A stretch of DNA of 64,000 bases from an uncultured Pseudomonadales bacterium (GTDB lineage: Bacteria > Pseudomonadota > Gammaproteobacteria > Pseudomonadales > UBA7239). The stretch spans positions 1,280 to 65,279 of the forward strand of contig CAYOEO010000005.1 in NCBI GenBank assembly GCA_964403125.1. Reading direction: 5' to 3'. Position numbers and translations under genes: made by a program. Positions within the stretch are counted from its first letter, which is position 1. Each line of letters starts with the position of its first letter. The notes under the pieces were generated by a model. It worked only from the letters and a program-made list of their open reading frames with translations, did no database searches and had not been told where the DNA came from. Below are positions 1 to 64,000 of this stretch, in pieces.

Positions 1-1
1 G

Positions 2-871
2 TATTCCTTGAGCGCGCAATACCAACGCGGCGTGACAGAAAACGATTACGAAGTGATCGTGATGGAAAATCCTTCTTCGCGTGTTTTGGGCAAAGAAGAA
101 GCAGAAAAGTTTGGCAGCAATTTTCATTATCAAGCCTATCCTGAAACATTGCCTACGCCCGTGAATGCCATGAATTTTGGCGCGGCGCATGCGCGAGGTC
201 GCATGATCGCAGTGATGATCGACGGCGCGCGCATGGTGTCGCCGGGTATCGTCAATTACATTTTGGCAGCCGAGCGCCTGCATCGTGACGTAGTCGTTGC
301 TGTCCCTGGTTATCACCTCGGCAATAAAGTGCAGCAAGAGGCGATGTTGGAAGGTTACGACGAAGCCTATGAGCAAACGCTATTGGAAAAAATTAGTTGG
401 CCGCAAGACGGTTATCGTTTATTTGAAATTTGCTGTTTGTCCGGCACCAGTGCGGGCGGTTATTTGAAACCATTGGGTGAAAGTAATGTATTGGCGATGC
501 CGCGCCATATTTGGGAAAAACTGGGCGGCTACGATCCAGGGTTTACCGAAACGGGCGGCGGTCAATGTAATTTGGATTTGCACAAACGCGCCGTGGAATT
601 GCCAGAAACGGTGTTGGTCACTTTAATCGGCGAAGGTTCTTTCCATCAATTTCATGGTGGTATTACCACAGGCACGCAAGGTGAAGAGCGTTTAAAAGCC
701 ATGCAAGATCATTTCAATCAATACGCTGCGTTGCGTGGTCAGGCTTACACACCTCCGCTGAAGCGCAGCATTTTTCTGGGTGCGATGCCTGATTGCGCGC
801 TGCGTTTTGTACGCCATTCCGCCAGCGTGGTGATGAAAAATCGCGGTGATATTCCGAGGGATTGGAAATGA
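2..871 (+). CDS. GT-A / family-2-like glycosyltransferase, 5'-partial (frame open to window edge)
   Basis: ORF 8..871 stays open back to nt 2. Motifs DYEVIVMENPSS, MIDGARMVSP, VPGYHLG and GEGSFHQFHGGITT align position-for-position with the downstream paralog. That paralog has about 35 extra N-terminal residues, so the true start lies left of the window. Confidence 0.6.
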   Translation, partial: YSLSAQYQRGVTENDYEVIVMENPSSRVLGKEEAEKFGSNFHYQAYPETLPTPVNAMNFGAAHARGRMIAVMIDGARMVSPGIVNYILAAERLHRDVVVAVPGYHLGNKVQQEAMLEGYDEAYEQTLLEKISWPQDGYRLFEICCLSGTSAGGYLKPLGESNVLAMPRHIWEKLGGYDPGFTETGGGQCNLDLHKRAVELPETVLVTLIGEGSFHQFHGGITTGTQGEERLKAMQDHFNQYAALRGQAYTPPLKRSIFLGAMPDCALRFVRHSASVVMKNRGDIPRDWK

Positions 872-1932
872 ATACAGAAAAAAAACCAGCGCTGTCGATC
901 ATCGTCATTGTCTATGACATGCCGCGACAGGCCATGAACACACTGCACAGTTTGGCGTTGCCGTATCAGAAAAATATCACCGCAGATGATTACGAAGTGA
1001 TTGTGGTTGAGAATCGCTCGTCGCGCTGTTTGGATGCTGCGGCTGTCGCAGCATTGGGCTCGCAGTTTCATTATTTTTTGCGCGATGAAGCAGGTGTTTC
1101 GCCAGTGCCAGCAGTGAACTTTGCCTTTGCGCAATGTCGCGGTGCACAAATTGGTTTGATTATTGATGGCGCGCGCATTGTTTCGCCGCGCGTATTGGAA
1201 TACGCCATGATTGCCGCACGTATGACTGATGATGCGTTGGTGATGGTCCCTGGCTATCACCTCGGTGAAAAAGATCACAAGTTTCATTTGCAAGCGCAGC
1301 ACAGTGAAGCACTAGAAATTGAAAAATTATCTGAATTAGCGTGGCAGGAAAACGGCTATCGTTTATTCAAATGGGCGTGTTGGAGTTCCAGCAATCAACG
1401 CGGTTATTTACAACCCATGCAGGAGTGCAATGCGCTGTTTTGTTCGGCAGAAAATTTCAAACGCATCGGTGGCGCGGATGAACGTTTTGATCAAGCAGGC
1501 GGCGGTTCAATCAATTTATATCTGTATCGCAAATTGGGTATGTTGCCGAATATTGTGTTGTATGTGTTGCCGGGCGAGGGCTCGTTCCACCAATTCCACG
1601 GCGGCGTGACTACGCAAGAATTGCCGGAAGATGACGCGCGGCGCGCGGTGTTGAAAGCGTTTGATACGCGTTTAGAAGAAGTGTGGGGTGGACCTTTCAA
1701 GGCGCTGACGCGCGAACCGATTTTGCTCGGCGCTGTGACGCATTGGGCGCAACCATTTTTGGAAAAAGCCTCAGAGATGGCAGCGCAGCGTTTTGCGCGC
1801 CTCACCGCCAATCAAAAACCATTTTGGGATGATGATGCAGGGTTTGAGCGTTTTACTGAAAATGCCGTGAGCTGTTTGAATGATGGCTACGAGAGACCGG
1901 CGATTATGAATCAACAAAAAACGCCGGAATGA
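868..1932 (+). CDS. GT-A / family-2-like glycosyltransferase (tandem paralog of upstream gene)
   Basis: N-terminus PALSIIVIVYDMPRQAMNTLHSL followed by DYEVIVVENRSS resembles a GT2 opening. ATG 868 overlaps the upstream TGA (ATGA at 868-871). The ORF-track start at 862 is a TTG two codons earlier. Confidence 0.6.
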   Translation: MNTEKKPALSIIVIVYDMPRQAMNTLHSLALPYQKNITADDYEVIVVENRSSRCLDAAAVAALGSQFHYFLRDEAGVSPVPAVNFAFAQCRGAQIGLIIDGARIVSPRVLEYAMIAARMTDDALVMVPGYHLGEKDHKFHLQAQHSEALEIEKLSELAWQENGYRLFKWACWSSSNQRGYLQPMQECNALFCSAENFKRIGGADERFDQAGGGSINLYLYRKLGMLPNIVLYVLPGEGSFHQFHGGVTTQELPEDDARRAVLKAFDTRLEEVWGGPFKALTREPILLGAVTHWAQPFLEKASEMAAQRFARLTANQKPFWDDDAGFERFTENAVSCLNDGYERPAIMNQQKTPE

Positions 1933-1933
1933 T

Positions 1934-4774
1934 TCAGGAAAAATAAGTGAGAGGATTATTTTCACGCCGCCAGTCGAGCAGCGTGTCTACCGCAGTATTG
2001 AAGTGCGGCAGCACATCCGCTAAATGCTCGTTCATTTCTTTCTTAATTAGTGTTTCCATCGCATCGCAACAGTGCTTTAGATGCGTTACGCCACAGTAAC
2101 AGCAGGCACCGTGCAGTTTGTGTATGCGCTCGCGGGCTTGTGCTAAATCACTCGTTTGAATGGCTTGCACAATGGCAGTGCGTTCAGCTTCTAGCGTTTG
2201 AAATAGCAAGTTCAGCATTTCGACTGCCGCTTCGGGTTTGTTGCTACAGGCTTGCAAAGCCGCTGGTTTATCGACGCATTCGCCGTAAAACGTCGGCGTA
2301 AAAATATTGCCGCTTTGCATGGGCGCTGCCGTCGTTTGCTCGGTGACAGGCGTTGGTTGCGCTGTTGGTGTTGAGTCCGGCGTAATGTTTTTCTGCGCCC
2401 ACTTCTCCAGCATTTGCAGCAATTGTTGTTCACTGGCGGGCTTGCTCAAAAAGTCATTCATACCCACATTAATCATGTGTTGCTTTTGTTCGGCTAAAGC
2501 GTGCGCAGTGAGGGCGATGATGGCAGTGTTGCGTTGATTGTTTTTTTCGAGATAGCGAATTTTTTTTGTCGCCTCTGTGCCGTCCATCACAGGCATCTGT
2601 ATATCCATGAAAATCACAGAGATTTCTGGATGCTTTTTGTAGCAAGTGACGGCCTCTTCACCATTGGTTGCCAGCAAAACTTTTGCGCCGAGTTCTTGCA
2701 AAATGGTGCTGATTAGTTTCAAGTTGGGCTCGTTGTCATCGACAGCTAGCACCACCGGCGCATTGCCACTAATCGTTAAAGCGGGTACAGAGTTTGCGAT
2801 GGGTAAGCTGCTGGAAAGATTGAGGGTTTGACACAAAACTTCCAGCAAACGGCTTTCCGTCACCGGTTTTTGTAACAGCACCGCAGTAGGAAATTGACCA
2901 GCAAGTTGTGAGCGCGCCGGTGTTGTCAGACTCATAATCACCGCACATTGGTGTTGCTCACAGTGCGCCAAAATTTGCACTAACTGCGCTACTTCTTGCT
3001 CGCTGTAACGTGCGGGAAGATTGACGAGTAGAGCGTGAATCGCTTGCTCAGTGCCGAAGTGGCGATTAATTGCAGGGATTACTTGATCGAGATGATCGGC
3101 GAGCGTGGGTTGTGCGCCCATCGCGGTAAGAATATGGCTGCTGGTTAAACGCGATAATTTTTCTTTATCGCAAACTAGTATGTGATGATGCTCTAGTAAA
3201 TCGCTGTTGTTTTCAGCAGGTTGCGCATCGGGCGTATCAAGATTTACGGTAAACCAAAACGTGGTGTTGCCCGGTTCGCTGTCGTAGCCAATATCGCCAC
3301 CCATTTGCCGCACAATTTTTTGTGAAATCGCCAAGCCCAAACCTGTGCCTGCGTGTTTGCGCGTTGAAGTGCTATCCAACTGCGTGAATGCTTTGAAAAT
3401 TTCATGATTGCCGTTGGGCAGGCCTTTGCCTTGATCGGTGACTTCCAATTTAAGCAGCGTTTTATGCAGTTCGCGTGGTTCAGCCGATACGCGTACCACC
3501 ACGTTACCTGTTTCCGAAAATTTGATGGCATTGCCGACCAAATTGGTCAGCACTTGTTTGATGCGCAATGGATCGCCCAATAAAAGCCGTGGCACATCGC
3601 TGTAAATGATGGGCAGCAGTTCTAAGCCCTTATCGTGTGCACTGGGTGCCAGAATTTGTAGCACATCTTCTACAGTATCTTGGATATTGAGTGAGGTGTA
3701 ATCCAAGACCAGTTTGCCTGCCTCGATTTTAGATAGATCTAGCACGTCGTTGATCAATGTGAGCAGACCTTCTGACGATTTGCGGATATTGCTCAGGTAA
3801 TCCTGTTGTTGTGGATTGAGCGTTGTTTTGAGTAAGAGCTTGCTAAAACCGATGATGCTATTGAGAGGCGTACGAATTTCATGGCTGGTATTGGCCAAGA
3901 ATTCAGATTTAATTTTGCTGGCCTGAATTGCCTCACGGCGTGCGAGATCCAATTCGATATTTTGAATTTCAATTGTTTCTAGCGTTTCGCGTAAATCTTG
4001 TGTTGATTGCTCAATATGGCTTTGCAGGCTTTCTTGTTGTTCATTGAGTGCGCTGTGCATGCTGCGAATAGCGTGATCCAACTCGCGAATTTCAAGCAGG
4101 TTGCTGTCTTCAGTTGGCGCGCTGGCTTCACCTTTGCCGAGTGCTTGCGTATTGGCGGTGACTTTTTTGATGGCATCGGTCAGACGATCACCAAACAGCA
4201 TGGAGAGCCAAAACGCTGCAGATAACACTATAAAGACGATGCTGATATCTATCAGTGTCGTACGGTATTTATGCAACATGATGAAGCTTTGTGAAAATTC
4301 GAGGCGCACCCAGCCGAGAGGCTGTGTATTGGCTGTGTTGTGGTTGAAATGTGTGTCGCCGGATAAACGCGGTTGCCGCACAGGTAGTATCAGTTGGCGC
4401 GTGTTATCGGTGTTGAACTCCACCATTTGGGTAGTAAACAAATTTTCCGCTGAGTTCCAAGCTGTGTGTAACGGGCCTGCATGGACGATTTCTTTGTTTG
4501 TTGCATCATAAAAAGTGATAGCGCGTAGCAGCGGATATTCCAGTGCCAGTTGTGCGGTATTTTCTAGCGATACAACATCATCGTCGCGCAGCGCGTTGTA
4601 GGCTTGCCTAGCCACTTGCTGGCTGTAAACGCTGCTCATTTCATTTTGATAGTGCGTGATGTCGCGCACTAAGGCATAGGTGAGATAAGTGCCGATGGCA
4701 AGTGAGCAGACAATGCCAGGGCCAAGTGCAAATGCGGTGATGTAGGTGCGTAAATTGTTGTAACGCATCTTCAT
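1934..4774 (-). CDS. gacS: Hybrid sensor histidine kinase (HAMP-HisKA-HATPase-REC-Hpt), GacS/BarA type
   Basis: The 946-aa protein has an N-terminal TM segment, an H-box SHEIRTPLNSIIGF, ATPase boxes (LVGNAIKF, DQGKGL, GTGLGLAIS), a receiver (VLAVDDNEPN ... IFMDIQMPVMDG ... LSKP) and a C-terminal Hpt (HKLHGACCYCG). It is divergent from cysM, as described for gacS/lemA in pseudomonads. Confidence 0.85.
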   Translation of the reverse strand: MKMRYNNLRTYITAFALGPGIVCSLAIGTYLTYALVRDITHYQNEMSSVYSQQVARQAYNALRDDDVVSLENTAQLALEYPLLRAITFYDATNKEIVHAGPLHTAWNSAENLFTTQMVEFNTDNTRQLILPVRQPRLSGDTHFNHNTANTQPLGWVRLEFSQSFIMLHKYRTTLIDISIVFIVLSAAFWLSMLFGDRLTDAIKKVTANTQALGKGEASAPTEDSNLLEIRELDHAIRSMHSALNEQQESLQSHIEQSTQDLRETLETIEIQNIELDLARREAIQASKIKSEFLANTSHEIRTPLNSIIGFSKLLLKTTLNPQQQDYLSNIRKSSEGLLTLINDVLDLSKIEAGKLVLDYTSLNIQDTVEDVLQILAPSAHDKGLELLPIIYSDVPRLLLGDPLRIKQVLTNLVGNAIKFSETGNVVVRVSAEPRELHKTLLKLEVTDQGKGLPNGNHEIFKAFTQLDSTSTRKHAGTGLGLAISQKIVRQMGGDIGYDSEPGNTTFWFTVNLDTPDAQPAENNSDLLEHHHILVCDKEKLSRLTSSHILTAMGAQPTLADHLDQVIPAINRHFGTEQAIHALLVNLPARYSEQEVAQLVQILAHCEQHQCAVIMSLTTPARSQLAGQFPTAVLLQKPVTESRLLEVLCQTLNLSSSLPIANSVPALTISGNAPVVLAVDDNEPNLKLISTILQELGAKVLLATNGEEAVTCYKKHPEISVIFMDIQMPVMDGTEATKKIRYLEKNNQRNTAIIALTAHALAEQKQHMINVGMNDFLSKPASEQQLLQMLEKWAQKNITPDSTPTAQPTPVTEQTTAAPMQSGNIFTPTFYGECVDKPAALQACSNKPEAAVEMLNLLFQTLEAERTAIVQAIQTSDLAQARERIHKLHGACCYCGVTHLKHCCDAMETLIKKEMNEHLADVLPHFNTAVDTLLDWRRENNPLTYFS

Positions 4775-4849
4775 GGTGTTTGTTTTGTTGTCATGAGTGA
4801 ATCCGCGTAGAATCCGCGCTGGTTATTCTTGTGCAAGGCGGCTGTCGCG

Positions 4850-5740
4850 ATGGATTATCCCACAATCGAAAGCTGTATCGGCAACACGCCGTTGGTGTGC
4901 TTGCAACGACTCGGACAGGGCAATAACAATCACATCCTATTGAAACTGGAAGGCAACAACCCAGCAGGATCGGTCAAAGATCGTCCCGCCGCCAGCATGA
5001 TTGCAGAAGCGGAGCGCAGCGGGCGCATTCAGCTCGGCGACACCTTGATTGAAGCGACCAGTGGCAACACCGGCATCGCCTTGGCGATGGTGGCTGCTAT
5101 TAAAGGTTATCGCATCATTTTAGTAATGCCTGACAACATGACCGCAGAGCGCAAAGCGGCAATGACAGCTTACGGTGCAGAGTTAGTGTTGGTCACGCAA
5201 GACATCGGCATGGAAGGTGCACGCGATCTGGCATTGCAAATGCAAACCGATGGGCGCGGTAAAGTGTTGGATCAGTTTGGCAACAGTGATAACCCGTTGG
5301 CGCATTATCGCGGCACTGGCCCCGAAATTTGGCAGCAGACTGCTGGGCAAATCACACACTTTGTCAGCTCCATGGGTACAACCGGCACCATCATGGGCAC
5401 TTCGCGTTTTTTGAAAGAAAAAAATCCTGCGATACAAATTGTTGGTTTGCAGCCCAAAGAAGGCTCTAGCATTCCTGGTATTCGCCGTTGGTCGCCTGAT
5501 TATGTGCCAACCATTTTTGATGCCTCGCGCGTCGATGTGGTGATGGATATTGCACAAGCTGATGCTGAGAATACGATGCGTGATTTAGCACGACGTGAAG
5601 GCATTTTTTGCGGTGTTTCTTCCGGCGGTGCGGTGGCTGCCGCTTTGCAATTAGCGCAGACGGTTCACGATGCCACGATTGTTGCGATTATTTGTGATCG
5701 CGGCGATCGCTACCTTTCTTCTGGCATTTTTAATGCTTGA
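4850..5740 (+). CDS. cysM: Cysteine synthase B (O-acetylserine sulfhydrylase B)
   Basis: PLP-enzyme motifs IGNTPLV, NPAGSVKDRPA and TSGNTGIALA are present, and the length is about 297 aa. I prefer ATG 4850 (MDYPTIESCIGNTPLV) over the TTG at 4829 in the ORF track. Confidence 0.85.
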   Translation: MDYPTIESCIGNTPLVCLQRLGQGNNNHILLKLEGNNPAGSVKDRPAASMIAEAERSGRIQLGDTLIEATSGNTGIALAMVAAIKGYRIILVMPDNMTAERKAAMTAYGAELVLVTQDIGMEGARDLALQMQTDGRGKVLDQFGNSDNPLAHYRGTGPEIWQQTAGQITHFVSSMGTTGTIMGTSRFLKEKNPAIQIVGLQPKEGSSIPGIRRWSPDYVPTIFDASRVDVVMDIAQADAENTMRDLARREGIFCGVSSGGAVAAALQLAQTVHDATIVAIICDRGDRYLSSGIFNA

Positions 5741-5769
5741 GATAATTATGTCTTGGTTGTTAAAAGCAC

Positions 5770-8004
5770 ATGGTTAAGATTCGAGAAGATCACCCTTTAG
5801 AAGAGGGTGGCGATGTCGATGTTGCTGCATGGCTCGCGGGTATAGAAGTCATACATGGTTTTACTGCGGAAGAAATTGCGCAGTTGCGTGCAGCCTGCAT
5901 CGTCAGTCGCAGTGCAGAATTGGCGCGCAGTGAATCGGATAAACGCTGGCAAGACACCAGTTGTTTTCGTACCGGTTTGGAGATGGCGGATATCCTCAGT
6001 GAATTGAGTTTGGATGCCGAAACGCTGGTCGCCGCCATTCTTTACCGCGCAGTGCGTGAAGAGCGCATTCCGCTAGTAAAAATCGAACAAGATTTTGGCG
6101 CAGGTGTCGCCGGTTTGATTGAAGGCGTGTTGCGTATGGCGTCTGTTAGCGCCATGCAAAGTCTAGAAGATGAAAGCGTACTGGGGCGCGCTGCCAATGT
6201 GCAGGTGGAAAACTTGCGCAAAATGTTAGTGGCAATTATTGATGATGTGCGCGTTGCGCTAGTCAAAATTGCCGAGCGCACTTGCGCGATTCGTGCAGTC
6301 AAAAATGCATCCGATGCAAAACGGCGACGTGTGGCGAGCGAAGTGATGAAAATCTACGCGCCATTAGCGCATCGCTTGGGTATTGGGCATTTGAAGTGGG
6401 AGCTGGAAGATTTAGCGTTTCGCTATTTAGAGCCGGATGCGTATCGCCGTATTGCTAAGTTGTTGGATGAGCGGCGCATCGATCGCCAGCAGTTTGTTGA
6501 TGAAGCAAAACTGCAATTGGAAACCGCGTTACAACAAGCTGGTGTTGATTGCGAAATCACGGGGCGCGCCAAACACATCTACAGTATTTGGCGGAAAATG
6601 CATAATCGCGGCATCGGCTTTTCGCAGGTGTACGACATCCGCGCGCTGCGGGTTTTGGTATCCAGCACACAAGATTGTTATACCGCTTTGGGTATCGTGC
6701 ACGGTTTGTGGCGCAATATTCCCAACGAGTTTGACGATTACATCGCCAATCCCAAAGAAAACGGTTACCAGTCTTTGCACACGGCAGTGATTGGTCCTGC
6801 GGGAAAAGTATTGGAAGTACAGATTCGCACCTTTGATATGCACAAAGATGCAGAGTTCGGTGTCTGCGCGCATTGGCAGTACAAAGGTTCAGACGCTGCC
6901 GACGAGCAGAGCAGCAGCTACGAAACTAAAATTGAATGGTTGCGCCAAGTGTTGGCGTGGCATGAAGAAACCGGTGGCAATTTAGATTTAGTGAAAGAGT
7001 TGCGCACGGGCGTGGTGCAAGATCGCATCTATGTTTTCACACCGGAAGGGCATGTAGTTGATTTGCCGCAAGGCGCCACTGCTTTGGATTTTGCGTATCA
7101 CATACACACGGGTGTTGGGCATCGCTGTCGCGGTTGTCGCGTGAATGGTCGCGTGGTGCCGCTGTATCAAGTGCTGCACACAGGCGATCAAGTTGAAATT
7201 ATTACCGGTAAACGCGAAGCGCCCAGCCGCGATTGGCTGACGTCTGGTTTGGATTATTTGCACACCGTGCGCGCAAAAACTTGCGTGCAACAGTGGTTTC
7301 GTCAGCAAGCGGCTGACGAAAATATGGAAAACGGACGCATGATTTTGGATCGCGCGTTTCAACGCTTGGCAGTGTCGTCGCAATTGGATTTGGAAGCGTT
7401 AGCGAAAACGTTGGGGTACAAAAAACTCAACGATTTGTATGTTGCTATTGGCACGGGCGAATGCAGTATGACGGTGGTGTTGGATGCTGCGATGCATTCC
7501 GGCGGCGTGATGAAGCAATCGGATTTGCTGTTGGATTGGGAAGCGCAAGTCGAAACGCTATCGCAAGCCATTGTCGGCGCAGAAGGGTACAACTTGCGCG
7601 TAGCGCCATGCTGTAATCCCGTTGAAGGCGATGCCATCGTCGGTGTCATCGATGCAGACAACGTTATTTCCGTGCATCAACAATCTTGCGATCAAGCTCT
7701 GCAAATGCAGTTGGATCATCCTGAACAAATTATGGCATTGCATTGGGGCGGTGTGCGGCGTAGCACTTTTCCTGCATCGATTGCTGTGCACGCTTACGAT
7801 AGACGCGGTTTGCTGCGCGATGTCAGTTCGCTATTAGATAAAGAAGAAGCCAATGTCATTCGCTTGGATACGGTGACTGACAAACAAACCAACTTGGTAG
7901 AGATGCACATCACTTTGGAAATTGAGAGCTTTCAGTTGTTGAGTCGTTTGTTGGAAGCTATCAACCAAATTCCCAATGTCTACAAAGCCAGTCGAGAGGT
8001 TTGA
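5770..8004 (+). CDS. relA: GTP pyrophosphokinase, (p)ppGpp synthetase I
   Basis: This is a 744-aa RelA/SpoT-family protein with synthetase motifs YSIWRKM, GYQSLHT and EVQIRT, plus TGS and ACT-like C-terminal regions. The N-terminal hydrolase HD signature looks degenerate (AILYRAVREE), which favours RelA over SpoT. Confidence 0.9.
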   Translation: MVKIREDHPLEEGGDVDVAAWLAGIEVIHGFTAEEIAQLRAACIVSRSAELARSESDKRWQDTSCFRTGLEMADILSELSLDAETLVAAILYRAVREERIPLVKIEQDFGAGVAGLIEGVLRMASVSAMQSLEDESVLGRAANVQVENLRKMLVAIIDDVRVALVKIAERTCAIRAVKNASDAKRRRVASEVMKIYAPLAHRLGIGHLKWELEDLAFRYLEPDAYRRIAKLLDERRIDRQQFVDEAKLQLETALQQAGVDCEITGRAKHIYSIWRKMHNRGIGFSQVYDIRALRVLVSSTQDCYTALGIVHGLWRNIPNEFDDYIANPKENGYQSLHTAVIGPAGKVLEVQIRTFDMHKDAEFGVCAHWQYKGSDAADEQSSSYETKIEWLRQVLAWHEETGGNLDLVKELRTGVVQDRIYVFTPEGHVVDLPQGATALDFAYHIHTGVGHRCRGCRVNGRVVPLYQVLHTGDQVEIITGKREAPSRDWLTSGLDYLHTVRAKTCVQQWFRQQAADENMENGRMILDRAFQRLAVSSQLDLEALAKTLGYKKLNDLYVAIGTGECSMTVVLDAAMHSGGVMKQSDLLLDWEAQVETLSQAIVGAEGYNLRVAPCCNPVEGDAIVGVIDADNVISVHQQSCDQALQMQLDHPEQIMALHWGGVRRSTFPASIAVHAYDRRGLLRDVSSLLDKEEANVIRLDTVTDKQTNLVEMHITLEIESFQLLSRLLEAINQIPNVYKASREV

Positions 8005-8044
8005 TCTTTCTTCTATATAGGTTTGCTTGAGTAAGCGGATTTAG

Positions 8045-8737
<693 letters not shown>

Positions 8738-8740
8738 AGC

Positions 8741-9703
8741 ATGAAGCGTGCAGTTCTACTGGTCTATCTCGGTTCACCGGCAAGTTATGAACCGCAATCC
8801 ATTCGACAATTTCTCAATCAATTCCTTTCGGACCGGCGCGTCGTAGAAATACCGCGCTGGCTCTGGCTGCCATTGTTGCGCGGCGTCATTTTGCCGCTGC
8901 GCAGCAAACGCGTAGCAAAGTTGTATCAGTCCATCTGGACGGAGCAGGGTTCGCCACTCACGGTCATCAGCAACAGCCAAGCTGCATTGTTAGAAAAATC
9001 TTTGGCATCGCCGGAAATAGCGGTACGCGCAATTGCCGCTTACGGCAATTACCCCTTGCAGCAGTGTGTCGCTGATTTACGCCAGCAAGGTGTCGAACAA
9101 TTTTTAGTGTTACCGATGTACCCACAATATTCAGGCACAACTACGGGTGCGGTGTACGATCAAGTTGTCGAAATCTTTGCGCAACAACGCTACGTGCCTG
9201 ATATTCGCATCATCCGTGAATATTGCTATCGAAAGGATTACATCGCTGCACTGGCGGATTCCATTCGCCAGCACAGAGCACAAAATGATGCAGCAGAGAT
9301 GTTGTTGTTTTCATTTCACGGCATTCCGCAGGCGTGTGTTGAGCGCGGTGATCCCTATTACGAACAATGTTTGCACACCGCGAATGCAGTGGCGAGTGCG
9401 CTGAATCTTGCAAGCCATCAATGGCGCGTTGGTTTTCAATCGCGTTTTGGTCGCGCCAAATGGCTGCAACCGTACACCGATGATGTGTTGGCAGCATTGC
9501 CCGCAGAAGGAATTCGTCGCATTGATGTGGTCTGCCCCGCGTTCGCAGCGGACTGTTTGGAGACGCTAGAAGAAATTGAACACGGTAGTCGCGCGTGTTT
9601 TATGAAAGCCGGTGGGGAATATTTTTCTCGAATTGCGTGCCTCAATGACAGCGAAGCGCACATTGCCATGCTGAACGCGATAGTCGCTGAAAATGATTTT
9701 TAA
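8741..9703 (+). CDS. hemH: Ferrochelatase
   Basis: The 320-aa protein has VLLVYLGSP, QYSGTTTG, FSFHGIP and a LETLEEI-type C-terminal region. It starts 4 nt after the adk stop. Confidence 0.9.
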   Translation: MKRAVLLVYLGSPASYEPQSIRQFLNQFLSDRRVVEIPRWLWLPLLRGVILPLRSKRVAKLYQSIWTEQGSPLTVISNSQAALLEKSLASPEIAVRAIAAYGNYPLQQCVADLRQQGVEQFLVLPMYPQYSGTTTGAVYDQVVEIFAQQRYVPDIRIIREYCYRKDYIAALADSIRQHRAQNDAAEMLLFSFHGIPQACVERGDPYYEQCLHTANAVASALNLASHQWRVGFQSRFGRAKWLQPYTDDVLAALPAEGIRRIDVVCPAFAADCLETLEEIEHGSRACFMKAGGEYFSRIACLNDSEAHIAMLNAIVAENDF

Positions 9704-9722
9704 GAAATTTTTTAGTGTGCAT

Positions 9723-9740
9723 TTGCCCGTTTGGGCAAAA
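9723..9740 (+). terminator. Short hairpin after hemH (7-bp stem TTTGCCC/GGGCAAA, loop GTTT) without a U-tract
   Basis: A perfect inverted repeat is read directly from the DNA. It is followed by an A-run rather than a T-run, so its function as a terminator is doubtful. Confidence 0.25.
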
Positions 9741-9906
9741 AAATGGCAAAAAAGATGAAAAAAAGTCCCCAATAACACAAAAAAATGTTTTTGAGTGGTG
9801 CAAATCTTGAAAAATTAAAATAATATCTGTGTCAAGCCCGTATGGGAGTGGTTACGAGCTTGCAGTAACAAACTATTAACACTACCAAACCATTGAGGAA
9901 TGAAAC

Positions 9907-10425
9907 ATGGCAAAGTCAAAAAAGAAACCAGCTAAGCGCGCAGTTCGCAAAGCAGCTGCTAAGCCAGCAAAAGCACTGTCAGCTTCAGCAATCGTTAGCG
10001 CTTTGAAAGCCAAACTGGCTGCCAAAGCAGAAGCTGATCTGCAAAAGGCTCAGGCAAAGTTCGTTGCCAAGTGGTCTAAGAAGCGTGCTGCTGCTGACAA
10101 GAAGAAGCTCGCTTCTGCTACTAAGAAAGCTGCTGCTAAAGCGAAAGCTGCTGCTAAAAAAGCTGCCGCTAAAGCGAAAGTAGCTGAAAGAAAAGCTGCT
10201 GCTAAAGCGAAAGCTGCTGCTAAAAAATCGGCTGCTAAAGCTGCTAAAGCTGCTAAGAAGCAAGCGAAAGCTGCTGCTAAAGCATCTAAAAAAGCCGCTA
10301 AGCCAGCTAAGAAAGCAAAAAAAGCAGCTAAAGCTAAGCCAGCTAAGAAAGCAAAAGCAGCTAAAGTTAAGCCAGCTAAGAAAAAAGCTGGTGGTAAAAG
10401 AGGTCGTCGCCCAGCTAAGAAATAA
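9907..10425 (+). CDS. Lysine/alanine-rich histone H1-like basic protein (AlgP / PhaF C-terminal-like composition)
   Basis: The 172-aa protein is almost entirely K/A/P (KAAAKAKAAAKK and KPAKKAK repeats). A strong rho-independent terminator lies directly downstream, and GAGGA lies 7 nt upstream of the ATG. Confidence 0.6.
   Translation: MAKSKKKPAKRAVRKAAAKPAKALSASAIVSALKAKLAAKAEADLQKAQAKFVAKWSKKRAAADKKKLASATKKAAAKAKAAAKKAAAKAKVAERKAAAKAKAAAKKSAAKAAKAAKKQAKAAAKASKKAAKPAKKAKKAAKAKPAKKAKAAKVKPAKKKAGGKRGRRPAKK
10126..10227 (+). repeat. Perfect 36-nt direct repeat with 66-nt period inside the H1-like gene
   Basis: aaagctgctgctaaagcgaaagctgctgctaaaaaa occurs at 10126-10161 and again at 10192-10227. 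Confidence 0.9.
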
Positions 10426-10447
10426 TTTCTGGCTAGGCTACAAAAAG

Positions 10448-10475
10448 ACCCCCGGCATCCCCGGGGGTTTTTTTT
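10448..10475 (+). terminator. Rho-independent terminator
   Basis: An 8-bp GC-rich stem (ACCCCCGG 10448-10455 / CCGGGGGT 10461-10468) with a 5-nt loop is followed by a T-run to 10475. Confidence 0.85.
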
Positions 10476-10486
10476 AGATCAGGAGA

Positions 10487-11164
10487 ATGAATTTGAATTG
10501 CTTGGCGATTGATACAGCGGGAACAGATTGCTGCGTTGGCTTGCTGCGCAGTGATGGACAGTTGTTCTCCCGTGTAGAGAGTGCAGTGCAATCGCATTCA
10601 CGTTGCATACTCGCCATGATTGATTCGCTGTTGGAACAAGCGAGTATTTCGCTGCCGATGGTGCAGTTGCTAGTATGGAATGCTGGTCCCGGATCTTTTA
10701 CGGGTATTCGTATTGCCGCTAGCATAGTGCAATCGCTCAGTTACAGCTTGCAAATTCCTTTTCTCTCTTTGTCCTCGTTGGAAATACTGGCGTACGCTGC
10801 CATGCAGAGAGAACCAAGCGCACCAGAAGTTAGAGTCGCGCTGGATGCGCGTATGAACGGCGTTTACTGGGCGAGCTTTGCTGTTGAACAAGGCGTGTTA
10901 CGGCGCACAGCAGAGGATCAGTTAATAGCTAAAGCAGCATTTGAGACGCAGCAGCAAACAGAAAAACTCAGCACTGCGTTGATGGTGGGGGATGCATGGT
11001 CATGTGCCACGCGGTTGGATATCAACATGGCTGATTTAATCGCGTTGGCGCAGACCAAGCCGCAACAAGATTGGCAATATCAAGCGGCTGACTGTTTGCC
11101 TAACTATGTGCAATCCAATGTGGGTTGGCAAAAACGTACACGGCTGCAAACACCCAATGCATAG
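10487..11164 (+). CDS. tsaB: tRNA t6A37 threonylcarbamoyltransferase complex dimerization subunit TsaB (YeaZ)
   Basis: LAIDTAGTDCCVGL and GPGSFTGIRI signatures are present in a 225-aa protein. Confidence 0.85.
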   Translation: MNLNCLAIDTAGTDCCVGLLRSDGQLFSRVESAVQSHSRCILAMIDSLLEQASISLPMVQLLVWNAGPGSFTGIRIAASIVQSLSYSLQIPFLSLSSLEILAYAAMQREPSAPEVRVALDARMNGVYWASFAVEQGVLRRTAEDQLIAKAAFETQQQTEKLSTALMVGDAWSCATRLDINMADLIALAQTKPQQDWQYQAADCLPNYVQSNVGWQKRTRLQTPNA

Positions 11165-11172
11165 CCCGCGTT

Positions 11173-13572
11173 TTAGAACAGGTAATCGTTATCGCTCTTG
11201 TTTGTGTTGTCGTCGTCGGTGCTTGGTGTGCTGCCGTTGTTGGCATCGTCACCACGAAAAATTTCAAAGCCACTGTCGGTGTCCTCAGCGGCTGAGGGCT
11301 GTCCTGTATCGGTGTGTGTTTTTACCGTGACTAAACCGGCGGGGATATTTCGCTCAACAACGGGGCGATCTTTGAGCGCCTCGCGCATAAATGAAATCCA
11401 AATAGGCAGTGCGGCAGTGCCGCCGTATTCGCGTCTACCCAGCATGGTATTGGCATCAAATCCCATCCAAGCCGCAGTGACAATCGAAGGGTTATAACCA
11501 ACAAACCATGCATCGGTGGGTCCGTTTGTGGTGCCTGTTTTGCCAGCAATGTCGCTGCGCTGCAATACCATCGCTGCGTGCCCTGTGCCGCGACGGATGA
11601 CATCTTTCAGCATGTCATCAATGATGTAAGCCGTTTGCGCGTCTACAACGCGCGGTGCCAGTTCTGTTGTGTCGCTGGTTGCTGCTTGAGGATTCTGCTC
11701 ACAATCCGCGCAAGTAATTTTGTATTTTTGTTGAAAAACAATATGACCTTTAGGATCTGAAATTTTTTGCACCAGAAAAGGTTCTACTTTAAATCCACCA
11801 TTGGACAACACGGTGTACGCAGTAGCCATCGTAAACGGCGTGAAAGCATGAGAGCCCAGTGCTAAAGACAGGTTGGGATCCATATCGCTGATGTCAAAGC
11901 CAAACCTCGGCAAACTGTTGATTAGGGATTTCACACCGATACTTTGTAACAGGCGAATCGCTACCATATTGCGCGATTGATACAGCGCTTGTCGCAGCGG
12001 AATCATGCCAAGGTAGCTGCCACCGTGATTTTCTGGTCGCCAAGGTTTAGACATGCCTGCTTCTTGAAATACGATACGGGCATCGTTGACCAGCGAGGCT
12101 GGCGTATAGCCATTCTCCAATGCTTTGAGATAAATAAACGGTTTAAAGCTGGAACCTGGCTGGCGCAAGGCCTGAGTCGCGCGATTAAATTTGCTGTAAG
12201 CAAAGTCGGTACCGCCAACTAGTGCGATAACCGCACCTGTTTGGCTATCGAGAGATACCAGTGCAGATTGAACGTGAGGAATTTGCCCAATCTCCCACTG
12301 GTTTTCACCTTTGGAGCGTACGCGAATTAAATCGCCAACTTGAAATACTTGTGCAAAGTTTTTAGGTGCGGGACCAACATAGTCTTCCGATTTATAAGGC
12401 TGTAAGCGTTTTGCTTGCGCGGCACTCCACGCTATTGTTGTAACTCGATTATCAGAGAGGGCGATGGTGATAGAAGATTTGCCAATTTTTGCAACAATAG
12501 CGGGTTCTAAATCGCTCACTGCTGCAAAATCACGTAGCACTATCGACCAGTAGCTTGGAATCTGTTTGGAAGGTAAAGGCGGTGTTGGAAAATGTTTTTC
12601 AGCACCGCGGTAGCCGTGGCGATTGTCGTAATCGACTGCACCATCCCACACTGATTGCTTGGCGATAAGCTGTAGTTTGGAATCAACGGTAGTCTGCACG
12701 ATATAGCCACCGTTGTACGCTTCGCTGCCTAATTTATCGACGGCAAACTGTCTTGCCATTTCCGCGACATAAGGCGCATCAATATCTGTTTTTAAACCGT
12801 GATAGCTCGCAGTTTCCGGCTCGGCGTGTGCTTTTTCGTAAGCAGGCTTATCGATATAACCTAATGACAACATGCGTCCCAAAATCCAGTTGCGACGAAT
12901 CAGTGCGCGCTCAGGATTGACCAGAGGATTATAAGAAGATGGCGCTTTAGGCAACCCAGCTAGCATCGCCCATTGTGCAAGTGAAAGTTGATCCAGTGTT
13001 TTTCCGTAGTACACGTATGCAGCGGATTGCGCGCCGTAGGCTTTGTGACCTAAGTAGATTTTATTGACGTAGAGCCCAAAGATTTGTTCTTTTTTTAGCG
13101 TGCGTTCCAGTTGTATCGACAAAAGTATTTCGTTGAATTTGCGGATAAAAGTTTTCTCTGAACTGAGAAAAAAATTCCGCGCTAGCTGCATGGTAATTGT
13201 GCTGCCGCCAGAGCGGATGTGCCCTGTTTTGACTAACTCCACCGCAGCTCGCGCCAAGCCGGTAGGATCTACGCCCCCGTGTTCAAAGAAGCGATCATCT
13301 TCGGCTGCCAGCACGGCATGCACATATAAAGAAGGAAGGGCTGAGTAGGGCAGTGGTTCGCGCCGCATTTCACCAAACTCGCCAATTAACAGGCCGTCCT
13401 TGCTGAGAATTTTGAGCGGTGTCTGGAGCTTGAGGTCAAGAATGCTATCTATTTTGGGCAATTGTGGGGCTAGATAAAGGGTAAAACCGGCAATAACAGC
13501 CGTTCCAGCCGCACAAGACAGCAGGATTCCAAGAGTAACAAACCGGATAAACCAGAGAATAAAACGCATCAA
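11173..13572 (-). CDS. mrcA: Penicillin-binding protein 1A (bifunctional transglycosylase/transpeptidase)
   Basis: Glycosyltransferase motifs EDDRFFEHGG and GGSTITMQLARN and transpeptidase motifs SSFKP, SRN and KTGTT are present. It is divergent from pilM, as in pseudomonads. Confidence 0.9.
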   Translation of the reverse strand: MMRFILWFIRFVTLGILLSCAAGTAVIAGFTLYLAPQLPKIDSILDLKLQTPLKILSKDGLLIGEFGEMRREPLPYSALPSLYVHAVLAAEDDRFFEHGGVDPTGLARAAVELVKTGHIRSGGSTITMQLARNFFLSSEKTFIRKFNEILLSIQLERTLKKEQIFGLYVNKIYLGHKAYGAQSAAYVYYGKTLDQLSLAQWAMLAGLPKAPSSYNPLVNPERALIRRNWILGRMLSLGYIDKPAYEKAHAEPETASYHGLKTDIDAPYVAEMARQFAVDKLGSEAYNGGYIVQTTVDSKLQLIAKQSVWDGAVDYDNRHGYRGAEKHFPTPPLPSKQIPSYWSIVLRDFAAVSDLEPAIVAKIGKSSITIALSDNRVTTIAWSAAQAKRLQPYKSEDYVGPAPKNFAQVFQVGDLIRVRSKGENQWEIGQIPHVQSALVSLDSQTGAVIALVGGTDFAYSKFNRATQALRQPGSSFKPFIYLKALENGYTPASLVNDARIVFQEAGMSKPWRPENHGGSYLGMIPLRQALYQSRNMVAIRLLQSIGVKSLINSLPRFGFDISDMDPNLSLALGSHAFTPFTMATAYTVLSNGGFKVEPFLVQKISDPKGHIVFQQKYKITCADCEQNPQAATSDTTELAPRVVDAQTAYIIDDMLKDVIRRGTGHAAMVLQRSDIAGKTGTTNGPTDAWFVGYNPSIVTAAWMGFDANTMLGRREYGGTAALPIWISFMREALKDRPVVERNIPAGLVTVKTHTDTGQPSAAEDTDSGFEIFRGDDANNGSTPSTDDDNTNKSDNDYLF

Positions 13573-13714
13573 ATATATTAAAAATCAATAAGTTACATGG
13601 ATAATGTTGCGAGGTTTTATACGGAGTGCATTATAAATGTGATTTTGTGAATTAGGTATCGGTTTGGGTGCTTGCAGACTTTACTTAAAGTAATGTAGCA
13701 TCACCTCGTCGTAA

Positions 13715-14802
<1,088 letters not shown>

Positions 14803-14803
<1 letters not shown>

Positions 14804-15381
14804 TGGCCACAAAGATTAACTTGCTGCCTTGGCGGGCTGAGCTGCGGGAGCAAAAGAAGAAAGAGTTTTTGGCGGTCTTAGGTGCAAGTGCTGTAGTGGG
14901 ATTGCTGGTTTTTGCTGTTTGGTATTTGGCCCTGGTTGGTTTGGTTGATCACCAAAAGCAGCGCAATGACAAAATTCAGAGTGAAATATCTTCTTTAGAC
15001 AAGAAAGTAAATGAGATTGAAGATCTGAAAAAACAGCGTGCAGATATGCTGGATAGAATAAAAGTAATTCAAAGCTTGCAGGGTAACCGCCCGTTAATTG
15101 TGCATATTTTTGATGAGTTGGTTAATAGATTGCCAGATGGTGTTTTCTTCTCGCGCGTAGAGAGAAAAGGGGATCAAATTTTAATCAGTGGTACCGCTGA
15201 GTCTAACAATAGAGTTTCAACATTAATGCGTGATTTGAATAACTCGGAGTGGCTGCAAAATTCTGTGTTGACCAAGGTGCAGGCTAATCCATCATTTGGT
15301 GAGCAGGGAACTGATTTCGATATCAGTATAGATGTAGTTCTGCCTGATGCTAATAAAGACAAAAAAGAGGGTGCAAAATAA
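14803..15381 (+). CDS. pilN: Type IV pilus assembly protein PilN
   Basis: INLLPWR signature followed by a single TM helix. The start overlaps the pilM stop. Confidence 0.85.
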
Positions 15382-16145
15382 TGTCACTCCAAGAGAATTT
15401 AGAACAAATCAAGAATGATTTTAGCAACTTAGACCCGGAGAATATGGGCTCATGGCCCTTGCCTGTAAAAGTTGTCTGTTGGGTGCTAATGGCAATTGTT
15501 GTAGTTATTCTCTCTTATCAATTTGTGTTGAGTGAGAAATCGGCTGAATTGGAGCAACAAATTCAAAAGGAAGCCACGTTACGCAGCAGCTTTGAAAATA
15601 AAGTCGGCGAAGCGGCTAACTTGGATGCTTACAAGTCGCAAATGAAAGAAATGAAACAATCATTTGATGCATTGGTTAAGCAGTTGCCTAAAGATACAGA
15701 GGTGCCTGGATTGCTGGATGATATTTCCAATGCTGGGCAGTCTAGTGGCTTGAATATTGGTTACATTAAATTGTTGCCAGAAAAAAAGGCTGATTTTTAT
15801 GTGGAGTTACCGATTGATATACAAGTGAGCGGTGGTTATCACGATTTTGGAACTTTTGTGAGCGCAATTGCAGGATTGCCCCGTATAGTGACATTGCATG
15901 ATTTTGTTATTACGCCAGCAGGTGTTGCAGCTAAGCAGTCTGGTGGAGCAGTAGCAAGACCGACAAAAGCTGATAGCGATTCGCGTGGCAGCGAAGAGTT
16001 GTCAATGACAATTACAGCTAAAACGTACCGCTATAAATCCAGCGACGAAATGGGAAGTGTTACAGCTAAAGTCGGTGCGGCTGCTAATAAAGCTGGCACT
16101 AATAAGGCTGGTGTGAATAAAGCTGGCAAAGGTGGTGGCAAATGA
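15381..16145 (+). CDS. pilO: Type IV pilus assembly protein PilO (with internal insertion and C-terminal NKAG-repeat tail)
   Basis: It has an N-terminal TM helix, a coiled coil, a core ending in TITAKTYRY, and the expected operon position. At 254 aa it is longer than the usual roughly 200 aa. Confidence 0.8.
   Translation: MSLQENLEQIKNDFSNLDPENMGSWPLPVKVVCWVLMAIVVVILSYQFVLSEKSAELEQQIQKEATLRSSFENKVGEAANLDAYKSQMKEMKQSFDALVKQLPKDTEVPGLLDDISNAGQSSGLNIGYIKLLPEKKADFYVELPIDIQVSGGYHDFGTFVSAIAGLPRIVTLHDFVITPAGVAAKQSGGAVARPTKADSDSRGSEELSMTITAKTYRYKSSDEMGSVTAKVGAAANKAGTNKAGVNKAGKGGGK
16086..16130 (+). repeat. 3 x 15-nt imperfect tandem repeat encoding NKAGT/NKAGV/NKAGK at the PilO C-terminus
   Basis: Units are aataaagctggcact, aataaggctggtgtg and aataaagctggcaaa, read directly from the DNA. 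Confidence 0.85.
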
Positions 16146-16711
16146 TAAATATGGAAGCCAGTAAGCGTATTTTTTCTAAGAGATCTATTATTGGCGTTTG
16201 CGTGCTGTTGCTTGCAGGCTGCGGTGATGGCGGTATGTCGGACCTTGATAACTATATGCAGGAAGTTCGAGCTAGACCGGTCAAGCAAATTGATCCTATC
16301 CCTACTTTTCCTCAGTTTGATACCTTTGCTTATAAATCGTCAGGAAAGCGCAGTCCATTTGAAAAGCCTCAGGCGTTACAAGAGATAGATATTGATGGTA
16401 ATAAGGTCACGGGTGGAGTGGTTGTTAAACCGGATGAATTAAGGCCAAAGGAATATTTGGAACAATTTAATATCAGCTCAATCACCATGGTTGGCACAGT
16501 GACTAAAGATGGTGAAATGTGGGGCTTGGTCGATGATGGCACTTCCAATATTCACCGCGTACAAGTGGGCAACTACATGGGGCGCAATCATGGAAAAATT
16601 TATCACATTGATAAAGGACGAATTGATCTAAAAGAAATAGTGCCCAACGGACCGGATCAATGGGTGGAGCGTCCCAAGACGCTACAATTGCGCGAATCAG
16701 CAGAACAATAA
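16142..16711 (+). CDS. pilP: Type IV pilus assembly lipoprotein PilP
   Basis: Lipobox LLAGC after a signal peptide, in the expected operon position, with an ATGA overlap with pilO. Confidence 0.8.
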   Translation: MINMEASKRIFSKRSIIGVCVLLLAGCGDGGMSDLDNYMQEVRARPVKQIDPIPTFPQFDTFAYKSSGKRSPFEKPQALQEIDIDGNKVTGGVVVKPDELRPKEYLEQFNISSITMVGTVTKDGEMWGLVDDGTSNIHRVQVGNYMGRNHGKIYHIDKGRIDLKEIVPNGPDQWVERPKTLQLRESAEQ

Positions 16712-16728
16712 AGTTTAGGTAAAAAATA

Positions 16729-18900
16729 ATGTACCAGTCGAGCATAACTAAAATGGAAAGGGGTGGCCTTGTGAAAAATCTGAAAAAAATATTAGCGGTA
16801 TCTACGCCGCTCCTGTTTTCTTTCTGGTCTGTGGCCACTCAGGCTACCACGCTGGAAAATATTTCATTTGCATCACTTCCAGGTGATCGATTTGAAGTGA
16901 AGATGGATTTTGATTCCAAGCCGGTAGAGCCGAAAGGCTACAACATTGATAAGCCAGCTCGTGTGGTAATGGATTTTGAAGGCGTTGAAAGCGCGCTGAA
17001 AGAGAAAAAGTATCCGCTTTCTTTTGGCAGTGCCAAGAGCGCCAATGTGCTGTCTGATGGTGGCAGAACGCGCTTGATTCTTAATATGACGCAGTTGGAA
17101 ACGTATAAAACACGTTTCGATGGCAATAGCTTCATCATGACTGTGGGCAAAAATGAAGTTCAAGAAGTCAATAAAAAAGGTAGAAGTCTTGCCGAAAAAA
17201 TCACTTCAGATACAGCGTCTTACGGTTCAGCGATTAGGGATGTTGATTTCCGCCGTGGTGATAACGGCGAAGGAAAAGTAGTTATCTCAATGACTGACCC
17301 TAATGTCAGTGTTGGCGTAGAGGATACTGGCAGCCAAATCACAGTTAACTTTAGTAATACTCAGTTGCCAACAAATCTGAGAAGAAAATTAGATGTCACG
17401 GATTTTGCAACTCCAGTGCAGTCAGTGTCTTCAGATTTTAATAGTGGAAATGCCGTATTTACTATTAAGGCTGGTGGTAATTATGACTACATGGCCTACC
17501 AAACCGATAATCAGTACGTGATTAGTGTTAAACAGCTTTCTGCAAAAGAGCAAGAGGAACGGTCGCAGAAGTTCAGCTATACCGGTCAGAAATTATCATT
17601 GAACTTCCAAGATATTCCTGTGCGTTCTGTGTTGCAGTTGATTGCAGACTTTACAGAGCTGAACTTGGTTGCAAGTGATACGGTAGAAGGAAAAATTACA
17701 CTGCGCCTAGATAATGTGCCTTGGGATCAGGCCTTGGATTTGGTATTAAAAACTAAAGGCTTGGATAAGCGGCAAGTGGGTAATGTGTTGATGGTTGCTC
17801 CTGCTGCCGAAATTGCAACGCGCGAACGCGAAGAAATTGAAGCCGCTAAACAAATGCGAGAATTGGCACCATTGCGTACAGAGTTTGTGCAAATTCTTTA
17901 TGCGGATGCAAAAGATATTTACAAACTATTTGAGAAGTCAGGCAAGAATGGTGGATCAGATTCAGCGGAGAGCTTGTTGTCATCTCGCGGTTCTGCAACA
18001 TTGGATACGCGAACTAACTCTATTACTGTTCACGACACAGAAGAGAAAATTAAGCAAATCCGTGATTACATCAAGCGTGTTGACATCCCTGTGCGCCAAG
18101 TTTCCATCGAAGCGCGTATTGTGCGAGCGACCTCTGGCTTCCGTGAAGATTTGGGAGTGATGTGGGGGCTTGATATGCGAGCAGCTAAAGAAACTTTTTT
18201 GAATAGCTCCATCAATAACGTGTTAAGTGAAAGTAATGCATCGGGTCGTGGCGGCTATATTAAGAATGACGACTTAGACGCAATTAGCACGCCGACTGGT
18301 GCGGATTCTATGGTTGTGGATATGAGGGCTAAACCGGAAGAGGGTGACCCAGGTTCATTCTCCATCGGGTTCCTTGGCAATGATGGTTGGTTAGCGGTTG
18401 AATTATCTGCCTTGGAAAAAACTGGCAAAGGTGAGGTGGTATCACAACCCAAAGTAATTACTGGCGATAAGCAAAAAGCAGTAATTAAGAGCGGTCAAGA
18501 AATTGGTTATCAAGAAGCAACATCGAGTGGTGCGTCTACCACTTCATTTAAAGAAGCTGTATTGAAGTTGGAAGTGACGCCACAAATCACGCCAGATGAC
18601 CGCATCATCATGGATCTTGTGATTAACAAGGACAGTATTGAGAGCTTTGTTGCAGGTATCCCTGTTATTGACACCACGGAGTTGACTACTCGTGTTTTGG
18701 TTAACAATGGTGAAACAGTGGTGCTAGGTGGTATCTTCGAAAACGAAACCGTTGATACCGTGAAGAAGATCCCATTCTTAGGTGATTTGCCGATGGTAGG
18801 GCGCTTCTTCCGCAATACTTCGAAGAGTGACAACAAGACTGAATTGCTGATCTTTGTAACGCCTCGCTTGCTACAGGATCCGCTTGCTGATAAGCGTTAA
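16729..18900 (+). CDS. pilQ: Type IV pilus secretin PilQ
   Basis: The 723-aa protein has a signal peptide, AMIN-like N-terminal repeats and a secretin C-terminal domain (VLGGIFE ... IPFLGDLPMVGRFF ... ELLIFVTPR). Confidence 0.9.
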   Translation: MYQSSITKMERGGLVKNLKKILAVSTPLLFSFWSVATQATTLENISFASLPGDRFEVKMDFDSKPVEPKGYNIDKPARVVMDFEGVESALKEKKYPLSFGSAKSANVLSDGGRTRLILNMTQLETYKTRFDGNSFIMTVGKNEVQEVNKKGRSLAEKITSDTASYGSAIRDVDFRRGDNGEGKVVISMTDPNVSVGVEDTGSQITVNFSNTQLPTNLRRKLDVTDFATPVQSVSSDFNSGNAVFTIKAGGNYDYMAYQTDNQYVISVKQLSAKEQEERSQKFSYTGQKLSLNFQDIPVRSVLQLIADFTELNLVASDTVEGKITLRLDNVPWDQALDLVLKTKGLDKRQVGNVLMVAPAAEIATREREEIEAAKQMRELAPLRTEFVQILYADAKDIYKLFEKSGKNGGSDSAESLLSSRGSATLDTRTNSITVHDTEEKIKQIRDYIKRVDIPVRQVSIEARIVRATSGFREDLGVMWGLDMRAAKETFLNSSINNVLSESNASGRGGYIKNDDLDAISTPTGADSMVVDMRAKPEEGDPGSFSIGFLGNDGWLAVELSALEKTGKGEVVSQPKVITGDKQKAVIKSGQEIGYQEATSSGASTTSFKEAVLKLEVTPQITPDDRIIMDLVINKDSIESFVAGIPVIDTTELTTRVLVNNGETVVLGGIFENETVDTVKKIPFLGDLPMVGRFFRNTSKSDNKTELLIFVTPRLLQDPLADKR

Positions 18901-19475
18901 TGACGGAAAAAAGTAAAGGCGGCGAAAGCCTTACAGTTCTTCAGAGTTGTTCTACTTCTCCTAACGTGTATCTTGTCGGCCCCATGGGGGTCGGCAAGAC
19001 CACCGTAGGCAGATCGCTAGCAGAAGCGCTTAATCTACATTTTGTTGATGTTGATAAAGAAATAGAGTTGCGTGCTGGTGCCGATATTTCGTGGATATTT
19101 GATGTCGAGGGCGAATCTGGATTCCGTCAACGCGAATCTCGAACCTTGGAGGATATTGCTGCGCAGACGGGGCAACTGATTGCCACAGGTGGTGGCATCG
19201 TTCTGTCTGAAGCTAACCGTCAAATCATCAAACGGTCAGGGTATTGCGTCTATCTCAAGGCGGATTTACAGCAACTTGTACACAGAATCGGTCGGGACAA
19301 AAAAAGACCACTGCTGCGTACGGGCAACCCGCGTGAAGTTTTGCGCAAAATTTTGGAAGAGCGTGAGCCTATGTACATGGATGTGGCTGATTGTGTGGTG
19401 CAAACCACTGCAAAACCCATGAGGTATGTCGTTCGCGAAGTTATTCGCCTCTATCGGTTGCATTATAATTGTTGA
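18900..19475 (+). CDS. aroK: Shikimate kinase
   Basis: P-loop GPMGVGKTTVGR is present. There is a TAATG overlap with the pilQ stop, and pilQ-aroK-aroB synteny is conserved. Confidence 0.9.
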   Translation: MTEKSKGGESLTVLQSCSTSPNVYLVGPMGVGKTTVGRSLAEALNLHFVDVDKEIELRAGADISWIFDVEGESGFRQRESRTLEDIAAQTGQLIATGGGIVLSEANRQIIKRSGYCVYLKADLQQLVHRIGRDKKRPLLRTGNPREVLRKILEEREPMYMDVADCVVQTTAKPMRYVVREVIRLYRLHYNC

Positions 19476-19502
19476 TCGTTTTGTTCTCGTCGGTATGTTC
19501 TT

Positions 19503-20588
19503 GTGAAAAACCTTTCCGTTGCACTAGGGGAGAGATCCTATCCAATCTACATTGGTAGTGGTCTATTAAATGATGCCTCTTGTGTGCTGCCGCATGTCGC
19601 TGCTAGACAAGTTTTAATCGTTACCAATGTTCGTGTTGCACCTTTGTATTTAGAGCGCGTGCAGCAATTGTTTGGTGGATTGCACTGCGGTGTGGTTGTA
19701 CTGCCCGATGGAGAGATGCACAAAAATCTTGAAACAATGAATCAAATTTTTGACGCATTAATTCGAGATAAGCACAGCCGAACGACAACATTGGTTGCGC
19801 TCGGTGGTGGTGTTATCGGTGACATGACAGGTTTTGCTGCTGCTTGCTATCAACGCGGTGTTGCATTTATTCAAATTCCCACAACTTTGTTGGCGCAAGT
19901 GGATTCCTCAGTTGGTGGCAAAACAGGCGTAAATCATCCGCTGGGTAAAAATATGATCGGCGCATTCCATCAGCCGGAATGTGTATTGATTGATGTTGAG
20001 ACTTTGAGCACGCTGCCTGATCGTGAATACCGTTCTGGTTTGGCAGAAGTTGTCAAATACGGCTTAATTAACGATGGTGGTTTTTATAAGTGGTTAGATG
20101 AAAATACTGACCAATTAGTGCAAAGAAAAACAGATGCGTTGATTCACGCCATCGAGTGCTCATGCAGTAACAAAGCGCAAATTGTTGCGATTGATGAAAA
20201 AGAGTCTGGTGTACGCGCTTTACTAAATTTAGGGCATACTTTTGGACACGCCATTGAGGCGTGGCAGAACTACACAGGTTTTTTGCACGGGGAAGCAGTC
20301 GCGATAGGTTCTGTCATTGCTGCTGAATTGTCCGTGGTGTTAGGAATGCTCAGTGGTGAAGAACGTGATGCTATTCGAGTGCTTATGACTCGTATTGGTT
20401 TGCCAGTTAATACGCCAGAAAGTATGACGGCAGATATGTTTATTGATTTCATGCAACGCGATAAAAAAATATTGGACGGCAAGTTGCGATTAATTTTGTT
20501 GGAATCTATTGGTAAAGCGGTTATCAGAGATTCTGTGCCAACTGATTTGATTAAACAGGCAATTGATGCCTGTCGTACAAAAGTGTAA
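19503..20588 (+). CDS. aroB: 3-dehydroquinate synthase
   Basis: The 361-aa protein has GGGVIGDMTGFAAA, VDSSVGGKTG and LNLGHTFGHA motifs. It uses a GTG start. Confidence 0.95.
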   Translation: MKNLSVALGERSYPIYIGSGLLNDASCVLPHVAARQVLIVTNVRVAPLYLERVQQLFGGLHCGVVVLPDGEMHKNLETMNQIFDALIRDKHSRTTTLVALGGGVIGDMTGFAAACYQRGVAFIQIPTTLLAQVDSSVGGKTGVNHPLGKNMIGAFHQPECVLIDVETLSTLPDREYRSGLAEVVKYGLINDGGFYKWLDENTDQLVQRKTDALIHAIECSCSNKAQIVAIDEKESGVRALLNLGHTFGHAIEAWQNYTGFLHGEAVAIGSVIAAELSVVLGMLSGEERDAIRVLMTRIGLPVNTPESMTADMFIDFMQRDKKILDGKLRLILLESIGKAVIRDSVPTDLIKQAIDACRTKV

Positions 20589-20597
20589 GAGGTTGTT

Positions 20598-21434
20598 TTG
20601 AGCGATTTTTCGACGAGAAAAGAGCCTTCCGTTTCAGGAAGATCAATCGCTGATTTTGACAAATCATTTGCAGATGATGCAGATATTTTGCTCGATGAGT
20701 CTGTTGTGGGTGGCGAAACATTGGTGGCGGAAAATCGGCGTACTTATTCGTCGCTACCACTGGCAAGAAAAAAGAAATCGTCAGCAGGAATGCTGTTACT
20801 TGTAGCTGGTGTTTGTTTGGGTGGAGTGCTGTGGCTGGTGAGTCGCAGTGGTTCAAATACGCCACAGCCGATACTCGCTCCCTTGTCGGTTGCGCCTTCT
20901 ACGTCAGCACCAATGCCTAGTGTGGCGGTTGTGGCTTCACCTGTCGTTATGCCGCCTCAGCCCGCACCTCAAGCATCCTCGCCATCTCCTCAGGTGACTA
21001 CTGAGGTGCGGTCTGTGAATACGATGCCTCCTGCTGATGCGGTACAAAAACCAGTCCCTTCTAAGTCTGAAATCGTTAAGAAGGAAGTAGCAAAAAAAGA
21101 AGTTGCGAAGAAAAAGGCAGCCATTGAGAAAAACAGCACTAAGCAGGTCGGCGCTGTGAAATGGAAGGAGAGCCCTGAGCGCTTTACTGTGCAGTTGGTT
21201 GCCGCGTTTAGTGAGTCGGGCGTGAAGCGAATACAGGCACAATTGCCGGCGACAACACCGAATACCATCCATAGAGTCACTAAAGAGGGCAGGCCTTGGT
21301 TTGTGTTGGTCTATGGTTCCTATGCAAGCAAGCAAGAAGCGGCAAAAGCGCAAGCACAGCTGCCAGCCGCACTGAAAAAAGACCTGAAGCCTTGGGTGCG
21401 TAAACAAGGCGAGGTATTCGGCTCCAAAGGCTGA
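20598..21434 (+). CDS. SPOR-domain cell-division protein (DamX-like)
   Basis: It has a TM helix (LLLVAGVCLGGVLWLV), a Pro/Ala/Ser-rich linker and a C-terminal SPOR-like domain (FTVQLVAAFSE ... WFVLVYGSYASKQEAAKA). Its position after aroB matches damX. Confidence 0.7.
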   Translation: MSDFSTRKEPSVSGRSIADFDKSFADDADILLDESVVGGETLVAENRRTYSSLPLARKKKSSAGMLLLVAGVCLGGVLWLVSRSGSNTPQPILAPLSVAPSTSAPMPSVAVVASPVVMPPQPAPQASSPSPQVTTEVRSVNTMPPADAVQKPVPSKSEIVKKEVAKKEVAKKKAAIEKNSTKQVGAVKWKESPERFTVQLVAAFSESGVKRIQAQLPATTPNTIHRVTKEGRPWFVLVYGSYASKQEAAKAQAQLPAALKKDLKPWVRKQGEVFGSKG

Positions 21435-21451
21435 TTTACTGCAATTTTTCC

Positions 21452-21481
21452 TTCACAAAAGGGGTGCTTTTTCGCTAGAAT
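21452..21481 (+). promoter_or_regulatory. Candidate sigma-70 promoter for gltBD
   Basis: TTCACA (21452-21457), an 18-nt spacer and TAGAAT (21476-21481), each 5/6 to consensus, lie about 55 nt upstream of the gltB ATG. Confidence 0.35.
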
Positions 21482-21537
21482 CGCCCCCCCTGCCCCTCCC
21501 ACCAATGTTTTATCACTCTAGATAGCGGAGAAGAGTT

Positions 21538-24500
21538 ATGCGTGCGCGCGGCTTATACGACCCGTCCAATGAACACGATGCCTGTGGTATCGGGTTTGTC
21601 GCTCACATAAAAGGCCAAAAGAGCCATGCAATTGTTGAGCAAGGTCTACAAATTTTAGAAAACCTTGAGCACCGTGGTGCTGTGGGCTCTGACCCATTAA
21701 TGGGCGATGGCGCGGGTATTCTGATTCAGATTCCTGACCAGTTTTATCGCGAAGAAATGGCAAAGCAGGGCGTGACACTGCCACCTGCTGGTGAATACGG
21801 CGTAGGCATGATCTTCCTGCCGAAAGAGTCGGCATCGCGCATTGCCTGTGAGCAAGAAATCGAGCGCGCAGTGCGCAACGAAGGTCAAATTATTCTGGGA
21901 TGGCGCGATGTGCCGGTCGATATGGGGATGCCCATGTCGCCAACCGTGCGCGCAAAAGAACCTGTTATTCGCCAGATTTTTATCGGTCATAGCCAAGATG
22001 TACTGGTAACCGATGCGCTGGAGCGCAAGTTGTATGTCATCCGCAAATCATCCGGTCACGCCATTCAATCGCTGAAATTAATTCATGGCAAAGAGTTTTT
22101 TGTGCCGTCGATGTCAGCGCGTACCGTGGTGTACAAGGGTTTGCTGTTAGCGAATCAAGTTGGCGTTTACTACAAAGATTTACAAGATCCGCGCTGCGTT
22201 TCTGCGCTGGCGTTGGTGCATCAGCGTTTCTCGACTAACACTTTTCCTGAGTGGCCGCTGGCGCATCCCTATCGCATGATTGCCCATAACGGTGAAATCA
22301 ATACCGTGAAAGGCAATTTCAATTGGATGCGTGCGCGCGAAGGCGTAATGAAATCCGCTGTATTGGGTGACGATTTACAAAAATTATTCCCTCTGATTTA
22401 TGAAGGTCAGTCGGATACTGCCTGCTTCGATAATGCGTTGGAATTACTGGTGATGGCGGGCTACCCCATCGCGCAAGCCATGATGATGATGGTGCCGGAA
22501 GCATGGGAGAATCACACCCTGATGGATGAAAATCGCCGTGCATTTTATGAATACCACGCTGCGATGATGGAGCCGTGGGACGGTCCTGCGGCGCTGGCAT
22601 TCACGGATGGTCGTTACATCGGCGGCACTTTGGATAGAAATGGTTTGCGTCCTGCGCGTTTCTTGGTGACGGACGATGATTTGGTGGTCATGGCCTCTGA
22701 GTCCGGCGTGCTGCCGATTCCTGATGCCAAGATCAACAAAAAATGGCGTTTGCAGCCAGGAAAAATGTTCCTGATTGATTTGGAAGAAGGTCGCATCATC
22801 GGCGATAAAGAGTTAAAAGATACCTACGCCAGCGCCAAACCATACAAAGCATGGATTAATTCCGTACGTATCAAATTGGATGAATTGAAAGACGCCAATG
22901 CAGCAGCGCCTGCCGAAGCATCTGCTGTGAGCTTGCTGGATAAACAGCAAGCGTTTGGTTACACACAAGAAGATATCAAAACCATTTTGTCGGCGATGGC
23001 AGCTAATGGTGAAGAAGCAACTGGCTCTATGGGTAATGATTCGCCGCTGGCGGTGATGTCCGACAAATTGAAGCCGTTATACAACTATTTCAAACAGTTG
23101 TTCGCGCAGGTGACCAATCCGCCGATTGATCCAATTCGTGAAGCGATGGTTATGTCGCTGGTGTCCTTCATCGGACCAAAACCGAATTTGTTAGATACCA
23201 ATAACATCAATCCGCCGTTGCGTTTGGAAGTGTCGCAGCCTGTATTGGATGTGGCGGATATGCAGCGCATTCGCAATATTGATGCGTTGACCGGCGGTAA
23301 TTTCAAATCGTTTGAACTCAATATTTGTTATCCCGTTGCGTGGGGTAAGGAAGGTGTTGAAGCGCGCTTGGCTTCTCTGTGTGCCAAAGCAGTCGATGCT
23401 ATTCGCGATGGCTACAACATTCTGATTATTTCTGATCGCAAAATGGATGCGGATCATGTGGCAATTCCAGCACTGCTGGCAACCTCTGCTATTCATCAAC
23501 ACTTGGTCAGAAAAGGTTTGCGCACTGCAACCGGTTTGGTGGTAGAGACTGGTTCGGCTAAAGAAGTGCACCACTTTGCGTTGTTAGGTGGTTACGGTGC
23601 TGAAGCGGTGCATCCTTATCTGGCAATTGAAACTTTGCTCGATATGGCCAGCAAACTGCCGAAAGAATTTTCAGCAGAAAAAGTGGTGTATAACTTCAAA
23701 AAAGCGATCAACAAAGGCTTGATGAAAGTGATGTCGAAAATGGGCATCTCTACTTATATGTCTTATTGCGGCGCGCAAATTTTTGAAGCGATTGGTTTGA
23801 ATCGTGCGTTGATTGATAAGTATTTCACCGGCACGCCTTCCAATGTAGAAGGTATCGGTTTGTTTGAAATCGCTGAAGAAGCTGTGCGTTTGCATCAGCA
23901 AGCGTTTGGTGGCGATCAAGTGCTAGTCAATATGCTGGATGCGGGCGGTGAATATGCGTTCCGTGTGCGCGGCGAAGAACATATGTGGACGCCGGATGCG
24001 ATTGCAAAATTGCAGCACTCCACTAAAACCAACAGCTACAATACTTACAAAGAATACGCACAAATTATCAATGATCAGAGTCAGCGCCACATGACGCTGC
24101 GCGGATTGTTTGAATTCCGTTTTGATAAAGCACAATCCATTCCATTGGAAGAAGTGGAGCCGGCGAAAGAAATCGTCAAGCGATTTGCCTCCGGTGCCAT
24201 GTCTCTGGGTTCTATCAGCAGTGAGGCGCACACCACGTTAGCTGTGGCGATGAACCGTATCGGTGGTAAATCGAATACAGGTGAAGGCGGCGAAGACCCT
24301 AAACGTTATCGCCAAGAACAAGCGGGTGTTGCGATCAAAGATGGTGACACTATTGCATCTGTTATTGGCAGTGATCGTATCGTTGCAGATATTCCGTTGA
24401 AAGCGGGCGATTCGTTGCGTTCGCGTATCAAACAGGTCGCTGCCGGTCGTTTTGGTGTGACTGCGGAGTATTTAAATTCTGCGGATCAAATTCAAATCAA

Positions 24501-26232
24501 AATGGCGCAGGGCGCGAAGCCGGGTGAAGGTGGTCAGTTGCCGGGCGGCAAAGTATCGGAATACATTGCGCAGTTGCGTTTTTCTGTGCCGGGCGTGGGT
24601 TTGATTTCTCCGCCGCCGCACCACGATATTTATTCCATCGAAGATCTCGCGCAATTAATTCACGATTTGAAAAACGCGAATCCACGCGCCTCTATTTCAG
24701 TGAAATTAGTAGCGGAAGTTGGCGTGGGTACGGTTGCTGCGGGTGTGGCAAAAGCTAAATCGGATCATTTAGTGATTGCAGGTCACGATGGCGGCACGGG
24801 TGCTTCGCCTTTGTCTTCAGTGAAACACGCGGGCGCACCGTGGGAATTGGGTTTGTCTGAAACGCAGCAAACACTGGTACTCAATGGTTTGCGTAGCCGT
24901 ATTCGCGTGCAGGCTGACGGCCAAATGAAAACAGGTCGCGATGTGGTGATCGCGGCACTGTTGGGTGCTGATGAAGTCGGCTTTGCAACAGCGCCTTTGG
25001 TGGTTGAAGGCTGCATCATGTTGCGTAAATGCCACTTGAATACTTGCTCAGTGGGTGTTGCTACGCAAGATCCTGTATTGCGCGCGAAATTTGCCGGTAA
25101 ACCAGAACATGTGGTGAATTATTTCTTCTTCGTAGCAGAAGAGGCGCGTCAAATCATGGCGCAGCTCGGCGTGCGTACTTTTGATGAATTGATTGGTCGT
25201 TCTGATTTGTTGGATAAATCCAAAGCGATTACGCATTGGAAAGCGAAAGGTTTGGATTTCAGCAAATTGCTGTATCAGCCTGAGTCAGATGGTGCTGCTC
25301 GTTATCATGTGGAAGATCAAGATCACGGTCTTGATAAAGCACTGGATAACGAATTGATTGCAAAATCTGCTGCGGCATTGGAAAAAGGCACAAAAGTTTC
25401 TTTTGTTTCTCCAGTGAAAAACTTGAATCGCACGGTCGGCACGATGCTGTCGAGCGAAGTCGCAAAGCGTTACGGTCACGACGGTTTGCCAAGCGACACC
25501 ATTCATATCGAACTGAATGGTACGGCGGGGCAATCGGCGGCAGCATTTTTGGCGCACGGCATCACGCTAGATTTGGTCGGTGAAGGAAATGACTATGTCG
25601 GTAAAGGTTTGTCTGGCGGTCGCGTGATTGTTCGTCCAAGCAAAGATTTTCGCGGTGTAGCGGCTGAAAATATGATTATCGGCAACACTGTGTTGTACGG
25701 AGCGATTGCTGGCGAAGCGTATTTCTGTGGTGTTGCGGGCGAGCGTTTTGCGGTGCGTAATTCTGGCGCGGCAACAGTCGTTGAAGGTGTGGGCGACCAC
25801 GGTTGCGAATACATGACAGGCGGCACGGTGGTTGTGTTGGGTGATACCGGACGCAACTTTGCGGCAGGTATGTCGGGTGGTATTGCGTATGTGTACGATC
25901 CTGCCGGCAATTTTGCCAGCAAGTGCAATATGGATATGGTGAAGCTAGAGTCGGTATTAACAGTTGCCGAGCAAGATAAACAAGTGGATCGCACGCTGTG
26001 GCACGCGGAGCAGCGCGGTGAAAATGGCGCGGAAGATGAAGCGCTGTTGAAGAACTTGATCGAGCGCCATGCGCGTTACACCGGCAGCGAACGCGCAAAA
26101 GAAATTCTGAACGATTGGGATAGAAATCGCGCACTGTTTGTTAAAGTTTTTCCGAATGAATATCGTCGTGCACTGAGTGAAATTAATGCAGCAGCGGCAT
26201 CATCGAAAAAACAAGCTGGTGTTTCTGCTTAA
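21538..26232 (+). CDS. gltB: Glutamate synthase (NADPH) large subunit
   Basis: An N-terminal Ntn amidotransferase Cys ([13 protein letters not shown]) is followed by central, FMN and C-terminal GXGXG-repeat domains. gltD follows. Confidence 0.95.
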
Positions 26233-26274
26233 CGATTATTCGGCAAAGCCTGATTTAGAGATAGAGGTTGTGTA

Positions 26275-27738
26275 ATGGGTAAAATTACCGGTTTTATGGA
26301 GTTTGAACGTCAAAAAGACGAGTACGCTGATGTTGCTGGGCGAATCAAACATTACAAAGAATTTGTTATTCCCATGGCGGATGAAAAAGCCACTGTCCAA
26401 GCTGCGCGTTGCATGGATTGCGGTACGCCTTTTTGTACAACCGGCTGCCCTGTTAACAATATCATTCCTGATTGGAATGATTTGGTTTACAACGGTAACT
26501 ATCAGCAAGCATTAACCACGCTGCATTCCACCAATAACTTCCCAGAGTTTACTGGACGCATTTGTCCTGCGCCTTGCGAGGCGGCTTGTACTTTGAATGT
26601 CAATCGCGACCCTGTTGGTATTAAATCGATAGAGCGATTTATTGCAGAAAAAGGTTGGGAAAACACGTGGATTGCGCCGCAGCCCGCTGCCAATAAAACC
26701 GGCAAAAAAGTTGCGGTGGTGGGTTCTGGTCCTGCAGGTTTGGCGGCGGCACAACAGTTGGCGCGCGCCGGTCATACGGTGACAGTATTTGAAAAAAATG
26801 ATCGCATCGGCGGTTTGATGCGCTACGGCATTCCTGGTTTTAAATTGGAAAAATCTGTCGTTGATCGCCGTCTTGAGCAAATGAAAGCGGAAGGTGTGAC
26901 ATTCCGTACCGGCGTGTTGATTGGTAAAGATTTTCCCAGCATCGTGAATAATGACGCGAAAGAAATTATTTCACCGGCGCAATTGCAAAAAGATTTTGAT
27001 GCTGTGGTGATGGCAGGCGGTGCAGAAATGCCGCGCGATTTGCCTGCGCCTGGTCGCGAGCTGCAAGGCATTCATTTTGCGATGGAATTTTTGCCGCAAC
27101 AAAATAAAGTGGATGCTGGTGATAAATTGCCACAGCAAATTCTTGCGACTGGCAAGCATGTGGTTGTTATTGGCGGCGGTGACACGGGTTCTGACTGTGT
27201 TGGCACATCCAATCGCCATGGCGCATTGAGCGTGACGCAGTTGGAAGTGATGCCGCGCCCACCTGAGCAAGAAAACAAGCCCTTGGTGTGGCCGTACTGG
27301 CCACTGAAATTGCGTACATCTTCATCGCATGATGAGGGCTGTGAGCGCGATTGGTCTGTATCCACCAAGCGTTTTGAAGGTAGCAACGGCAAAGTAGAAA
27401 AAATTATTGCCTGCCGTGTTGAATTCAAAGAAGGCAAATTGGAAGAAATGCCAAACTCTGAATTCGAAATCAAAGCTGATTTGATTTTGTTGGCGATGGG
27501 TTTTGTTTCTCCGGTTACGAATGTGTTGGATGCCTTTGGCGTGGAAAAAGATGCACGCGGCAATGTGAAAGCCAGCACGGATGGCGAAGGCTGCTATCGC
27601 ACATCGGTGGATAAAGTATTTACGGCGGGCGATATGCGTCGCGGTCAGTCGCTAGTGGTGTGGGCGATTCGTGAAGGTCGTCAGTGTGCGCGTGAAGTGG
27701 ATGCATTCTTGATGGGTTCTTCTATACTTCCCCGCTAG
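26275..27738 (+). CDS. gltD: Glutamate synthase (NADPH) small subunit
   Basis: Fe-S Cys clusters ([18 protein letters not shown]) and dinucleotide-binding motifs [14 protein letters not shown] and [13 protein letters not shown] are present. Confidence 0.95.
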
Positions 27739-27757
27739 AGCATCGCTAGCTTCCCCT

Positions 27758-27788
27758 AAAGGCCGCTGTTGCGGCCTTTATTTTTTTC
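27758..27788 (+). terminator. Rho-independent terminator after gltD
   Basis: A 9-bp stem (AAAGGCCGC / GCGGCCTTT) with loop TGTT is followed by ATTTTTTT. Confidence 0.8.
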
Positions 27789-27824
27789 AGACATTTTTTT
27801 AAACAATGCGCTGCGAGTTTCGTT

Positions 27825-28883
27825 ATGACTGAATTAAAAAATGATCGTTTTCTCCGCGCCTTGATGCGCCAGCCCGTCGATATGACACCGGTGTGGATGA
27901 TGCGTCAAGCGGGACGCTATCTGCCTGAGTATCGCGCAACACGTGCTCAGGCGGGCGATTTTCTTTCTTTGTGTATGAATCCTGAGCTGGCGTGTGAAGT
28001 GACTTTGCAGCCACTTCGTCGCTACGCGCTCGACGCGGCAATTTTATTTTCAGACATCCTCACTATTCCCGATGCGATGGGTTTGGGTTTGTATTTTGAG
28101 GAGGGCGAAGGTCCTCGCTTTCGCAAAACGATACGCACAGAAGTGGATGTTGCACAGCTGTCTGTAATCAAACCAGAAAAAGATTTGCCGTATGTGATGG
28201 ATGCCGTGAAGTTGATTCGTCGCGAATTAAACGGTGCCGTGCCTTTGATTGGGTTTTCTGGCAGCCCGTGGACTTTAGCTACTTACATGATTGAAGGCGG
28301 CTCCAGTCGCGAGTTTCAGCATGCAAAAAGAATGCTGCACGACACACCAGCGATGTTGCATCAATTGCTGGCAGTGTTGGCTGACTCAGTTGCCGCTTAT
28401 CTCAACGCACAAATTGCGGCAGGCGCGCAGGCGGTGCAGATTTTCGATACTTGGGGCGGCGCGTTGAGTCACACAGCTTACGAAGAGTTTTCGCTGGCGT
28501 ACATGATGCGTGTGGTGAACCAATTACAGCGCGAGCGAGAAGGGCGTGCAGTGCCAGTGATTCTGTTTACCAAAGGCGGTGGTCAGTGGCTGGAAGCGAT
28601 GGTTGCTTCTGGCTGCGATGCCTTGGGTTTGGATTGGACTGTGGATATTGGTCGTGCGCGACAGCGCGTAGGCGACAAAGTTGCGCTACAAGGCAATATG
28701 GATCCCGCAATCCTGCGTGCATCCCCGCAAGCCATACGCGCAGAAGTGAAACGCATTGTGGAAAGCTACGGCGCACACCATGGTCATGTCTTTAACCTCG
28801 GTCATGGCATCACGCCTGATGTCCTGCCCGAACACGCCGGCTGCTTTATTGATGCAGTACACGAATTTTCTCAACAAAAATAA
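27825..28883 (+). CDS. hemE: Uroporphyrinogen decarboxylase
   Basis: The [15 protein letters not shown] signature is present in a 352-aa protein. Confidence 0.95.
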
Positions 28884-28979
28884 ACATTTACTGGTGTCAG
28901 AGTCTTTGCACTGTCAGGAAAAAACGGTAAATTGAGCCTATAAATAAAAGAACGGGCAACCTACCTGAGGGAGTGCAGT

Positions 28980-30347
28980 GTGTCAGGTATCAAACAGGTC
29001 AAAGTCGATGTCAATGAGCTAATCATTGGCATGTACGTATCAGGGTTGGATCGACCTTGGTCGCAGACGCCATTTCCACTACAAGGTTTTTTCATTCGTC
29101 AGCCGGATGAAATCGATCAGCTGCGTTTGTATTGTAAATATGTGCTCATTGATGTGCAGCGCGGCAAGCAGCCTGTTGCTGTTAAGCACTCAACAATAGA
29201 AAAGAAAGCGGGTGCGGCAGGTGATAAGGTCGAAGCTGATCGGCAGCGTCAACAGATTACTGCTGCACCGCTTAAGTTGCGCCACAATTTTTACAGCGAA
29301 CCCGTTGCGCTGAAAAAAGAAAATGTTGCGGCAGAAAAATTGCACGGCGACATCAAGGCTAATCTCACTGAAGTGATGAGCGGTCTTACCCAAGGCGGCA
29401 CGATTGAAGTCAAAAAAACCACACAGCTTGCGAGTCAAGTTGTGGATTCGGTGGTGCGCAATCCCGATGCTTTTTCATGGTTGTCGCGTATTCGCGATAA
29501 AGACGAGTTCACTTACGGTCATGTCGTGCGATCGGCGGTGTGGGCCGGCGTTTTTGGGCGACACATCGGTCTCGATAAAAAAGAAATGAATGTGCTGGTG
29601 TCAGCTTGTTTGTTAAAAGATGTCGGCAAAGTGAAATTGCCCGAAAAATTGTTGTTGATACCAGAAGCGGATCGCACAGCAGAGCAACAGGCGGAATACA
29701 AAAAGTTTATTGATTACAGTGTGGAAACGCTGCGTGCAACACCAGGTGTCCCTGCTGAAATTATTCACGTGGTGCGCAATCATTGTGAGCGCTTTGATGG
29801 CTCTGGTTATCCGCAAGGTTTATTGGGCGACAAAATTCCTTTCTTAGCGAAAGTGGCAGGCATTGTTACGGTTTACGATGCAGTCACTAATCCGCGCAAC
29901 AGCAAATATCCATTGGCACCGTCAAAAGCAATGGCGAAGTTGTATGACATGCGCAACATCGAGTTTCAAGAAGAATTGGTGGTGCAGTTCATACAGGCTT
30001 TGGGTATTTATCCAACAGGAACACTCATTGAATTAAATACCGGTGAAGTGGCAGTTGTGGTTGAGCAAACGTTTGCACGCCGTTTGAAGCCCAAAGTGGC
30101 AGTTGTGATTGATAAAGACAAAAACAAACTCAAAGAACCGACGATTTTGGATTTGTTTGAAGATTTTTCAGAAAAACTGCGCAAAGCTGAAAAACGCGGC
30201 CAGCCCACCAGCTCGATTAAAGCCATTGAAATCGTCAAAGATTTAGAGCCTGGCAGCTACGATATTGATATCGCTGAAGTGCGCGATAGCTATCTGAAAG
30301 ATACATGGAACTGGCGCACTATGTTGGGCAATATTACCGGTCGCTGA
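28980..30347 (+). CDS. HD-GYP domain c-di-GMP phosphodiesterase with DUF3391-like N-terminus
   Basis: HVVRSAVW ... LLKDVGK ... HCERFDGSGYPQGL (HD and GYP motifs) are present. The N-terminal LIIGMYVSGLDRPWSQTPFPLQGFFI is typical of this family. It uses a GTG start. Confidence 0.85.
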   Translation: MSGIKQVKVDVNELIIGMYVSGLDRPWSQTPFPLQGFFIRQPDEIDQLRLYCKYVLIDVQRGKQPVAVKHSTIEKKAGAAGDKVEADRQRQQITAAPLKLRHNFYSEPVALKKENVAAEKLHGDIKANLTEVMSGLTQGGTIEVKKTTQLASQVVDSVVRNPDAFSWLSRIRDKDEFTYGHVVRSAVWAGVFGRHIGLDKKEMNVLVSACLLKDVGKVKLPEKLLLIPEADRTAEQQAEYKKFIDYSVETLRATPGVPAEIIHVVRNHCERFDGSGYPQGLLGDKIPFLAKVAGIVTVYDAVTNPRNSKYPLAPSKAMAKLYDMRNIEFQEELVVQFIQALGIYPTGTLIELNTGEVAVVVEQTFARRLKPKVAVVIDKDKNKLKEPTILDLFEDFSEKLRKAEKRGQPTSSIKAIEIVKDLEPGSYDIDIAEVRDSYLKDTWNWRTMLGNITGR

Positions 30348-30357
30348 TGTGAGTTGA

Positions 30358-30393
30358 ATGTATTTGAGGAGGAAGATCACTCCTCAAATACAT
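30358..30393. terminator. Perfect 14-bp inverted repeat between convergent genes (possible bidirectional terminator; no clear U-tract)
   Basis: ATGTATTTGAGGAG (30358-30371) pairs with CTCCTCAAATACAT (30380-30393) across an 8-nt loop. The right arm covers the last 4-5 codons of the minus-strand gene, and its stop codon lies in the loop. Confidence 0.4.
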
Positions 30394-32485
30394 AGTCCAT
30401 TTTGTCTCGCGGCGATTGGATGTAGTGACCTTGGATAAAGTGCGCACCGGACTGCCACAATGTTGCCATCAAAGAAGCCTGCTCCACATAAGGCACAATG
30501 GACGTTTTTCGTGCTTCATTTAGATGATGAATCAGTTCTTTCAGCGTATCTGATTTTTCATTTTTGTGCTGAATATCGTTGGCAAAAGAGCCGTCAATTT
30601 TCACCAGTTCAACACCCAAGTGGCTCAATGTTTTGAATGGATCCAATGAGCAGCCAAAGTGTTTAATGCTGCAGCGAATATTAAGATCACTCATGGCGTC
30701 ACAAAATGTTTTGGCATGAGTTAAATAATTTGCCGCATCATTTTCAGAAAACTGCAACATGATAGATTTTGCAGGAATGTTGGCGGTGCTCAGTGCGACT
30801 TTTAACCATGCAGGAAAACTTTCATCGCGCAACGTGGCTGCGCTGATATTGATGAGCAGGTTGGTGTCGTGTCCGGTGCTGTGATGCGCAGCCAAGGCTT
30901 TAGCCGCATTGATTGTTGTCCAGCGATCAATCTTCTTACCCAAATCATTGTTGTTGCCTAACGCCCTAAACATGTCTTTGTTGCTGATGGTTTGTCCGCT
31001 GGCGTCGGGTGCCATTTGCAGCAGTGCCTCGTAGTGCTCGGTGGTATCGCCTTGTAAGCTGATAAACGGCTGAAACTTCAGCGAGAAGCCATCTTTCTTT
31101 AACGTGTTTTCAATTACTTCAATGATCAGCGAGTCATCTTGCTCGTCTTTGGAGTCGCCCAGCGTGGCAATGAAATAACGCGCATCATTGCCTGCCCCAT
31201 TCTTACCTGCTTTGCGCACATCTTCGCAAGCGTGGTGGGCGCGGTCCAATACTTGATCTGAACTGGTGACTTTTTCAGTAATCGGACAGATGCCGATGCT
31301 AATCGTTACTTGCGTAGTTTTTCCGCCTGCTTGGCAGATATGTTCCGCGACTTTTTTGCACAGCGCGCGCGCTTGTTGTGTCTGCTGTTCTTCGTCAGTG
31401 CCGCTAGTGAGCCAAGCGAATTCGCCGTCGGCAATCCTGCCGATCGTGCCATTGCCACCCAGTGCGTTTTTAATAAAGTCCGCTAAATCTTTGGTGGCTG
31501 CATCGCGTGCAGAGGCACCTAGCGATGCGCGCATTTCATCGTACATGTCGATGCCAATAATATGCAGAGAACTGTATTTGTCTTTTTCTGCTGCGTCATG
31601 TACCGCTTGGTTGACCAAGTTGTTCATGTAGAGACGGTTGTAAATGCCGGTCAATGCATCGAGGTTGCTGGCTTTTTTGATTTCAGCGGCAACTGCTGCG
31701 CTGTCTAAGCCCAATTGCGCAGAAACGAGTAATTGTGTGCAGGGGTCGTTTTCAAAAATAGCGCGTGAGACGGCAATATCTATATTGAAATTGCTGTCGT
31801 CATTGCGTGTGCCAGTTAAAGACAATTCTTGGTTGTCATTTTCACTGAACTTAAAAGCCTTCATAAAACTTTTGTATTTTTCTTGATCGGCATTCGCGAT
31901 GATATCGACAACGGGCATCACAATAATGTCGTCAGCTTCTTTGTAGCCAAAACGCTCGGCAAAACTTTGGTTGGCGTACAGAAACATACCGTCTTCGACG
32001 TAGGCGATGGCATCGCGCGAGCTGTCGAGTAATTGTTGGCAGCGTTTTTCAGAGGCTAATAATTTTCTGTCGGCGGCGCGGCGTTCACGGCGCTCCTGCA
32101 AATTGCCTAACTCGCGTGCCATGACCATCAGCAGATGTTGGTCGTCATCCAAAATCACCACATCGCGTGCGCCGGCTTTTAAACCGTCAATCAAGGCGAT
32201 TGCCATTTCATCGGGATCTGTTTCGGTGAGAAAAATAGCAGGAATATCTTTATCTAATTTTTTGATAGAGCGCAGTGCGGCTTTGGGGTCGCAAGTTTTT
32301 GCAGTGTCTACGGCGAGCAACAAATCCCACGCTTGATCGCCTAATAATTTCTCTAAACCTTCAAGGCTGGGTACATGCTGTGAACGCATGGTATGACCGG
32401 AATTGCGCAACATACTCAGCAGGCGTTCAACCTCGCTGGCATTGTCATTGATGATGAGGAGACGAGTAGTTTCTGTTTTGCTCAT
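30377..32485 (-). CDS. REC-PAS-GGDEF-EAL protein with degenerate catalytic motifs (FimX-like)
   Basis: The 702-aa protein has an N-terminal receiver-like domain and a PAS domain (RDAIAYVEDGMFLYANQSF). Its GGDEF domain has signature RIADGEF instead of GG[DE]EF. Its EAL domain keeps EAL, NIS and KID but has KHFG for DDFG and LQFSE for E-x-x-E. Confidence 0.75.
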   Translation of the reverse strand: MSKTETTRLLIINDNASEVERLLSMLRNSGHTMRSQHVPSLEGLEKLLGDQAWDLLLAVDTAKTCDPKAALRSIKKLDKDIPAIFLTETDPDEMAIALIDGLKAGARDVVILDDDQHLLMVMARELGNLQERRERRAADRKLLASEKRCQQLLDSSRDAIAYVEDGMFLYANQSFAERFGYKEADDIIVMPVVDIIANADQEKYKSFMKAFKFSENDNQELSLTGTRNDDSNFNIDIAVSRAIFENDPCTQLLVSAQLGLDSAAVAAEIKKASNLDALTGIYNRLYMNNLVNQAVHDAAEKDKYSSLHIIGIDMYDEMRASLGASARDAATKDLADFIKNALGGNGTIGRIADGEFAWLTSGTDEEQQTQQARALCKKVAEHICQAGGKTTQVTISIGICPITEKVTSSDQVLDRAHHACEDVRKAGKNGAGNDARYFIATLGDSKDEQDDSLIIEVIENTLKKDGFSLKFQPFISLQGDTTEHYEALLQMAPDASGQTISNKDMFRALGNNNDLGKKIDRWTTINAAKALAAHHSTGHDTNLLINISAATLRDESFPAWLKVALSTANIPAKSIMLQFSENDAANYLTHAKTFCDAMSDLNIRCSIKHFGCSLDPFKTLSHLGVELVKIDGSFANDIQHKNEKSDTLKELIHHLNEARKTSIVPYVEQASLMATLWQSGAHFIQGHYIQSPRDKMDYVFEE

Positions 32486-32582
32486 GGGGGACTTATTTTT
32501 ATAGGCAAAGTGACGCTGCTTCTTGCAGCTAGACGCAGATGATAGCGAACTTAGGGAGCAAAGGAAAAGTTAGCAATTCGTG

Positions 32583-33611
32583 CTAGATCAGCCACGATTT
32601 TGAGGTGTGTCCTGCGTTCTCGCGCACCAAGCGTGGCACTAAAAAGCCGGGCAGTAGCGCCTGCAGCTCGTGGTGCAGTGTTTTGGCGACGGCATCATCG
32701 ACGGCAAAGTGCTGGCTGCCTTTGACTTTATCCAGCACATGCAAGTAGTAGGGCAGGCAGCCGACGGCAAACAGGCGCTCGCTGAGTGCAGCCAGCGTAG
32801 TGGCGCTGTTGTTGATATGCGCTAATAAAACGGATTGGTTGAGTGCGGTGATGCCTGCTTGTTTGAGTGCTTGTATAGATTGCGCGACAGCGGCATCAAT
32901 TTCATTCGGGTGATTGCAGTGCAGCACCACTATAGGTTGTAAACGGCTGTTCGTTAGCGTATGCAGCAAGGCCGGTGTGATGCGCTGTGGTATCACGACG
33001 GGCAGGCGCGTGTGCAGACGCAGGCGCGTGATGTGGGGGATGTTGGCAATTTGCTCGGTGAGCCACGCTAGTTGTTTGTCGGGCAGGGTGAGCGGGTCGC
33101 CACCGGACAGAATGACCTCGTTCAACTTGGTGTGTTGGCGGATGTAGGTGAGCGCCTGCTGCCAATCCAAGCGGCTGTTGCGGTTATCTTGGTAGGGAAA
33201 CTCGCGCCGAAAGCAGTAGCGGCAGTGCACTGCGCACAGGCTGGTGCTGATCAGCAGCACGCGCGAGGCATATTTGTGAATCAAGCCGGGTACTGGGTTA
33301 TGCGCTTGTTCATCGAGAGGGTCGCCAGAATAGCCCGGCTGCTCCAGTAATTCTGCGGATTGCGGCAGCACTTGCAGCAAGAGTGGATCGGTCGGGTTGC
33401 TCGATTCGATGCGCTGTAAATAAGGCTCTGGCACACGCAAAGGGAAATCGCGACACGCTTGAAAAATGGCGTCAGATTGATCGACGGATAGTGATAAGCG
33501 CTGGCATAACACAGCGGGATCGCTGATGGCAGATCGCAGTAGGGATTGCCAATCGTCATCGTGTTCGTGCGTGGTTTGAACCTGACAGGCTGCATCGGAA
33601 ACGGGTATCAT
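32583..33611 (-). CDS. epmB: EF-P beta-lysylation protein EpmB (lysine 2,3-aminomutase family radical SAM)
   Basis: The radical SAM CAVHCRYCFRR motif is present in a 342-aa protein divergent from efp. Confidence 0.85.
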   Translation of the reverse strand: MIPVSDAACQVQTTHEHDDDWQSLLRSAISDPAVLCQRLSLSVDQSDAIFQACRDFPLRVPEPYLQRIESSNPTDPLLLQVLPQSAELLEQPGYSGDPLDEQAHNPVPGLIHKYASRVLLISTSLCAVHCRYCFRREFPYQDNRNSRLDWQQALTYIRQHTKLNEVILSGGDPLTLPDKQLAWLTEQIANIPHITRLRLHTRLPVVIPQRITPALLHTLTNSRLQPIVVLHCNHPNEIDAAVAQSIQALKQAGITALNQSVLLAHINNSATTLAALSERLFAVGCLPYYLHVLDKVKGSQHFAVDDAVAKTLHHELQALLPGFLVPRLVRENAGHTSKSWLI

Positions 33612-33654
33612 TGCGCCTCTTTTTTTCAGGCCTGTTTGTTAACAGCGAGGGTTT

Positions 33655-34224
33655 ATGGCGAACTATTCTACCAGTGAATTTAAAGGCGGACTCAAGGTGA
33701 TGCTCGATGGTGATCCGTGCAATATTCTGGAGAACGAGCATGTCAAACCCGGTAAAGGGCAAGCGTTTAACCGCGTGAAATTGAAGAATTTGAAAACCGG
33801 TCGCGTGTTGGAAAAAACATTTAAGTCGGGCGATACCTTGGAAGGCGCTGATGTAGCAGATTCTGATATGCAGTATTTGTACTGCGACGGTGAGTACTGG
33901 CACTTCATGGAGCCAGAATCGTTTGAACAGCATCAAGCAAACAAGGCAACCGTGGGTGATGCCGCGTTGTGGCTGAAAGAACAGGACACTTGCATCGTGA
34001 CGCTGTACAACGGCGCGCCGCTGGCGGTGACGCCGCCGAACCATGTGGTGATGGAAGTGATAGAAACGGATCCAGGTTTGCGCGGCGATACCGCAACGGG
34101 CGGCACCAAGCCGGCGAAATTGGCAACGGGCGCTGTAGTAAAAGTGCCGTTGTTTATGAATGTCGGTGATTTGATCAAAATTGATACACGCACGGGCGAA
34201 TATCTCAGCCGTGCAAAAGAGTGA
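33655..34224 (+). CDS. efp: Elongation factor P
   Basis: The 189-aa protein has a VKPGKGQAF loop with the modifiable Lys. Confidence 0.95.
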
Positions 34225-34249
34225 TGCTGTTTTGCTATTCGCGTCACGG

Positions 34250-34274
34250 AAAACCGGCTTGTGCCGGTTTTTTT
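34250..34274 (+). terminator. Rho-independent terminator after efp
   Basis: A 9-bp stem (AAAACCGGC / GCCGGTTTT) with loop TTGT is followed by a T-run. Confidence 0.8.
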
Positions 34275-34297
34275 ATATACAGCATTGAGCGCACAAC

Positions 34298-35239
34298 ATG
34301 ACGGATTGGAAATCTTCTGCCAGCATAGTGATGTTGCAAAAACGCGCAGCGTTGCTGGCATATTTGCGTGCTTTTTTTGCCGCGCGCGGCGCAATGGAAG
34401 TGGATGTGCCGGCGATAACGGCGACAGCAGTCACCGATCCGAATATCGAAAGCCTCACCGTCAGTTTTGCACAGCGCACGGACTTTGATGGGTGCTTAAT
34501 CACTTCGCCAGAGTTTTACATGAAACGCTTGCTGGCGGCGGGCAGTGGCGATATTTACAGCTTGAATCACGCGTTTCGCGCCGATGAATCGGGTTCGCGC
34601 CATCATCGTGAGTTTATGTTGTTGGAGTGGTATCGCTGCGGCTGGTCGCTAGATATGTTGATGCAAGAAGTGAGCGAGTTGGTGAGAGGTGTATTGGATG
34701 GCGCAGTACAACACCTCACTTATCGCGATGCATTTTTGTTGCACACTCATATCGACCCTTTTGCAGCAGATACGGTAGTACTGAAAAAATATGCGCAGGA
34801 AAAATTGTCGCCCGCATTCGATAGCGATGATCGCGACCTTTGGTTGGATTTACTGTTTTCGCATTTGGTTGAGCCGCAGTTGCGTGGTTTGGTGTTTGTG
34901 ACGCAATTTTCTGCCGCGCAAGCGGCGTTGGCGCAAACTGAGCGTGATGAATACGGCAATGCGGTTGCCTCGCGTTTTGAGTTGTATATCGACGGTGTGG
35001 AAATTGCTAACGGCTATCAAGAAGAATTGTGTGCGGATGTATTGCGCGCGCGCTTTGCAGTCGATCAACAAAAACGCGCGCAGCGTTCACAAGATGTGCC
35101 TGCTATGGACGAGAGGTTTTTGGCTGCGATGGATGCCGGGCTGTCGCCCTGTGCGGGCGTGGCTTTAGGTGTCGATCGTTTATTGATGGCGATTAGCGGA
35201 GAAAAAAGTATTCGCGCCGTTGTGCCGTTTGTGGTGTAG
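34298..35239 (+). CDS. epmA: EF-P--(R)-beta-lysine ligase EpmA (PoxA/GenX, LysRS class II paralog)
   Basis: SPEFYMKRLLAAG, FRADESGSRHHREFMLLEWY and GVALGVDRLLM motifs are collinear with E. coli EpmA. Confidence 0.9.
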   Translation: MTDWKSSASIVMLQKRAALLAYLRAFFAARGAMEVDVPAITATAVTDPNIESLTVSFAQRTDFDGCLITSPEFYMKRLLAAGSGDIYSLNHAFRADESGSRHHREFMLLEWYRCGWSLDMLMQEVSELVRGVLDGAVQHLTYRDAFLLHTHIDPFAADTVVLKKYAQEKLSPAFDSDDRDLWLDLLFSHLVEPQLRGLVFVTQFSAAQAALAQTERDEYGNAVASRFELYIDGVEIANGYQEELCADVLRARFAVDQQKRAQRSQDVPAMDERFLAAMDAGLSPCAGVALGVDRLLMAISGEKSIRAVVPFVV

Positions 35240-35243
35240 AAAA

Positions 35244-35855
35244 TTAAACGCGACGAAATAAGCCCAGCGTTTTTACCATCGGCAATTCTTCAAATAGCCC
35301 AGAAGCTTTCGCTAATTTCCAAATATCGTAAGGTGCCTGACCGCCCTGTGTCGGGTCGGGAAAAATATCGTGAATAGCGAGGATACCGCCGACGCGAATA
35401 TGCGCCACCCAACTGCGGTAATCGTTTAGCGCCGCTTCCCACGAGTGCCCGCCGTCGATAAATACCATGCCCAACGGCGTTGCCCACTGCCGTGCTGCAA
35501 CCAGTGACGACGTAACAATCGGCACGACATGGTTTTCCAATTGTGCGGCGCGCATGGCTTTGCGAAATTCGCGAAAGCTATCCATCAAACCGACACCTTG
35601 ATCGTACAAATCGGGGTCGTGATATTCCTCGCCGAGTTGATGTTCTTCCGAGCCGCGATGGTGATCGACAGCGTAGACAATGTTATTGGCTTGTTGGGCT
35701 GCTGCGCCGAGATACACCGTCGATTTGCCGCAGTAGCTACCCACTTCCAAACAGGGGCCGAGTGCCGCTGTTTCTACGGCATGTTGATACAGCGCTGAGC
35801 CCTCTGCAGGATCGAGAAAACCTTTGATGGAGTTGATGTCGATAGGGAGCTGCAT
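35244..35855 (-). CDS. Class I SAM-dependent methyltransferase (Methyltransf_24-like)
   Basis: The 203-aa protein has motif I LEVGSYCGKSTVYLG and VFIDGGHSWEAALND. Confidence 0.6.
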   Translation of the reverse strand: MQLPIDINSIKGFLDPAEGSALYQHAVETAALGPCLEVGSYCGKSTVYLGAAAQQANNIVYAVDHHRGSEEHQLGEEYHDPDLYDQGVGLMDSFREFRKAMRAAQLENHVVPIVTSSLVAARQWATPLGMVFIDGGHSWEAALNDYRSWVAHIRVGGILAIHDIFPDPTQGGQAPYDIWKLAKASGLFEELPMVKTLGLFRRV

Positions 35856-35959
35856 AAGGCCTCGGTGTGCAAAAAAGAAAGTGTGAAAACGTGGAGTGGC
35901 GCATTATACCGATGCGCGTTTTCCGTTAGGATGCGCGCACTGTCTGAGGGGTTCCCCGC

Positions 35960-38503
35960 TTGAAATGGAATAGATTGCTACAGTGGTTGCCAGCCTTGGC
36001 TGTGGTGGCTGCTTTGTGCCTCGCGTACAAGGAAATTCAAGGGCACAACTTCCGTCAAATTGTCAGTTTGGTGTTTGGTTTTCCCGTTGCGACGCTGTGT
36101 ACAGCGCTGCTGCTGACGGTCGTGGGCTATATCTTGCTCGCCGCCTACGACGGTGTCGCGCTGTATCACTTGGGCAAGCCAACGCCTTGGCGACAAGTGT
36201 TAATGGCAGGGTTTACCAGTTTTGCCGTGAGTAATAGTGCAGGGCATGCCTTGGTGTCTGGTGGCGCACTGCGCTATCGCTTTTATTCCGCTTGGGGCTT
36301 GGGCAACCAAGAAATTATCGAAATTATTTTGCTCAGTACACTGACGTATTTTTTGGCCAACGGCACACTGCTGACAATCAGTTATCTCGCAACCCCGCTC
36401 TCCGCATTCGATGGACACCACTTAGCTAACGGCTTATTTCGTGCAGTGATGTGGGCAGTGATGTTGTTGTTGGCAGGCTACTGGGCTTTGGTGCTGAGTG
36501 GCAAACGAACATTGTCTTGGCGTACACACAGCGTCACCTTGCCAGGCAAGCGCATTACGCTGTTACAAACGCTCATCGGAGTGGGTGATTTATTGTTGGC
36601 AGCAGCCGTGTTGTATGTGCTGTTGCGTCAACACATGAATATTTCTTTTGCTGTTTTTTTGAATGCGTATTTGCTAGCGCAAGTGTTGGGATTGTTTAGT
36701 CAGTCACCGGGTGGCATTGGCGTTTTTGAAGGCGTTTTCTTGTATTTACTCACTGGCAATGCACCAACCGCAGAAGTGTTGGCTGCGTTGTTGGTGTATC
36801 GAGTGGTGTATTACTTGTTGCCATTGTTGGTGGCGTGCATCCTCATTCTTGGTTACGAATTTCGTGAACGAGAAACGCTGCGTCGCCGTGTGGTTGCACC
36901 TTGGTTGGCAGTGCAACAATTGCTGCCGCATTTGTTGTCATTGTTGATGTTGGCTAGTGGTGCCATGTTGTTATTTTCTGGTGCAACACCGGGTAAAGCA
37001 GGGCGCTTGGCTTGGTTAGGTGAGGTTCTGCCCATTGGTTTTATTGAAACATCACACGCGATAGCAAGTATGGTGGGTGTGATGTTGTTGGTTTTAGCGC
37101 GCGCTATTCGTTTGAAGTTGCGCTCTGCATATTACGCAGCACTGTTGTTGCTATCGATAGGTGCTTTGGCATCGCTGCTTAAAGGCGGTGACTACGAAGA
37201 AGCAATTATTTTGTTGAGCATTGTTGCGGTATTACTGCCGGCAAAGTCCGTTTTTTATCGCCCTTCGCGGTTAGGGCAGGCCGGTCTGACCGCTCAGTGG
37301 GTGGTGATGATTGTGCTGATCGTTGGCGTAGCCATTTGGTTGGGCTTCTTTTCCTATCGTGAAATTATTTATTCACATGATTTGTGGTGGATGTTTGAGC
37401 CAGAAGGTGATGTGCCTCGCTTTTTACGCACCACACTTGCCTCTGTCATTTTGTTGTGCATTGTGTTTGGTTTTTTCTTCCTGCGTCGCAGTCGTTTTAT
37501 GCCGCACCTGCCTGATGCGCAGGAGTTGGCGCAGGCTGAGGCGTGTGTGCGTTTAAGTGAAGATAGCAATCAATTTCTTGCTTTGACTGGTGATAAATAC
37601 TTCTTCTGGAATGAAGAAAAAACTGGATTTATTAGCTATGTCACCACGGAAAAATATTGGATTGTGATGGGCGACCCCTGTGGCACGATGGAAGTGCAAG
37701 ATGAATTGCTGTGGCAGTTCCGCGAAGCGGCAGATCGTTTTGGCGCCAAGTTGGCTTTTTACCGTGTGCGTCCATCGTTGCTGACGCTGTATCTCGATTT
37801 AGGCTTGACGATGGTCAAACTGGGTGAAGAAGCGGTTGTGGATTTGTCTGCTTTCACATTGAAAGGGCAGTCGCGCGCTTCTTTGCGCCATGCGTACAAC
37901 AAAATGCAGCGCGACAATTGGCAATTTAGCGTCGTGCCTAAAGATTCTGTTGGTTCTATTTTGGATGCCTTGGAAAATATATCAACACAATGGCTGGAAG
38001 AAAAAAATACACGTGAAAAAGGCATCTCGTTAGGATTTTTTGATAAAGATTACATTTTGCGTAGCGATGTTGCTGTTATCAGCAAAGATGAAAAAATCGT
38101 GGCGTTCGCTAATTTGTGGAAGCCTGACAATATCAATGAATTGTCGATGGATTTGATGCGTTACTCGCCCGATGCGCCCAATGGCACGATGGAGTATTTG
38201 ACAATTTGTTTGATGCTATGGGCGCAGGAGCAGGGCTATCGCAGCTTTAATTTGGGTATGGCACCTTTGTCTGGTTTGGAGTCGCACGCGCTCGCGCCTT
38301 TGTGGCACAAAATTGGTCGCTCTGTTTTTCGTTATGGCAATGAGTTTTACAATTTCCAAGGTCTGCGTTCGTACAAAGATAAGTTTAATCCGGTATGGGA
38401 GCCGCGTTATTTGGCTGTGCCGTCTGTGTTTGACGTGCCTGCGGCACTGTTGCAAATTACGACCATGATTGCTGGTGGATTGAAAGGAATTTTCAGCAAA
38501 TGA
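35960..38503 (+). CDS. mprF: Bifunctional aminoacyl-phosphatidylglycerol synthase/flippase (MprF family)
   Basis: The 847-aa protein has about 14 predicted TM helices in the N-terminal two-thirds. Its C-terminal soluble domain (YFFWNEEKTGFISY ... GISLGFFD ... FNLGMAPLSG ... FYNFQGLRSYKDKF) is typical of the LPG-synthase C domain. It uses a TTG start. Confidence 0.85.
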   Translation: MKWNRLLQWLPALAVVAALCLAYKEIQGHNFRQIVSLVFGFPVATLCTALLLTVVGYILLAAYDGVALYHLGKPTPWRQVLMAGFTSFAVSNSAGHALVSGGALRYRFYSAWGLGNQEIIEIILLSTLTYFLANGTLLTISYLATPLSAFDGHHLANGLFRAVMWAVMLLLAGYWALVLSGKRTLSWRTHSVTLPGKRITLLQTLIGVGDLLLAAAVLYVLLRQHMNISFAVFLNAYLLAQVLGLFSQSPGGIGVFEGVFLYLLTGNAPTAEVLAALLVYRVVYYLLPLLVACILILGYEFRERETLRRRVVAPWLAVQQLLPHLLSLLMLASGAMLLFSGATPGKAGRLAWLGEVLPIGFIETSHAIASMVGVMLLVLARAIRLKLRSAYYAALLLLSIGALASLLKGGDYEEAIILLSIVAVLLPAKSVFYRPSRLGQAGLTAQWVVMIVLIVGVAIWLGFFSYREIIYSHDLWWMFEPEGDVPRFLRTTLASVILLCIVFGFFFLRRSRFMPHLPDAQELAQAEACVRLSEDSNQFLALTGDKYFFWNEEKTGFISYVTTEKYWIVMGDPCGTMEVQDELLWQFREAADRFGAKLAFYRVRPSLLTLYLDLGLTMVKLGEEAVVDLSAFTLKGQSRASLRHAYNKMQRDNWQFSVVPKDSVGSILDALENISTQWLEEKNTREKGISLGFFDKDYILRSDVAVISKDEKIVAFANLWKPDNINELSMDLMRYSPDAPNGTMEYLTICLMLWAQEQGYRSFNLGMAPLSGLESHALAPLWHKIGRSVFRYGNEFYNFQGLRSYKDKFNPVWEPRYLAVPSVFDVPAALLQITTMIAGGLKGIFSK

Positions 38504-39804
38504 AATCTGTGTTACGTGTTTTAAGTGCTGTGCTATTGCTGTTGTGTGTGGCTGGTATTTGGGCGTACGGCAATACTGCGCAGCAAATGGACGCACAGCG
38601 TATGTCTTATGCCGATTTAGGTGAGACACAAGTGCTGTACGGTGGCAATCGCAGCTTGTTGCTGATCTTGGCGGATAACGATTCAATTAATGCCGTCATG
38701 CCGAAAGCAAAATGGTTTGCGTTGAGTGGTCGCACAGTCGGCGTGGTGAATGTGGACGCTTTGCTCGCGGCAGCGGCAAAACAATCCAACAACTGTCTCA
38801 ATCATGTCACCTTGCTGGATGTATACGCGCAGTATTTGCAGCAAAACTTTCAGTTTGAAACGTTTGATCGCCCTGCAATCCTCGGTGTAGGACGCGGCGG
38901 CGGTTATTTGCATGTGTTATTGGCGCAAGCGCCATCGGGTATTTTTACAGCAGGCATTTCGTTAGATAGCGCAACGTCGCTTGCGTTACCTGCTGCGCCG
39001 TGTGGTGCGGTCGCTGCATCATTGCATTGGCAGTCTGCTGTGCAGCCCGTCAACGTCACGTCATTAACGGTTACCGCTACACCGTGGACAGATTTTTCTG
39101 CCGGTTTTGTGCAAAGTTTTTCTGTGTTGAAGCACTGGTTGTACACGCAGTTTGTTGCACCGCCTGCTGAACAAGGCAAACTGCCTTTGGTAGAAATGCC
39201 GCAGCCCAATAATGGCGAAGGCGATTATTTTGTGGTGATGCTGTCGGGCGATGGGGGCTGGGCCAATATTGATAAAGACATTGCGGAAGATTTAGGCGGT
39301 CATCACATTGCCGTCGTAGGTTGGAATTCGCTGCGCTATTTTTGGCAGCCCAAAGCACCGGATGTAATGGCGGCAGATTTGGCGCGAGTGATAAAACGCT
39401 ATCAGCAGCAGTGGCAGAAACCGCGTGTTGTTGTCGCGGGGTTTTCTCTGGGAGCCGATGTATTGCCGTTTATGGTGAGTCGCTTACCGGCAGAGCTGCA
39501 AAAAAATGTGGCGGGTGTGGTGTTGCTGAGCCCATCTAAATCAGCCGACTTTCAATTTCATGTCAGCGATTGGTTGGGCAGTGATGAAGGCAGCCCCAAT
39601 CCTTTGCAGCCAGAGTTAGCCAAAATTCATGCATTGCCGTTGTTATGCATTTATGGTGAAGACGAAAGCGATGACACTGTTTGCACAGATTTGACAGAGG
39701 GCAACGGCATCAAGGTTGTGCAATTGCCTGGCGATCATCATTTTGACGGTGATTACTCTGCAGTCACACGTTTGATGCTGTCGCAGTTTCCCATCGCGCA
39801 CTGA
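38500..39804 (+). CDS. acvB: AcvB/VirJ-family periplasmic aminoacyl-PG hydrolase (virulence factor family protein)
   Basis: A signal peptide and a C-terminal VirJ-like alpha/beta-hydrolase region (VVMLSGDGGWANIDK ... GFSLGADVLPF) are present. There is an ATGA overlap with mprF, like the mprF/lpiA-acvB and PA0920-PA0919 pairs. Confidence 0.75.
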   Translation: MKSVLRVLSAVLLLLCVAGIWAYGNTAQQMDAQRMSYADLGETQVLYGGNRSLLLILADNDSINAVMPKAKWFALSGRTVGVVNVDALLAAAAKQSNNCLNHVTLLDVYAQYLQQNFQFETFDRPAILGVGRGGGYLHVLLAQAPSGIFTAGISLDSATSLALPAAPCGAVAASLHWQSAVQPVNVTSLTVTATPWTDFSAGFVQSFSVLKHWLYTQFVAPPAEQGKLPLVEMPQPNNGEGDYFVVMLSGDGGWANIDKDIAEDLGGHHIAVVGWNSLRYFWQPKAPDVMAADLARVIKRYQQQWQKPRVVVAGFSLGADVLPFMVSRLPAELQKNVAGVVLLSPSKSADFQFHVSDWLGSDEGSPNPLQPELAKIHALPLLCIYGEDESDDTVCTDLTEGNGIKVVQLPGDHHFDGDYSAVTRLMLSQFPIAH

Positions 39805-39910
39805 GCTGTAGTGTGCCGAACAAGCGCCGCAGCCCTTTTTGCCTTGAGCAAACCTCGGCGCGTCACTAACATATGCCATCTTTCCGCAGCCGGTTTTAGA
39901 GGATATTGAG

Positions 39911-40786
39911 ATGATCACGGGCAGCATGGTCGCGCTGGTAACGCCTATGAATGAGACTGGCGCTCTGGATTGGGACGTCTTGGCTGAATTGATTGAGTGG
40001 CATATTGAGCAGGGCACGCACGCTATTGTGGCGATGGGTACAACGGGTGAATCTGCCACGCTAAGTTTTGAAGAGCACGTCGCCGTGGTGCGCAGCGTGG
40101 TCAACCAAGTGCGCGGTCGCATTCCAGTGATTGCGGGCACCGGTGCCAACTCCACATCCGAAGCCATCGAGCTGACGCGCGCAGCCAAAGAAGCCAAAGT
40201 TGATGCCTGTTTGTTGGTCACGCCGTACTACAACAAACCGACGCAAGAAGGTTTGTATCTGCACCACAAAGCTGTGGCAGAAGCGGTTGCGATTCCACAA
40301 ATTTTGTACAACGTACCGAGCAGGACCGCTTGCGATATGCTGCCGGAAACAGCACTGCGTTTGGCGCAAATTGCCAATATTCGCGGCATTAAAGATGCAA
40401 CGGGTAATTTAGATCGCGCGCGTGAAATGATTGAAAGAGCACCGAGTGATTTTTATGTTTACTCTGGTGATGATGAAACCGCCGTTGATTTGATTTTGCT
40501 CGGCGGTAAAGGCGATATTTCTGTCACGGCAAACGTAGCGCCTAAACAACTTGCCAAAATGAATGCATTGGCGTTGGCGGGTAAAGCCGATGAAGCGCGC
40601 GCAATCAACGAAGTGCTGCTGCCTTTGCATCAAGCGATGTTTGTCGAATCCAATCCCATTCCTGTGAAATGGGCGTTGGAACAAATGGGCAAAATTAAAT
40701 CGGGTATACGTTTGCCTCTAACGGCATTATCAGCCAAACAACATGAAAACGTGAGATCGGCTTTAACAGCAGCAGGTTTGCTGTGA
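39911..40786 (+). CDS. dapA: 4-hydroxy-tetrahydrodipicolinate synthase
   Basis: MGTTGESATLS, YNKP and GIKDATG (Schiff-base Lys) are present in a 291-aa protein. Confidence 0.95.
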   Translation: MITGSMVALVTPMNETGALDWDVLAELIEWHIEQGTHAIVAMGTTGESATLSFEEHVAVVRSVVNQVRGRIPVIAGTGANSTSEAIELTRAAKEAKVDACLLVTPYYNKPTQEGLYLHHKAVAEAVAIPQILYNVPSRTACDMLPETALRLAQIANIRGIKDATGNLDRAREMIERAPSDFYVYSGDDETAVDLILLGGKGDISVTANVAPKQLAKMNALALAGKADEARAINEVLLPLHQAMFVESNPIPVKWALEQMGKIKSGIRLPLTALSAKQHENVRSALTAAGLL

Positions 40787-40818
40787 AAAAAATATCTCGT
40801 TTGAAAAAGGAAAACAGC

Positions 40819-41829
40819 ATGTCGATCAAAAAAATACTCTGCGGCTCGGTTGGTGCGCTGCTGGCGTTGTCAGTCAATGGTTGTGGATTGTTTTTTGGTG
40901 ACGATGGCGTGTTTCGTGATCGCGGTGACGACTACCTTAAGGCGCAGAGTATTGAGTCCATCAAAATTCCATCGGATAGCAAAGGTGAGCGCATCGGTCA
41001 GCTCTTTGTCATTCCCCCTTCTGCCAGTATGGGCAGTGCTGTGCCCACAGAATTTTCAGTCCCCAAACCTTCCAGCCCAGAAAAAATTACTGAAAAAACG
41101 CAGCAAATTAAAATTCAAAAATTGGGTGAGCGTCGCTGGATTGATATTGGTAAACCGCCTGCAGAAGTGTGGCCAGGTGTACGCGACTTTTTATTGTCGA
41201 AAGGTATGACTATCGCCGATCAAAACGCCAATAGTGGCACGCTGGAAACGGGTTGGACACCGGCGCAAACGTCCGGTGTGGATCGCTATCGTATTCAGTT
41301 GGAATCGGGTTTGAGCCCGCAATCGACAGAAATTGGCGTTGTGCAAATGAACGCGACGCGTGCTGATGCCAGCATGGCTTGGCCTGAGCATTCCATGGAT
41401 GCCGATCGCGAAGCATGGCTGATCAAAGAGTTGGCGGGATATTTGGCAAGCAACACCGGCTCGCAGGCGTCCATGTTGGCGCAAGGTCTCGATAATCGTG
41501 CGCAGCGTGTGACTTTGCTGCACAGCCCTGAGCCAACATTGCAGATGCAAGTGGATTACGCGCGAGCGTGGGCTTCGGTGAGCGGTTCATTGAACAGTGA
41601 TGGTTATCGCGTGGACAGTGCCAATCGCGAGCAAGGTGATTGGTTGTTATCTGTAACTACAGCATCAAATGATGACGACGATAAAACAGAAACCACACAA
41701 TATCGCGCACATCTTCAACGTTTGAGTGATGACAAAGTGCAAGTGACGGTGCGCAGTAGCAGCGGTGAAACACTGCCAACGGCTGATGCAGAAAAATTAC
41801 TGCAACACATTTGGGATCATCTGCTCTGA
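40819..41829 (+). CDS. bamC: Outer membrane protein assembly factor BamC (NlpB) lipoprotein
   Basis: It lies downstream of dapA and has lipobox LSVNGC and a conserved WPGVRDFLLSKGMTIADQNANSGTLETGW region. I prefer ATG 40819 (AAGGA 8 nt upstream) to the GTG at 40783 in the ORF track. Confidence 0.8.
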   Translation: MSIKKILCGSVGALLALSVNGCGLFFGDDGVFRDRGDDYLKAQSIESIKIPSDSKGERIGQLFVIPPSASMGSAVPTEFSVPKPSSPEKITEKTQQIKIQKLGERRWIDIGKPPAEVWPGVRDFLLSKGMTIADQNANSGTLETGWTPAQTSGVDRYRIQLESGLSPQSTEIGVVQMNATRADASMAWPEHSMDADREAWLIKELAGYLASNTGSQASMLAQGLDNRAQRVTLLHSPEPTLQMQVDYARAWASVSGSLNSDGYRVDSANREQGDWLLSVTTASNDDDDKTETTQYRAHLQRLSDDKVQVTVRSSSGETLPTADAEKLLQHIWDHLL

Positions 41830-42632
41830 TGCGCTTTGCATCCATCGGCAGCGGGAGTCGCGGCAATGGCACTTTGGTGCAAGCGGGCGACACCTTGTTG
41901 CTGGTGGATTGCGGTTTTGCACTCAAAGAAACGGTCGCGCGCTTGGCAAGATTAGGCGTGCAGCCGCAACAGTTGAGTGCTGTTTTAGTGACGCACGAAC
42001 ATGGCGATCATTGCAGCGGTGTGCGGGTATTGGCGAATCGCTATCAGTTGCCGGTGTATATGACAGCAGGCACTGCGCGTTCAAAAGCGTTGGTGGATGT
42101 AGAACAAACAGTCATCATCGACAGTCACGCAGCTTTTGCAGTGGATGAAATAACGGCACAGCCGGTGGCTGTGCCACACGATGCCGCTGAACCTGTGCAA
42201 TTTGTTTTTCATTGGCGCGAAAGATGTTTAGGTGTGCTGACGGATATTGGTGCCATCACGCCATTTGTGAAGCAACATTACAGTGCGTGTGACGCTTTGT
42301 TGTTGGAGAGTAATCATTGCTTGGATATGTTGGCGCGCAGCGATTACCCTTCGTCATTAAAGCTGCGAGTGAGTGGACGTTTTGGGCATTTAAGTAATGC
42401 GCAAGCGGCAGATTTATTGGAAGACATTGATACAGCGCGTTTGCAGCATTTAGTCATCGCGCATTTGAGTGAAAAAAATAACACGCTGGAGCGTGTGCAG
42501 CAGAGTATGGAAAAAGTCTTACAGAATATGCGTAATGTTCTGTTTGCCTGTCAGGAGAATGGGTTTGATTGGTTGACTATTCAGCCTTCAACTAACGGTG
42601 TAATGAGTAATATTTCGAGAGATGTCGCATGA
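41829..42632 (+). CDS. MBL-fold metallo-hydrolase
   Basis: HEHGDHCSG (HxHxDH) is present. ATG 41829 overlaps the bamC TGA (TGATG). Its position between bamC and purC is conserved. Confidence 0.7.
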
Positions 42633-43375
42633 CTACTGTAAAAATGACTGAGGTGAACCTGAATGTTGAAAAACAGCAAGAGTTGTATAAAGGCAAAGCG
42701 AAAACGGTTTATGCCACCAATGATGCTGATCGTTTGATTTTATTGTTTCGTAACGATACCTCAGCATTCGATGGCAAAAAATTGGCGCAGTTAGATCGCA
42801 AAGGTATGGTGAACAACAAGTTCAATGCATTTATCATGCAAAAATTGCAAGCGGCCGGTATTCCGACGCATTTTGAAGGTCTGCTCAACGATCAAGAATG
42901 TGTGGTGAAAAAACTGACGATGCTGCCGGTGGAGTGTGTGGTGCGCAATCGTGCGGCGGGCAGCATGTGTCGCCGTTTGGGCATCAAAGAAGGTGCAGAA
43001 TTGTCGCCACCCACGTTTGAATTTTTTCTGAAAAGTGATGCACTCGGCGATCCGATGATTAACGAGTCGCACATCGAAACGTTTGGCTGGGCGACACGCG
43101 AGCAAGTAGAAGCGATGAAAGCGATGACTTTCCGAGTCAACCAAATTCTGCAAGAGATTTTCTTAGCGGGCAACTTGGTGCTCGTAGATTCCAAGTTGGA
43201 GTTTGGTCTGTTTAATGGCGAGTTGGTGTTGGGTGATGAGTTTAGCCCCGATGGTTGTCGTTTGTGGGATAAAACCACGGGTGAGAAAATGGACAAAGAC
43301 CGCTTCCGCCAAGACTTGGGCAATGTAATTGAAGCCTACGAGCAGGTGGCGCAACGCATCGGTGTCCCGCTATAG
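42629..43375 (+). CDS. purC: Phosphoribosylaminoimidazole-succinocarboxamide (SAICAR) synthase
   Basis: [21 protein letters not shown] and DSKLEFG motifs are present, with an ATGA overlap with the upstream gene. Confidence 0.95.
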
Positions 43376-43428
43376 TGGACAGGCTCGCCGTAGGGAAATT
43401 GTTAACGGCGTAGCAAAATGGTAAAAAA

Positions 43429-43476
43429 CTCGCTGGATAGGGGCAGGGTCTGACTATAATCAGGCAGTCCAGCGAG
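43429..43476 (+). promoter_or_regulatory. 9-bp perfect inverted repeat bracketing a consensus TATAAT (candidate promoter/operator)
   Basis: CTCGCTGGA (43429-43437) and TCCAGCGAG (43468-43476) flank TATAAT at 43455-43460. There is no good -35. The downstream ORF begins at 43481. Confidence 0.3.
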
Positions 43477-43480
43477 TGAA

Positions 43481-44434
43481 ATGGCAGTGCAGCGTACTCA
43501 GATGGATAAGAGGGCTATGCAGAAAGAACAAAAAACAAAAAATGCGCCAGCCAGTTTTGACATTAGTCAGACGGTTTGTATTGATAACCCCAACGACGTG
43601 TGCGCTGCGGTCAAAGCGGCATTCCTTTCGCATTTTTCAGCGACAGACTTCGTTGTAATTGAAACGGCCTTCACCGACGTTGCCCGCATGTACCGTGGTG
43701 AGTCGGGTGAGTATCACGCCTGCGACACGGATTACCACGACTTGCGCCATATTTTGGATGTCACCCTAGCGGTCACTCGACTGCTCATCGGCTACGAGCG
43801 CGCGCATGCCAATTCGCCCGATGTTTTGGGCGTTGAGCGCGTGCAGATGGGCATTATTGCTGCGCTGTATCACGACATCGGTTATCTGCGTCACGTGAAA
43901 GACATGCGCCACAAACACGGTGCGGAGTACACCAAAACGCACGTCACGCGCGGCACGCAGTTTTTGGCGCGCTATTTGCCCACTGTCGGTAAGGCGAGTT
44001 GGGTGGCGCGGATGCGTCAACTGTTGCATTACACCGGCTATGAAAAAACCGTGCGCATGAAAGATGTACGCGATCACATGCTCGGTTGCTTATTGGGCAC
44101 AGGAGATTTGATTGCGCAAATGTCGGATCGCGCATATTTGGAACGCTGTCGCGACAGCCTGTACAACGAGTTTCGTATTGGCAATGTGCCCGCACCGAAA
44201 AGCGTGGATGGACGACCGTTTGAATCGCCAGCCGATCTGCTCAACCAAACGCCCGATTTTATGCGGGCGACGGTAGACAGCCGTTTGAACAAATTGTTCG
44301 GTGCGGTTTATCGCTATGCCGAACAATTTTTTGGCGGCGAAAACCTGTATATGTTGGGCTTGGAGCGCAACTGTAACTATTTGCAAAAATTGTTAGAAGA
44401 AAAACGTCTGTACCGATTGCAGCGCCGCATTTAG
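43481..44434 (+). CDS. HD-domain protein of unknown function
   Basis: YHDLRHILDV and AALYHDIGY supply the H...HD metal-binding pattern. The exact start is uncertain, with in-frame ATGs at 43481, 43502 and 43517. Confidence 0.55.
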   Translation: MAVQRTQMDKRAMQKEQKTKNAPASFDISQTVCIDNPNDVCAAVKAAFLSHFSATDFVVIETAFTDVARMYRGESGEYHACDTDYHDLRHILDVTLAVTRLLIGYERAHANSPDVLGVERVQMGIIAALYHDIGYLRHVKDMRHKHGAEYTKTHVTRGTQFLARYLPTVGKASWVARMRQLLHYTGYEKTVRMKDVRDHMLGCLLGTGDLIAQMSDRAYLERCRDSLYNEFRIGNVPAPKSVDGRPFESPADLLNQTPDFMRATVDSRLNKLFGAVYRYAEQFFGGENLYMLGLERNCNYLQKLLEEKRLYRLQRRI

Positions 44435-44487
44435 CCGTCCATAATTTTTGCTCCACTCAATCACTCGCAATCTTGCGGGAGGAAAAA

Positions 44488-45300
44488 ATGCTACGCAAAT
44501 TCATTCCTGTTCTTGTGATTCTCAGTCTGGCGGGATGCCAAACCACTGATCCCTATACCGGCGAAAGCAGAACCAGCAATACGGCAAAAGATGCAGGTAT
44601 TGGTGCATTGGCGGGCGCGGTATTGGGTGCGGCGGTGAGCCACAATAATCGTGGTAAAGGTGCCATGATTGGCGCTGCGGTGGGCGGTATGGCCGGCGGC
44701 GGTTATGGTTACTACCAAGACAAGCAAGAAGAAAAATTGCGTCAACAACTGGCTGGTACGGGTGTTGATGTGCAGCGCAACGGTGACAACATCAAATTGA
44801 TCATGCCGGGCAATGTCACTTTCCGCACAGGTAGCGCAGACATCCAACCCGATTTCTATCAAACGCTGAATTCTGTGAGTGGCTCGTTGCGAGAGTTTCC
44901 CGACAGCAATGTGCGCATCAGTGGTTACACTGACTCCACGGGTGACGCGATGCGCAATCAAATGCTGAGCGAGCAGCGTGCGAGCAGCGTGGCACGCTAT
45001 TTGGAGTCGCAAGGTGTTTCAGCATCGCGCTTTCAAGTGAGTGGTTTTGGCGCGCGTTATCCGATTGATAGTAATGCCACTGAATCCGGTCGTCAGGCGA
45101 ACCGTCGCGTCGAATTGGATGTGATTCCTATGAACCGTCAGCAAGGTCAAGGCGAGCCACAAAACTACAACAACGGCGGTGGTTATAACAACAATAGTGG
45201 TTATAACAACGGCGGCTACAACAATAACGGAGGCTATAACAATAACGGAGGCTATAACAATAGTGGTCGTTATAACGATGGCTCGAACCAAGGCTATTGA
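44488..45300 (+). CDS. OmpA-family lipoprotein with glycine-zipper segment (YiaD-like) and N/G/Y-rich C-terminal tail
   Basis: GGAGG lies 5 nt upstream of ATG 44488. The protein has lipobox LSLAGC, a glycine zipper (GIGALAGAVLGAAV ... GAAVGGMAGGG), an OmpA_C domain (FRTGSADI ... GYTDSTGD ... NQMLSEQRA ... NRRVEL) and a tail (GGYNNNSGYNNGGYNNNGGYNNNGGYNNSGRYN). Confidence 0.8.
   Translation: MLRKFIPVLVILSLAGCQTTDPYTGESRTSNTAKDAGIGALAGAVLGAAVSHNNRGKGAMIGAAVGGMAGGGYGYYQDKQEEKLRQQLAGTGVDVQRNGDNIKLIMPGNVTFRTGSADIQPDFYQTLNSVSGSLREFPDSNVRISGYTDSTGDAMRNQMLSEQRASSVARYLESQGVSASRFQVSGFGARYPIDSNATESGRQANRRVELDVIPMNRQQGQGEPQNYNNGGGYNNNSGYNNGGYNNNGGYNNNGGYNNSGRYNDGSNQGY
45223..45258 (+). repeat. Perfect 2 x 18-nt tandem repeat (aataacggaggctataac) within a longer degenerate repeat encoding the N/G/Y tail
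   Basis: Read directly from the DNA. Related degenerate units extend from about 45175 to 45280. Confidence 0.9.
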
Positions 45301-45316
45301 TGGGATGCGGTGCGTG

Positions 45317-45339
45317 CAGGCGAGTGTTTAGCTCGCCTG
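45317..45339. terminator. 8-bp hairpin between convergent genes (possible bidirectional terminator)
   Basis: CAGGCGAG (45317-45324) pairs with CTCGCCTG (45332-45339) across a 7-nt loop that contains the stop codon of the minus-strand CheA gene. The U-tract is weak. Confidence 0.35.
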
Positions 45340-48255
45340 TGTTTCCAAACTATGCATCCACGACAGCGCATTATTTTGCGCGTACTGCTGCAAAAAATGG
45401 CTGTTCAAAATAAAAGCGAGTTCACCATTGCTGCGTACGGTTGCGCCGCTAATCGAAGGTGATTGACGCAAGTCTTTATGTAACTCGCGCACAAAAATCT
45501 TTTCTTTTCCAATGATGGCATCCACACAAATACCAATTTTATTTTTCTTTTGTCCGATGATAAGAATGGATGCTGCATGATTGGTTTCAACATGGCGAAA
45601 CTTGATCAGCGACGATGTGTTACCGAGTGCGGCGCCGCGTCTTAGCACTAAATCTTCTAAATGGAACACAGGAATCAGTGTGTCGCGCAACAGTAGTGCA
45701 GATTGCCCCATGATGTTTTGTATAAAAATATCAGCAGCAGAAAATATTTCATGCACGCGCGCTTGCGCCAGTGCGTAGACATTGCTTTCAGTCTGCATCA
45801 TCACTACATCTTGCAGTGCCGCAGATAGTGGCAGCGTCATGATGAAACGCGTGCCAAAGCCTGGCACGGTATGAACATCAATATTGCCGCCAATGTGTTG
45901 AATGCGCGTGATAACCACATCCATACCGACACCGCGTCCAGACGTTTCTGTGATGGCTTCTGCGGTAGAAAATCCAGGGAGAAAAATCAGTTGGCAAGTT
46001 TCTTGATCGGTCAAAATGTCGTGTTCTTGGATAAAACCTTTGCGAATCGCGCTCTCACGAATTTTGGGTAAATTGATGCCGCGACCATCGTCGGCAATTT
46101 CCAAAAGCAGTGTGCTGCCTTCTTGCGAAGCGGAAAGCACTAGTGAAGCCGCTTCATTTTTGCCGGTGGCGCTGCGATCATCAGGGTGCTCAATGCCGTG
46201 GTCGATACAGTTTCTGACGAGGTGAATCAGTGGCTCCATCAGCACGTCCACCATGCCTTTATCGATACAAACGCTGCCACCTTCAATCGCGAGGTTAATT
46301 TTTTTGCCTTGTGCCTCCGCCATTTTTTGCACAAGTTGCGGTATGCGATTGAAAACAGCGGAGACGGGGACGACGCGCAAGTCGAGTATGCGATTTTGCA
46401 TGACATCGAGCGATAAGCGCAGTTTTTCGTGGCTGGTTGCAATTTTCTTTTGCGCTTCGTGCAGTGTGTTGAGTGTGGTCCGCATCACTTCTGCAACCTG
46501 CGAGGTCAAGGGCTGATGACGATGGTCTTCTAGCCATTTTTTGCCTTGCATCAGCGCGTTTTCTACGACTGTGCTTTTCATTTCGTGTGAGAGTGCGTTG
46601 TACGCCATCAATAGTTCACCGGATTGCGCCATTAAATTTTCTAGCGTGATACTTTCTATCCGTAAGGTGGCGCTCGATGCGCCAGTTTGTTTTTGCTCGG
46701 GTTCTGTGCTGGATTTTTTGCCAATGTTGTTAGATAGCGCTTCTTTTTTGAGGATGATATTTTTAACAGTAATCGCATTTTTTACGACGCTGTTTTGATC
46801 GGCCTCTTTGGTGAAACTCTCTATGTCTTGTTGGAGAATAACGATAAAAACAAATAGAGATTTGCTAGTGTCTTTGTTGGTATCGCTAGGAAAAACAGAA
46901 TAGCTGTGCACCAATTGTCCTGATTTTTCCATTAGGGTAATAGCTAGCTCAAGCGTGTTGTTATCGCAATTTTCATCTATACCCACTTCAATAATCGTTT
47001 TGCCGTCTCCCGCTGCTGTATTGAGTTGAGTGATGGCATTGTTGGAGAGATGACGAAAGATGTGTGAAGGAATTGAGATGTTCTTGGCGAGTTGTTGGCG
47101 TGATGCTTCGCTGATTTCACCTAGCATGGCTTGCGCGATGCTGTCATCCAACTCGGCGATCCGATTTTTTAATGCTTGTGCGCTCGCTTCTGTTTCCCCG
47201 GCCTGTGTTTGTGCTGCAAAAGATATATCCGCAGCGCGACGCATGGCGTAGAACGCCGCTTGTCGATCGGGGATTTCATTGCGCTTGATGTAACGAAGAA
47301 TTTGTAACAAATAGCGAAATAATGCGGCTAATTGAGAATAGCCAAATAAATCAGCATTGGTGGTGAGTAACTTGAGTAATGTTTCGCAGTCGTTGATAGG
47401 TTCCAGCGAATTAGGATTTTCTTCGATAAGATCAAATAAATAATCCAGCCTTCCTGATAGCTGGGTAAAGTTGACAAACATGGCATCAAAGTAAGCGGTA
47501 TGCAGAATACTGGTACCGCAATCCACATGAAAATATTTTTCAAATAGTGTGATTCTGTGCAAAATTTCTGAAGCCAAACTGGCAGCGAGGCCTTGATCGG
47601 GTGGATTGCTGGCTTTGATGTATTGGCGTAGTAGGGTAGAAATCGCGGTAAAACCGAGCAGATTACAAATGCTGACTAATTTATTGAGTGAGCGTTTGAT
47701 TTTGGTCGGTTCTTGCTCAGGCATTAAACCCGCTACTAATTCTTCTTTGCATGCGCTGGCAAATTCATGCAGCTCGTCATCACTGAGCTGCATAGTAGAA
47801 AATAAACTGGTGTGTGTTGCTGTGCTGTTGTCGGAAGATTCTGTTTCATCCGGTGTGGCAGCGAGAGAAAACCCTTCTGATAATTGATAGAGCTGCGCGA
47901 CCAGTGCGGTATTTTCTGGCGGTGGATTGCCGCTGTTGCGCATCTGTTGCAGTTGCAACTTCAACCAATCAATACCAGCGAGCAGGGTGTTGATCGTTGT
48001 GGATTCAAGAGCCGTTTTGCCTTTGCGCACAAGGTCTAAATAATCTTCACTGGCGTGCGCCACTTGTTCCATGCTGTGAAAATCCATCATGGCGCAACTG
48101 CTTTTGATGGTATGAAAATCGCGAAACAGTTGATGGATGTCGGCGCTAGTTTCTGCGTCATTGGCAGCCAAGATAAACTCAAGGTTATCCAATTGCTCAG
48201 AAACTTCTGTAAAAAAAGCTTGCCAGAGATCGCTATTTTTCATAGCTGTGCACAC
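45328..48255 (-). CDS. cheA: CheA-type histidine kinase, long form (Hpt + two His-less Hpt-like modules + P2-like region + P3-P4-P5)
   Basis: Hpt FRDFHTIKSSCAMMDF, P3 ATLRIESITLENLMAQSGEL, N-box HLVRNCIDHGIE, G1 DDGRGI, F/G2 LPGFST ... SGRGVGMDVV and a C-terminal CheW-like domain are present. The start is either GTG 48255 or ATG 48243. Confidence 0.85.
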   Translation of the reverse strand: MCTAMKNSDLWQAFFTEVSEQLDNLEFILAANDAETSADIHQLFRDFHTIKSSCAMMDFHSMEQVAHASEDYLDLVRKGKTALESTTINTLLAGIDWLKLQLQQMRNSGNPPPENTALVAQLYQLSEGFSLAATPDETESSDNSTATHTSLFSTMQLSDDELHEFASACKEELVAGLMPEQEPTKIKRSLNKLVSICNLLGFTAISTLLRQYIKASNPPDQGLAASLASEILHRITLFEKYFHVDCGTSILHTAYFDAMFVNFTQLSGRLDYLFDLIEENPNSLEPINDCETLLKLLTTNADLFGYSQLAALFRYLLQILRYIKRNEIPDRQAAFYAMRRAADISFAAQTQAGETEASAQALKNRIAELDDSIAQAMLGEISEASRQQLAKNISIPSHIFRHLSNNAITQLNTAAGDGKTIIEVGIDENCDNNTLELAITLMEKSGQLVHSYSVFPSDTNKDTSKSLFVFIVILQQDIESFTKEADQNSVVKNAITVKNIILKKEALSNNIGKKSSTEPEQKQTGASSATLRIESITLENLMAQSGELLMAYNALSHEMKSTVVENALMQGKKWLEDHRHQPLTSQVAEVMRTTLNTLHEAQKKIATSHEKLRLSLDVMQNRILDLRVVPVSAVFNRIPQLVQKMAEAQGKKINLAIEGGSVCIDKGMVDVLMEPLIHLVRNCIDHGIEHPDDRSATGKNEAASLVLSASQEGSTLLLEIADDGRGINLPKIRESAIRKGFIQEHDILTDQETCQLIFLPGFSTAEAITETSGRGVGMDVVITRIQHIGGNIDVHTVPGFGTRFIMTLPLSAALQDVVMMQTESNVYALAQARVHEIFSAADIFIQNIMGQSALLLRDTLIPVFHLEDLVLRRGAALGNTSSLIKFRHVETNHAASILIIGQKKNKIGICVDAIIGKEKIFVRELHKDLRQSPSISGATVRSNGELAFILNSHFLQQYAQNNALSWMHSLETQAS

Positions 48256-48279
48256 ATAAAGGTTGAAGGCATCATGCGC

Positions 48280-49335
48280 TTAATCTCGGTTATTGAGCAA
48301 ACATTGTTGAATCAAATGCGGCATGTTTGTGTAAGGTGCCTGCCATTCAACGGCGCCGATTTCCATGGCCACGCGTGGCATACCATAAACCGCGCAAGTG
48401 GCTTGGTCTTGCCCGATAGTAACAGCACCCGCGCGGCGCATTTCTAGCAGTCCTGCTGCGCCATCTTCACCCATGCCGGTCAAAATAATACCGATAGCAC
48501 GTGCACCTAATTGCGCGGCAACAGAGCGAAACAACACATCGACAGAAGGGCGATGGCGATTCACTGGCGGGTCTTCTGTAACGCGTACGTGCAGCGTATT
48601 GTTGTGCTTTACCAGTGCCATATGCATGCCGCCAGGCGCAATCAACGCGCAGCCTTTACGCACCGCATCACCATCCACTGCTTCGCGCACTTCTATTGCG
48701 CAAATACTGTTCAATCGCTTGGCAAACAATTCGGTGAAATGTTTGGGCATATGCTGAGCAATCAGTACGCTGGGTGTTTCAGCGTCCATTTGTCGCAATA
48801 AATATTCCACTACGGTGGTGCCACCGGTAGAGCTGCCGATAGCGATGACAGACGCTGCGCGCCGCGTTTGCGGTGCAATAAAACTACTTGTAGGTGGTGC
48901 AACTTTTTTGGACGCATCCACAACTGCAGTGCGTGCAGTGGCGCAGGCCGCCGCTTTGATCGATTGCGTGATGGTGGTGGTGATGTCCTCCAAAAAAGAT
49001 TCAACACCGATATTGGGTTTGGCAATGATATCGACAGCACCTAGTGTGAGCGCATCCACCGAGGCTTTGGCGCCAGGGCCGACATGCGATGAACAAACTA
49101 CAAACGGCGTAGGGTGGTGTTCTCGAATGTATTTCAAGAAATCCAAACCGTGCATGCCTGGCATTTCTAAATCAGAAACAATGACATCTGGCCACTGTTT
49201 TTCCATTTTTTTTAACGCAATATCCGCCGTTGCTGCTACACCAATCACGTGAATGTCTGGATCTTTTTCCAAAATCATTTTTAGCACAGCGCGTACAGTG
49301 GCGGAATCATCCACTAAGAAAACTTTAATAGGCAT
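48280..49335 (-). CDS. cheB: Protein-glutamate methylesterase/glutaminase CheB (REC + methylesterase)
   Basis: Receiver VFLVDDS ... VSDLEMPGMHG ... IAKP is followed by catalytic motifs GSSTGGT (Ser), QHMPKHFT (His) and TGMGEDGA (Asp). Confidence 0.9.
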   Translation of the reverse strand: MPIKVFLVDDSATVRAVLKMILEKDPDIHVIGVAATADIALKKMEKQWPDVIVSDLEMPGMHGLDFLKYIREHHPTPFVVCSSHVGPGAKASVDALTLGAVDIIAKPNIGVESFLEDITTTITQSIKAAACATARTAVVDASKKVAPPTSSFIAPQTRRAASVIAIGSSTGGTTVVEYLLRQMDAETPSVLIAQHMPKHFTELFAKRLNSICAIEVREAVDGDAVRKGCALIAPGGMHMALVKHNNTLHVRVTEDPPVNRHRPSVDVLFRSVAAQLGARAIGIILTGMGEDGAAGLLEMRRAGAVTIGQDQATCAVYGMPRVAMEIGAVEWQAPYTNMPHLIQQCLLNNRD

Positions 49336-49789
49336 GATAATTTTCCTGCAAAACTGCTGTATTCAGTGTGCAATCTAGCCATTGTTTAGGATCGCTGAGA
49401 GATAGCGTCAGGGCATTATTTTTTTTATTGACATAAAGGCGATCGAAAAAAAGATCGAGATGTTTGTTAATGCCGTGTGCGTGATGCCATTCATGAGCCT
49501 GCGGCGTGATAAATCCTTCAATATTGTCGATAGCAATCACTGCTAGTGCTTGCAGCATTTTTTCGTCGCGCAGTGTTATGAGGTGTCCAGGCGGGCGGAG
49601 TATTTCTGCGGGTATGCCCAGTGCAATGCGCAAATCAATACAAGGAAGGGCATGCTCCTGCTGTGCGCAGGCTGATGCACTGTAAAAATCAATTTTAGTA
49701 ATACGGCGCAGCGGCAACATCAGTGCAAATGCACCACAATAAAAATGCAAATATTCTTCTTCAGTGTGCAGCATGACGGCTTTCTGCAT
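49325..49789 (-). CDS. Small divergent CheW-like protein (hypothetical)
   Basis: The 154-aa ORF overlaps both neighbours (29 nt with the upstream cheA stop, 11 nt with the cheB start). It has only a weak CheW-like pattern (FYCGAFALMLPLRRITKI ... LPCIDLRIALGIP). Confidence 0.45.
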   Translation of the reverse strand: MQKAVMLHTEEEYLHFYCGAFALMLPLRRITKIDFYSASACAQQEHALPCIDLRIALGIPAEILRPPGHLITLRDEKMLQALAVIAIDNIEGFITPQAHEWHHAHGINKHLDLFFDRLYVNKKNNALTLSLSDPKQWLDCTLNTAVLQENYHAY

Positions 49790-51560
49790 AGTGGCTGGTT
49801 AGGCGGAATAACCCTTCGCAGTCCAAAATAATAATGGCGCGCCCGTTGCCAAGTAGCGATACACCGCTAATACCGGGAATGTTGCGCAAATCCTGATGTG
49901 TGTGCCGCAAAAATAAATCCTGCCTTCCCAATGCGTCATCAACATGCAGTGCGATGCAATCCTCCTCATGTTGAAGAATAACCAGCAAATATTTCTGTGT
50001 GTGCTGTGTGTGGGATGCTGGGAGCTTGAGTAAGTGATTGAGCGAATAAACAGGTAGCGATTGCCCGCGCAAGTTGAGCATATTGACGCCATGGTTTTCT
50101 TGCAGCTCGTTGGGTGCAATGTCAAGAATTTCCATCACGTGTCGCGACGGAATGGCAAAGTATTGCTTGCTCGCTTGCACAAGTAAGGTATTTTGGATTG
50201 CCACTGTTTTAGGGATGCGCACAATAAATTGAGTGCCTACTTGTGGTGTGCTTGTTATTTGTATGGAACCTCCGATGCGCAGCAAGTGGTCGCGCACCAC
50301 ATCTAAACCAGTGGTGCGGTTAGGAATGTCGCTATTAAAACCATGAGAAAACAAAAAATTGAGCCAGAAAGCAGCATTTTCTCGATTCTTGCTGTCTAGC
50401 GCCGCCACATCGCAGAGGCTTTTGCTCAGCACTTTTTCACGGATAACGGTGTAGTCAATGCCGTGACCATCATCTTGGATATCGAGTTGTATCAGTTCAC
50501 CTATTTTGCTGGCGGTGATGCTAATTTTTCCCATTTCCGGTTTGTTGTTTTCTTTACGTTCCTCTGGCGATTCGATGCCATGATTGATGGCGTTGTGCAG
50601 TAAATGTATGAGAGGTTCTGAAATAACGTCGAGCATACTTTTGTCGATGCTAACTTCGCCGCCATCGGTTACCAGTTGCACTTGTTTGCCAAGAGACGAG
50701 GCCTTTTGTCGCACCACGCGTGGCAGGCGCGTAAAAATGGTTGAAAGAGGAATCGTGCGCAGCGCCAGCATGCCACTTTGGATATTGTCGTTAATGGCGC
50801 GAATTTGTGTATCTATATTCAGGAGTGCTTGCTTGTTATCAGAAAATGTTTGAAGAATAGTTTCAAATTCTTGATAGAGACTGTTGTAGTTATCTATGCA
50901 GTCTTTTTGCAGATTTTTCTGTAGTGCGTTGATATTTTGCGCGATGTCTTTTGATGCAGAAAGTGAATCGATCTGATGTTCAATTAAGATGAGTTGTGTA
51001 ATTTGTGTAACCAGTTCGTCTAGGCTGTTGCTGCTTATGCGCAGCGTATCAATTTCTAAAGCCTCTTTTTCTACGGTGAGGTCATGTGTTTTTTGTTCCC
51101 CAATTTCTTGTGGTGGGATTTCTGTCGGCTCTGGAGGCGGCGCTTCATCTTGCTGACGAAAGGGTGCTAGTTTTTTATGCAGTGCGTCATTAGTGGCGCG
51201 AGGGTATTGCCCTGGCGCTGCATCTGCTACTTGTTGCTTAATCCAATCAACAGATTCCAATAGTGCTTGCAATATTTCACGATGGGGAACGGTTTTAGAT
51301 TTTCTCAAGCCGTGCAAAATATCTTCGCAGGCGTTAGCAATTTCCATTGGCTCTTTGAAATCGACCATGGATAAATTGCTTTTGATGGTATGAAACTCGC
51401 GAAATAGTGCATCAACATCCGTTGCGCTTTCTTGGCTTGCGTTTTGTGCGGCGGCTTCAGTCACCAAGGCTTCCGCGGCATCCAACTTCTCACCCACTTC
51501 AGCGAGAAAAATAGGCCACAGTTGCTCCAGCATGCTGCTCACGGTGTGTGCTCTGCGCAA
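49761..51560 (-). CDS. cheA: CheA-type histidine kinase, short form (Hpt-P3-P4-P5, no P2) with degenerate G2 box
   Basis: Hpt FREFHTIKSNLSMVDF, P3 IDTLRISSNSLDELVTQITQL, N-box HLLHNAINHGIE and G1 DDGHGI are present, but F/G2 reads SHGFNS ... NRTTGLDVV in place of PGFST ... SGRGVGMDVV. A C-terminal CheW-like domain is present. The start is TTG 51560 or ATG 51533. Confidence 0.8.
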   Translation of the reverse strand: MRRAHTVSSMLEQLWPIFLAEVGEKLDAAEALVTEAAAQNASQESATDVDALFREFHTIKSNLSMVDFKEPMEIANACEDILHGLRKSKTVPHREILQALLESVDWIKQQVADAAPGQYPRATNDALHKKLAPFRQQDEAPPPEPTEIPPQEIGEQKTHDLTVEKEALEIDTLRISSNSLDELVTQITQLILIEHQIDSLSASKDIAQNINALQKNLQKDCIDNYNSLYQEFETILQTFSDNKQALLNIDTQIRAINDNIQSGMLALRTIPLSTIFTRLPRVVRQKASSLGKQVQLVTDGGEVSIDKSMLDVISEPLIHLLHNAINHGIESPEERKENNKPEMGKISITASKIGELIQLDIQDDGHGIDYTVIREKVLSKSLCDVAALDSKNRENAAFWLNFLFSHGFNSDIPNRTTGLDVVRDHLLRIGGSIQITSTPQVGTQFIVRIPKTVAIQNTLLVQASKQYFAIPSRHVMEILDIAPNELQENHGVNMLNLRGQSLPVYSLNHLLKLPASHTQHTQKYLLVILQHEEDCIALHVDDALGRQDLFLRHTHQDLRNIPGISGVSLLGNGRAIIILDCEGLFRLTSHYAESRHAAH

Positions 51561-51564
51561 CTAA

Positions 51565-51990
51565 TTAGAGGCGCTGATGAATAGCGTCGAGCAATTCGCG
51601 GCTTTTCTTTTCTTCGAAATCTAAGCTGAGTACACCGGAAGGTTTGGGAATAATGTCGGCGGCGCCCAGTTCCAGTGCTTCGTGTGCTTCACGGGAATCC
51701 AAGCGCGCCACGGATGAAATAATGATGACTTTGGCGCTGGTGATTAAGCGCGAACGGCGCAAAAACTCTATGCCATCCATGTTGGGCATTTCGATGTCTA
51801 ACAAAATGACATCCGGTGATAATTCAGTAACTTTTTCTAAAGCGATAACACCATCTTCTGCTTCGCCCACCACGGTGAGCGTTGGATCATTTTCTAAGAT
51901 GTTGCGAATGATGCGGCGCATGAGAAAAGAGTCATCAACAATCAGCACCTTCAAACTTGCGACGGGCATTTCTTGGCTTGCATTGTTCAT
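51565..51990 (-). CDS. Stand-alone receiver domain protein resembling the CheB N-terminal domain
   Basis: The 141-aa protein reads VLIVDDSFLMRRIIRNILENDPTLTVVGEAEDGVIALEKVTELSPDVILLDIEMPNMDGIEFL ... IISSV ... IPKP. This is collinear with CheB receiver domains, but no methylesterase domain follows. Confidence 0.8.
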   Translation of the reverse strand: MNNASQEMPVASLKVLIVDDSFLMRRIIRNILENDPTLTVVGEAEDGVIALEKVTELSPDVILLDIEMPNMDGIEFLRRSRLITSAKVIIISSVARLDSREAHEALELGAADIIPKPSGVLSLDFEEKKSRELLDAIHQRL

Positions 51991-52028
51991 GGTGTGTTCT
52001 CCAGAAAGATGTGCAAATTTTTAGCTCA

Positions 52029-53411
52029 CTACAGCGACTGTCGTTGACTGAACAAGTTGGGGTTAAGCAACGGGATGAGTTCTTCTTCCACGCGAGCAAT
52101 GCCGCTGAGCAGTCGTGTATCTGTAGTTGTTTCGCTGTGAATGCTGGACAGTGGGATGCGAATGATATGTTGTGCTGCTTCTACACAAATTGCCCAGTCT
52201 TGTGTTGTATCGCCGACGATGAGGTATTCATTGCGGCGTTGTTGCTGTTCCATCCTGAGAATACTTTCGATGGATAAAACTGGGATAACTTTGCCTTCAA
52301 CATTGATGGCGCCGCAGATGTTTTCTTTGTCGTCATCCAGTGGTGTCATTGGAAAGAAGGGCAGGATGCGTTTGATGTTGTGCAGCGGGATAACAAAAGG
52401 TTTTTGGCAGAGCGTAATTTTCAAAAAGCTTAGCGTTTCTTCTTTTTGTTCGCTGCGCTGTTCTGTGTGTTGTTTGGTATAAGGTGCAAGAAAACCAGCC
52501 AGCGCGTCACTGATAATTTGTCGTGGGCTCAGCAGCAGTGTCGTGATGTTTTCGTGAATAAAAAGACCGGATACCAGTTGATTGCCATCAACAACAGGTT
52601 GAAAACTATCAAAAGGAAATTTTTTAACGCCGATCAACTGGTTGATAAGTAAGCCGTAATGTATGCCGTCACGTTCTACGACAATTAACCGCGTGTGCTC
52701 GGTACTAGCAGCGTTAGGATTGATCAGTCGAGCCAAATCCATGACGGGAATCGTTTGTTGGCGCAACAAACAAAACCCTAGCAATCCGATGGGTGCATCG
52801 GGTATGGGTGTGTAGTCGCAAGCTTCTAAAATTTCTACGACACTTTGCAATTCAAAAGCATACTGTTCTTCTCCGTTGCTGACGACGAGACTAGCGATTG
52901 TAGTGTTGTCTTCTGCTTCGTGCTGATTGATGCGCTTTCCGAGTGTGCCGCTACCGCCATCGGGCAGAGTGTCTGACCGTATCAGTCCACCAATTTTTTG
53001 TGGGTCGAGAATGAAAATGGTTCGTTCTTTATGTAACGCTTCGCCTTGTAAAAGTTCTTGTGGAATGGGTGGCTGATCCGTTTGCAGAGGCTGCACTACC
53101 AGCGTGCAACGCTCTTGTGTTTGGTCAACGTGCAGTGCGCACAGCGCGCGTCCTGTTTCAATCAAAATCAGTTCACTGCGTTTGGCTGCGTTTGTTGTGC
53201 CGCACAGTGTTGCAAGGTCAACTTGCAGCGCGATAGTGCCATCTACATTGATTAGCCCTGCCACGCATTCAGGCACAAATGGAATGGGCGTAACTGGCAG
53301 CGTGGGTAGAATTTTTTGTATACACGAGATAGGCAGCGCAAATTGATGTGCGCTGCAGCCAATCAGCAAAAAAGACGTGTCTGTTGTATCAGTGTTTTTC
53401 ATAAATAACAC
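52029..53411 (-). CDS. Triple CheW-domain scaffold protein
   Basis: Three CheW-like segments appear in the 460-aa protein: FALPISCIQKILPTLPVTPIPFVPECVAGLINVDGTIALQVDLATL, YAFELQSVVEILEACDYTPIPDAPIGLLGFCLLRQQTIPVMDLARL and FVIPLHNIKRILPFFPMTPLDDDKENICGAINVEGKVIPVLSIESI. Confidence 0.75.
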   Translation of the reverse strand: MLFMKNTDTTDTSFLLIGCSAHQFALPISCIQKILPTLPVTPIPFVPECVAGLINVDGTIALQVDLATLCGTTNAAKRSELILIETGRALCALHVDQTQERCTLVVQPLQTDQPPIPQELLQGEALHKERTIFILDPQKIGGLIRSDTLPDGGSGTLGKRINQHEAEDNTTIASLVVSNGEEQYAFELQSVVEILEACDYTPIPDAPIGLLGFCLLRQQTIPVMDLARLINPNAASTEHTRLIVVERDGIHYGLLINQLIGVKKFPFDSFQPVVDGNQLVSGLFIHENITTLLLSPRQIISDALAGFLAPYTKQHTEQRSEQKEETLSFLKITLCQKPFVIPLHNIKRILPFFPMTPLDDDKENICGAINVEGKVIPVLSIESILRMEQQQRRNEYLIVGDTTQDWAICVEAAQHIIRIPLSSIHSETTTDTRLLSGIARVEEELIPLLNPNLFSQRQSL

Positions 53412-54300
53412 ATTTATTTTGTCGATTTTCGTGAAATAGATGTGGCACAGTCATGGTGTCCACCAAACTGAGCATCAGGCTGCCGCCGAGCTGTAAGGCG
53501 TGATGCAGCGATCGAATAATAATTTTTTGCGGTTCGCTGTCCATATAAATCAGTGCGTTGCGGCAGAAAACGATATCGAAATCGCGATGCGGCGGTGTGG
53601 CGTTCATCAAATTGTGTAAATCAAATTGCACATAGCGTCGCACGCTCTCTTTGATCTGCCATGTCTTTCTTCTGTTGTCATCGTCATGTACGAGATCAAA
53701 AAAACGCAGGTATGCCTGCGGGAATTGGCGAAAGGAAGTGAGACCTTCTTGGCGTTGTGTGTAAGTGCCTTTGCGCGCAATACGGATGGCTTGGCGTGAA
53801 ATATCTGAGCCTAAAATTTCCAGCTTCCAATCGGGCAGCAGTGTGATGTTGCCGCGCGTTGCTTCGTGTGCCACACCTAATCGTACCAGTGTGTTTAGCG
53901 TGAGTATGGCGAGTGTGTAAGCCTCTTCGCCTGTGGCGCAAGCGGCAGACCACAAAGTGATTTTTTTCTGACCCCTGTGCTGTTTTTTTTCGTGTACTAG
54001 TTTGGGAATCACATAATCTTCCAGCGCGTTTAAGTGCGCGCGCTCACGAAAAAAATAGGTTTCATGATTGGTTAAATCTTCCACCAAAGCGGATAACTGG
54101 CTTTTGCTGGCATCCATTTCCAAGGTGTTAAGAAACGCTGACAATTCCGTGGAGTTTTGAAAAATTCGTTCTAACTTGCGCTGAATTTGTGGCGATGCAC
54201 GAAAGCCAGCAAATTGCTTTAGTTGTAACATCAATTGCTCGACCATCCGCGTAGCGGCGGAGGGTCGAATCTCTGAGAGTGAGTTGCTGCTGTTGGCCAT
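53389..54300 (-). CDS. cheR: Chemotaxis protein methyltransferase CheR
   Basis: An N-terminal helical domain, the SAM-binding ITLWSAACATGEEAYTLAIL and FDIVFCRNALIYM are present in a 303-aa protein. Confidence 0.9.
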   Translation of the reverse strand: MANSSNSLSEIRPSAATRMVEQLMLQLKQFAGFRASPQIQRKLERIFQNSTELSAFLNTLEMDASKSQLSALVEDLTNHETYFFRERAHLNALEDYVIPKLVHEKKQHRGQKKITLWSAACATGEEAYTLAILTLNTLVRLGVAHEATRGNITLLPDWKLEILGSDISRQAIRIARKGTYTQRQEGLTSFRQFPQAYLRFFDLVHDDDNRRKTWQIKESVRRYVQFDLHNLMNATPPHRDFDIVFCRNALIYMDSEPQKIIIRSLHHALQLGGSLMLSLVDTMTVPHLFHENRQNKCVIYEKH

Positions 54301-54330
54301 GCCCTATCCCCTGATTGCTTACGCGGGGCG

Positions 54331-54807
54331 CTATTGCAGGCAGACCACCAGCGAGGCCTTGAATCCATTCCATGTGAATGGCACAACGCCGATATCGTAG
54401 TTGCGCGGGAAGTAGATGTGTTCCGGTCTGCCGGTGACAACCACCGGAACAGAAATCATGAAGCCGGAGCCCAGGATTTTTCTGGCGTTGCCAGAAACGG
54501 TATTGGTTATCTCGCCAATCACATCGTGAAATAAGCTTTCGTCGATTTCAGGCTCGCCCATTGCCAGCAGCACCTGCCCCAGCATTTCCTTGGTGGCGGT
54601 CAAATAAATAGAACCTTGTTTATCGCCACTGACACCGATGATACCGGTGTACTCGCTGGCGGGCGTGCCGTTACTTTCCGTGTGATAAGACTGCTTGATG
54701 TCCAAATCGCCACCGATATTGGTAGCAAAGTAATGGCGCAGGCTGTCAACAAAAATTTGCAGTTCAGCTTCTTTCATGGGCCTGGCTCTCCTGTCGGGCG
54801 GTATCAA
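54331..54807 (-). CDS. cheX: CheX-family CheY-P phosphatase
   Basis: The DVIGEITNTVSGNARKIL segment carries the CheC/CheX E-x-x-N active-site motif. The size is about 148-158 aa, and the alternative start ATG 54777 gives MKEAELQ. It lies directly downstream of cheY. Confidence 0.75.
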   Translation of the reverse strand: MIPPDRRARPMKEAELQIFVDSLRHYFATNIGGDLDIKQSYHTESNGTPASEYTGIIGVSGDKQGSIYLTATKEMLGQVLLAMGEPEIDESLFHDVIGEITNTVSGNARKILGSGFMISVPVVVTGRPEHIYFPRNYDIGVVPFTWNGFKASLVVCLQ

Positions 54808-55172
54808 CCCTGGGCTTCCTCAATCAATTCTTCCAGCGCCGCGTTGATTTGATCGTCGTCGAAGGGCTTGGTCAGAAAACCTTTGGCGCCATTCTTCATG
54901 GCTTGGATGGTGGTGGCTTTGTCTGAAAGCGAAGAAATCACCAAAATCAATACATCGGGCTTGATGGCGACTAGATGTTGCACACATTCCACGCCGTCCA
55001 TTTCGGGCATCGTGAGATCCATGGTGACGAGCTCAGGCAGTTCGCGTTTGAAGACTTCAACCGCCTCCACGCCGTTGCTAGCCGTCAAGAAATCCGTGAC
55101 TTGATCAAGGGTAATTGAACGCTGAATCTTGCGCTGCATGACCGTGGAATCGTCAACAATCAGCATTTTCAT
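54804..55172 (-). CDS. cheY: CheY-like single-domain response regulator
   Basis: The 122-aa protein has LIVDDS, VTMDLTMPEMDG, VISSL and LTKPF (the complete phosphoacceptor set). It is the first gene of the operon. Confidence 0.9.
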   Translation of the reverse strand: MKMLIVDDSTVMQRKIQRSITLDQVTDFLTASNGVEAVEVFKRELPELVTMDLTMPEMDGVECVQHLVAIKPDVLILVISSLSDKATTIQAMKNGAKGFLTKPFDDDQINAALEELIEEAQG

Positions 55173-55319
55173 GGAACATCCTCAAGTAGTGTTTGTATGC
55201 GGTCATGTTTTTACATAAACGCCAGTCTGTCAATGATTTTGCGATCTGTGATAACGAGAGTGGTTTGCATTGGTTTCAGGCGGTATCCTTGCCGCATGAA
55301 TGAGTGAGAGGTTGGATGC

Positions 55320-56957
55320 ATGGTGAAGGTGGCGATCAGTGACTTGATCGAAAATCAACTCCAGCAAGAGAAGCAGTTGGAGAAGTTTTTTCGTACGGCC
55401 ACGCCGCAATCGTTGAAGGCGCATTTGGCGGCTATGCCTGCGGGCGTGTCGGAGCAAATGGCGTACCTGAATGCTGTGCTCAAAGTGCTGAGCGAATTGG
55501 ATGTGCAGCCCGTGCAAGTGTTTTCACTGTTGGAAACCGTGCGCCCTGTGGTGTATGAAAAATTCACCATGCTGACCTCGCGCTTTTTAGGACGCTCAGC
55601 CGTGTTTCCTGCGCGTATTCAAGAGTTGTTGGGGCAAGCGGTGGCGTTGTTAAGCCACATGACTTCTTCGTATGACAATGTTGTCGAAGAGACGCGCGCA
55701 CAGGGCGATAAACAAGTGTTTATTTTGGGTGCAGCGATTCAACGCGCCATGGCAGATAAAGCATTTTTGCTGTACTGCTATCTGCAACTGTATTTGCCTG
55801 TGCCGCAGCAGTTGTGGCGACAATTCAACAAACTGTATTTGATTGCGTCCGACAATAAATTATTGATTCAGACCACGCCTGATCCGTTGGTGTTTCCGCG
55901 CAAACCACTCAATTTACGGCAAATTTATTTGTACGCAGTGATGATGGATTGTTCAGATACACCGCATTTGAATTGTGGTGATATTCGTACGCTGTCTGAA
56001 GCACTCAAGGATTGGGTGCCACAGATTACGATTGCGGAGAGTAAGCCTGACAAAGATGAAAATCCTTTGGTGGTGAATTTGGAAGCGCCATCGGGCGCCG
56101 TGTTCTACGCCGATTTAGGCAACAAATACAGTAGTAAATTAATTTTCTTGCAATTGGATAAATTTTTCGCGCACTTGAAAGGGCTGAAAAAATATTCTTT
56201 GCGCGTCAGCATCAGCGAAGAATGGCTGTTTGATAAACCCATGATTGAGCAGTTGCTGGATCATTGGATCGTGCATAAACCCAAATCGACAGATCGTGTG
56301 GAGTTGAATGAAGTTGTCGTCGCGGTGCTGGGTATTTTGCCCGTGCATTACTATCTCGCCGGTTTTCGCACGCCAGAGGCGCTGGTCGGTAGTTCTGTTT
56401 TTGCCGAAAAAGATCCCACAGGAAAACTATTGTATGGTGAATTGCCTACGGCATTTCGTGTGATGACTAGCACGCCGCCCAGCATGAAAATTGAGAAGCC
56501 GGAATACTCGTACGAAAAAGTTATCGCTGTAGATCAAAGCCCCGGCGGTTATTGCTTGGAGTGGGTGAGCGACGCGCAAGACGAGTTGGCTGTAGGCAAA
56601 ATCGTCAGCATTCGCCACAAAATGTCGCCGTATTGGAAGGTGGGTGAAATTGTTTCCATCACGCACACCGATGACAAAAAAGTGCGCACGGGTATCAATT
56701 TAATTAGCACAGAGGCGGTGCCAGTTGTTGCCCGTCTGCTGAATAAAATTGATTCTCTGCCCATTCTGCTGTGCCCAGCAGAAAAATCTTTGAACCGCAA
56801 AAGCGCAACAGCAGTTGTACCCAAATCAGTTTGCCAAATGGGCGAGAAATTGCAGATTGCGCAGCTCGGTAACACACGCACTATTCAGTTGATGCAGCCG
56901 ATCAAACGCAACGACAGTTGTATTCTGTTCGAGTGCGCGTATATCGCCACGGAATAA
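55320..56957 (+). CDS. Uncharacterised 545-aa protein; helical N-terminal two-thirds and possible split PilZ-like C-terminal beta-barrel
   Basis: It is a long uninterrupted ORF with GAGAGG upstream, divergent from the che operon. The C-terminal region contains KSTDRVELNEVVVAV (K-x-x-x-R followed by a beta strand) and, about 80 residues later, VDQSPGGYCLEW (D-x-S-x-x-G). The PilZ assignment is tentative. The confidence value refers to the coding call. Confidence 0.7.
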   Translation: MVKVAISDLIENQLQQEKQLEKFFRTATPQSLKAHLAAMPAGVSEQMAYLNAVLKVLSELDVQPVQVFSLLETVRPVVYEKFTMLTSRFLGRSAVFPARIQELLGQAVALLSHMTSSYDNVVEETRAQGDKQVFILGAAIQRAMADKAFLLYCYLQLYLPVPQQLWRQFNKLYLIASDNKLLIQTTPDPLVFPRKPLNLRQIYLYAVMMDCSDTPHLNCGDIRTLSEALKDWVPQITIAESKPDKDENPLVVNLEAPSGAVFYADLGNKYSSKLIFLQLDKFFAHLKGLKKYSLRVSISEEWLFDKPMIEQLLDHWIVHKPKSTDRVELNEVVVAVLGILPVHYYLAGFRTPEALVGSSVFAEKDPTGKLLYGELPTAFRVMTSTPPSMKIEKPEYSYEKVIAVDQSPGGYCLEWVSDAQDELAVGKIVSIRHKMSPYWKVGEIVSITHTDDKKVRTGINLISTEAVPVVARLLNKIDSLPILLCPAEKSLNRKSATAVVPKSVCQMGEKLQIAQLGNTRTIQLMQPIKRNDSCILFECAYIATE

Positions 56958-56969
56958 CAGCAGTTTTTT

Positions 56970-58700
56970 GTGCACAAACGAATTCGGCACTATTCCGTTG
57001 ATACAAACAGTGCATTACTGCCAGATATTTCCCCCGTGTTGGCGCGGGTGTATCGCCATCGAGGTGTGCGCAGCCTTGATGAATTGGATTACAGTTTTTC
57101 TCATCTGCCTTCGCCAGATTTACTAAAAGGCATGCCCGATGCTTTGTCGCTGTTAGTGACAGCATTGCAACAACAGCAACGCATTTTGGTGGTGGGCGAT
57201 TTTGATGCTGATGGTGCAACGTCAACGGCAGTTGCACTGCGCGGTTTGCGCGCACTGGGTGCAAAAAATGTGGATTTTTTGGTACCGGATCGCTTCGTGT
57301 ATGGCTACGGTCTAACGCCAGAAATTGTGCAACTTGCGCGGCAACAATCGCCAGATTTAATTATCACCGTCGATAACGGTATTTCCAGCGTGGAAGGCGT
57401 GGCGGCGGCGCAAGCAGCGGGCATAAAAGTGTTGGTGACAGATCACCATTTGCCTGGTGCACAGTTGCCGGCGGCGGATGCCATCATCAATCCCAATCAA
57501 CCGCATTGCCCTTTTTCCGATAAAGCACTCGCCGGTGTGGGTGTAATGTTTTATGTGTTGCTGGCGCTGCGCAAACATTTGCGTGAAATGAATTGGTTTG
57601 CTGCACAGAAAATGGCAGAACCGAATTTGGCGGTGTTGTTGGATTTGGTGGCGCTCGGCACGGTGGCGGATGTGGTGCCGCTGTCATACATCAATCGCAT
57701 TTTGGTGCAACAGGGTTTGCAGCGCATTCGCGCCGGTCAATGCTGCGCCGGTATTCGCGCTTTAGCGGATATTGCTGGAAAAAAATTGCCGCGTTTGCTC
57801 GCGTCCGATTTTGGTTTTGCTATCGCGCCGCGCTTGAATGCCGCTGGGCGTTTGGATGATATGAAACACGGCATTGAATGTTTGTTGACCGATGATCCCA
57901 TCGCTGCGCAACAGTACGCGGCGACCTTGGATGAAATGAACAAGCAGCGCCGCGTTATTCAAGACGATATGCAAAATATCGCGCTCAATGATCCGCGTTT
58001 TGCCGCGTGGCAGCAGGATGATACCGAGCTGCCGTGGAGTTTGTGCCTGTATGACGGCAGTTGGCATCAGGGTGTGATCGGCGTGTTAGCGGGAAAAATC
58101 AAAGACCGTTTTCATCGCCCCGCGATTATGTTTGCCGATACGGGAGCCGGTGAAATTAAAGGCTCTGCGCGTTCAGTAGCGGGTTTGCATATTCGTGATG
58201 CGCTGGACAGCATCGCGGCGCGACACCCACACATCTTGAACAAGTTTGGCGGCCATGCAATGGCGGCGGGTTTAACCATCAAACGCGAACATTTTTCCAG
58301 TTTTTGTGCATTGTTCGAGCAAGAAGTGCAATTGTGGTTGGATGAAACCGATGTAGATGCGGCGCTACTGAGTGATGGTGAATTGACTGCGGAAGAAATC
58401 TCATTAGCTACCGCAGAACACATACGCGCTGCCGGTCCGTGGGGGCAGCGTTTTGCTGAGCCAGTGTTCGATGGCATTTTCAAAATCATTCATCAAAAAT
58501 TGGTGGCTGAAAAACATGTGCGCTTGCGTCTCGCGGCGGATGATAAAAACCTGTTTGATGCCATTGCTTTTAATGTGGATGTGGAGCAGTGGCAGCTCGC
58601 GGTGGGTGATTATGTGCGGCTAGCCTACCGTTTAGATGTGAATGAATACAACGGCGTACGCAGCGTGCAGTTGGTGGTGCAGGGTGTGGGTGAGTTGTAG
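56970..58700 (+). CDS. recJ: Single-stranded-DNA-specific exonuclease RecJ
   Basis: DHH-family motifs VVGDFDADGATS, TVDNG, VTDHH and GGHAMAAG are present in a 576-aa protein. It uses a GTG start. Confidence 0.95.
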   Translation: MHKRIRHYSVDTNSALLPDISPVLARVYRHRGVRSLDELDYSFSHLPSPDLLKGMPDALSLLVTALQQQQRILVVGDFDADGATSTAVALRGLRALGAKNVDFLVPDRFVYGYGLTPEIVQLARQQSPDLIITVDNGISSVEGVAAAQAAGIKVLVTDHHLPGAQLPAADAIINPNQPHCPFSDKALAGVGVMFYVLLALRKHLREMNWFAAQKMAEPNLAVLLDLVALGTVADVVPLSYINRILVQQGLQRIRAGQCCAGIRALADIAGKKLPRLLASDFGFAIAPRLNAAGRLDDMKHGIECLLTDDPIAAQQYAATLDEMNKQRRVIQDDMQNIALNDPRFAAWQQDDTELPWSLCLYDGSWHQGVIGVLAGKIKDRFHRPAIMFADTGAGEIKGSARSVAGLHIRDALDSIAARHPHILNKFGGHAMAAGLTIKREHFSSFCALFEQEVQLWLDETDVDAALLSDGELTAEEISLATAEHIRAAGPWGQRFAEPVFDGIFKIIHQKLVAEKHVRLRLAADDKNLFDAIAFNVDVEQWQLAVGDYVRLAYRLDVNEYNGVRSVQLVVQGVGEL

Positions 58701-58749
58701 GTCGCCAGTTGTGTGATGCGCTTCACATTTCTGAGTGAATACTCTGCTC

Positions 58750-58759
58750 GGGGGGGGGG
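58750..58759 (+). repeat. G10 homopolymeric tract in the recJ / adhesin-like gene intergenic region
   Basis: Ten consecutive G were counted directly (58750-58759), 88 nt upstream of ATG 58847. Confidence 0.95.
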
Positions 58760-58846
58760 AAGACTTGCCCGTCAGGTGTTTCGGTAGTAAAAGGAACTTA
58801 TTGAAAATAAAAAGAATAAAGGCTCTGCTCGAGCAAGCGAGGCGTG

Positions 58847-61552
58847 ATGAACACAGGGTTAGCGAAGAAAGGTTTAGGCATTCTCTTGAGTGCTTTTTTG
58901 TTCTTAGGCTTGGGTCTGGTGAGCCCAGCTGTGCATGCAGATTACCTTGAGACAGCTTGTGGTACGGATGCTGATGGCGATGGGGTTGCCAATTCTTGGC
59001 GTACTCAAACTTATGGCTCTCCTTGTTATTCCAGTCCGGCTCCTAGCTTAAATGAACCCATTAGCAGAAGTTGCTGGCATTGGTCGGAATGTATGTCTCT
59101 GACCAGAGATAACTGTTTGTCTGTTTCCAACTCTAATCAGTCTGATGTTGACGGCGATGGGGCGGGCGATGTCTGTGATGCATTTCCTAATGATTCCAGT
59201 GAAAAATCTGATTCAGATGGTGATGGTGTTGGAAATAATGCGGATAACTGCAAGCTAATATCAAATGCTTCACAGGTAGATACGGATGGTGATGGCGTTG
59301 GTGATGTTTGTGATGCGTTTCCTAGTGACGCTAGCGAAAGTACTGACACAGATGGCGACGGTGTTGGAAATAATGCGGACGCTTTTCCTAACAATGCTGA
59401 AGCTACTACAGATACGGATGGCGATGGGAAGCCAGACAGCATAAATACGCTGAAGTTGCCCGTTCTGAAGAGCTTTGAATATGGAGCTGGCAGTGGTTGG
59501 ACTTATACATCATCGTATGCAGGTAATCAGTGGAGCGTTGTAGATGGGGCGGCGACTGCATATAACGGCACACATGCACTGCAGTTTTCTATGACGCGTA
59601 ATGCAGCAGGCACTAGTTCTGCTTCATTAATATTGGATTTTAGTGCGGTGTCAGTTGTTTCTTGGTATCAGCGCATTTCGATGAGCAATATTAGTTGGGG
59701 CGGTGTTTGGGCTACTCAAGGAGGTCCTGTTACTCCTACATGCCAAGATGCAGGCAATGGCTGGAACTACTGTGTTGCCCGTGTGACTCCCAGCGCAGAC
59801 GGGAATAAATTTGTTATCTCGGTTAGTTTGAACAATGTTGTTGGTGCCGGCGGCAATATTTGGATTGATGATTTGAGTGTTGGCACACTTGTTGAGGATA
59901 CCGACGATGATAACGACGGCGTTGCTGATACCAGTGACGCATTTCCGCTAGATGCCACCGAATCTGTGGATACGGATAACGACGGCACCGGCAACAACGC
60001 GGACACCGATGATGATGGTGATGGCGTAGCGGATGCTTCTGACGCCTTCCCGCTTGACGCATCTGAATCTCTCGACACCGACGGTGATGGTATAGGCGAC
60101 AACGCAGACAACTGCGCTGCCGTAGCCAATGCCTCGCAAACAGATGCTGACGGCGACGGCATGGGCGATGCCTGTGACAGCACGCCCAACGGCGACACCG
60201 ACAATGACGGCATCGACAACTTGGTCGACAACTGTGCTTCTGTTTCCAACAGCAATCAACTCGACTGGGATAACAACGGCATCGGCGATGCCTGCGATGC
60301 GCCAGTGCCTGTCCCTAGTGATACAGATGGCGCAGCCAAAGCCGAAAAAACCGGCGCAGCGGTGGCGTTTGCCGGTGATTTCGATGGTGATGGCTACGGC
60401 GATTACGTGATCGGCTCGCCGAACTACAGCATTCCTGCTGCGCCGCCTGTCAAAGCGATGATTGGCGCTGGCAAAGCAGAAGTCATTTCTGGCAAAGATG
60501 GCAGCGTGCTTGCTTCAGTTGTTGGCACAGCAGCAAAAGATGCCATGGGTTTTGCAGTCGCGGGTAATGCCGATATTGATCACGATAGTTTTGCCGATGT
60601 GGTGGTGGGTGCACCCAATGCCACTGCCATGCATGTTGGCAAAGTGGTGGTGTTGTACGGTGGCGCAGGCAATCGCAGGCACACCTTCTGGGGTGCAACA
60701 AAAAATACAGGCTTTGGTTCGGCTCTCGCTTTGGGCGATGTGGATGGCGATGACCATGCGGATGTGTTGATCGGCGCGCCAAAAGATAAAAATCCCATAT
60801 CGAATCAAAAAGCGATAGGCAGCGTCACGGTGTATGACGGTGCATCGTTGCAAAGCCGCAAACGCTTTTACGGAAAAACAAGCAATGCCTACGCAGGCAC
60901 TGCTGTGGCAACGGCGGATGTCAATGGCGATGGCTTGGCCGACATTATCGTCGGTGCACCGGGTGAAAGTGGTATGGGCAGCGTGCGTGTGTATAACCAC
61001 AGCGGTACTGAGCTGCTGCAAAAAATGGGCGCAAACAAAAAAGCCCAGTTCGGCAAAGCGGTGGCGAGTGCCGACATCAATCACGATGATCATGCGGACA
61101 TTGTTGTCGGTGCGCCTTTGGATGATGTAGAAACGAATAAAGACGCAGGTAGCATCAGTGTGATCAGCGGCAGCGATGGCAGCCTGTTAACACCAGCAGC
61201 ATTCGGTGCCGTGAAAAAAGCGTGGCTCGGTAGCAGTGTCGCGCTTGCGGATGTAAATGGTGATGGCACGCTCGACATCATCGCCAGCGCGCCGCAAGAC
61301 AACAACGTGCCGACCGCAACAACAAACACAGGCAGCGTTACGGTGTGGAACGGCGCGACTTATGCACCGATCAAAACTGTGTACGGCGATGCCTTTGGTG
61401 ATTTATTTGGCGCAGTCGTGAGCACAGGCGACATCAACAGCGATGGCAAAGCCGACATCCTCATTGGCATGCCCAATAAAGATGTGGAGCTGGAGTCCTC
61501 CGTGCAAAAAGATGCGGGTGGTGTGAAGGTGATTAACGCGACGGCGTTGTAA
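58847..61552 (+). CDS. Secreted multidomain protein: thrombospondin type 3 Ca-binding repeats + beta-sandwich-like module + second TSP3 block + 7 FG-GAP repeats (integrin-alpha-like propeller)
   Basis: The signal peptide ends in AVHA. D-x-D-G-D-G-x-x-D repeats lie at about 59144-59443 and 59879-60298. Seven repeats of the type GDVNGDGLADIIVGAP lie at about 60326-61549. GAGG lies 5 nt upstream of ATG 58847, and the ORF-track start is the GTG at 58844. Confidence 0.8.
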   Translation: MNTGLAKKGLGILLSAFLFLGLGLVSPAVHADYLETACGTDADGDGVANSWRTQTYGSPCYSSPAPSLNEPISRSCWHWSECMSLTRDNCLSVSNSNQSDVDGDGAGDVCDAFPNDSSEKSDSDGDGVGNNADNCKLISNASQVDTDGDGVGDVCDAFPSDASESTDTDGDGVGNNADAFPNNAEATTDTDGDGKPDSINTLKLPVLKSFEYGAGSGWTYTSSYAGNQWSVVDGAATAYNGTHALQFSMTRNAAGTSSASLILDFSAVSVVSWYQRISMSNISWGGVWATQGGPVTPTCQDAGNGWNYCVARVTPSADGNKFVISVSLNNVVGAGGNIWIDDLSVGTLVEDTDDDNDGVADTSDAFPLDATESVDTDNDGTGNNADTDDDGDGVADASDAFPLDASESLDTDGDGIGDNADNCAAVANASQTDADGDGMGDACDSTPNGDTDNDGIDNLVDNCASVSNSNQLDWDNNGIGDACDAPVPVPSDTDGAAKAEKTGAAVAFAGDFDGDGYGDYVIGSPNYSIPAAPPVKAMIGAGKAEVISGKDGSVLASVVGTAAKDAMGFAVAGNADIDHDSFADVVVGAPNATAMHVGKVVVLYGGAGNRRHTFWGATKNTGFGSALALGDVDGDDHADVLIGAPKDKNPISNQKAIGSVTVYDGASLQSRKRFYGKTSNAYAGTAVATADVNGDGLADIIVGAPGESGMGSVRVYNHSGTELLQKMGANKKAQFGKAVASADINHDDHADIVVGAPLDDVETNKDAGSISVISGSDGSLLTPAAFGAVKKAWLGSSVALADVNGDGTLDIIASAPQDNNVPTATTNTGSVTVWNGATYAPIKTVYGDAFGDLFGAVVSTGDINSDGKADILIGMPNKDVELESSVQKDAGGVKVINATAL

Positions 61553-61559
61553 TTGACAG

Positions 61560-62225
61560 TTAACGAGCTAAAAACCCGTGCTCGGCCAAAAAACTTGCCG
61601 TTAATTTTTCGGCGCTATTTTTTTCTGCGGCTTTGTCGCCCAGTAATAAACGCTCTAAATAGCGCGCAATCACATCCACCTCTAGGTTGACGGTGGTTCC
61701 GTTTTTGTACTCGCCGAATAAAGTTTTTTGTTGTGTGTGTGGCACGATGTTTAATTCAAACTCCGCGCCTTCTACTTTGTTCACGGTCAAGCTCACACCA
61801 TCCACACACACGGAGCCTTTGTGTGCGATGTAGCGCGCCAGCTCTGCAGGTGCGCGCAAACGGTAGCGAATGGAGCGTGCATCTGTGTGGATGCTGACAA
61901 TTTCGCCTACGCCATCGACATGGCCGCTGACGATATGTCCACCTAATCGATCACTGGCGCGCAGCGCTTTTTCTAAATTGACGCTGCTGCCATTTTTGAG
62001 TGTGCCCAGCGTGCTGTAATCCAGAGTTTCTACTGAAACATCCGCCCAAAAACCATCACCAGGCAGCGCGACTACCGTGAGGCACACGCCATTGGTGGCG
62101 ATGCTGTCACCGAGAATGACATCGGACAAATCGAGATCAGCGGTGTGGATGCGCAGGCGTTTGTCGCCGTGGCGATTTTCACAGGCGACCAATTTTCCTA
62201 CTGCTTGCACGATGCCGGTAAACAT
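61560..62225 (-). CDS. ribE: Riboflavin synthase (alpha chain)
   Basis: MFTGIVQAVG ... GDSIATNGVCLTV is repeated in the second half (GSVCVDGVSLTV) of a 221-aa protein. Confidence 0.95.
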   Translation of the reverse strand: MFTGIVQAVGKLVACENRHGDKRLRIHTADLDLSDVILGDSIATNGVCLTVVALPGDGFWADVSVETLDYSTLGTLKNGSSVNLEKALRASDRLGGHIVSGHVDGVGEIVSIHTDARSIRYRLRAPAELARYIAHKGSVCVDGVSLTVNKVEGAEFELNIVPHTQQKTLFGEYKNGTTVNLEVDVIARYLERLLLGDKAAEKNSAEKLTASFLAEHGFLAR

Positions 62226-62242
62226 ATTTTTCTCGCTATTTT

Positions 62243-63343
62243 TTAATGAGATTGTTGCGGGCGAAGAATAAAACGCCAGTCATCGCCGATGGCGCACGCA
62301 TCAACAATGTGTAATTTTTTTGCATCGCTCATGGATGCAATCGGTAACTCTAATAAAGGACGCGCGCTGCTGCCCATGAGTTGCGGCGCGATATAAATGA
62401 TCAGCTCATCGACAAGATTTTCTTTTACAAAAGCGCCCGCTAGTGTTGCACCCGCTTCTATCAACACTTCATTGCATTGTCGGCGCCCGAGTTCGGTGAG
62501 CAGTGCTTGCAAGTCAATATGCTTTTCTTTTAACGGCAATGTGCAAGGTGTGATATGTGCAGGTGGTGGATTGATGGTGTTTTTATTGGTGAGCCACAGC
62601 GCCGGCGTTGAGTCAGAAAAAAAAGGAGTGTCGAGCGCAACGCGCGCGTGTTGATCAAGCAACACACGCAAAGGCTGACGGTTGTTGAGCTGCTGCAGCG
62701 CATCGATATTTCGCACCGTGAGCCTCGCGGCGTCGTGCAAAACAGTATCAGCCGAGGTGATGATGGCGCAGCTGCGCGCGCGCAAAAACTGCACATCTTC
62801 ACGCGCCGTTGCACCGGTAATCCATTGCGATTCACCGGAAGCCATTGCGGTGCGCCCGTCCAAACTCATTGCCATTTTTACGCGCACAAAAGGCAAACCC
62901 GTTTGCATGCGTTTGATAAAACCAGCATTCAGCGCGCGTGCTTCTTTTTCTAGGAGAGGGCCATCAACGGCGATACCCGCATCGCGCAATTTTTGTAAAC
63001 CGCGTCCTGCCACTTGTGGGTTGGGATCTTGCATGCCGTGCACCACGCGTGAAACGCCAGCATGGATGAGCGCCTCACAGCAGGGGCCCGTTTTGCCGTG
63101 GTGTGAGCAAGGTTCTAGCGTGACATAAGCTGTCGCGCCGTGTGCGCGTTCACTTGCCTGTTGCAGTGCGTGAATTTCGGCGTGCGCTTCACCGGCTTTT
63201 TGGTGCCAGCCTTCGGCGATGATTTGATTGTCGGCATCCACCAATACACAGCCCACACGCGGATTGGGCGAGGTGCTGCACAGACCGCGCTCTGCCAGTT
63301 GCAGTGCGCGCTTCATGTGTGGAATGTCGTTCGTGATTTGCAT
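62243..63343 (-). CDS. ribD: Bifunctional diaminohydroxyphosphoribosylaminopyrimidine deaminase / 5-amino-6-(5-phosphoribosylamino)uracil reductase
   Basis: The deaminase zinc motifs HAEIHAL and PCSHHGKTGPCC and a C-terminal reductase domain are present. I prefer ATG 63343, 7 nt after the nrdR stop, to the ORF-track start at 63439, which would overlap nrdR by 89 nt. Confidence 0.9.
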   Translation of the reverse strand: MQITNDIPHMKRALQLAERGLCSTSPNPRVGCVLVDADNQIIAEGWHQKAGEAHAEIHALQQASERAHGATAYVTLEPCSHHGKTGPCCEALIHAGVSRVVHGMQDPNPQVAGRGLQKLRDAGIAVDGPLLEKEARALNAGFIKRMQTGLPFVRVKMAMSLDGRTAMASGESQWITGATAREDVQFLRARSCAIITSADTVLHDAARLTVRNIDALQQLNNRQPLRVLLDQHARVALDTPFFSDSTPALWLTNKNTINPPPAHITPCTLPLKEKHIDLQALLTELGRRQCNEVLIEAGATLAGAFVKENLVDELIIYIAPQLMGSSARPLLELPIASMSDAKKLHIVDACAIGDDWRFILRPQQSH

Positions 63344-63350
63344 GGTGCGT

Positions 63351-63809
63351 TTAGTGTTGCTGTGGTTGCAGCTTGTCAATTTCTGCGCGGAATTCATCGA
63401 GATCTTTGAAATCGCGATAGACCGACGCAAAACGCACATAGGCGACTTGATCGAGTTTTCGCAGTTGTTCCATCACTTGCTCACCAATCGTGCGTGAAGA
63501 CAATTCGCGTTCGCCGGTGGCCTGCAATTTGTGTTTGATGTGTGTGAGTGCGGATTCGATGTCTTCCATACTTACGGGGCGTTTTTCCAGCGCCTTTTGC
63601 ATCCCGGCGCGCAATTTGTGCTCATCGAAAGGTACGCGCGAGCCGTCACTTTTGATAATGCGCGGCATCAATAATTCGGCAACTTCGTAAGTGGTGAAGC
63701 GTTCGTGGCAGGTGAGGCATTCGCGACGGCGGCGCACTTGATCGCCTTCGGCGACGAGGCGCGAATCGATGACCTTGGTGTCTGTTTCAGCGCAAAACGG
63801 GCAGTGCAT
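63351..63809 (-). CDS. nrdR: Transcriptional repressor NrdR
   Basis: A zinc ribbon (MHCPFC ... CLTC) and an ATP-cone are present in a 152-aa protein. The nrdR-ribD linkage is conserved. Confidence 0.95.
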
Positions 63810-63863
63810 GACCTAGGGATCCTTGTTCTACAATGGCGATGATTGTAACGGTGAAAATCAGCT

Positions 63864-64000
63864 ATGACAGAGACGAGCCACTTTTTTGCCTATCTCAGCA
63901 AGTTGCGCTGGATAGAACGCTGGGGCATGAAGCGCAATGCGATTCGTGAAAATGTGATGGAGCACAGTTTTGAAGTGGCGGCGGTAGCACACGCCTTGGG
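63864..64000 (+). CDS. yfbR: 5'-deoxynucleotidase YfbR-like HD-domain protein, 3'-partial (runs off window edge)
   Basis: My own translation from ATG 63864 gives [45 protein letters not shown]. It is collinear with the E. coli YfbR N-terminus (SHFFAHLSRLK ... RW ... ENV.EHS). Confidence 0.7.

Follow-up and report, generated by a model that had tools for sequence, protein, structure and literature searches.

Which receptors feed a chemosensory operon that holds no receptor gene, and what does such an operon control? These questions are raised by nine minus-strand ORFs in the 64-kb stretch of DNA that was analysed (hereafter the window). We consider it probable that they encode an accessory MCP-dependent Che pathway of an uncultured marine-type, Pseudomonadales/Cellvibrionales-type gammaproteobacterium, with the receptor encoded elsewhere, a kinase/pseudokinase pair and two regulator branches. 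A coupling of this pathway to type IV pili, to c-di-GMP or to both is likely.

When the ORF coordinates were checked and Pfam domains assigned, the nine ORFs were confirmed at 45328-55172 (Table 1), and their tight packing and domain content support a single compact chemosensory operon, as a preliminary description had proposed. From cheY to cheA_L, the spacing by longest-ORF starts is -4, +30, -23, +38, +4, -29, -11 and +24 nt. The gaps and overlaps claimed earlier match these values. However, the size of the overlaps depends on the chosen start codons, and some become smaller or disappear when the starts annotated at NCBI (CheW3 of 457 aa and CheA_L of 971 aa, versus 460 and 975 aa by longest ORF) or in relatives (CheX of 148 aa, versus 158 aa here) are taken. 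Two CheA paralogs and a CheX were found by Pfam as described. Three receiver domains (CheY, REC and CheB) were counted rather than four, and neither CheA contains one (Pfam; for CheA_L also the AlphaFold2 domain map). The flanks are a convergent OmpA-family lipoprotein gene and a divergent 545-aa gene, as stated before. The window also contains pilMNOPQ and c-di-GMP turnover genes; no flagellar gene was found in its 64 kb.

Table 1. Features of the operon and of its divergent flank
Feature	Position	Strand	Description and evidence
cheY	54804..55172	-	single-domain response regulator, 122 aa; Pfam Response_reg E 2e-25
cheX	54331..54807	-	CheC-family CheY-P phosphatase, 158 aa or 148 aa from Met11; Pfam CheX E 1e-18
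cheR	53389..54300	-	MCP methyltransferase; Pfam CheR E 7e-43
cheW3	52029..53411	-	triple tandem CheW scaffold, 460 aa; Pfam CheW E 8.5e-65
REC	51565..51990	-	CheY6-type (CheB-receiver-like) single-domain regulator, 141 aa; Pfam Response_reg
cheA_S	49761..51560	-	predicted pseudokinase, 599 aa; Pfam Hpt-HATPase_c-CheW
cheW'	49325..49789	-	divergent single CheW-fold protein, 154 aa; family profile comparison
cheB	48280..49335	-	receiver + methylesterase; Pfam REC+CheB_methylest; NCBIfam CheB
cheA_L	45328..48255	-	catalytically intact CheA by motifs, 975 aa; Pfam Hpt-HATPase_c-CheW
fimW-like gene	55320..56957	+	545 aa, divergent from cheY; FimW_N + YcgR-like PilZ double barrel
control region cheY/fimW-like	55173..55319	.	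147 nt, divergent; motifs conserved across seven loci

The three CheW domains of CheW3, a family with more than 100 full-length representatives, match one another at 98-99 % hhalign probability. CheW' alone falls below significance (Pfam CheW E 0.014) and its relatives match Pfam CheW weakly, but its family profile aligned with CheW3 domain 2 (hhalign 94 %, E 1e-7, 130 columns). Four CheW-type domains (3+1) thus lie outside the kinases, an unusual number as had been noted, though not the five claimed. The adaptation module is complete, as described: the SAM-binding motif WSAACATGEEAYT is present in CheR, and CheB (NCBIfam CheB 385.9 bits; cut-off 293) has catalytic Ser/His/Asp residues that align with 1a2o. 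Because both enzymes are intact and conserved (75-85 % identity among related loci), a methyl-accepting substrate of the usual kind is implied.

A tblastn search with the signalling domain of Tsr, together with a regex for the hairpin, detected no MCP signalling domain in the operon, its flanks or the rest of the 64-kb window, in agreement with the preliminary description; the flanking regions of about 10 same-clade loci also had none. The same type of search readily picks up the MCPs of related loci. When the gene order was searched for in other genomes, orthologous operons with canonical transmembrane MCPs were found. In loci L020 and L032, whose genes otherwise follow the order seen here, cheW' and cheB are separated by a gene for a dCache_1-HAMP-MCPsignal protein; L015 carries a 2-TM MCP at the 5' end, ahead of cheY; and in the simpler core operons of L012-L014 an MCP precedes cheR. 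With their two TM helices and periplasmic sensor domains, the MCPs of these relatives speak against a cytoplasmic array. The MCPs of L015 and L020 show a symmetric deletion of one heptad per arm relative to Tsr and were therefore assigned to the 34H class; type D relatives have 36H-like receptors. Since homologous operons of the same order hold a canonical MCP, its absence here reflects where the gene lies in one clade, and the earlier claim of a missing receptor with an unknown methylation substrate is not sustained. Many characterised che clusters have no MCP gene, for example the main flagellar clusters of P. aeruginosa and V. cholerae, so the premise that characterised pathways encode an MCP in or next to the cluster was too strong. 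The analysis covered 64 kb of this genome, and the receptor is presumably encoded outside that stretch.

By their motifs, the two CheAs are a live/dead pair, CheA_L live and CheA_S dead. In CheA_L the N, G1, F and G2 boxes are all intact, and the AlphaFold2 model (pLDDT 76.9) comprises P1, two extra His-less helical bundles, a P2-like domain and P3-P4-P5. Its P1 shows no greater similarity to the P1 of CheA3 than to that of E. coli CheA. CheA_S, a predicted pseudokinase, keeps the P1 histidine and P5 and has a degenerate ATP lid: the F and G2 boxes are lost, with NRTTGLD replacing GRGVGMD. The N box and G1 are retained and may still allow residual nucleotide binding. The same loss of F and G2, with the N box, G1 and the P1 histidine kept, was observed in CheA_S of all 12 type A/B loci (12/12), each with an intact partner CheA_L; in L015 the kinase states are swapped between the two proteins.

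Two stand-alone regulators are encoded. The closest solved structures to CheY are the archaeal and Thermotoga CheY proteins; its identity across type A relatives is 94-97 %, compared with only about 61 % for CheW3. CheX (PDB match 3hm4, E 5e-10) carries the active-site motif DxxxExxN as DVIGEITN and is 92-96 % identical in relatives. REC, whose top NCBIfam match is the CheB N-terminus, shares with R. sphaeroides CheY6 47.9 % identity over 121 aa (3kyj_B, E 3e-26) and a KPSGxxSxDxEEK tail; no other protein of the operon is as well conserved between distant operon types.

The 545-aa neighbour, previously called unknown, has relatives with a precomputed Pfam FimW_N domain in all 20 cases. Its AlphaFold2 model (pLDDT 81.7) consists of a helical FimW_N and a C-terminal YcgR-like PilZ double beta-barrel; the top Foldseek matches were MrkH, YcgR, PlzD, PlzA and MotI, at marginal E-values (1e-3 to 5e-2). 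The DxSxxG motif is conserved and KxxxR/RxxxR is present, reading KxxxR in the che-linked proteins of types A and B. Because of this substitution, and because the FimW_C model did not match the che-linked proteins, c-di-GMP binding is putative. Linkage of the gene to the operon takes three forms: divergent from cheY in the window clade (about 10 loci), inside the operon between cheX and cheR (L015), and convergent after cheA_L (L020 and L032). Synteny inside the window clade alone could reflect relatedness, and the linkage rests on the three independent arrangements only. CheY, CheX, the FimW-like gene and CheA_S are jointly present in types A-C and jointly absent in type D, and among loci whose scaffolds share 40-68 % identity, CheY, CheX and the FimW-like protein share 92-97 %. 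We propose that the FimW-like protein is a partner or effector of the che operon. With this conserved partner, two single-domain regulators that count as outputs, and MCPs in relatives' operons, the receptor-less and output-less look is only apparent. In the control region, a TTGACA box and the Shine-Dalgarno sequence AGGA are conserved across seven loci; it matched no Rfam family, and no sigma-28 or sigma-54 consensus was seen in it by eye.

These observations suggest the following pathway. The receptors would be transmembrane MCPs encoded elsewhere in the genome, probably 34H in length class; they would nucleate an array containing CheW3, CheW' and the P5 domains of the two CheAs, with CheR and CheB adapting it. 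CheA_L would be the working kinase, and CheA_S may be phosphorylated in trans via its P1, acting as a phosphotransfer or phosphatase partner like R. sphaeroides CheA3 with CheA4, the precedent for a live/dead pair (PMC10782961, PMC6829392). One putative output branch is the CheY6-type regulator, which belongs to the ancestral core and may address the flagellar motor. The other would be the classical CheY reset by CheX, a pair that always accompanies the FimW-family PilZ-type gene. In P. aeruginosa, FimW acts in pilus assembly as a c-di-GMP effector (PMC10212136, PMC12564702). The FimW-like protein would probably integrate CheY~P and c-di-GMP to control the type IV pilus or another polar surface behaviour; the pilMNOPQ and c-di-GMP turnover genes of the window are supporting context for this reading.

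A less likely alternative is that the accessory pathway is purely flagellar, along the lines of R. sphaeroides CheOp3. The CheY6-like regulator would then bind FliM, CheY and CheX would serve as competitor or phosphate sink, and the fimW-like gene would be merely a conserved neighbour, at most a minor modulator. The identity of REC to motor-stopping CheY6 and its conservation over all operon types fit this reading, as do the resemblance of the kinase pair to CheA4/CheA3 (PMC10782961), the core type D operons entirely without fimW-like, and the classical CheY that usually accompanies CheY6-type regulators (PMC2829493). Against it, the fimW-like gene strictly co-occurs with cheY-cheX, lies in-operon in L015 and is kept through two further rearrangements; the window holds pilus rather than flagellar genes; and, as weak evidence, no sigma-28-like promoter was seen upstream.

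It is unlikely that the FimW-like protein acts upstream, as a MapZ-style c-di-GMP-dependent modulator of the array or CheR that tunes methylation or kinase output. The target of MapZ in P. aeruginosa is CheR1, and in L015 the fimW-like gene is directly upstream of cheR. The PilZ-type fold and its motifs, the GGDEF/EAL genes flanking distant versions of the operon, and the listing of MapZ among PilZ proteins regulating motor switching (PMC12564702) also agree with such a role. However, MapZ is a single-domain protein whereas the FimW-like protein has 545 aa and two parts, and its presence co-varies with CheY/CheX and not with CheR, which type D has without it. Very improbable is the original reading, in which a cytoplasmic array is complete in itself, lacks both an MCP and an output, and has an unknown methylation substrate: it agrees with the lack of MCP domains in the window and same-clade flanks, but conflicts with the transmembrane MCPs of orthologous operons, the substrate implied by CheR and CheB, and the two regulators with their linked effector-like gene. 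We find it hardly credible that the operon is a non-functional remnant decaying after MCP gene loss. Although the MCP gene is missing relative to type B and the kinase domain of one CheA is degenerate, none of the nine ORFs is disrupted, either here or in about 10 related loci whose CheW3 identities span 39-66 %, catalytic motifs are kept, CheY and CheX are 92-97 % identical, and the cheA_S degeneracy is old and conserved, unlike random decay.

The accessory pathway that we favour can be compared with several known systems. Myxococcus Dif and Pseudomonas Pil-Chp and Wsp are non-flagellar pathways in which a Che-like core is tied to surface behaviour; in Dif, a CheY (DifD) is partnered by a CheC-family phosphatase (DifG), and the Pil-Chp CheA carries several Hpt-like domains. 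Unlike these systems, the operon encodes neither a CheA-REC hybrid nor a GGDEF response regulator; unlike Pil-Chp, it has no pilJ-type MCP and, by position, no pilG or pilH, and the extra CheA_L bundles have no phospho-accepting histidine. The F8 class (R. leguminosarum Che2, R. sphaeroides CheOp2, P. syringae cluster II) is similar by receptor length, since the relatives' 2-TM receptors belong to the minor 34H class assigned to F8 in the literature (PMC11253619, PMC7184735), and F8 reaches its highest prevalence in Gammaproteobacteria (bioRxiv 10.64898/2026.05.11.724241). However, the Che2 order cheY-cheA-cheW-mcr genes-cheW-cheR-cheB (PMC7617929) was not seen here, and descriptions of F8 mention neither a second CheA nor a triple CheW, a CheX or a FimW-like gene.

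The 545-aa neighbour, whose relatives have FimW_N in common with P. aeruginosa FimW (PA4958; c-di-GMP effector, type IV pilus assembly), aligns full-length with a FimW_N+FimW_C protein at 31.5 % identity and has the PilZ-type double barrel and DxSxxG. It differs in the unmatched FimW_C and in KxxxR for RxxxR in the window clade, and c-di-GMP binding and a pilus role are putative here. The one canonical FimW_N+FimW_C relative examined (L016) lies away from this operon type, and no mention of a FimW linked to a che operon was noticed in two reviews (PMC10212136, PMC12564702), consulted outside a dedicated search.

Another of the closest known systems is R. (Cereibacter) sphaeroides CheOp3 (CheA3/CheA4, CheY6, CheR3, CheB2, CheW4, TlpT). 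Unlike in CheOp3, both CheAs keep P1 and P3-P5 (CheA4 is without P1), the identity of the dead paralog varies between lineages, a triple CheW serves as scaffold, the operon is extended by a classical CheY, CheX and the FimW-like gene, ppfA and tlpT are absent, and the relatives' MCPs are transmembrane rather than cytoplasmic. As in CheOp3, the operon has two cheA genes, one with a non-functional kinase domain, a phosphorylatable P1 and P5, and a CheY6-type regulator gene directly upstream of a cheA. The modelled CheA_L, with P1, two His-less bundles and a P2-like domain, likewise resembles the CheA3 layout according to Berry et al. (PMC10782961, PMC6829392, PMC2829493).

The nine minus-strand ORFs reported earlier between positions 45328 and 55172 of the window were all recovered in the ORF listing. 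When the longest-ORF starts were used, their junctions (-4, +30, -23, +38, +4, -29, -11 and +24 nt) equalled the values previously given. Other annotators place some starts later (457 aa for CheW3, the protein with three CheW domains, 971 aa for CheA_L, the longer CheA, and 148 aa for CheX in relatives), so some of the "overlaps" vary with the chosen start. The tight gene packing holds whichever start is chosen. Pfam and NCBIfam show the kinase CheA, the coupling protein CheW and a regulator of the CheY type to be co-encoded, which is the core of a general Che pathway. The Ser/His/Asp residues of CheB are in register with 1a2o (S. typhimurium CheB), and the SAM motif in CheR and the DxxxExxN motif in CheX were also observed. 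Judged by these motifs, the adaptation enzymes CheR and CheB are predicted to have intact active sites. The domain counts of the preliminary description had to be lowered, as three receiver domains (not four) were counted operon-wide and four CheW domains (not five) outside the kinases.

Features of the window and of related loci, with the operon products in gene order (CheA_S, shorter CheA; CheW', divergent CheW-fold protein; REC, stand-alone receiver)
Locus	Position	Strand	Feature	Length and annotation
Window		minus	CheY	122 aa; Pfam/NCBIfam
Window		minus	CheX	158 aa (longest ORF); Pfam/NCBIfam
Window		minus	CheR	303 aa; Pfam/NCBIfam
Window		minus	CheW3	460 aa, three CheW domains; Pfam/NCBIfam
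Window		minus	REC	141 aa, stand-alone receiver; Pfam/NCBIfam
Window		minus	CheA_S	599 aa; Hpt, HATPase_c, CheW (Pfam/NCBIfam)
Window		minus	CheW'	154-aa ORF
Window		minus	CheB	351 aa; score above NCBIfam cut-off
Window		minus	CheA_L	975 aa; Hpt, HATPase_c, CheW (Pfam/NCBIfam)
Window	55320-56957	plus	FimW-like protein	545 aa; divergent from cheY
Window	8-1932, 9907-10425, 43481-44434		Among several ORFs	no Pfam family
Window	1934-4774 and 5770-8004		Hybrid sensor kinase (minus) beside cysteine synthase and RelA/SpoT-family (p)ppGpp enzyme	kinase 946 aa; sCache_4-HisKA-HATPase-REC-Hpt
Window	11173-18900		ponA (minus) divergent from complete pilM-pilN-pilO-pilP-pilQ operon, then aroK, aroB	ponA: PBP1A
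Window	28980-32485		Adjoining c-di-GMP turnover genes: HD-GYP-like (plus) and PAS-GGDEF-EAL (minus)	HD-GYP-like: DUF3391+HD_5; PAS-GGDEF-EAL: 702 aa
Window	35960-39804		MprF-like lysyl-phosphatidylglycerol synthase, then VirJ-family protein	synthase 847 aa
Window	44473-45300		OmpA-family lipoprotein, convergent	glycine-zipper + OmpA; low-complexity N/G/Y-rich tail (GGYNNN repeats)
Window	58844-61552		FG-GAP / thrombospondin type 3 repeat protein between recJ and ribE	902 aa
L014	314-2494 and 13320-14390		7TMR-DISM GGDEF-EAL protein and EAL protein, one on each side of the operon
L015	12820-13755		PAS-GGDEF gene directly downstream of the operon
L016	1-11689		Sole canonical FimW_N+FimW_C relative found, downstream (by about 7 kb) of another type of che cluster; small PilZ gene close by	cluster: MCP-CheR-CheD-CheB-STAS-REC/SpoIIE
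L030 (Methylobacterium currus plasmid)	145877-165223		che cluster with CheW-annotated protein, ParA-family gene, and MCP matching the signalling domain twice, separately	522 aa; 89% of triple-CheW query, 22.5% identity
L031 (Marinitoga okinawensis plasmid pMO1, 28 kb)	13364-28242		CheW-annotated protein adjoining GGDEF cyclase, two MCPs and HD-domain c-di-GMP phosphodiesterase; CheA annotation absent within the 15-kb stretch shown	435 aa; 92% of triple-CheW query, 20.6% identity

When the entire 64-kb window was searched using tblastn, the MCP signalling domain was absent, in agreement with what had been described for the operon and its flanks. Among the related loci compared, four arrangements of the same system (types A to D) were observed; a metagenome scan added few further long loci. 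Canonical hairpins together with two TM helices are seen in the MCPs of the relatives, and it is for this reason that we consider ordinary transmembrane receptors to serve the system. Those of types B and C (L020 and L015, respectively) carry a symmetric one-heptad deletion per arm compared with Tsr, which corresponds to 34H, and those of type D are 36H-like. The window clade keeps no receptor gene in the operon, and we infer that its receptor is located elsewhere in the genome. The "no receptor, no output" headline of the preliminary description is largely explained away as an artefact of local context. An MCP remnant was also considered and not found: cheW' overlaps cheB by 11 nt, and the tblastn result was negative.

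Arrangements of the system in the window and in related loci from other genomes and metagenomes (L labels)
Type	Loci	Gene order	Receptor and other features
A	Window, L002, L006-L009, L011, L023, L024, L026	fimW-like (divergent) / cheY-cheX-cheR-cheW3-REC-cheA_S-cheW'-cheB-cheA_L	MCP absent
B	L020, L032	type A order with MCP between cheW' and cheB	727-733-aa dCache_1-HAMP-MCP; fimW-like convergent after cheA_L
C	L015/L028	MCP-cheY-cheX-fimW-like-cheR-cheW3-REC-cheA_S-cheB-cheA_L-PAS/GGDEF	one strand throughout
D	L012-L014, L010	MCP-cheR-cheW3-cheB-REC-cheA_L-cheW'	simpler core without cheY, cheX, fimW-like and cheA_S

The two CheA paralogs were compared by alignment and motif census. In types A and B, the N, G1, F and G2 boxes of CheA_L are all intact. 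The F and G2 boxes of CheA_S are lost in 12 of 12 sequences (NRTTGLD replaces GRGVGMD), and in L005 the entire lid is gone; the P1 histidine motif and P5 are kept in the same 12. Since the G2-box glycines are required for CheA autophosphorylation, the paralog that has lost this box is a predicted pseudokinase, which may still be phosphorylatable in trans. The situation is reversed in type C, where CheA_S is intact and CheA_L has neither lid nor N box. The sole CheA of type D is intact.

An AF2 model of CheA_L (pLDDT 76.9) consists of P1, two extra four-helix bundles without His, an alpha/beta P2-like domain, P3, P4 and P5. Pfam recorded one Hpt in CheA_L, and its P1 carries the conserved His. 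When the extra bundles were tried as Hpt domains using hhalign, the motif positions were in register and the match to P1 was not significant; they can be called Hpt-like only tentatively. No receiver was found on either CheA by Pfam, or in the AF2 model of CheA_L.

The divergent neighbour of cheY had been considered an "unknown" protein, a view that we revised because its relatives carry FimW_N. Every one of the 20 relatives (52-94% identity, plus two at 29-33%) had a precomputed Pfam FimW_N record (PF27104). A Pfam version without the PF27104 model gave zero matches for the 545-aa protein, as did a PDB sequence search. In its AF2 model (pLDDT 81.7), the N-terminal half is helical and two beta-barrels form the C-terminal part, and the best PDB matches of the model were the PilZN-PilZ c-di-GMP receptors MrkH, YcgR, PlzD, PlzA and MotI (E-values of 1e-3 to 5e-2). 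FimW_C was not recorded for the che-linked FimW-like proteins in the precomputed Pfam data of the relatives. The D/NxSxxG motif is invariant (as DxSxxG) among the FimW-like proteins compared, and RxxxR is kept in L015 and in the canonical FimW_N+FimW_C relative, with KxxxR in types A and B. [quoted passage not shown]

The fimW-like gene stays linked to the operon through three arrangements, and its presence co-varies strictly with cheY-cheX among the loci compared. In relatives, the identities are 92-94% for the FimW-like protein, 94-97% for CheY and 92-96% for CheX, compared with approximately 61% for CheW3, 62% for CheA_S, 39-45% for CheW' and 84-88% for RecJ. The window also contains pilMNOPQ and two c-di-GMP turnover genes, one of the PAS-GGDEF-EAL and one of the HD-GYP-like type; the pilMNOPQ operon is complete, so the organism possesses type IV pilus machinery. 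It is because of this linkage, the co-variation with cheY-cheX, the exceptional conservation and the pil and c-di-GMP genes in the window that a functional link between the fimW-like gene and the operon is argued. Genes for c-di-GMP turnover flank distant versions of the operon as well (L014 and L015); the PAS-GGDEF protein of L015 has no REC domain. These flanks hint at a connection between the core system and c-di-GMP also where the fimW-like gene is missing.

REC shared 47.9% identity with R. sphaeroides CheY6 (3kyj_B) over 121 aa (E-value 3e-26) and ranks in similarity beside CheB receiver domains, well above ordinary CheYs. A KPSGxxSxDxEEK tail is common to REC and CheY6, and no aromatic residue is present at the Y106 position of REC. 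Between distant types, REC is the best-conserved component (61-77% identity, compared with 26-47% for CheA_L). In R. sphaeroides, CheY6 is the regulator that stops the motor, and a classical CheY usually accompanies it (PMC2829493, PMC6829392). CheW' alone was below Pfam significance (E-value 0.014), and a profile of its homologues matched the CheW domain with an hhalign probability of 94%.

An exhaustive CheW3 profile search yielded 242 representatives at E-values of 1e-30 or lower, more than 100 of which are full-length and collinear (approximately 450-510 aa). The sampled representatives came almost throughout from metagenomes; the named ones were a Gammaproteobacteria MAG and the BD1-7 clade. 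The triple-CheW scaffold is thus not rare and is common in uncultured gammaproteobacteria. Plasmid matches to CheW3 were rejected as the same system, being only distant, putatively multi-CheW clusters of Methylobacterium and Marinitoga. The Methylobacterium cluster resembles cytoplasmic-array systems and is only distant kin of the window operon.

Nearly all homologues came from uncultured Pseudomonadales/Cellvibrionales MAGs and from metagenomes. The flanks are of a housekeeping type: on one side lie dapA, bamC, a gene of the MBL fold, purC and a gene of the OmpA family, on the other recJ, ribE and ribD. Horizontal transfer was ruled out, as the GC content of the operon equals that of its surroundings and the flanking synteny (recJ / fimW-like / che / ompA / purC) persists even in relatives whose CheW3 is only 39% identical. 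The operon is a stable chromosomal locus and no island. An Rfam search of the window, including the cheY/fimW-like intergenic region, detected neither riboswitches nor RNAs of other kinds, and promoter and terminator scans performed no better than shuffles.

Some neighbours differ from those of the relatives. The 902-aa repeat protein looks like a lineage-specific insertion, because in the relatives compared, L002 and the P0007 contig, ribE comes directly after recJ. The tail of the OmpA-family lipoprotein is specific to this genome, because the relatives' matches end at approximately residue 222-226. The gene that separates purC from the OmpA-like gene (317 aa) has no Pfam family and is conserved in relatives, where its only match is a faint one to Npun_R2479.

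The system operates along the lines of known Che pathways. In the model that we consider most likely, it would form an MCP-dependent array with a receptor, probably of the 34H class, encoded elsewhere in the genome. The baseplate would consist of CheW3, CheW' and two P5 domains, with CheR and CheB responsible for adaptation. CheA_L would be the kinase and CheA_S the partner phosphorylated in trans, and two regulator branches may follow, one through the CheY6-like REC and the other through CheY/CheX, which would be coupled to the PilZ protein of FimW-like type. The fullest form of this model is possible and in our judgement rather unlikely: phospho-CheY would feed directly into a FimW-family c-di-GMP receptor, so that chemoreceptor and c-di-GMP signals converge on one effector that governs type IV pili or surface behaviour at the pole, within a triple-CheW array driven by an obligate CheA pair of kinase and pseudokinase, the two having exchanged roles between lineages. 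If the model holds, a second, independently arisen CheA kinase/pseudokinase pair would be at hand, and the reciprocal loss between lineages would make the evolutionary logic of such pairs testable. The operon is a genetically defined candidate link from a CheY/CheX phosphorelay to a FimW-type c-di-GMP effector, and the triple CheW, a structurally unexplored scaffold, should alter baseplate stoichiometry. We regard the locus as still moderately interesting for its CheA pair with reciprocal pseudokinases and for the link to FimW. In the literature searched, neither this gene set nor a Che operon linked to FimW was found described, and a route from a Che phosphorelay to a FimW-type c-di-GMP effector was not found for any chemosensory class.

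The main rival explanation is a purely flagellar role like that of R. sphaeroides CheOp3, with the fimW-like gene as an incidental neighbour. As in CheOp3, two CheAs are encoded in one operon, one of which is, at the motif level, predicted to be non-autophosphorylating with P1 and P5, and a CheY6-type regulator is present. The domain layout of CheA_L in the model also resembles the architecture of CheA3 derived by Berry et al. (PMC10782961), who termed the CheA3/CheA4 split kinase a "unique case" (2023). However, the partner kinase in CheOp3 has no P1 (P3-P4-P5 only) whereas CheA_L keeps it, and the cytoplasmic receptor TlpT and the ParA-like PpfA are missing from the window and related loci. 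An incidental position of the fimW-like gene also has to be weighed against its linkage through three arrangements.

The system was also compared with other chemosensory classes. Like F8 systems, relatives L015 and L020 have 34H two-TM receptors (PMC11253619, PMC7184735), and the receptors of the type D relatives are 36H-like. Unlike here, the F8 example R. leguminosarum Che2 has a single CheA and the order cheY-cheA-cheW-(mcp)-cheW-cheR-cheB (PMC7617929), which may not define F8. F4 CheAs are reported to have three Hpt domains (PMC10782961). In contrast to Tfp (Pil-Chp) systems, CheA has neither several Hpt domains with His nor a receiver at its C-terminus, and in contrast to Wsp-type ACF systems there is no REC-GGDEF regulator in the operon and no CheA-REC hybrid. 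The system is neither Tfp- nor Wsp-type, and it departs from the defining features of CheOp3 and of the F8 example compared.
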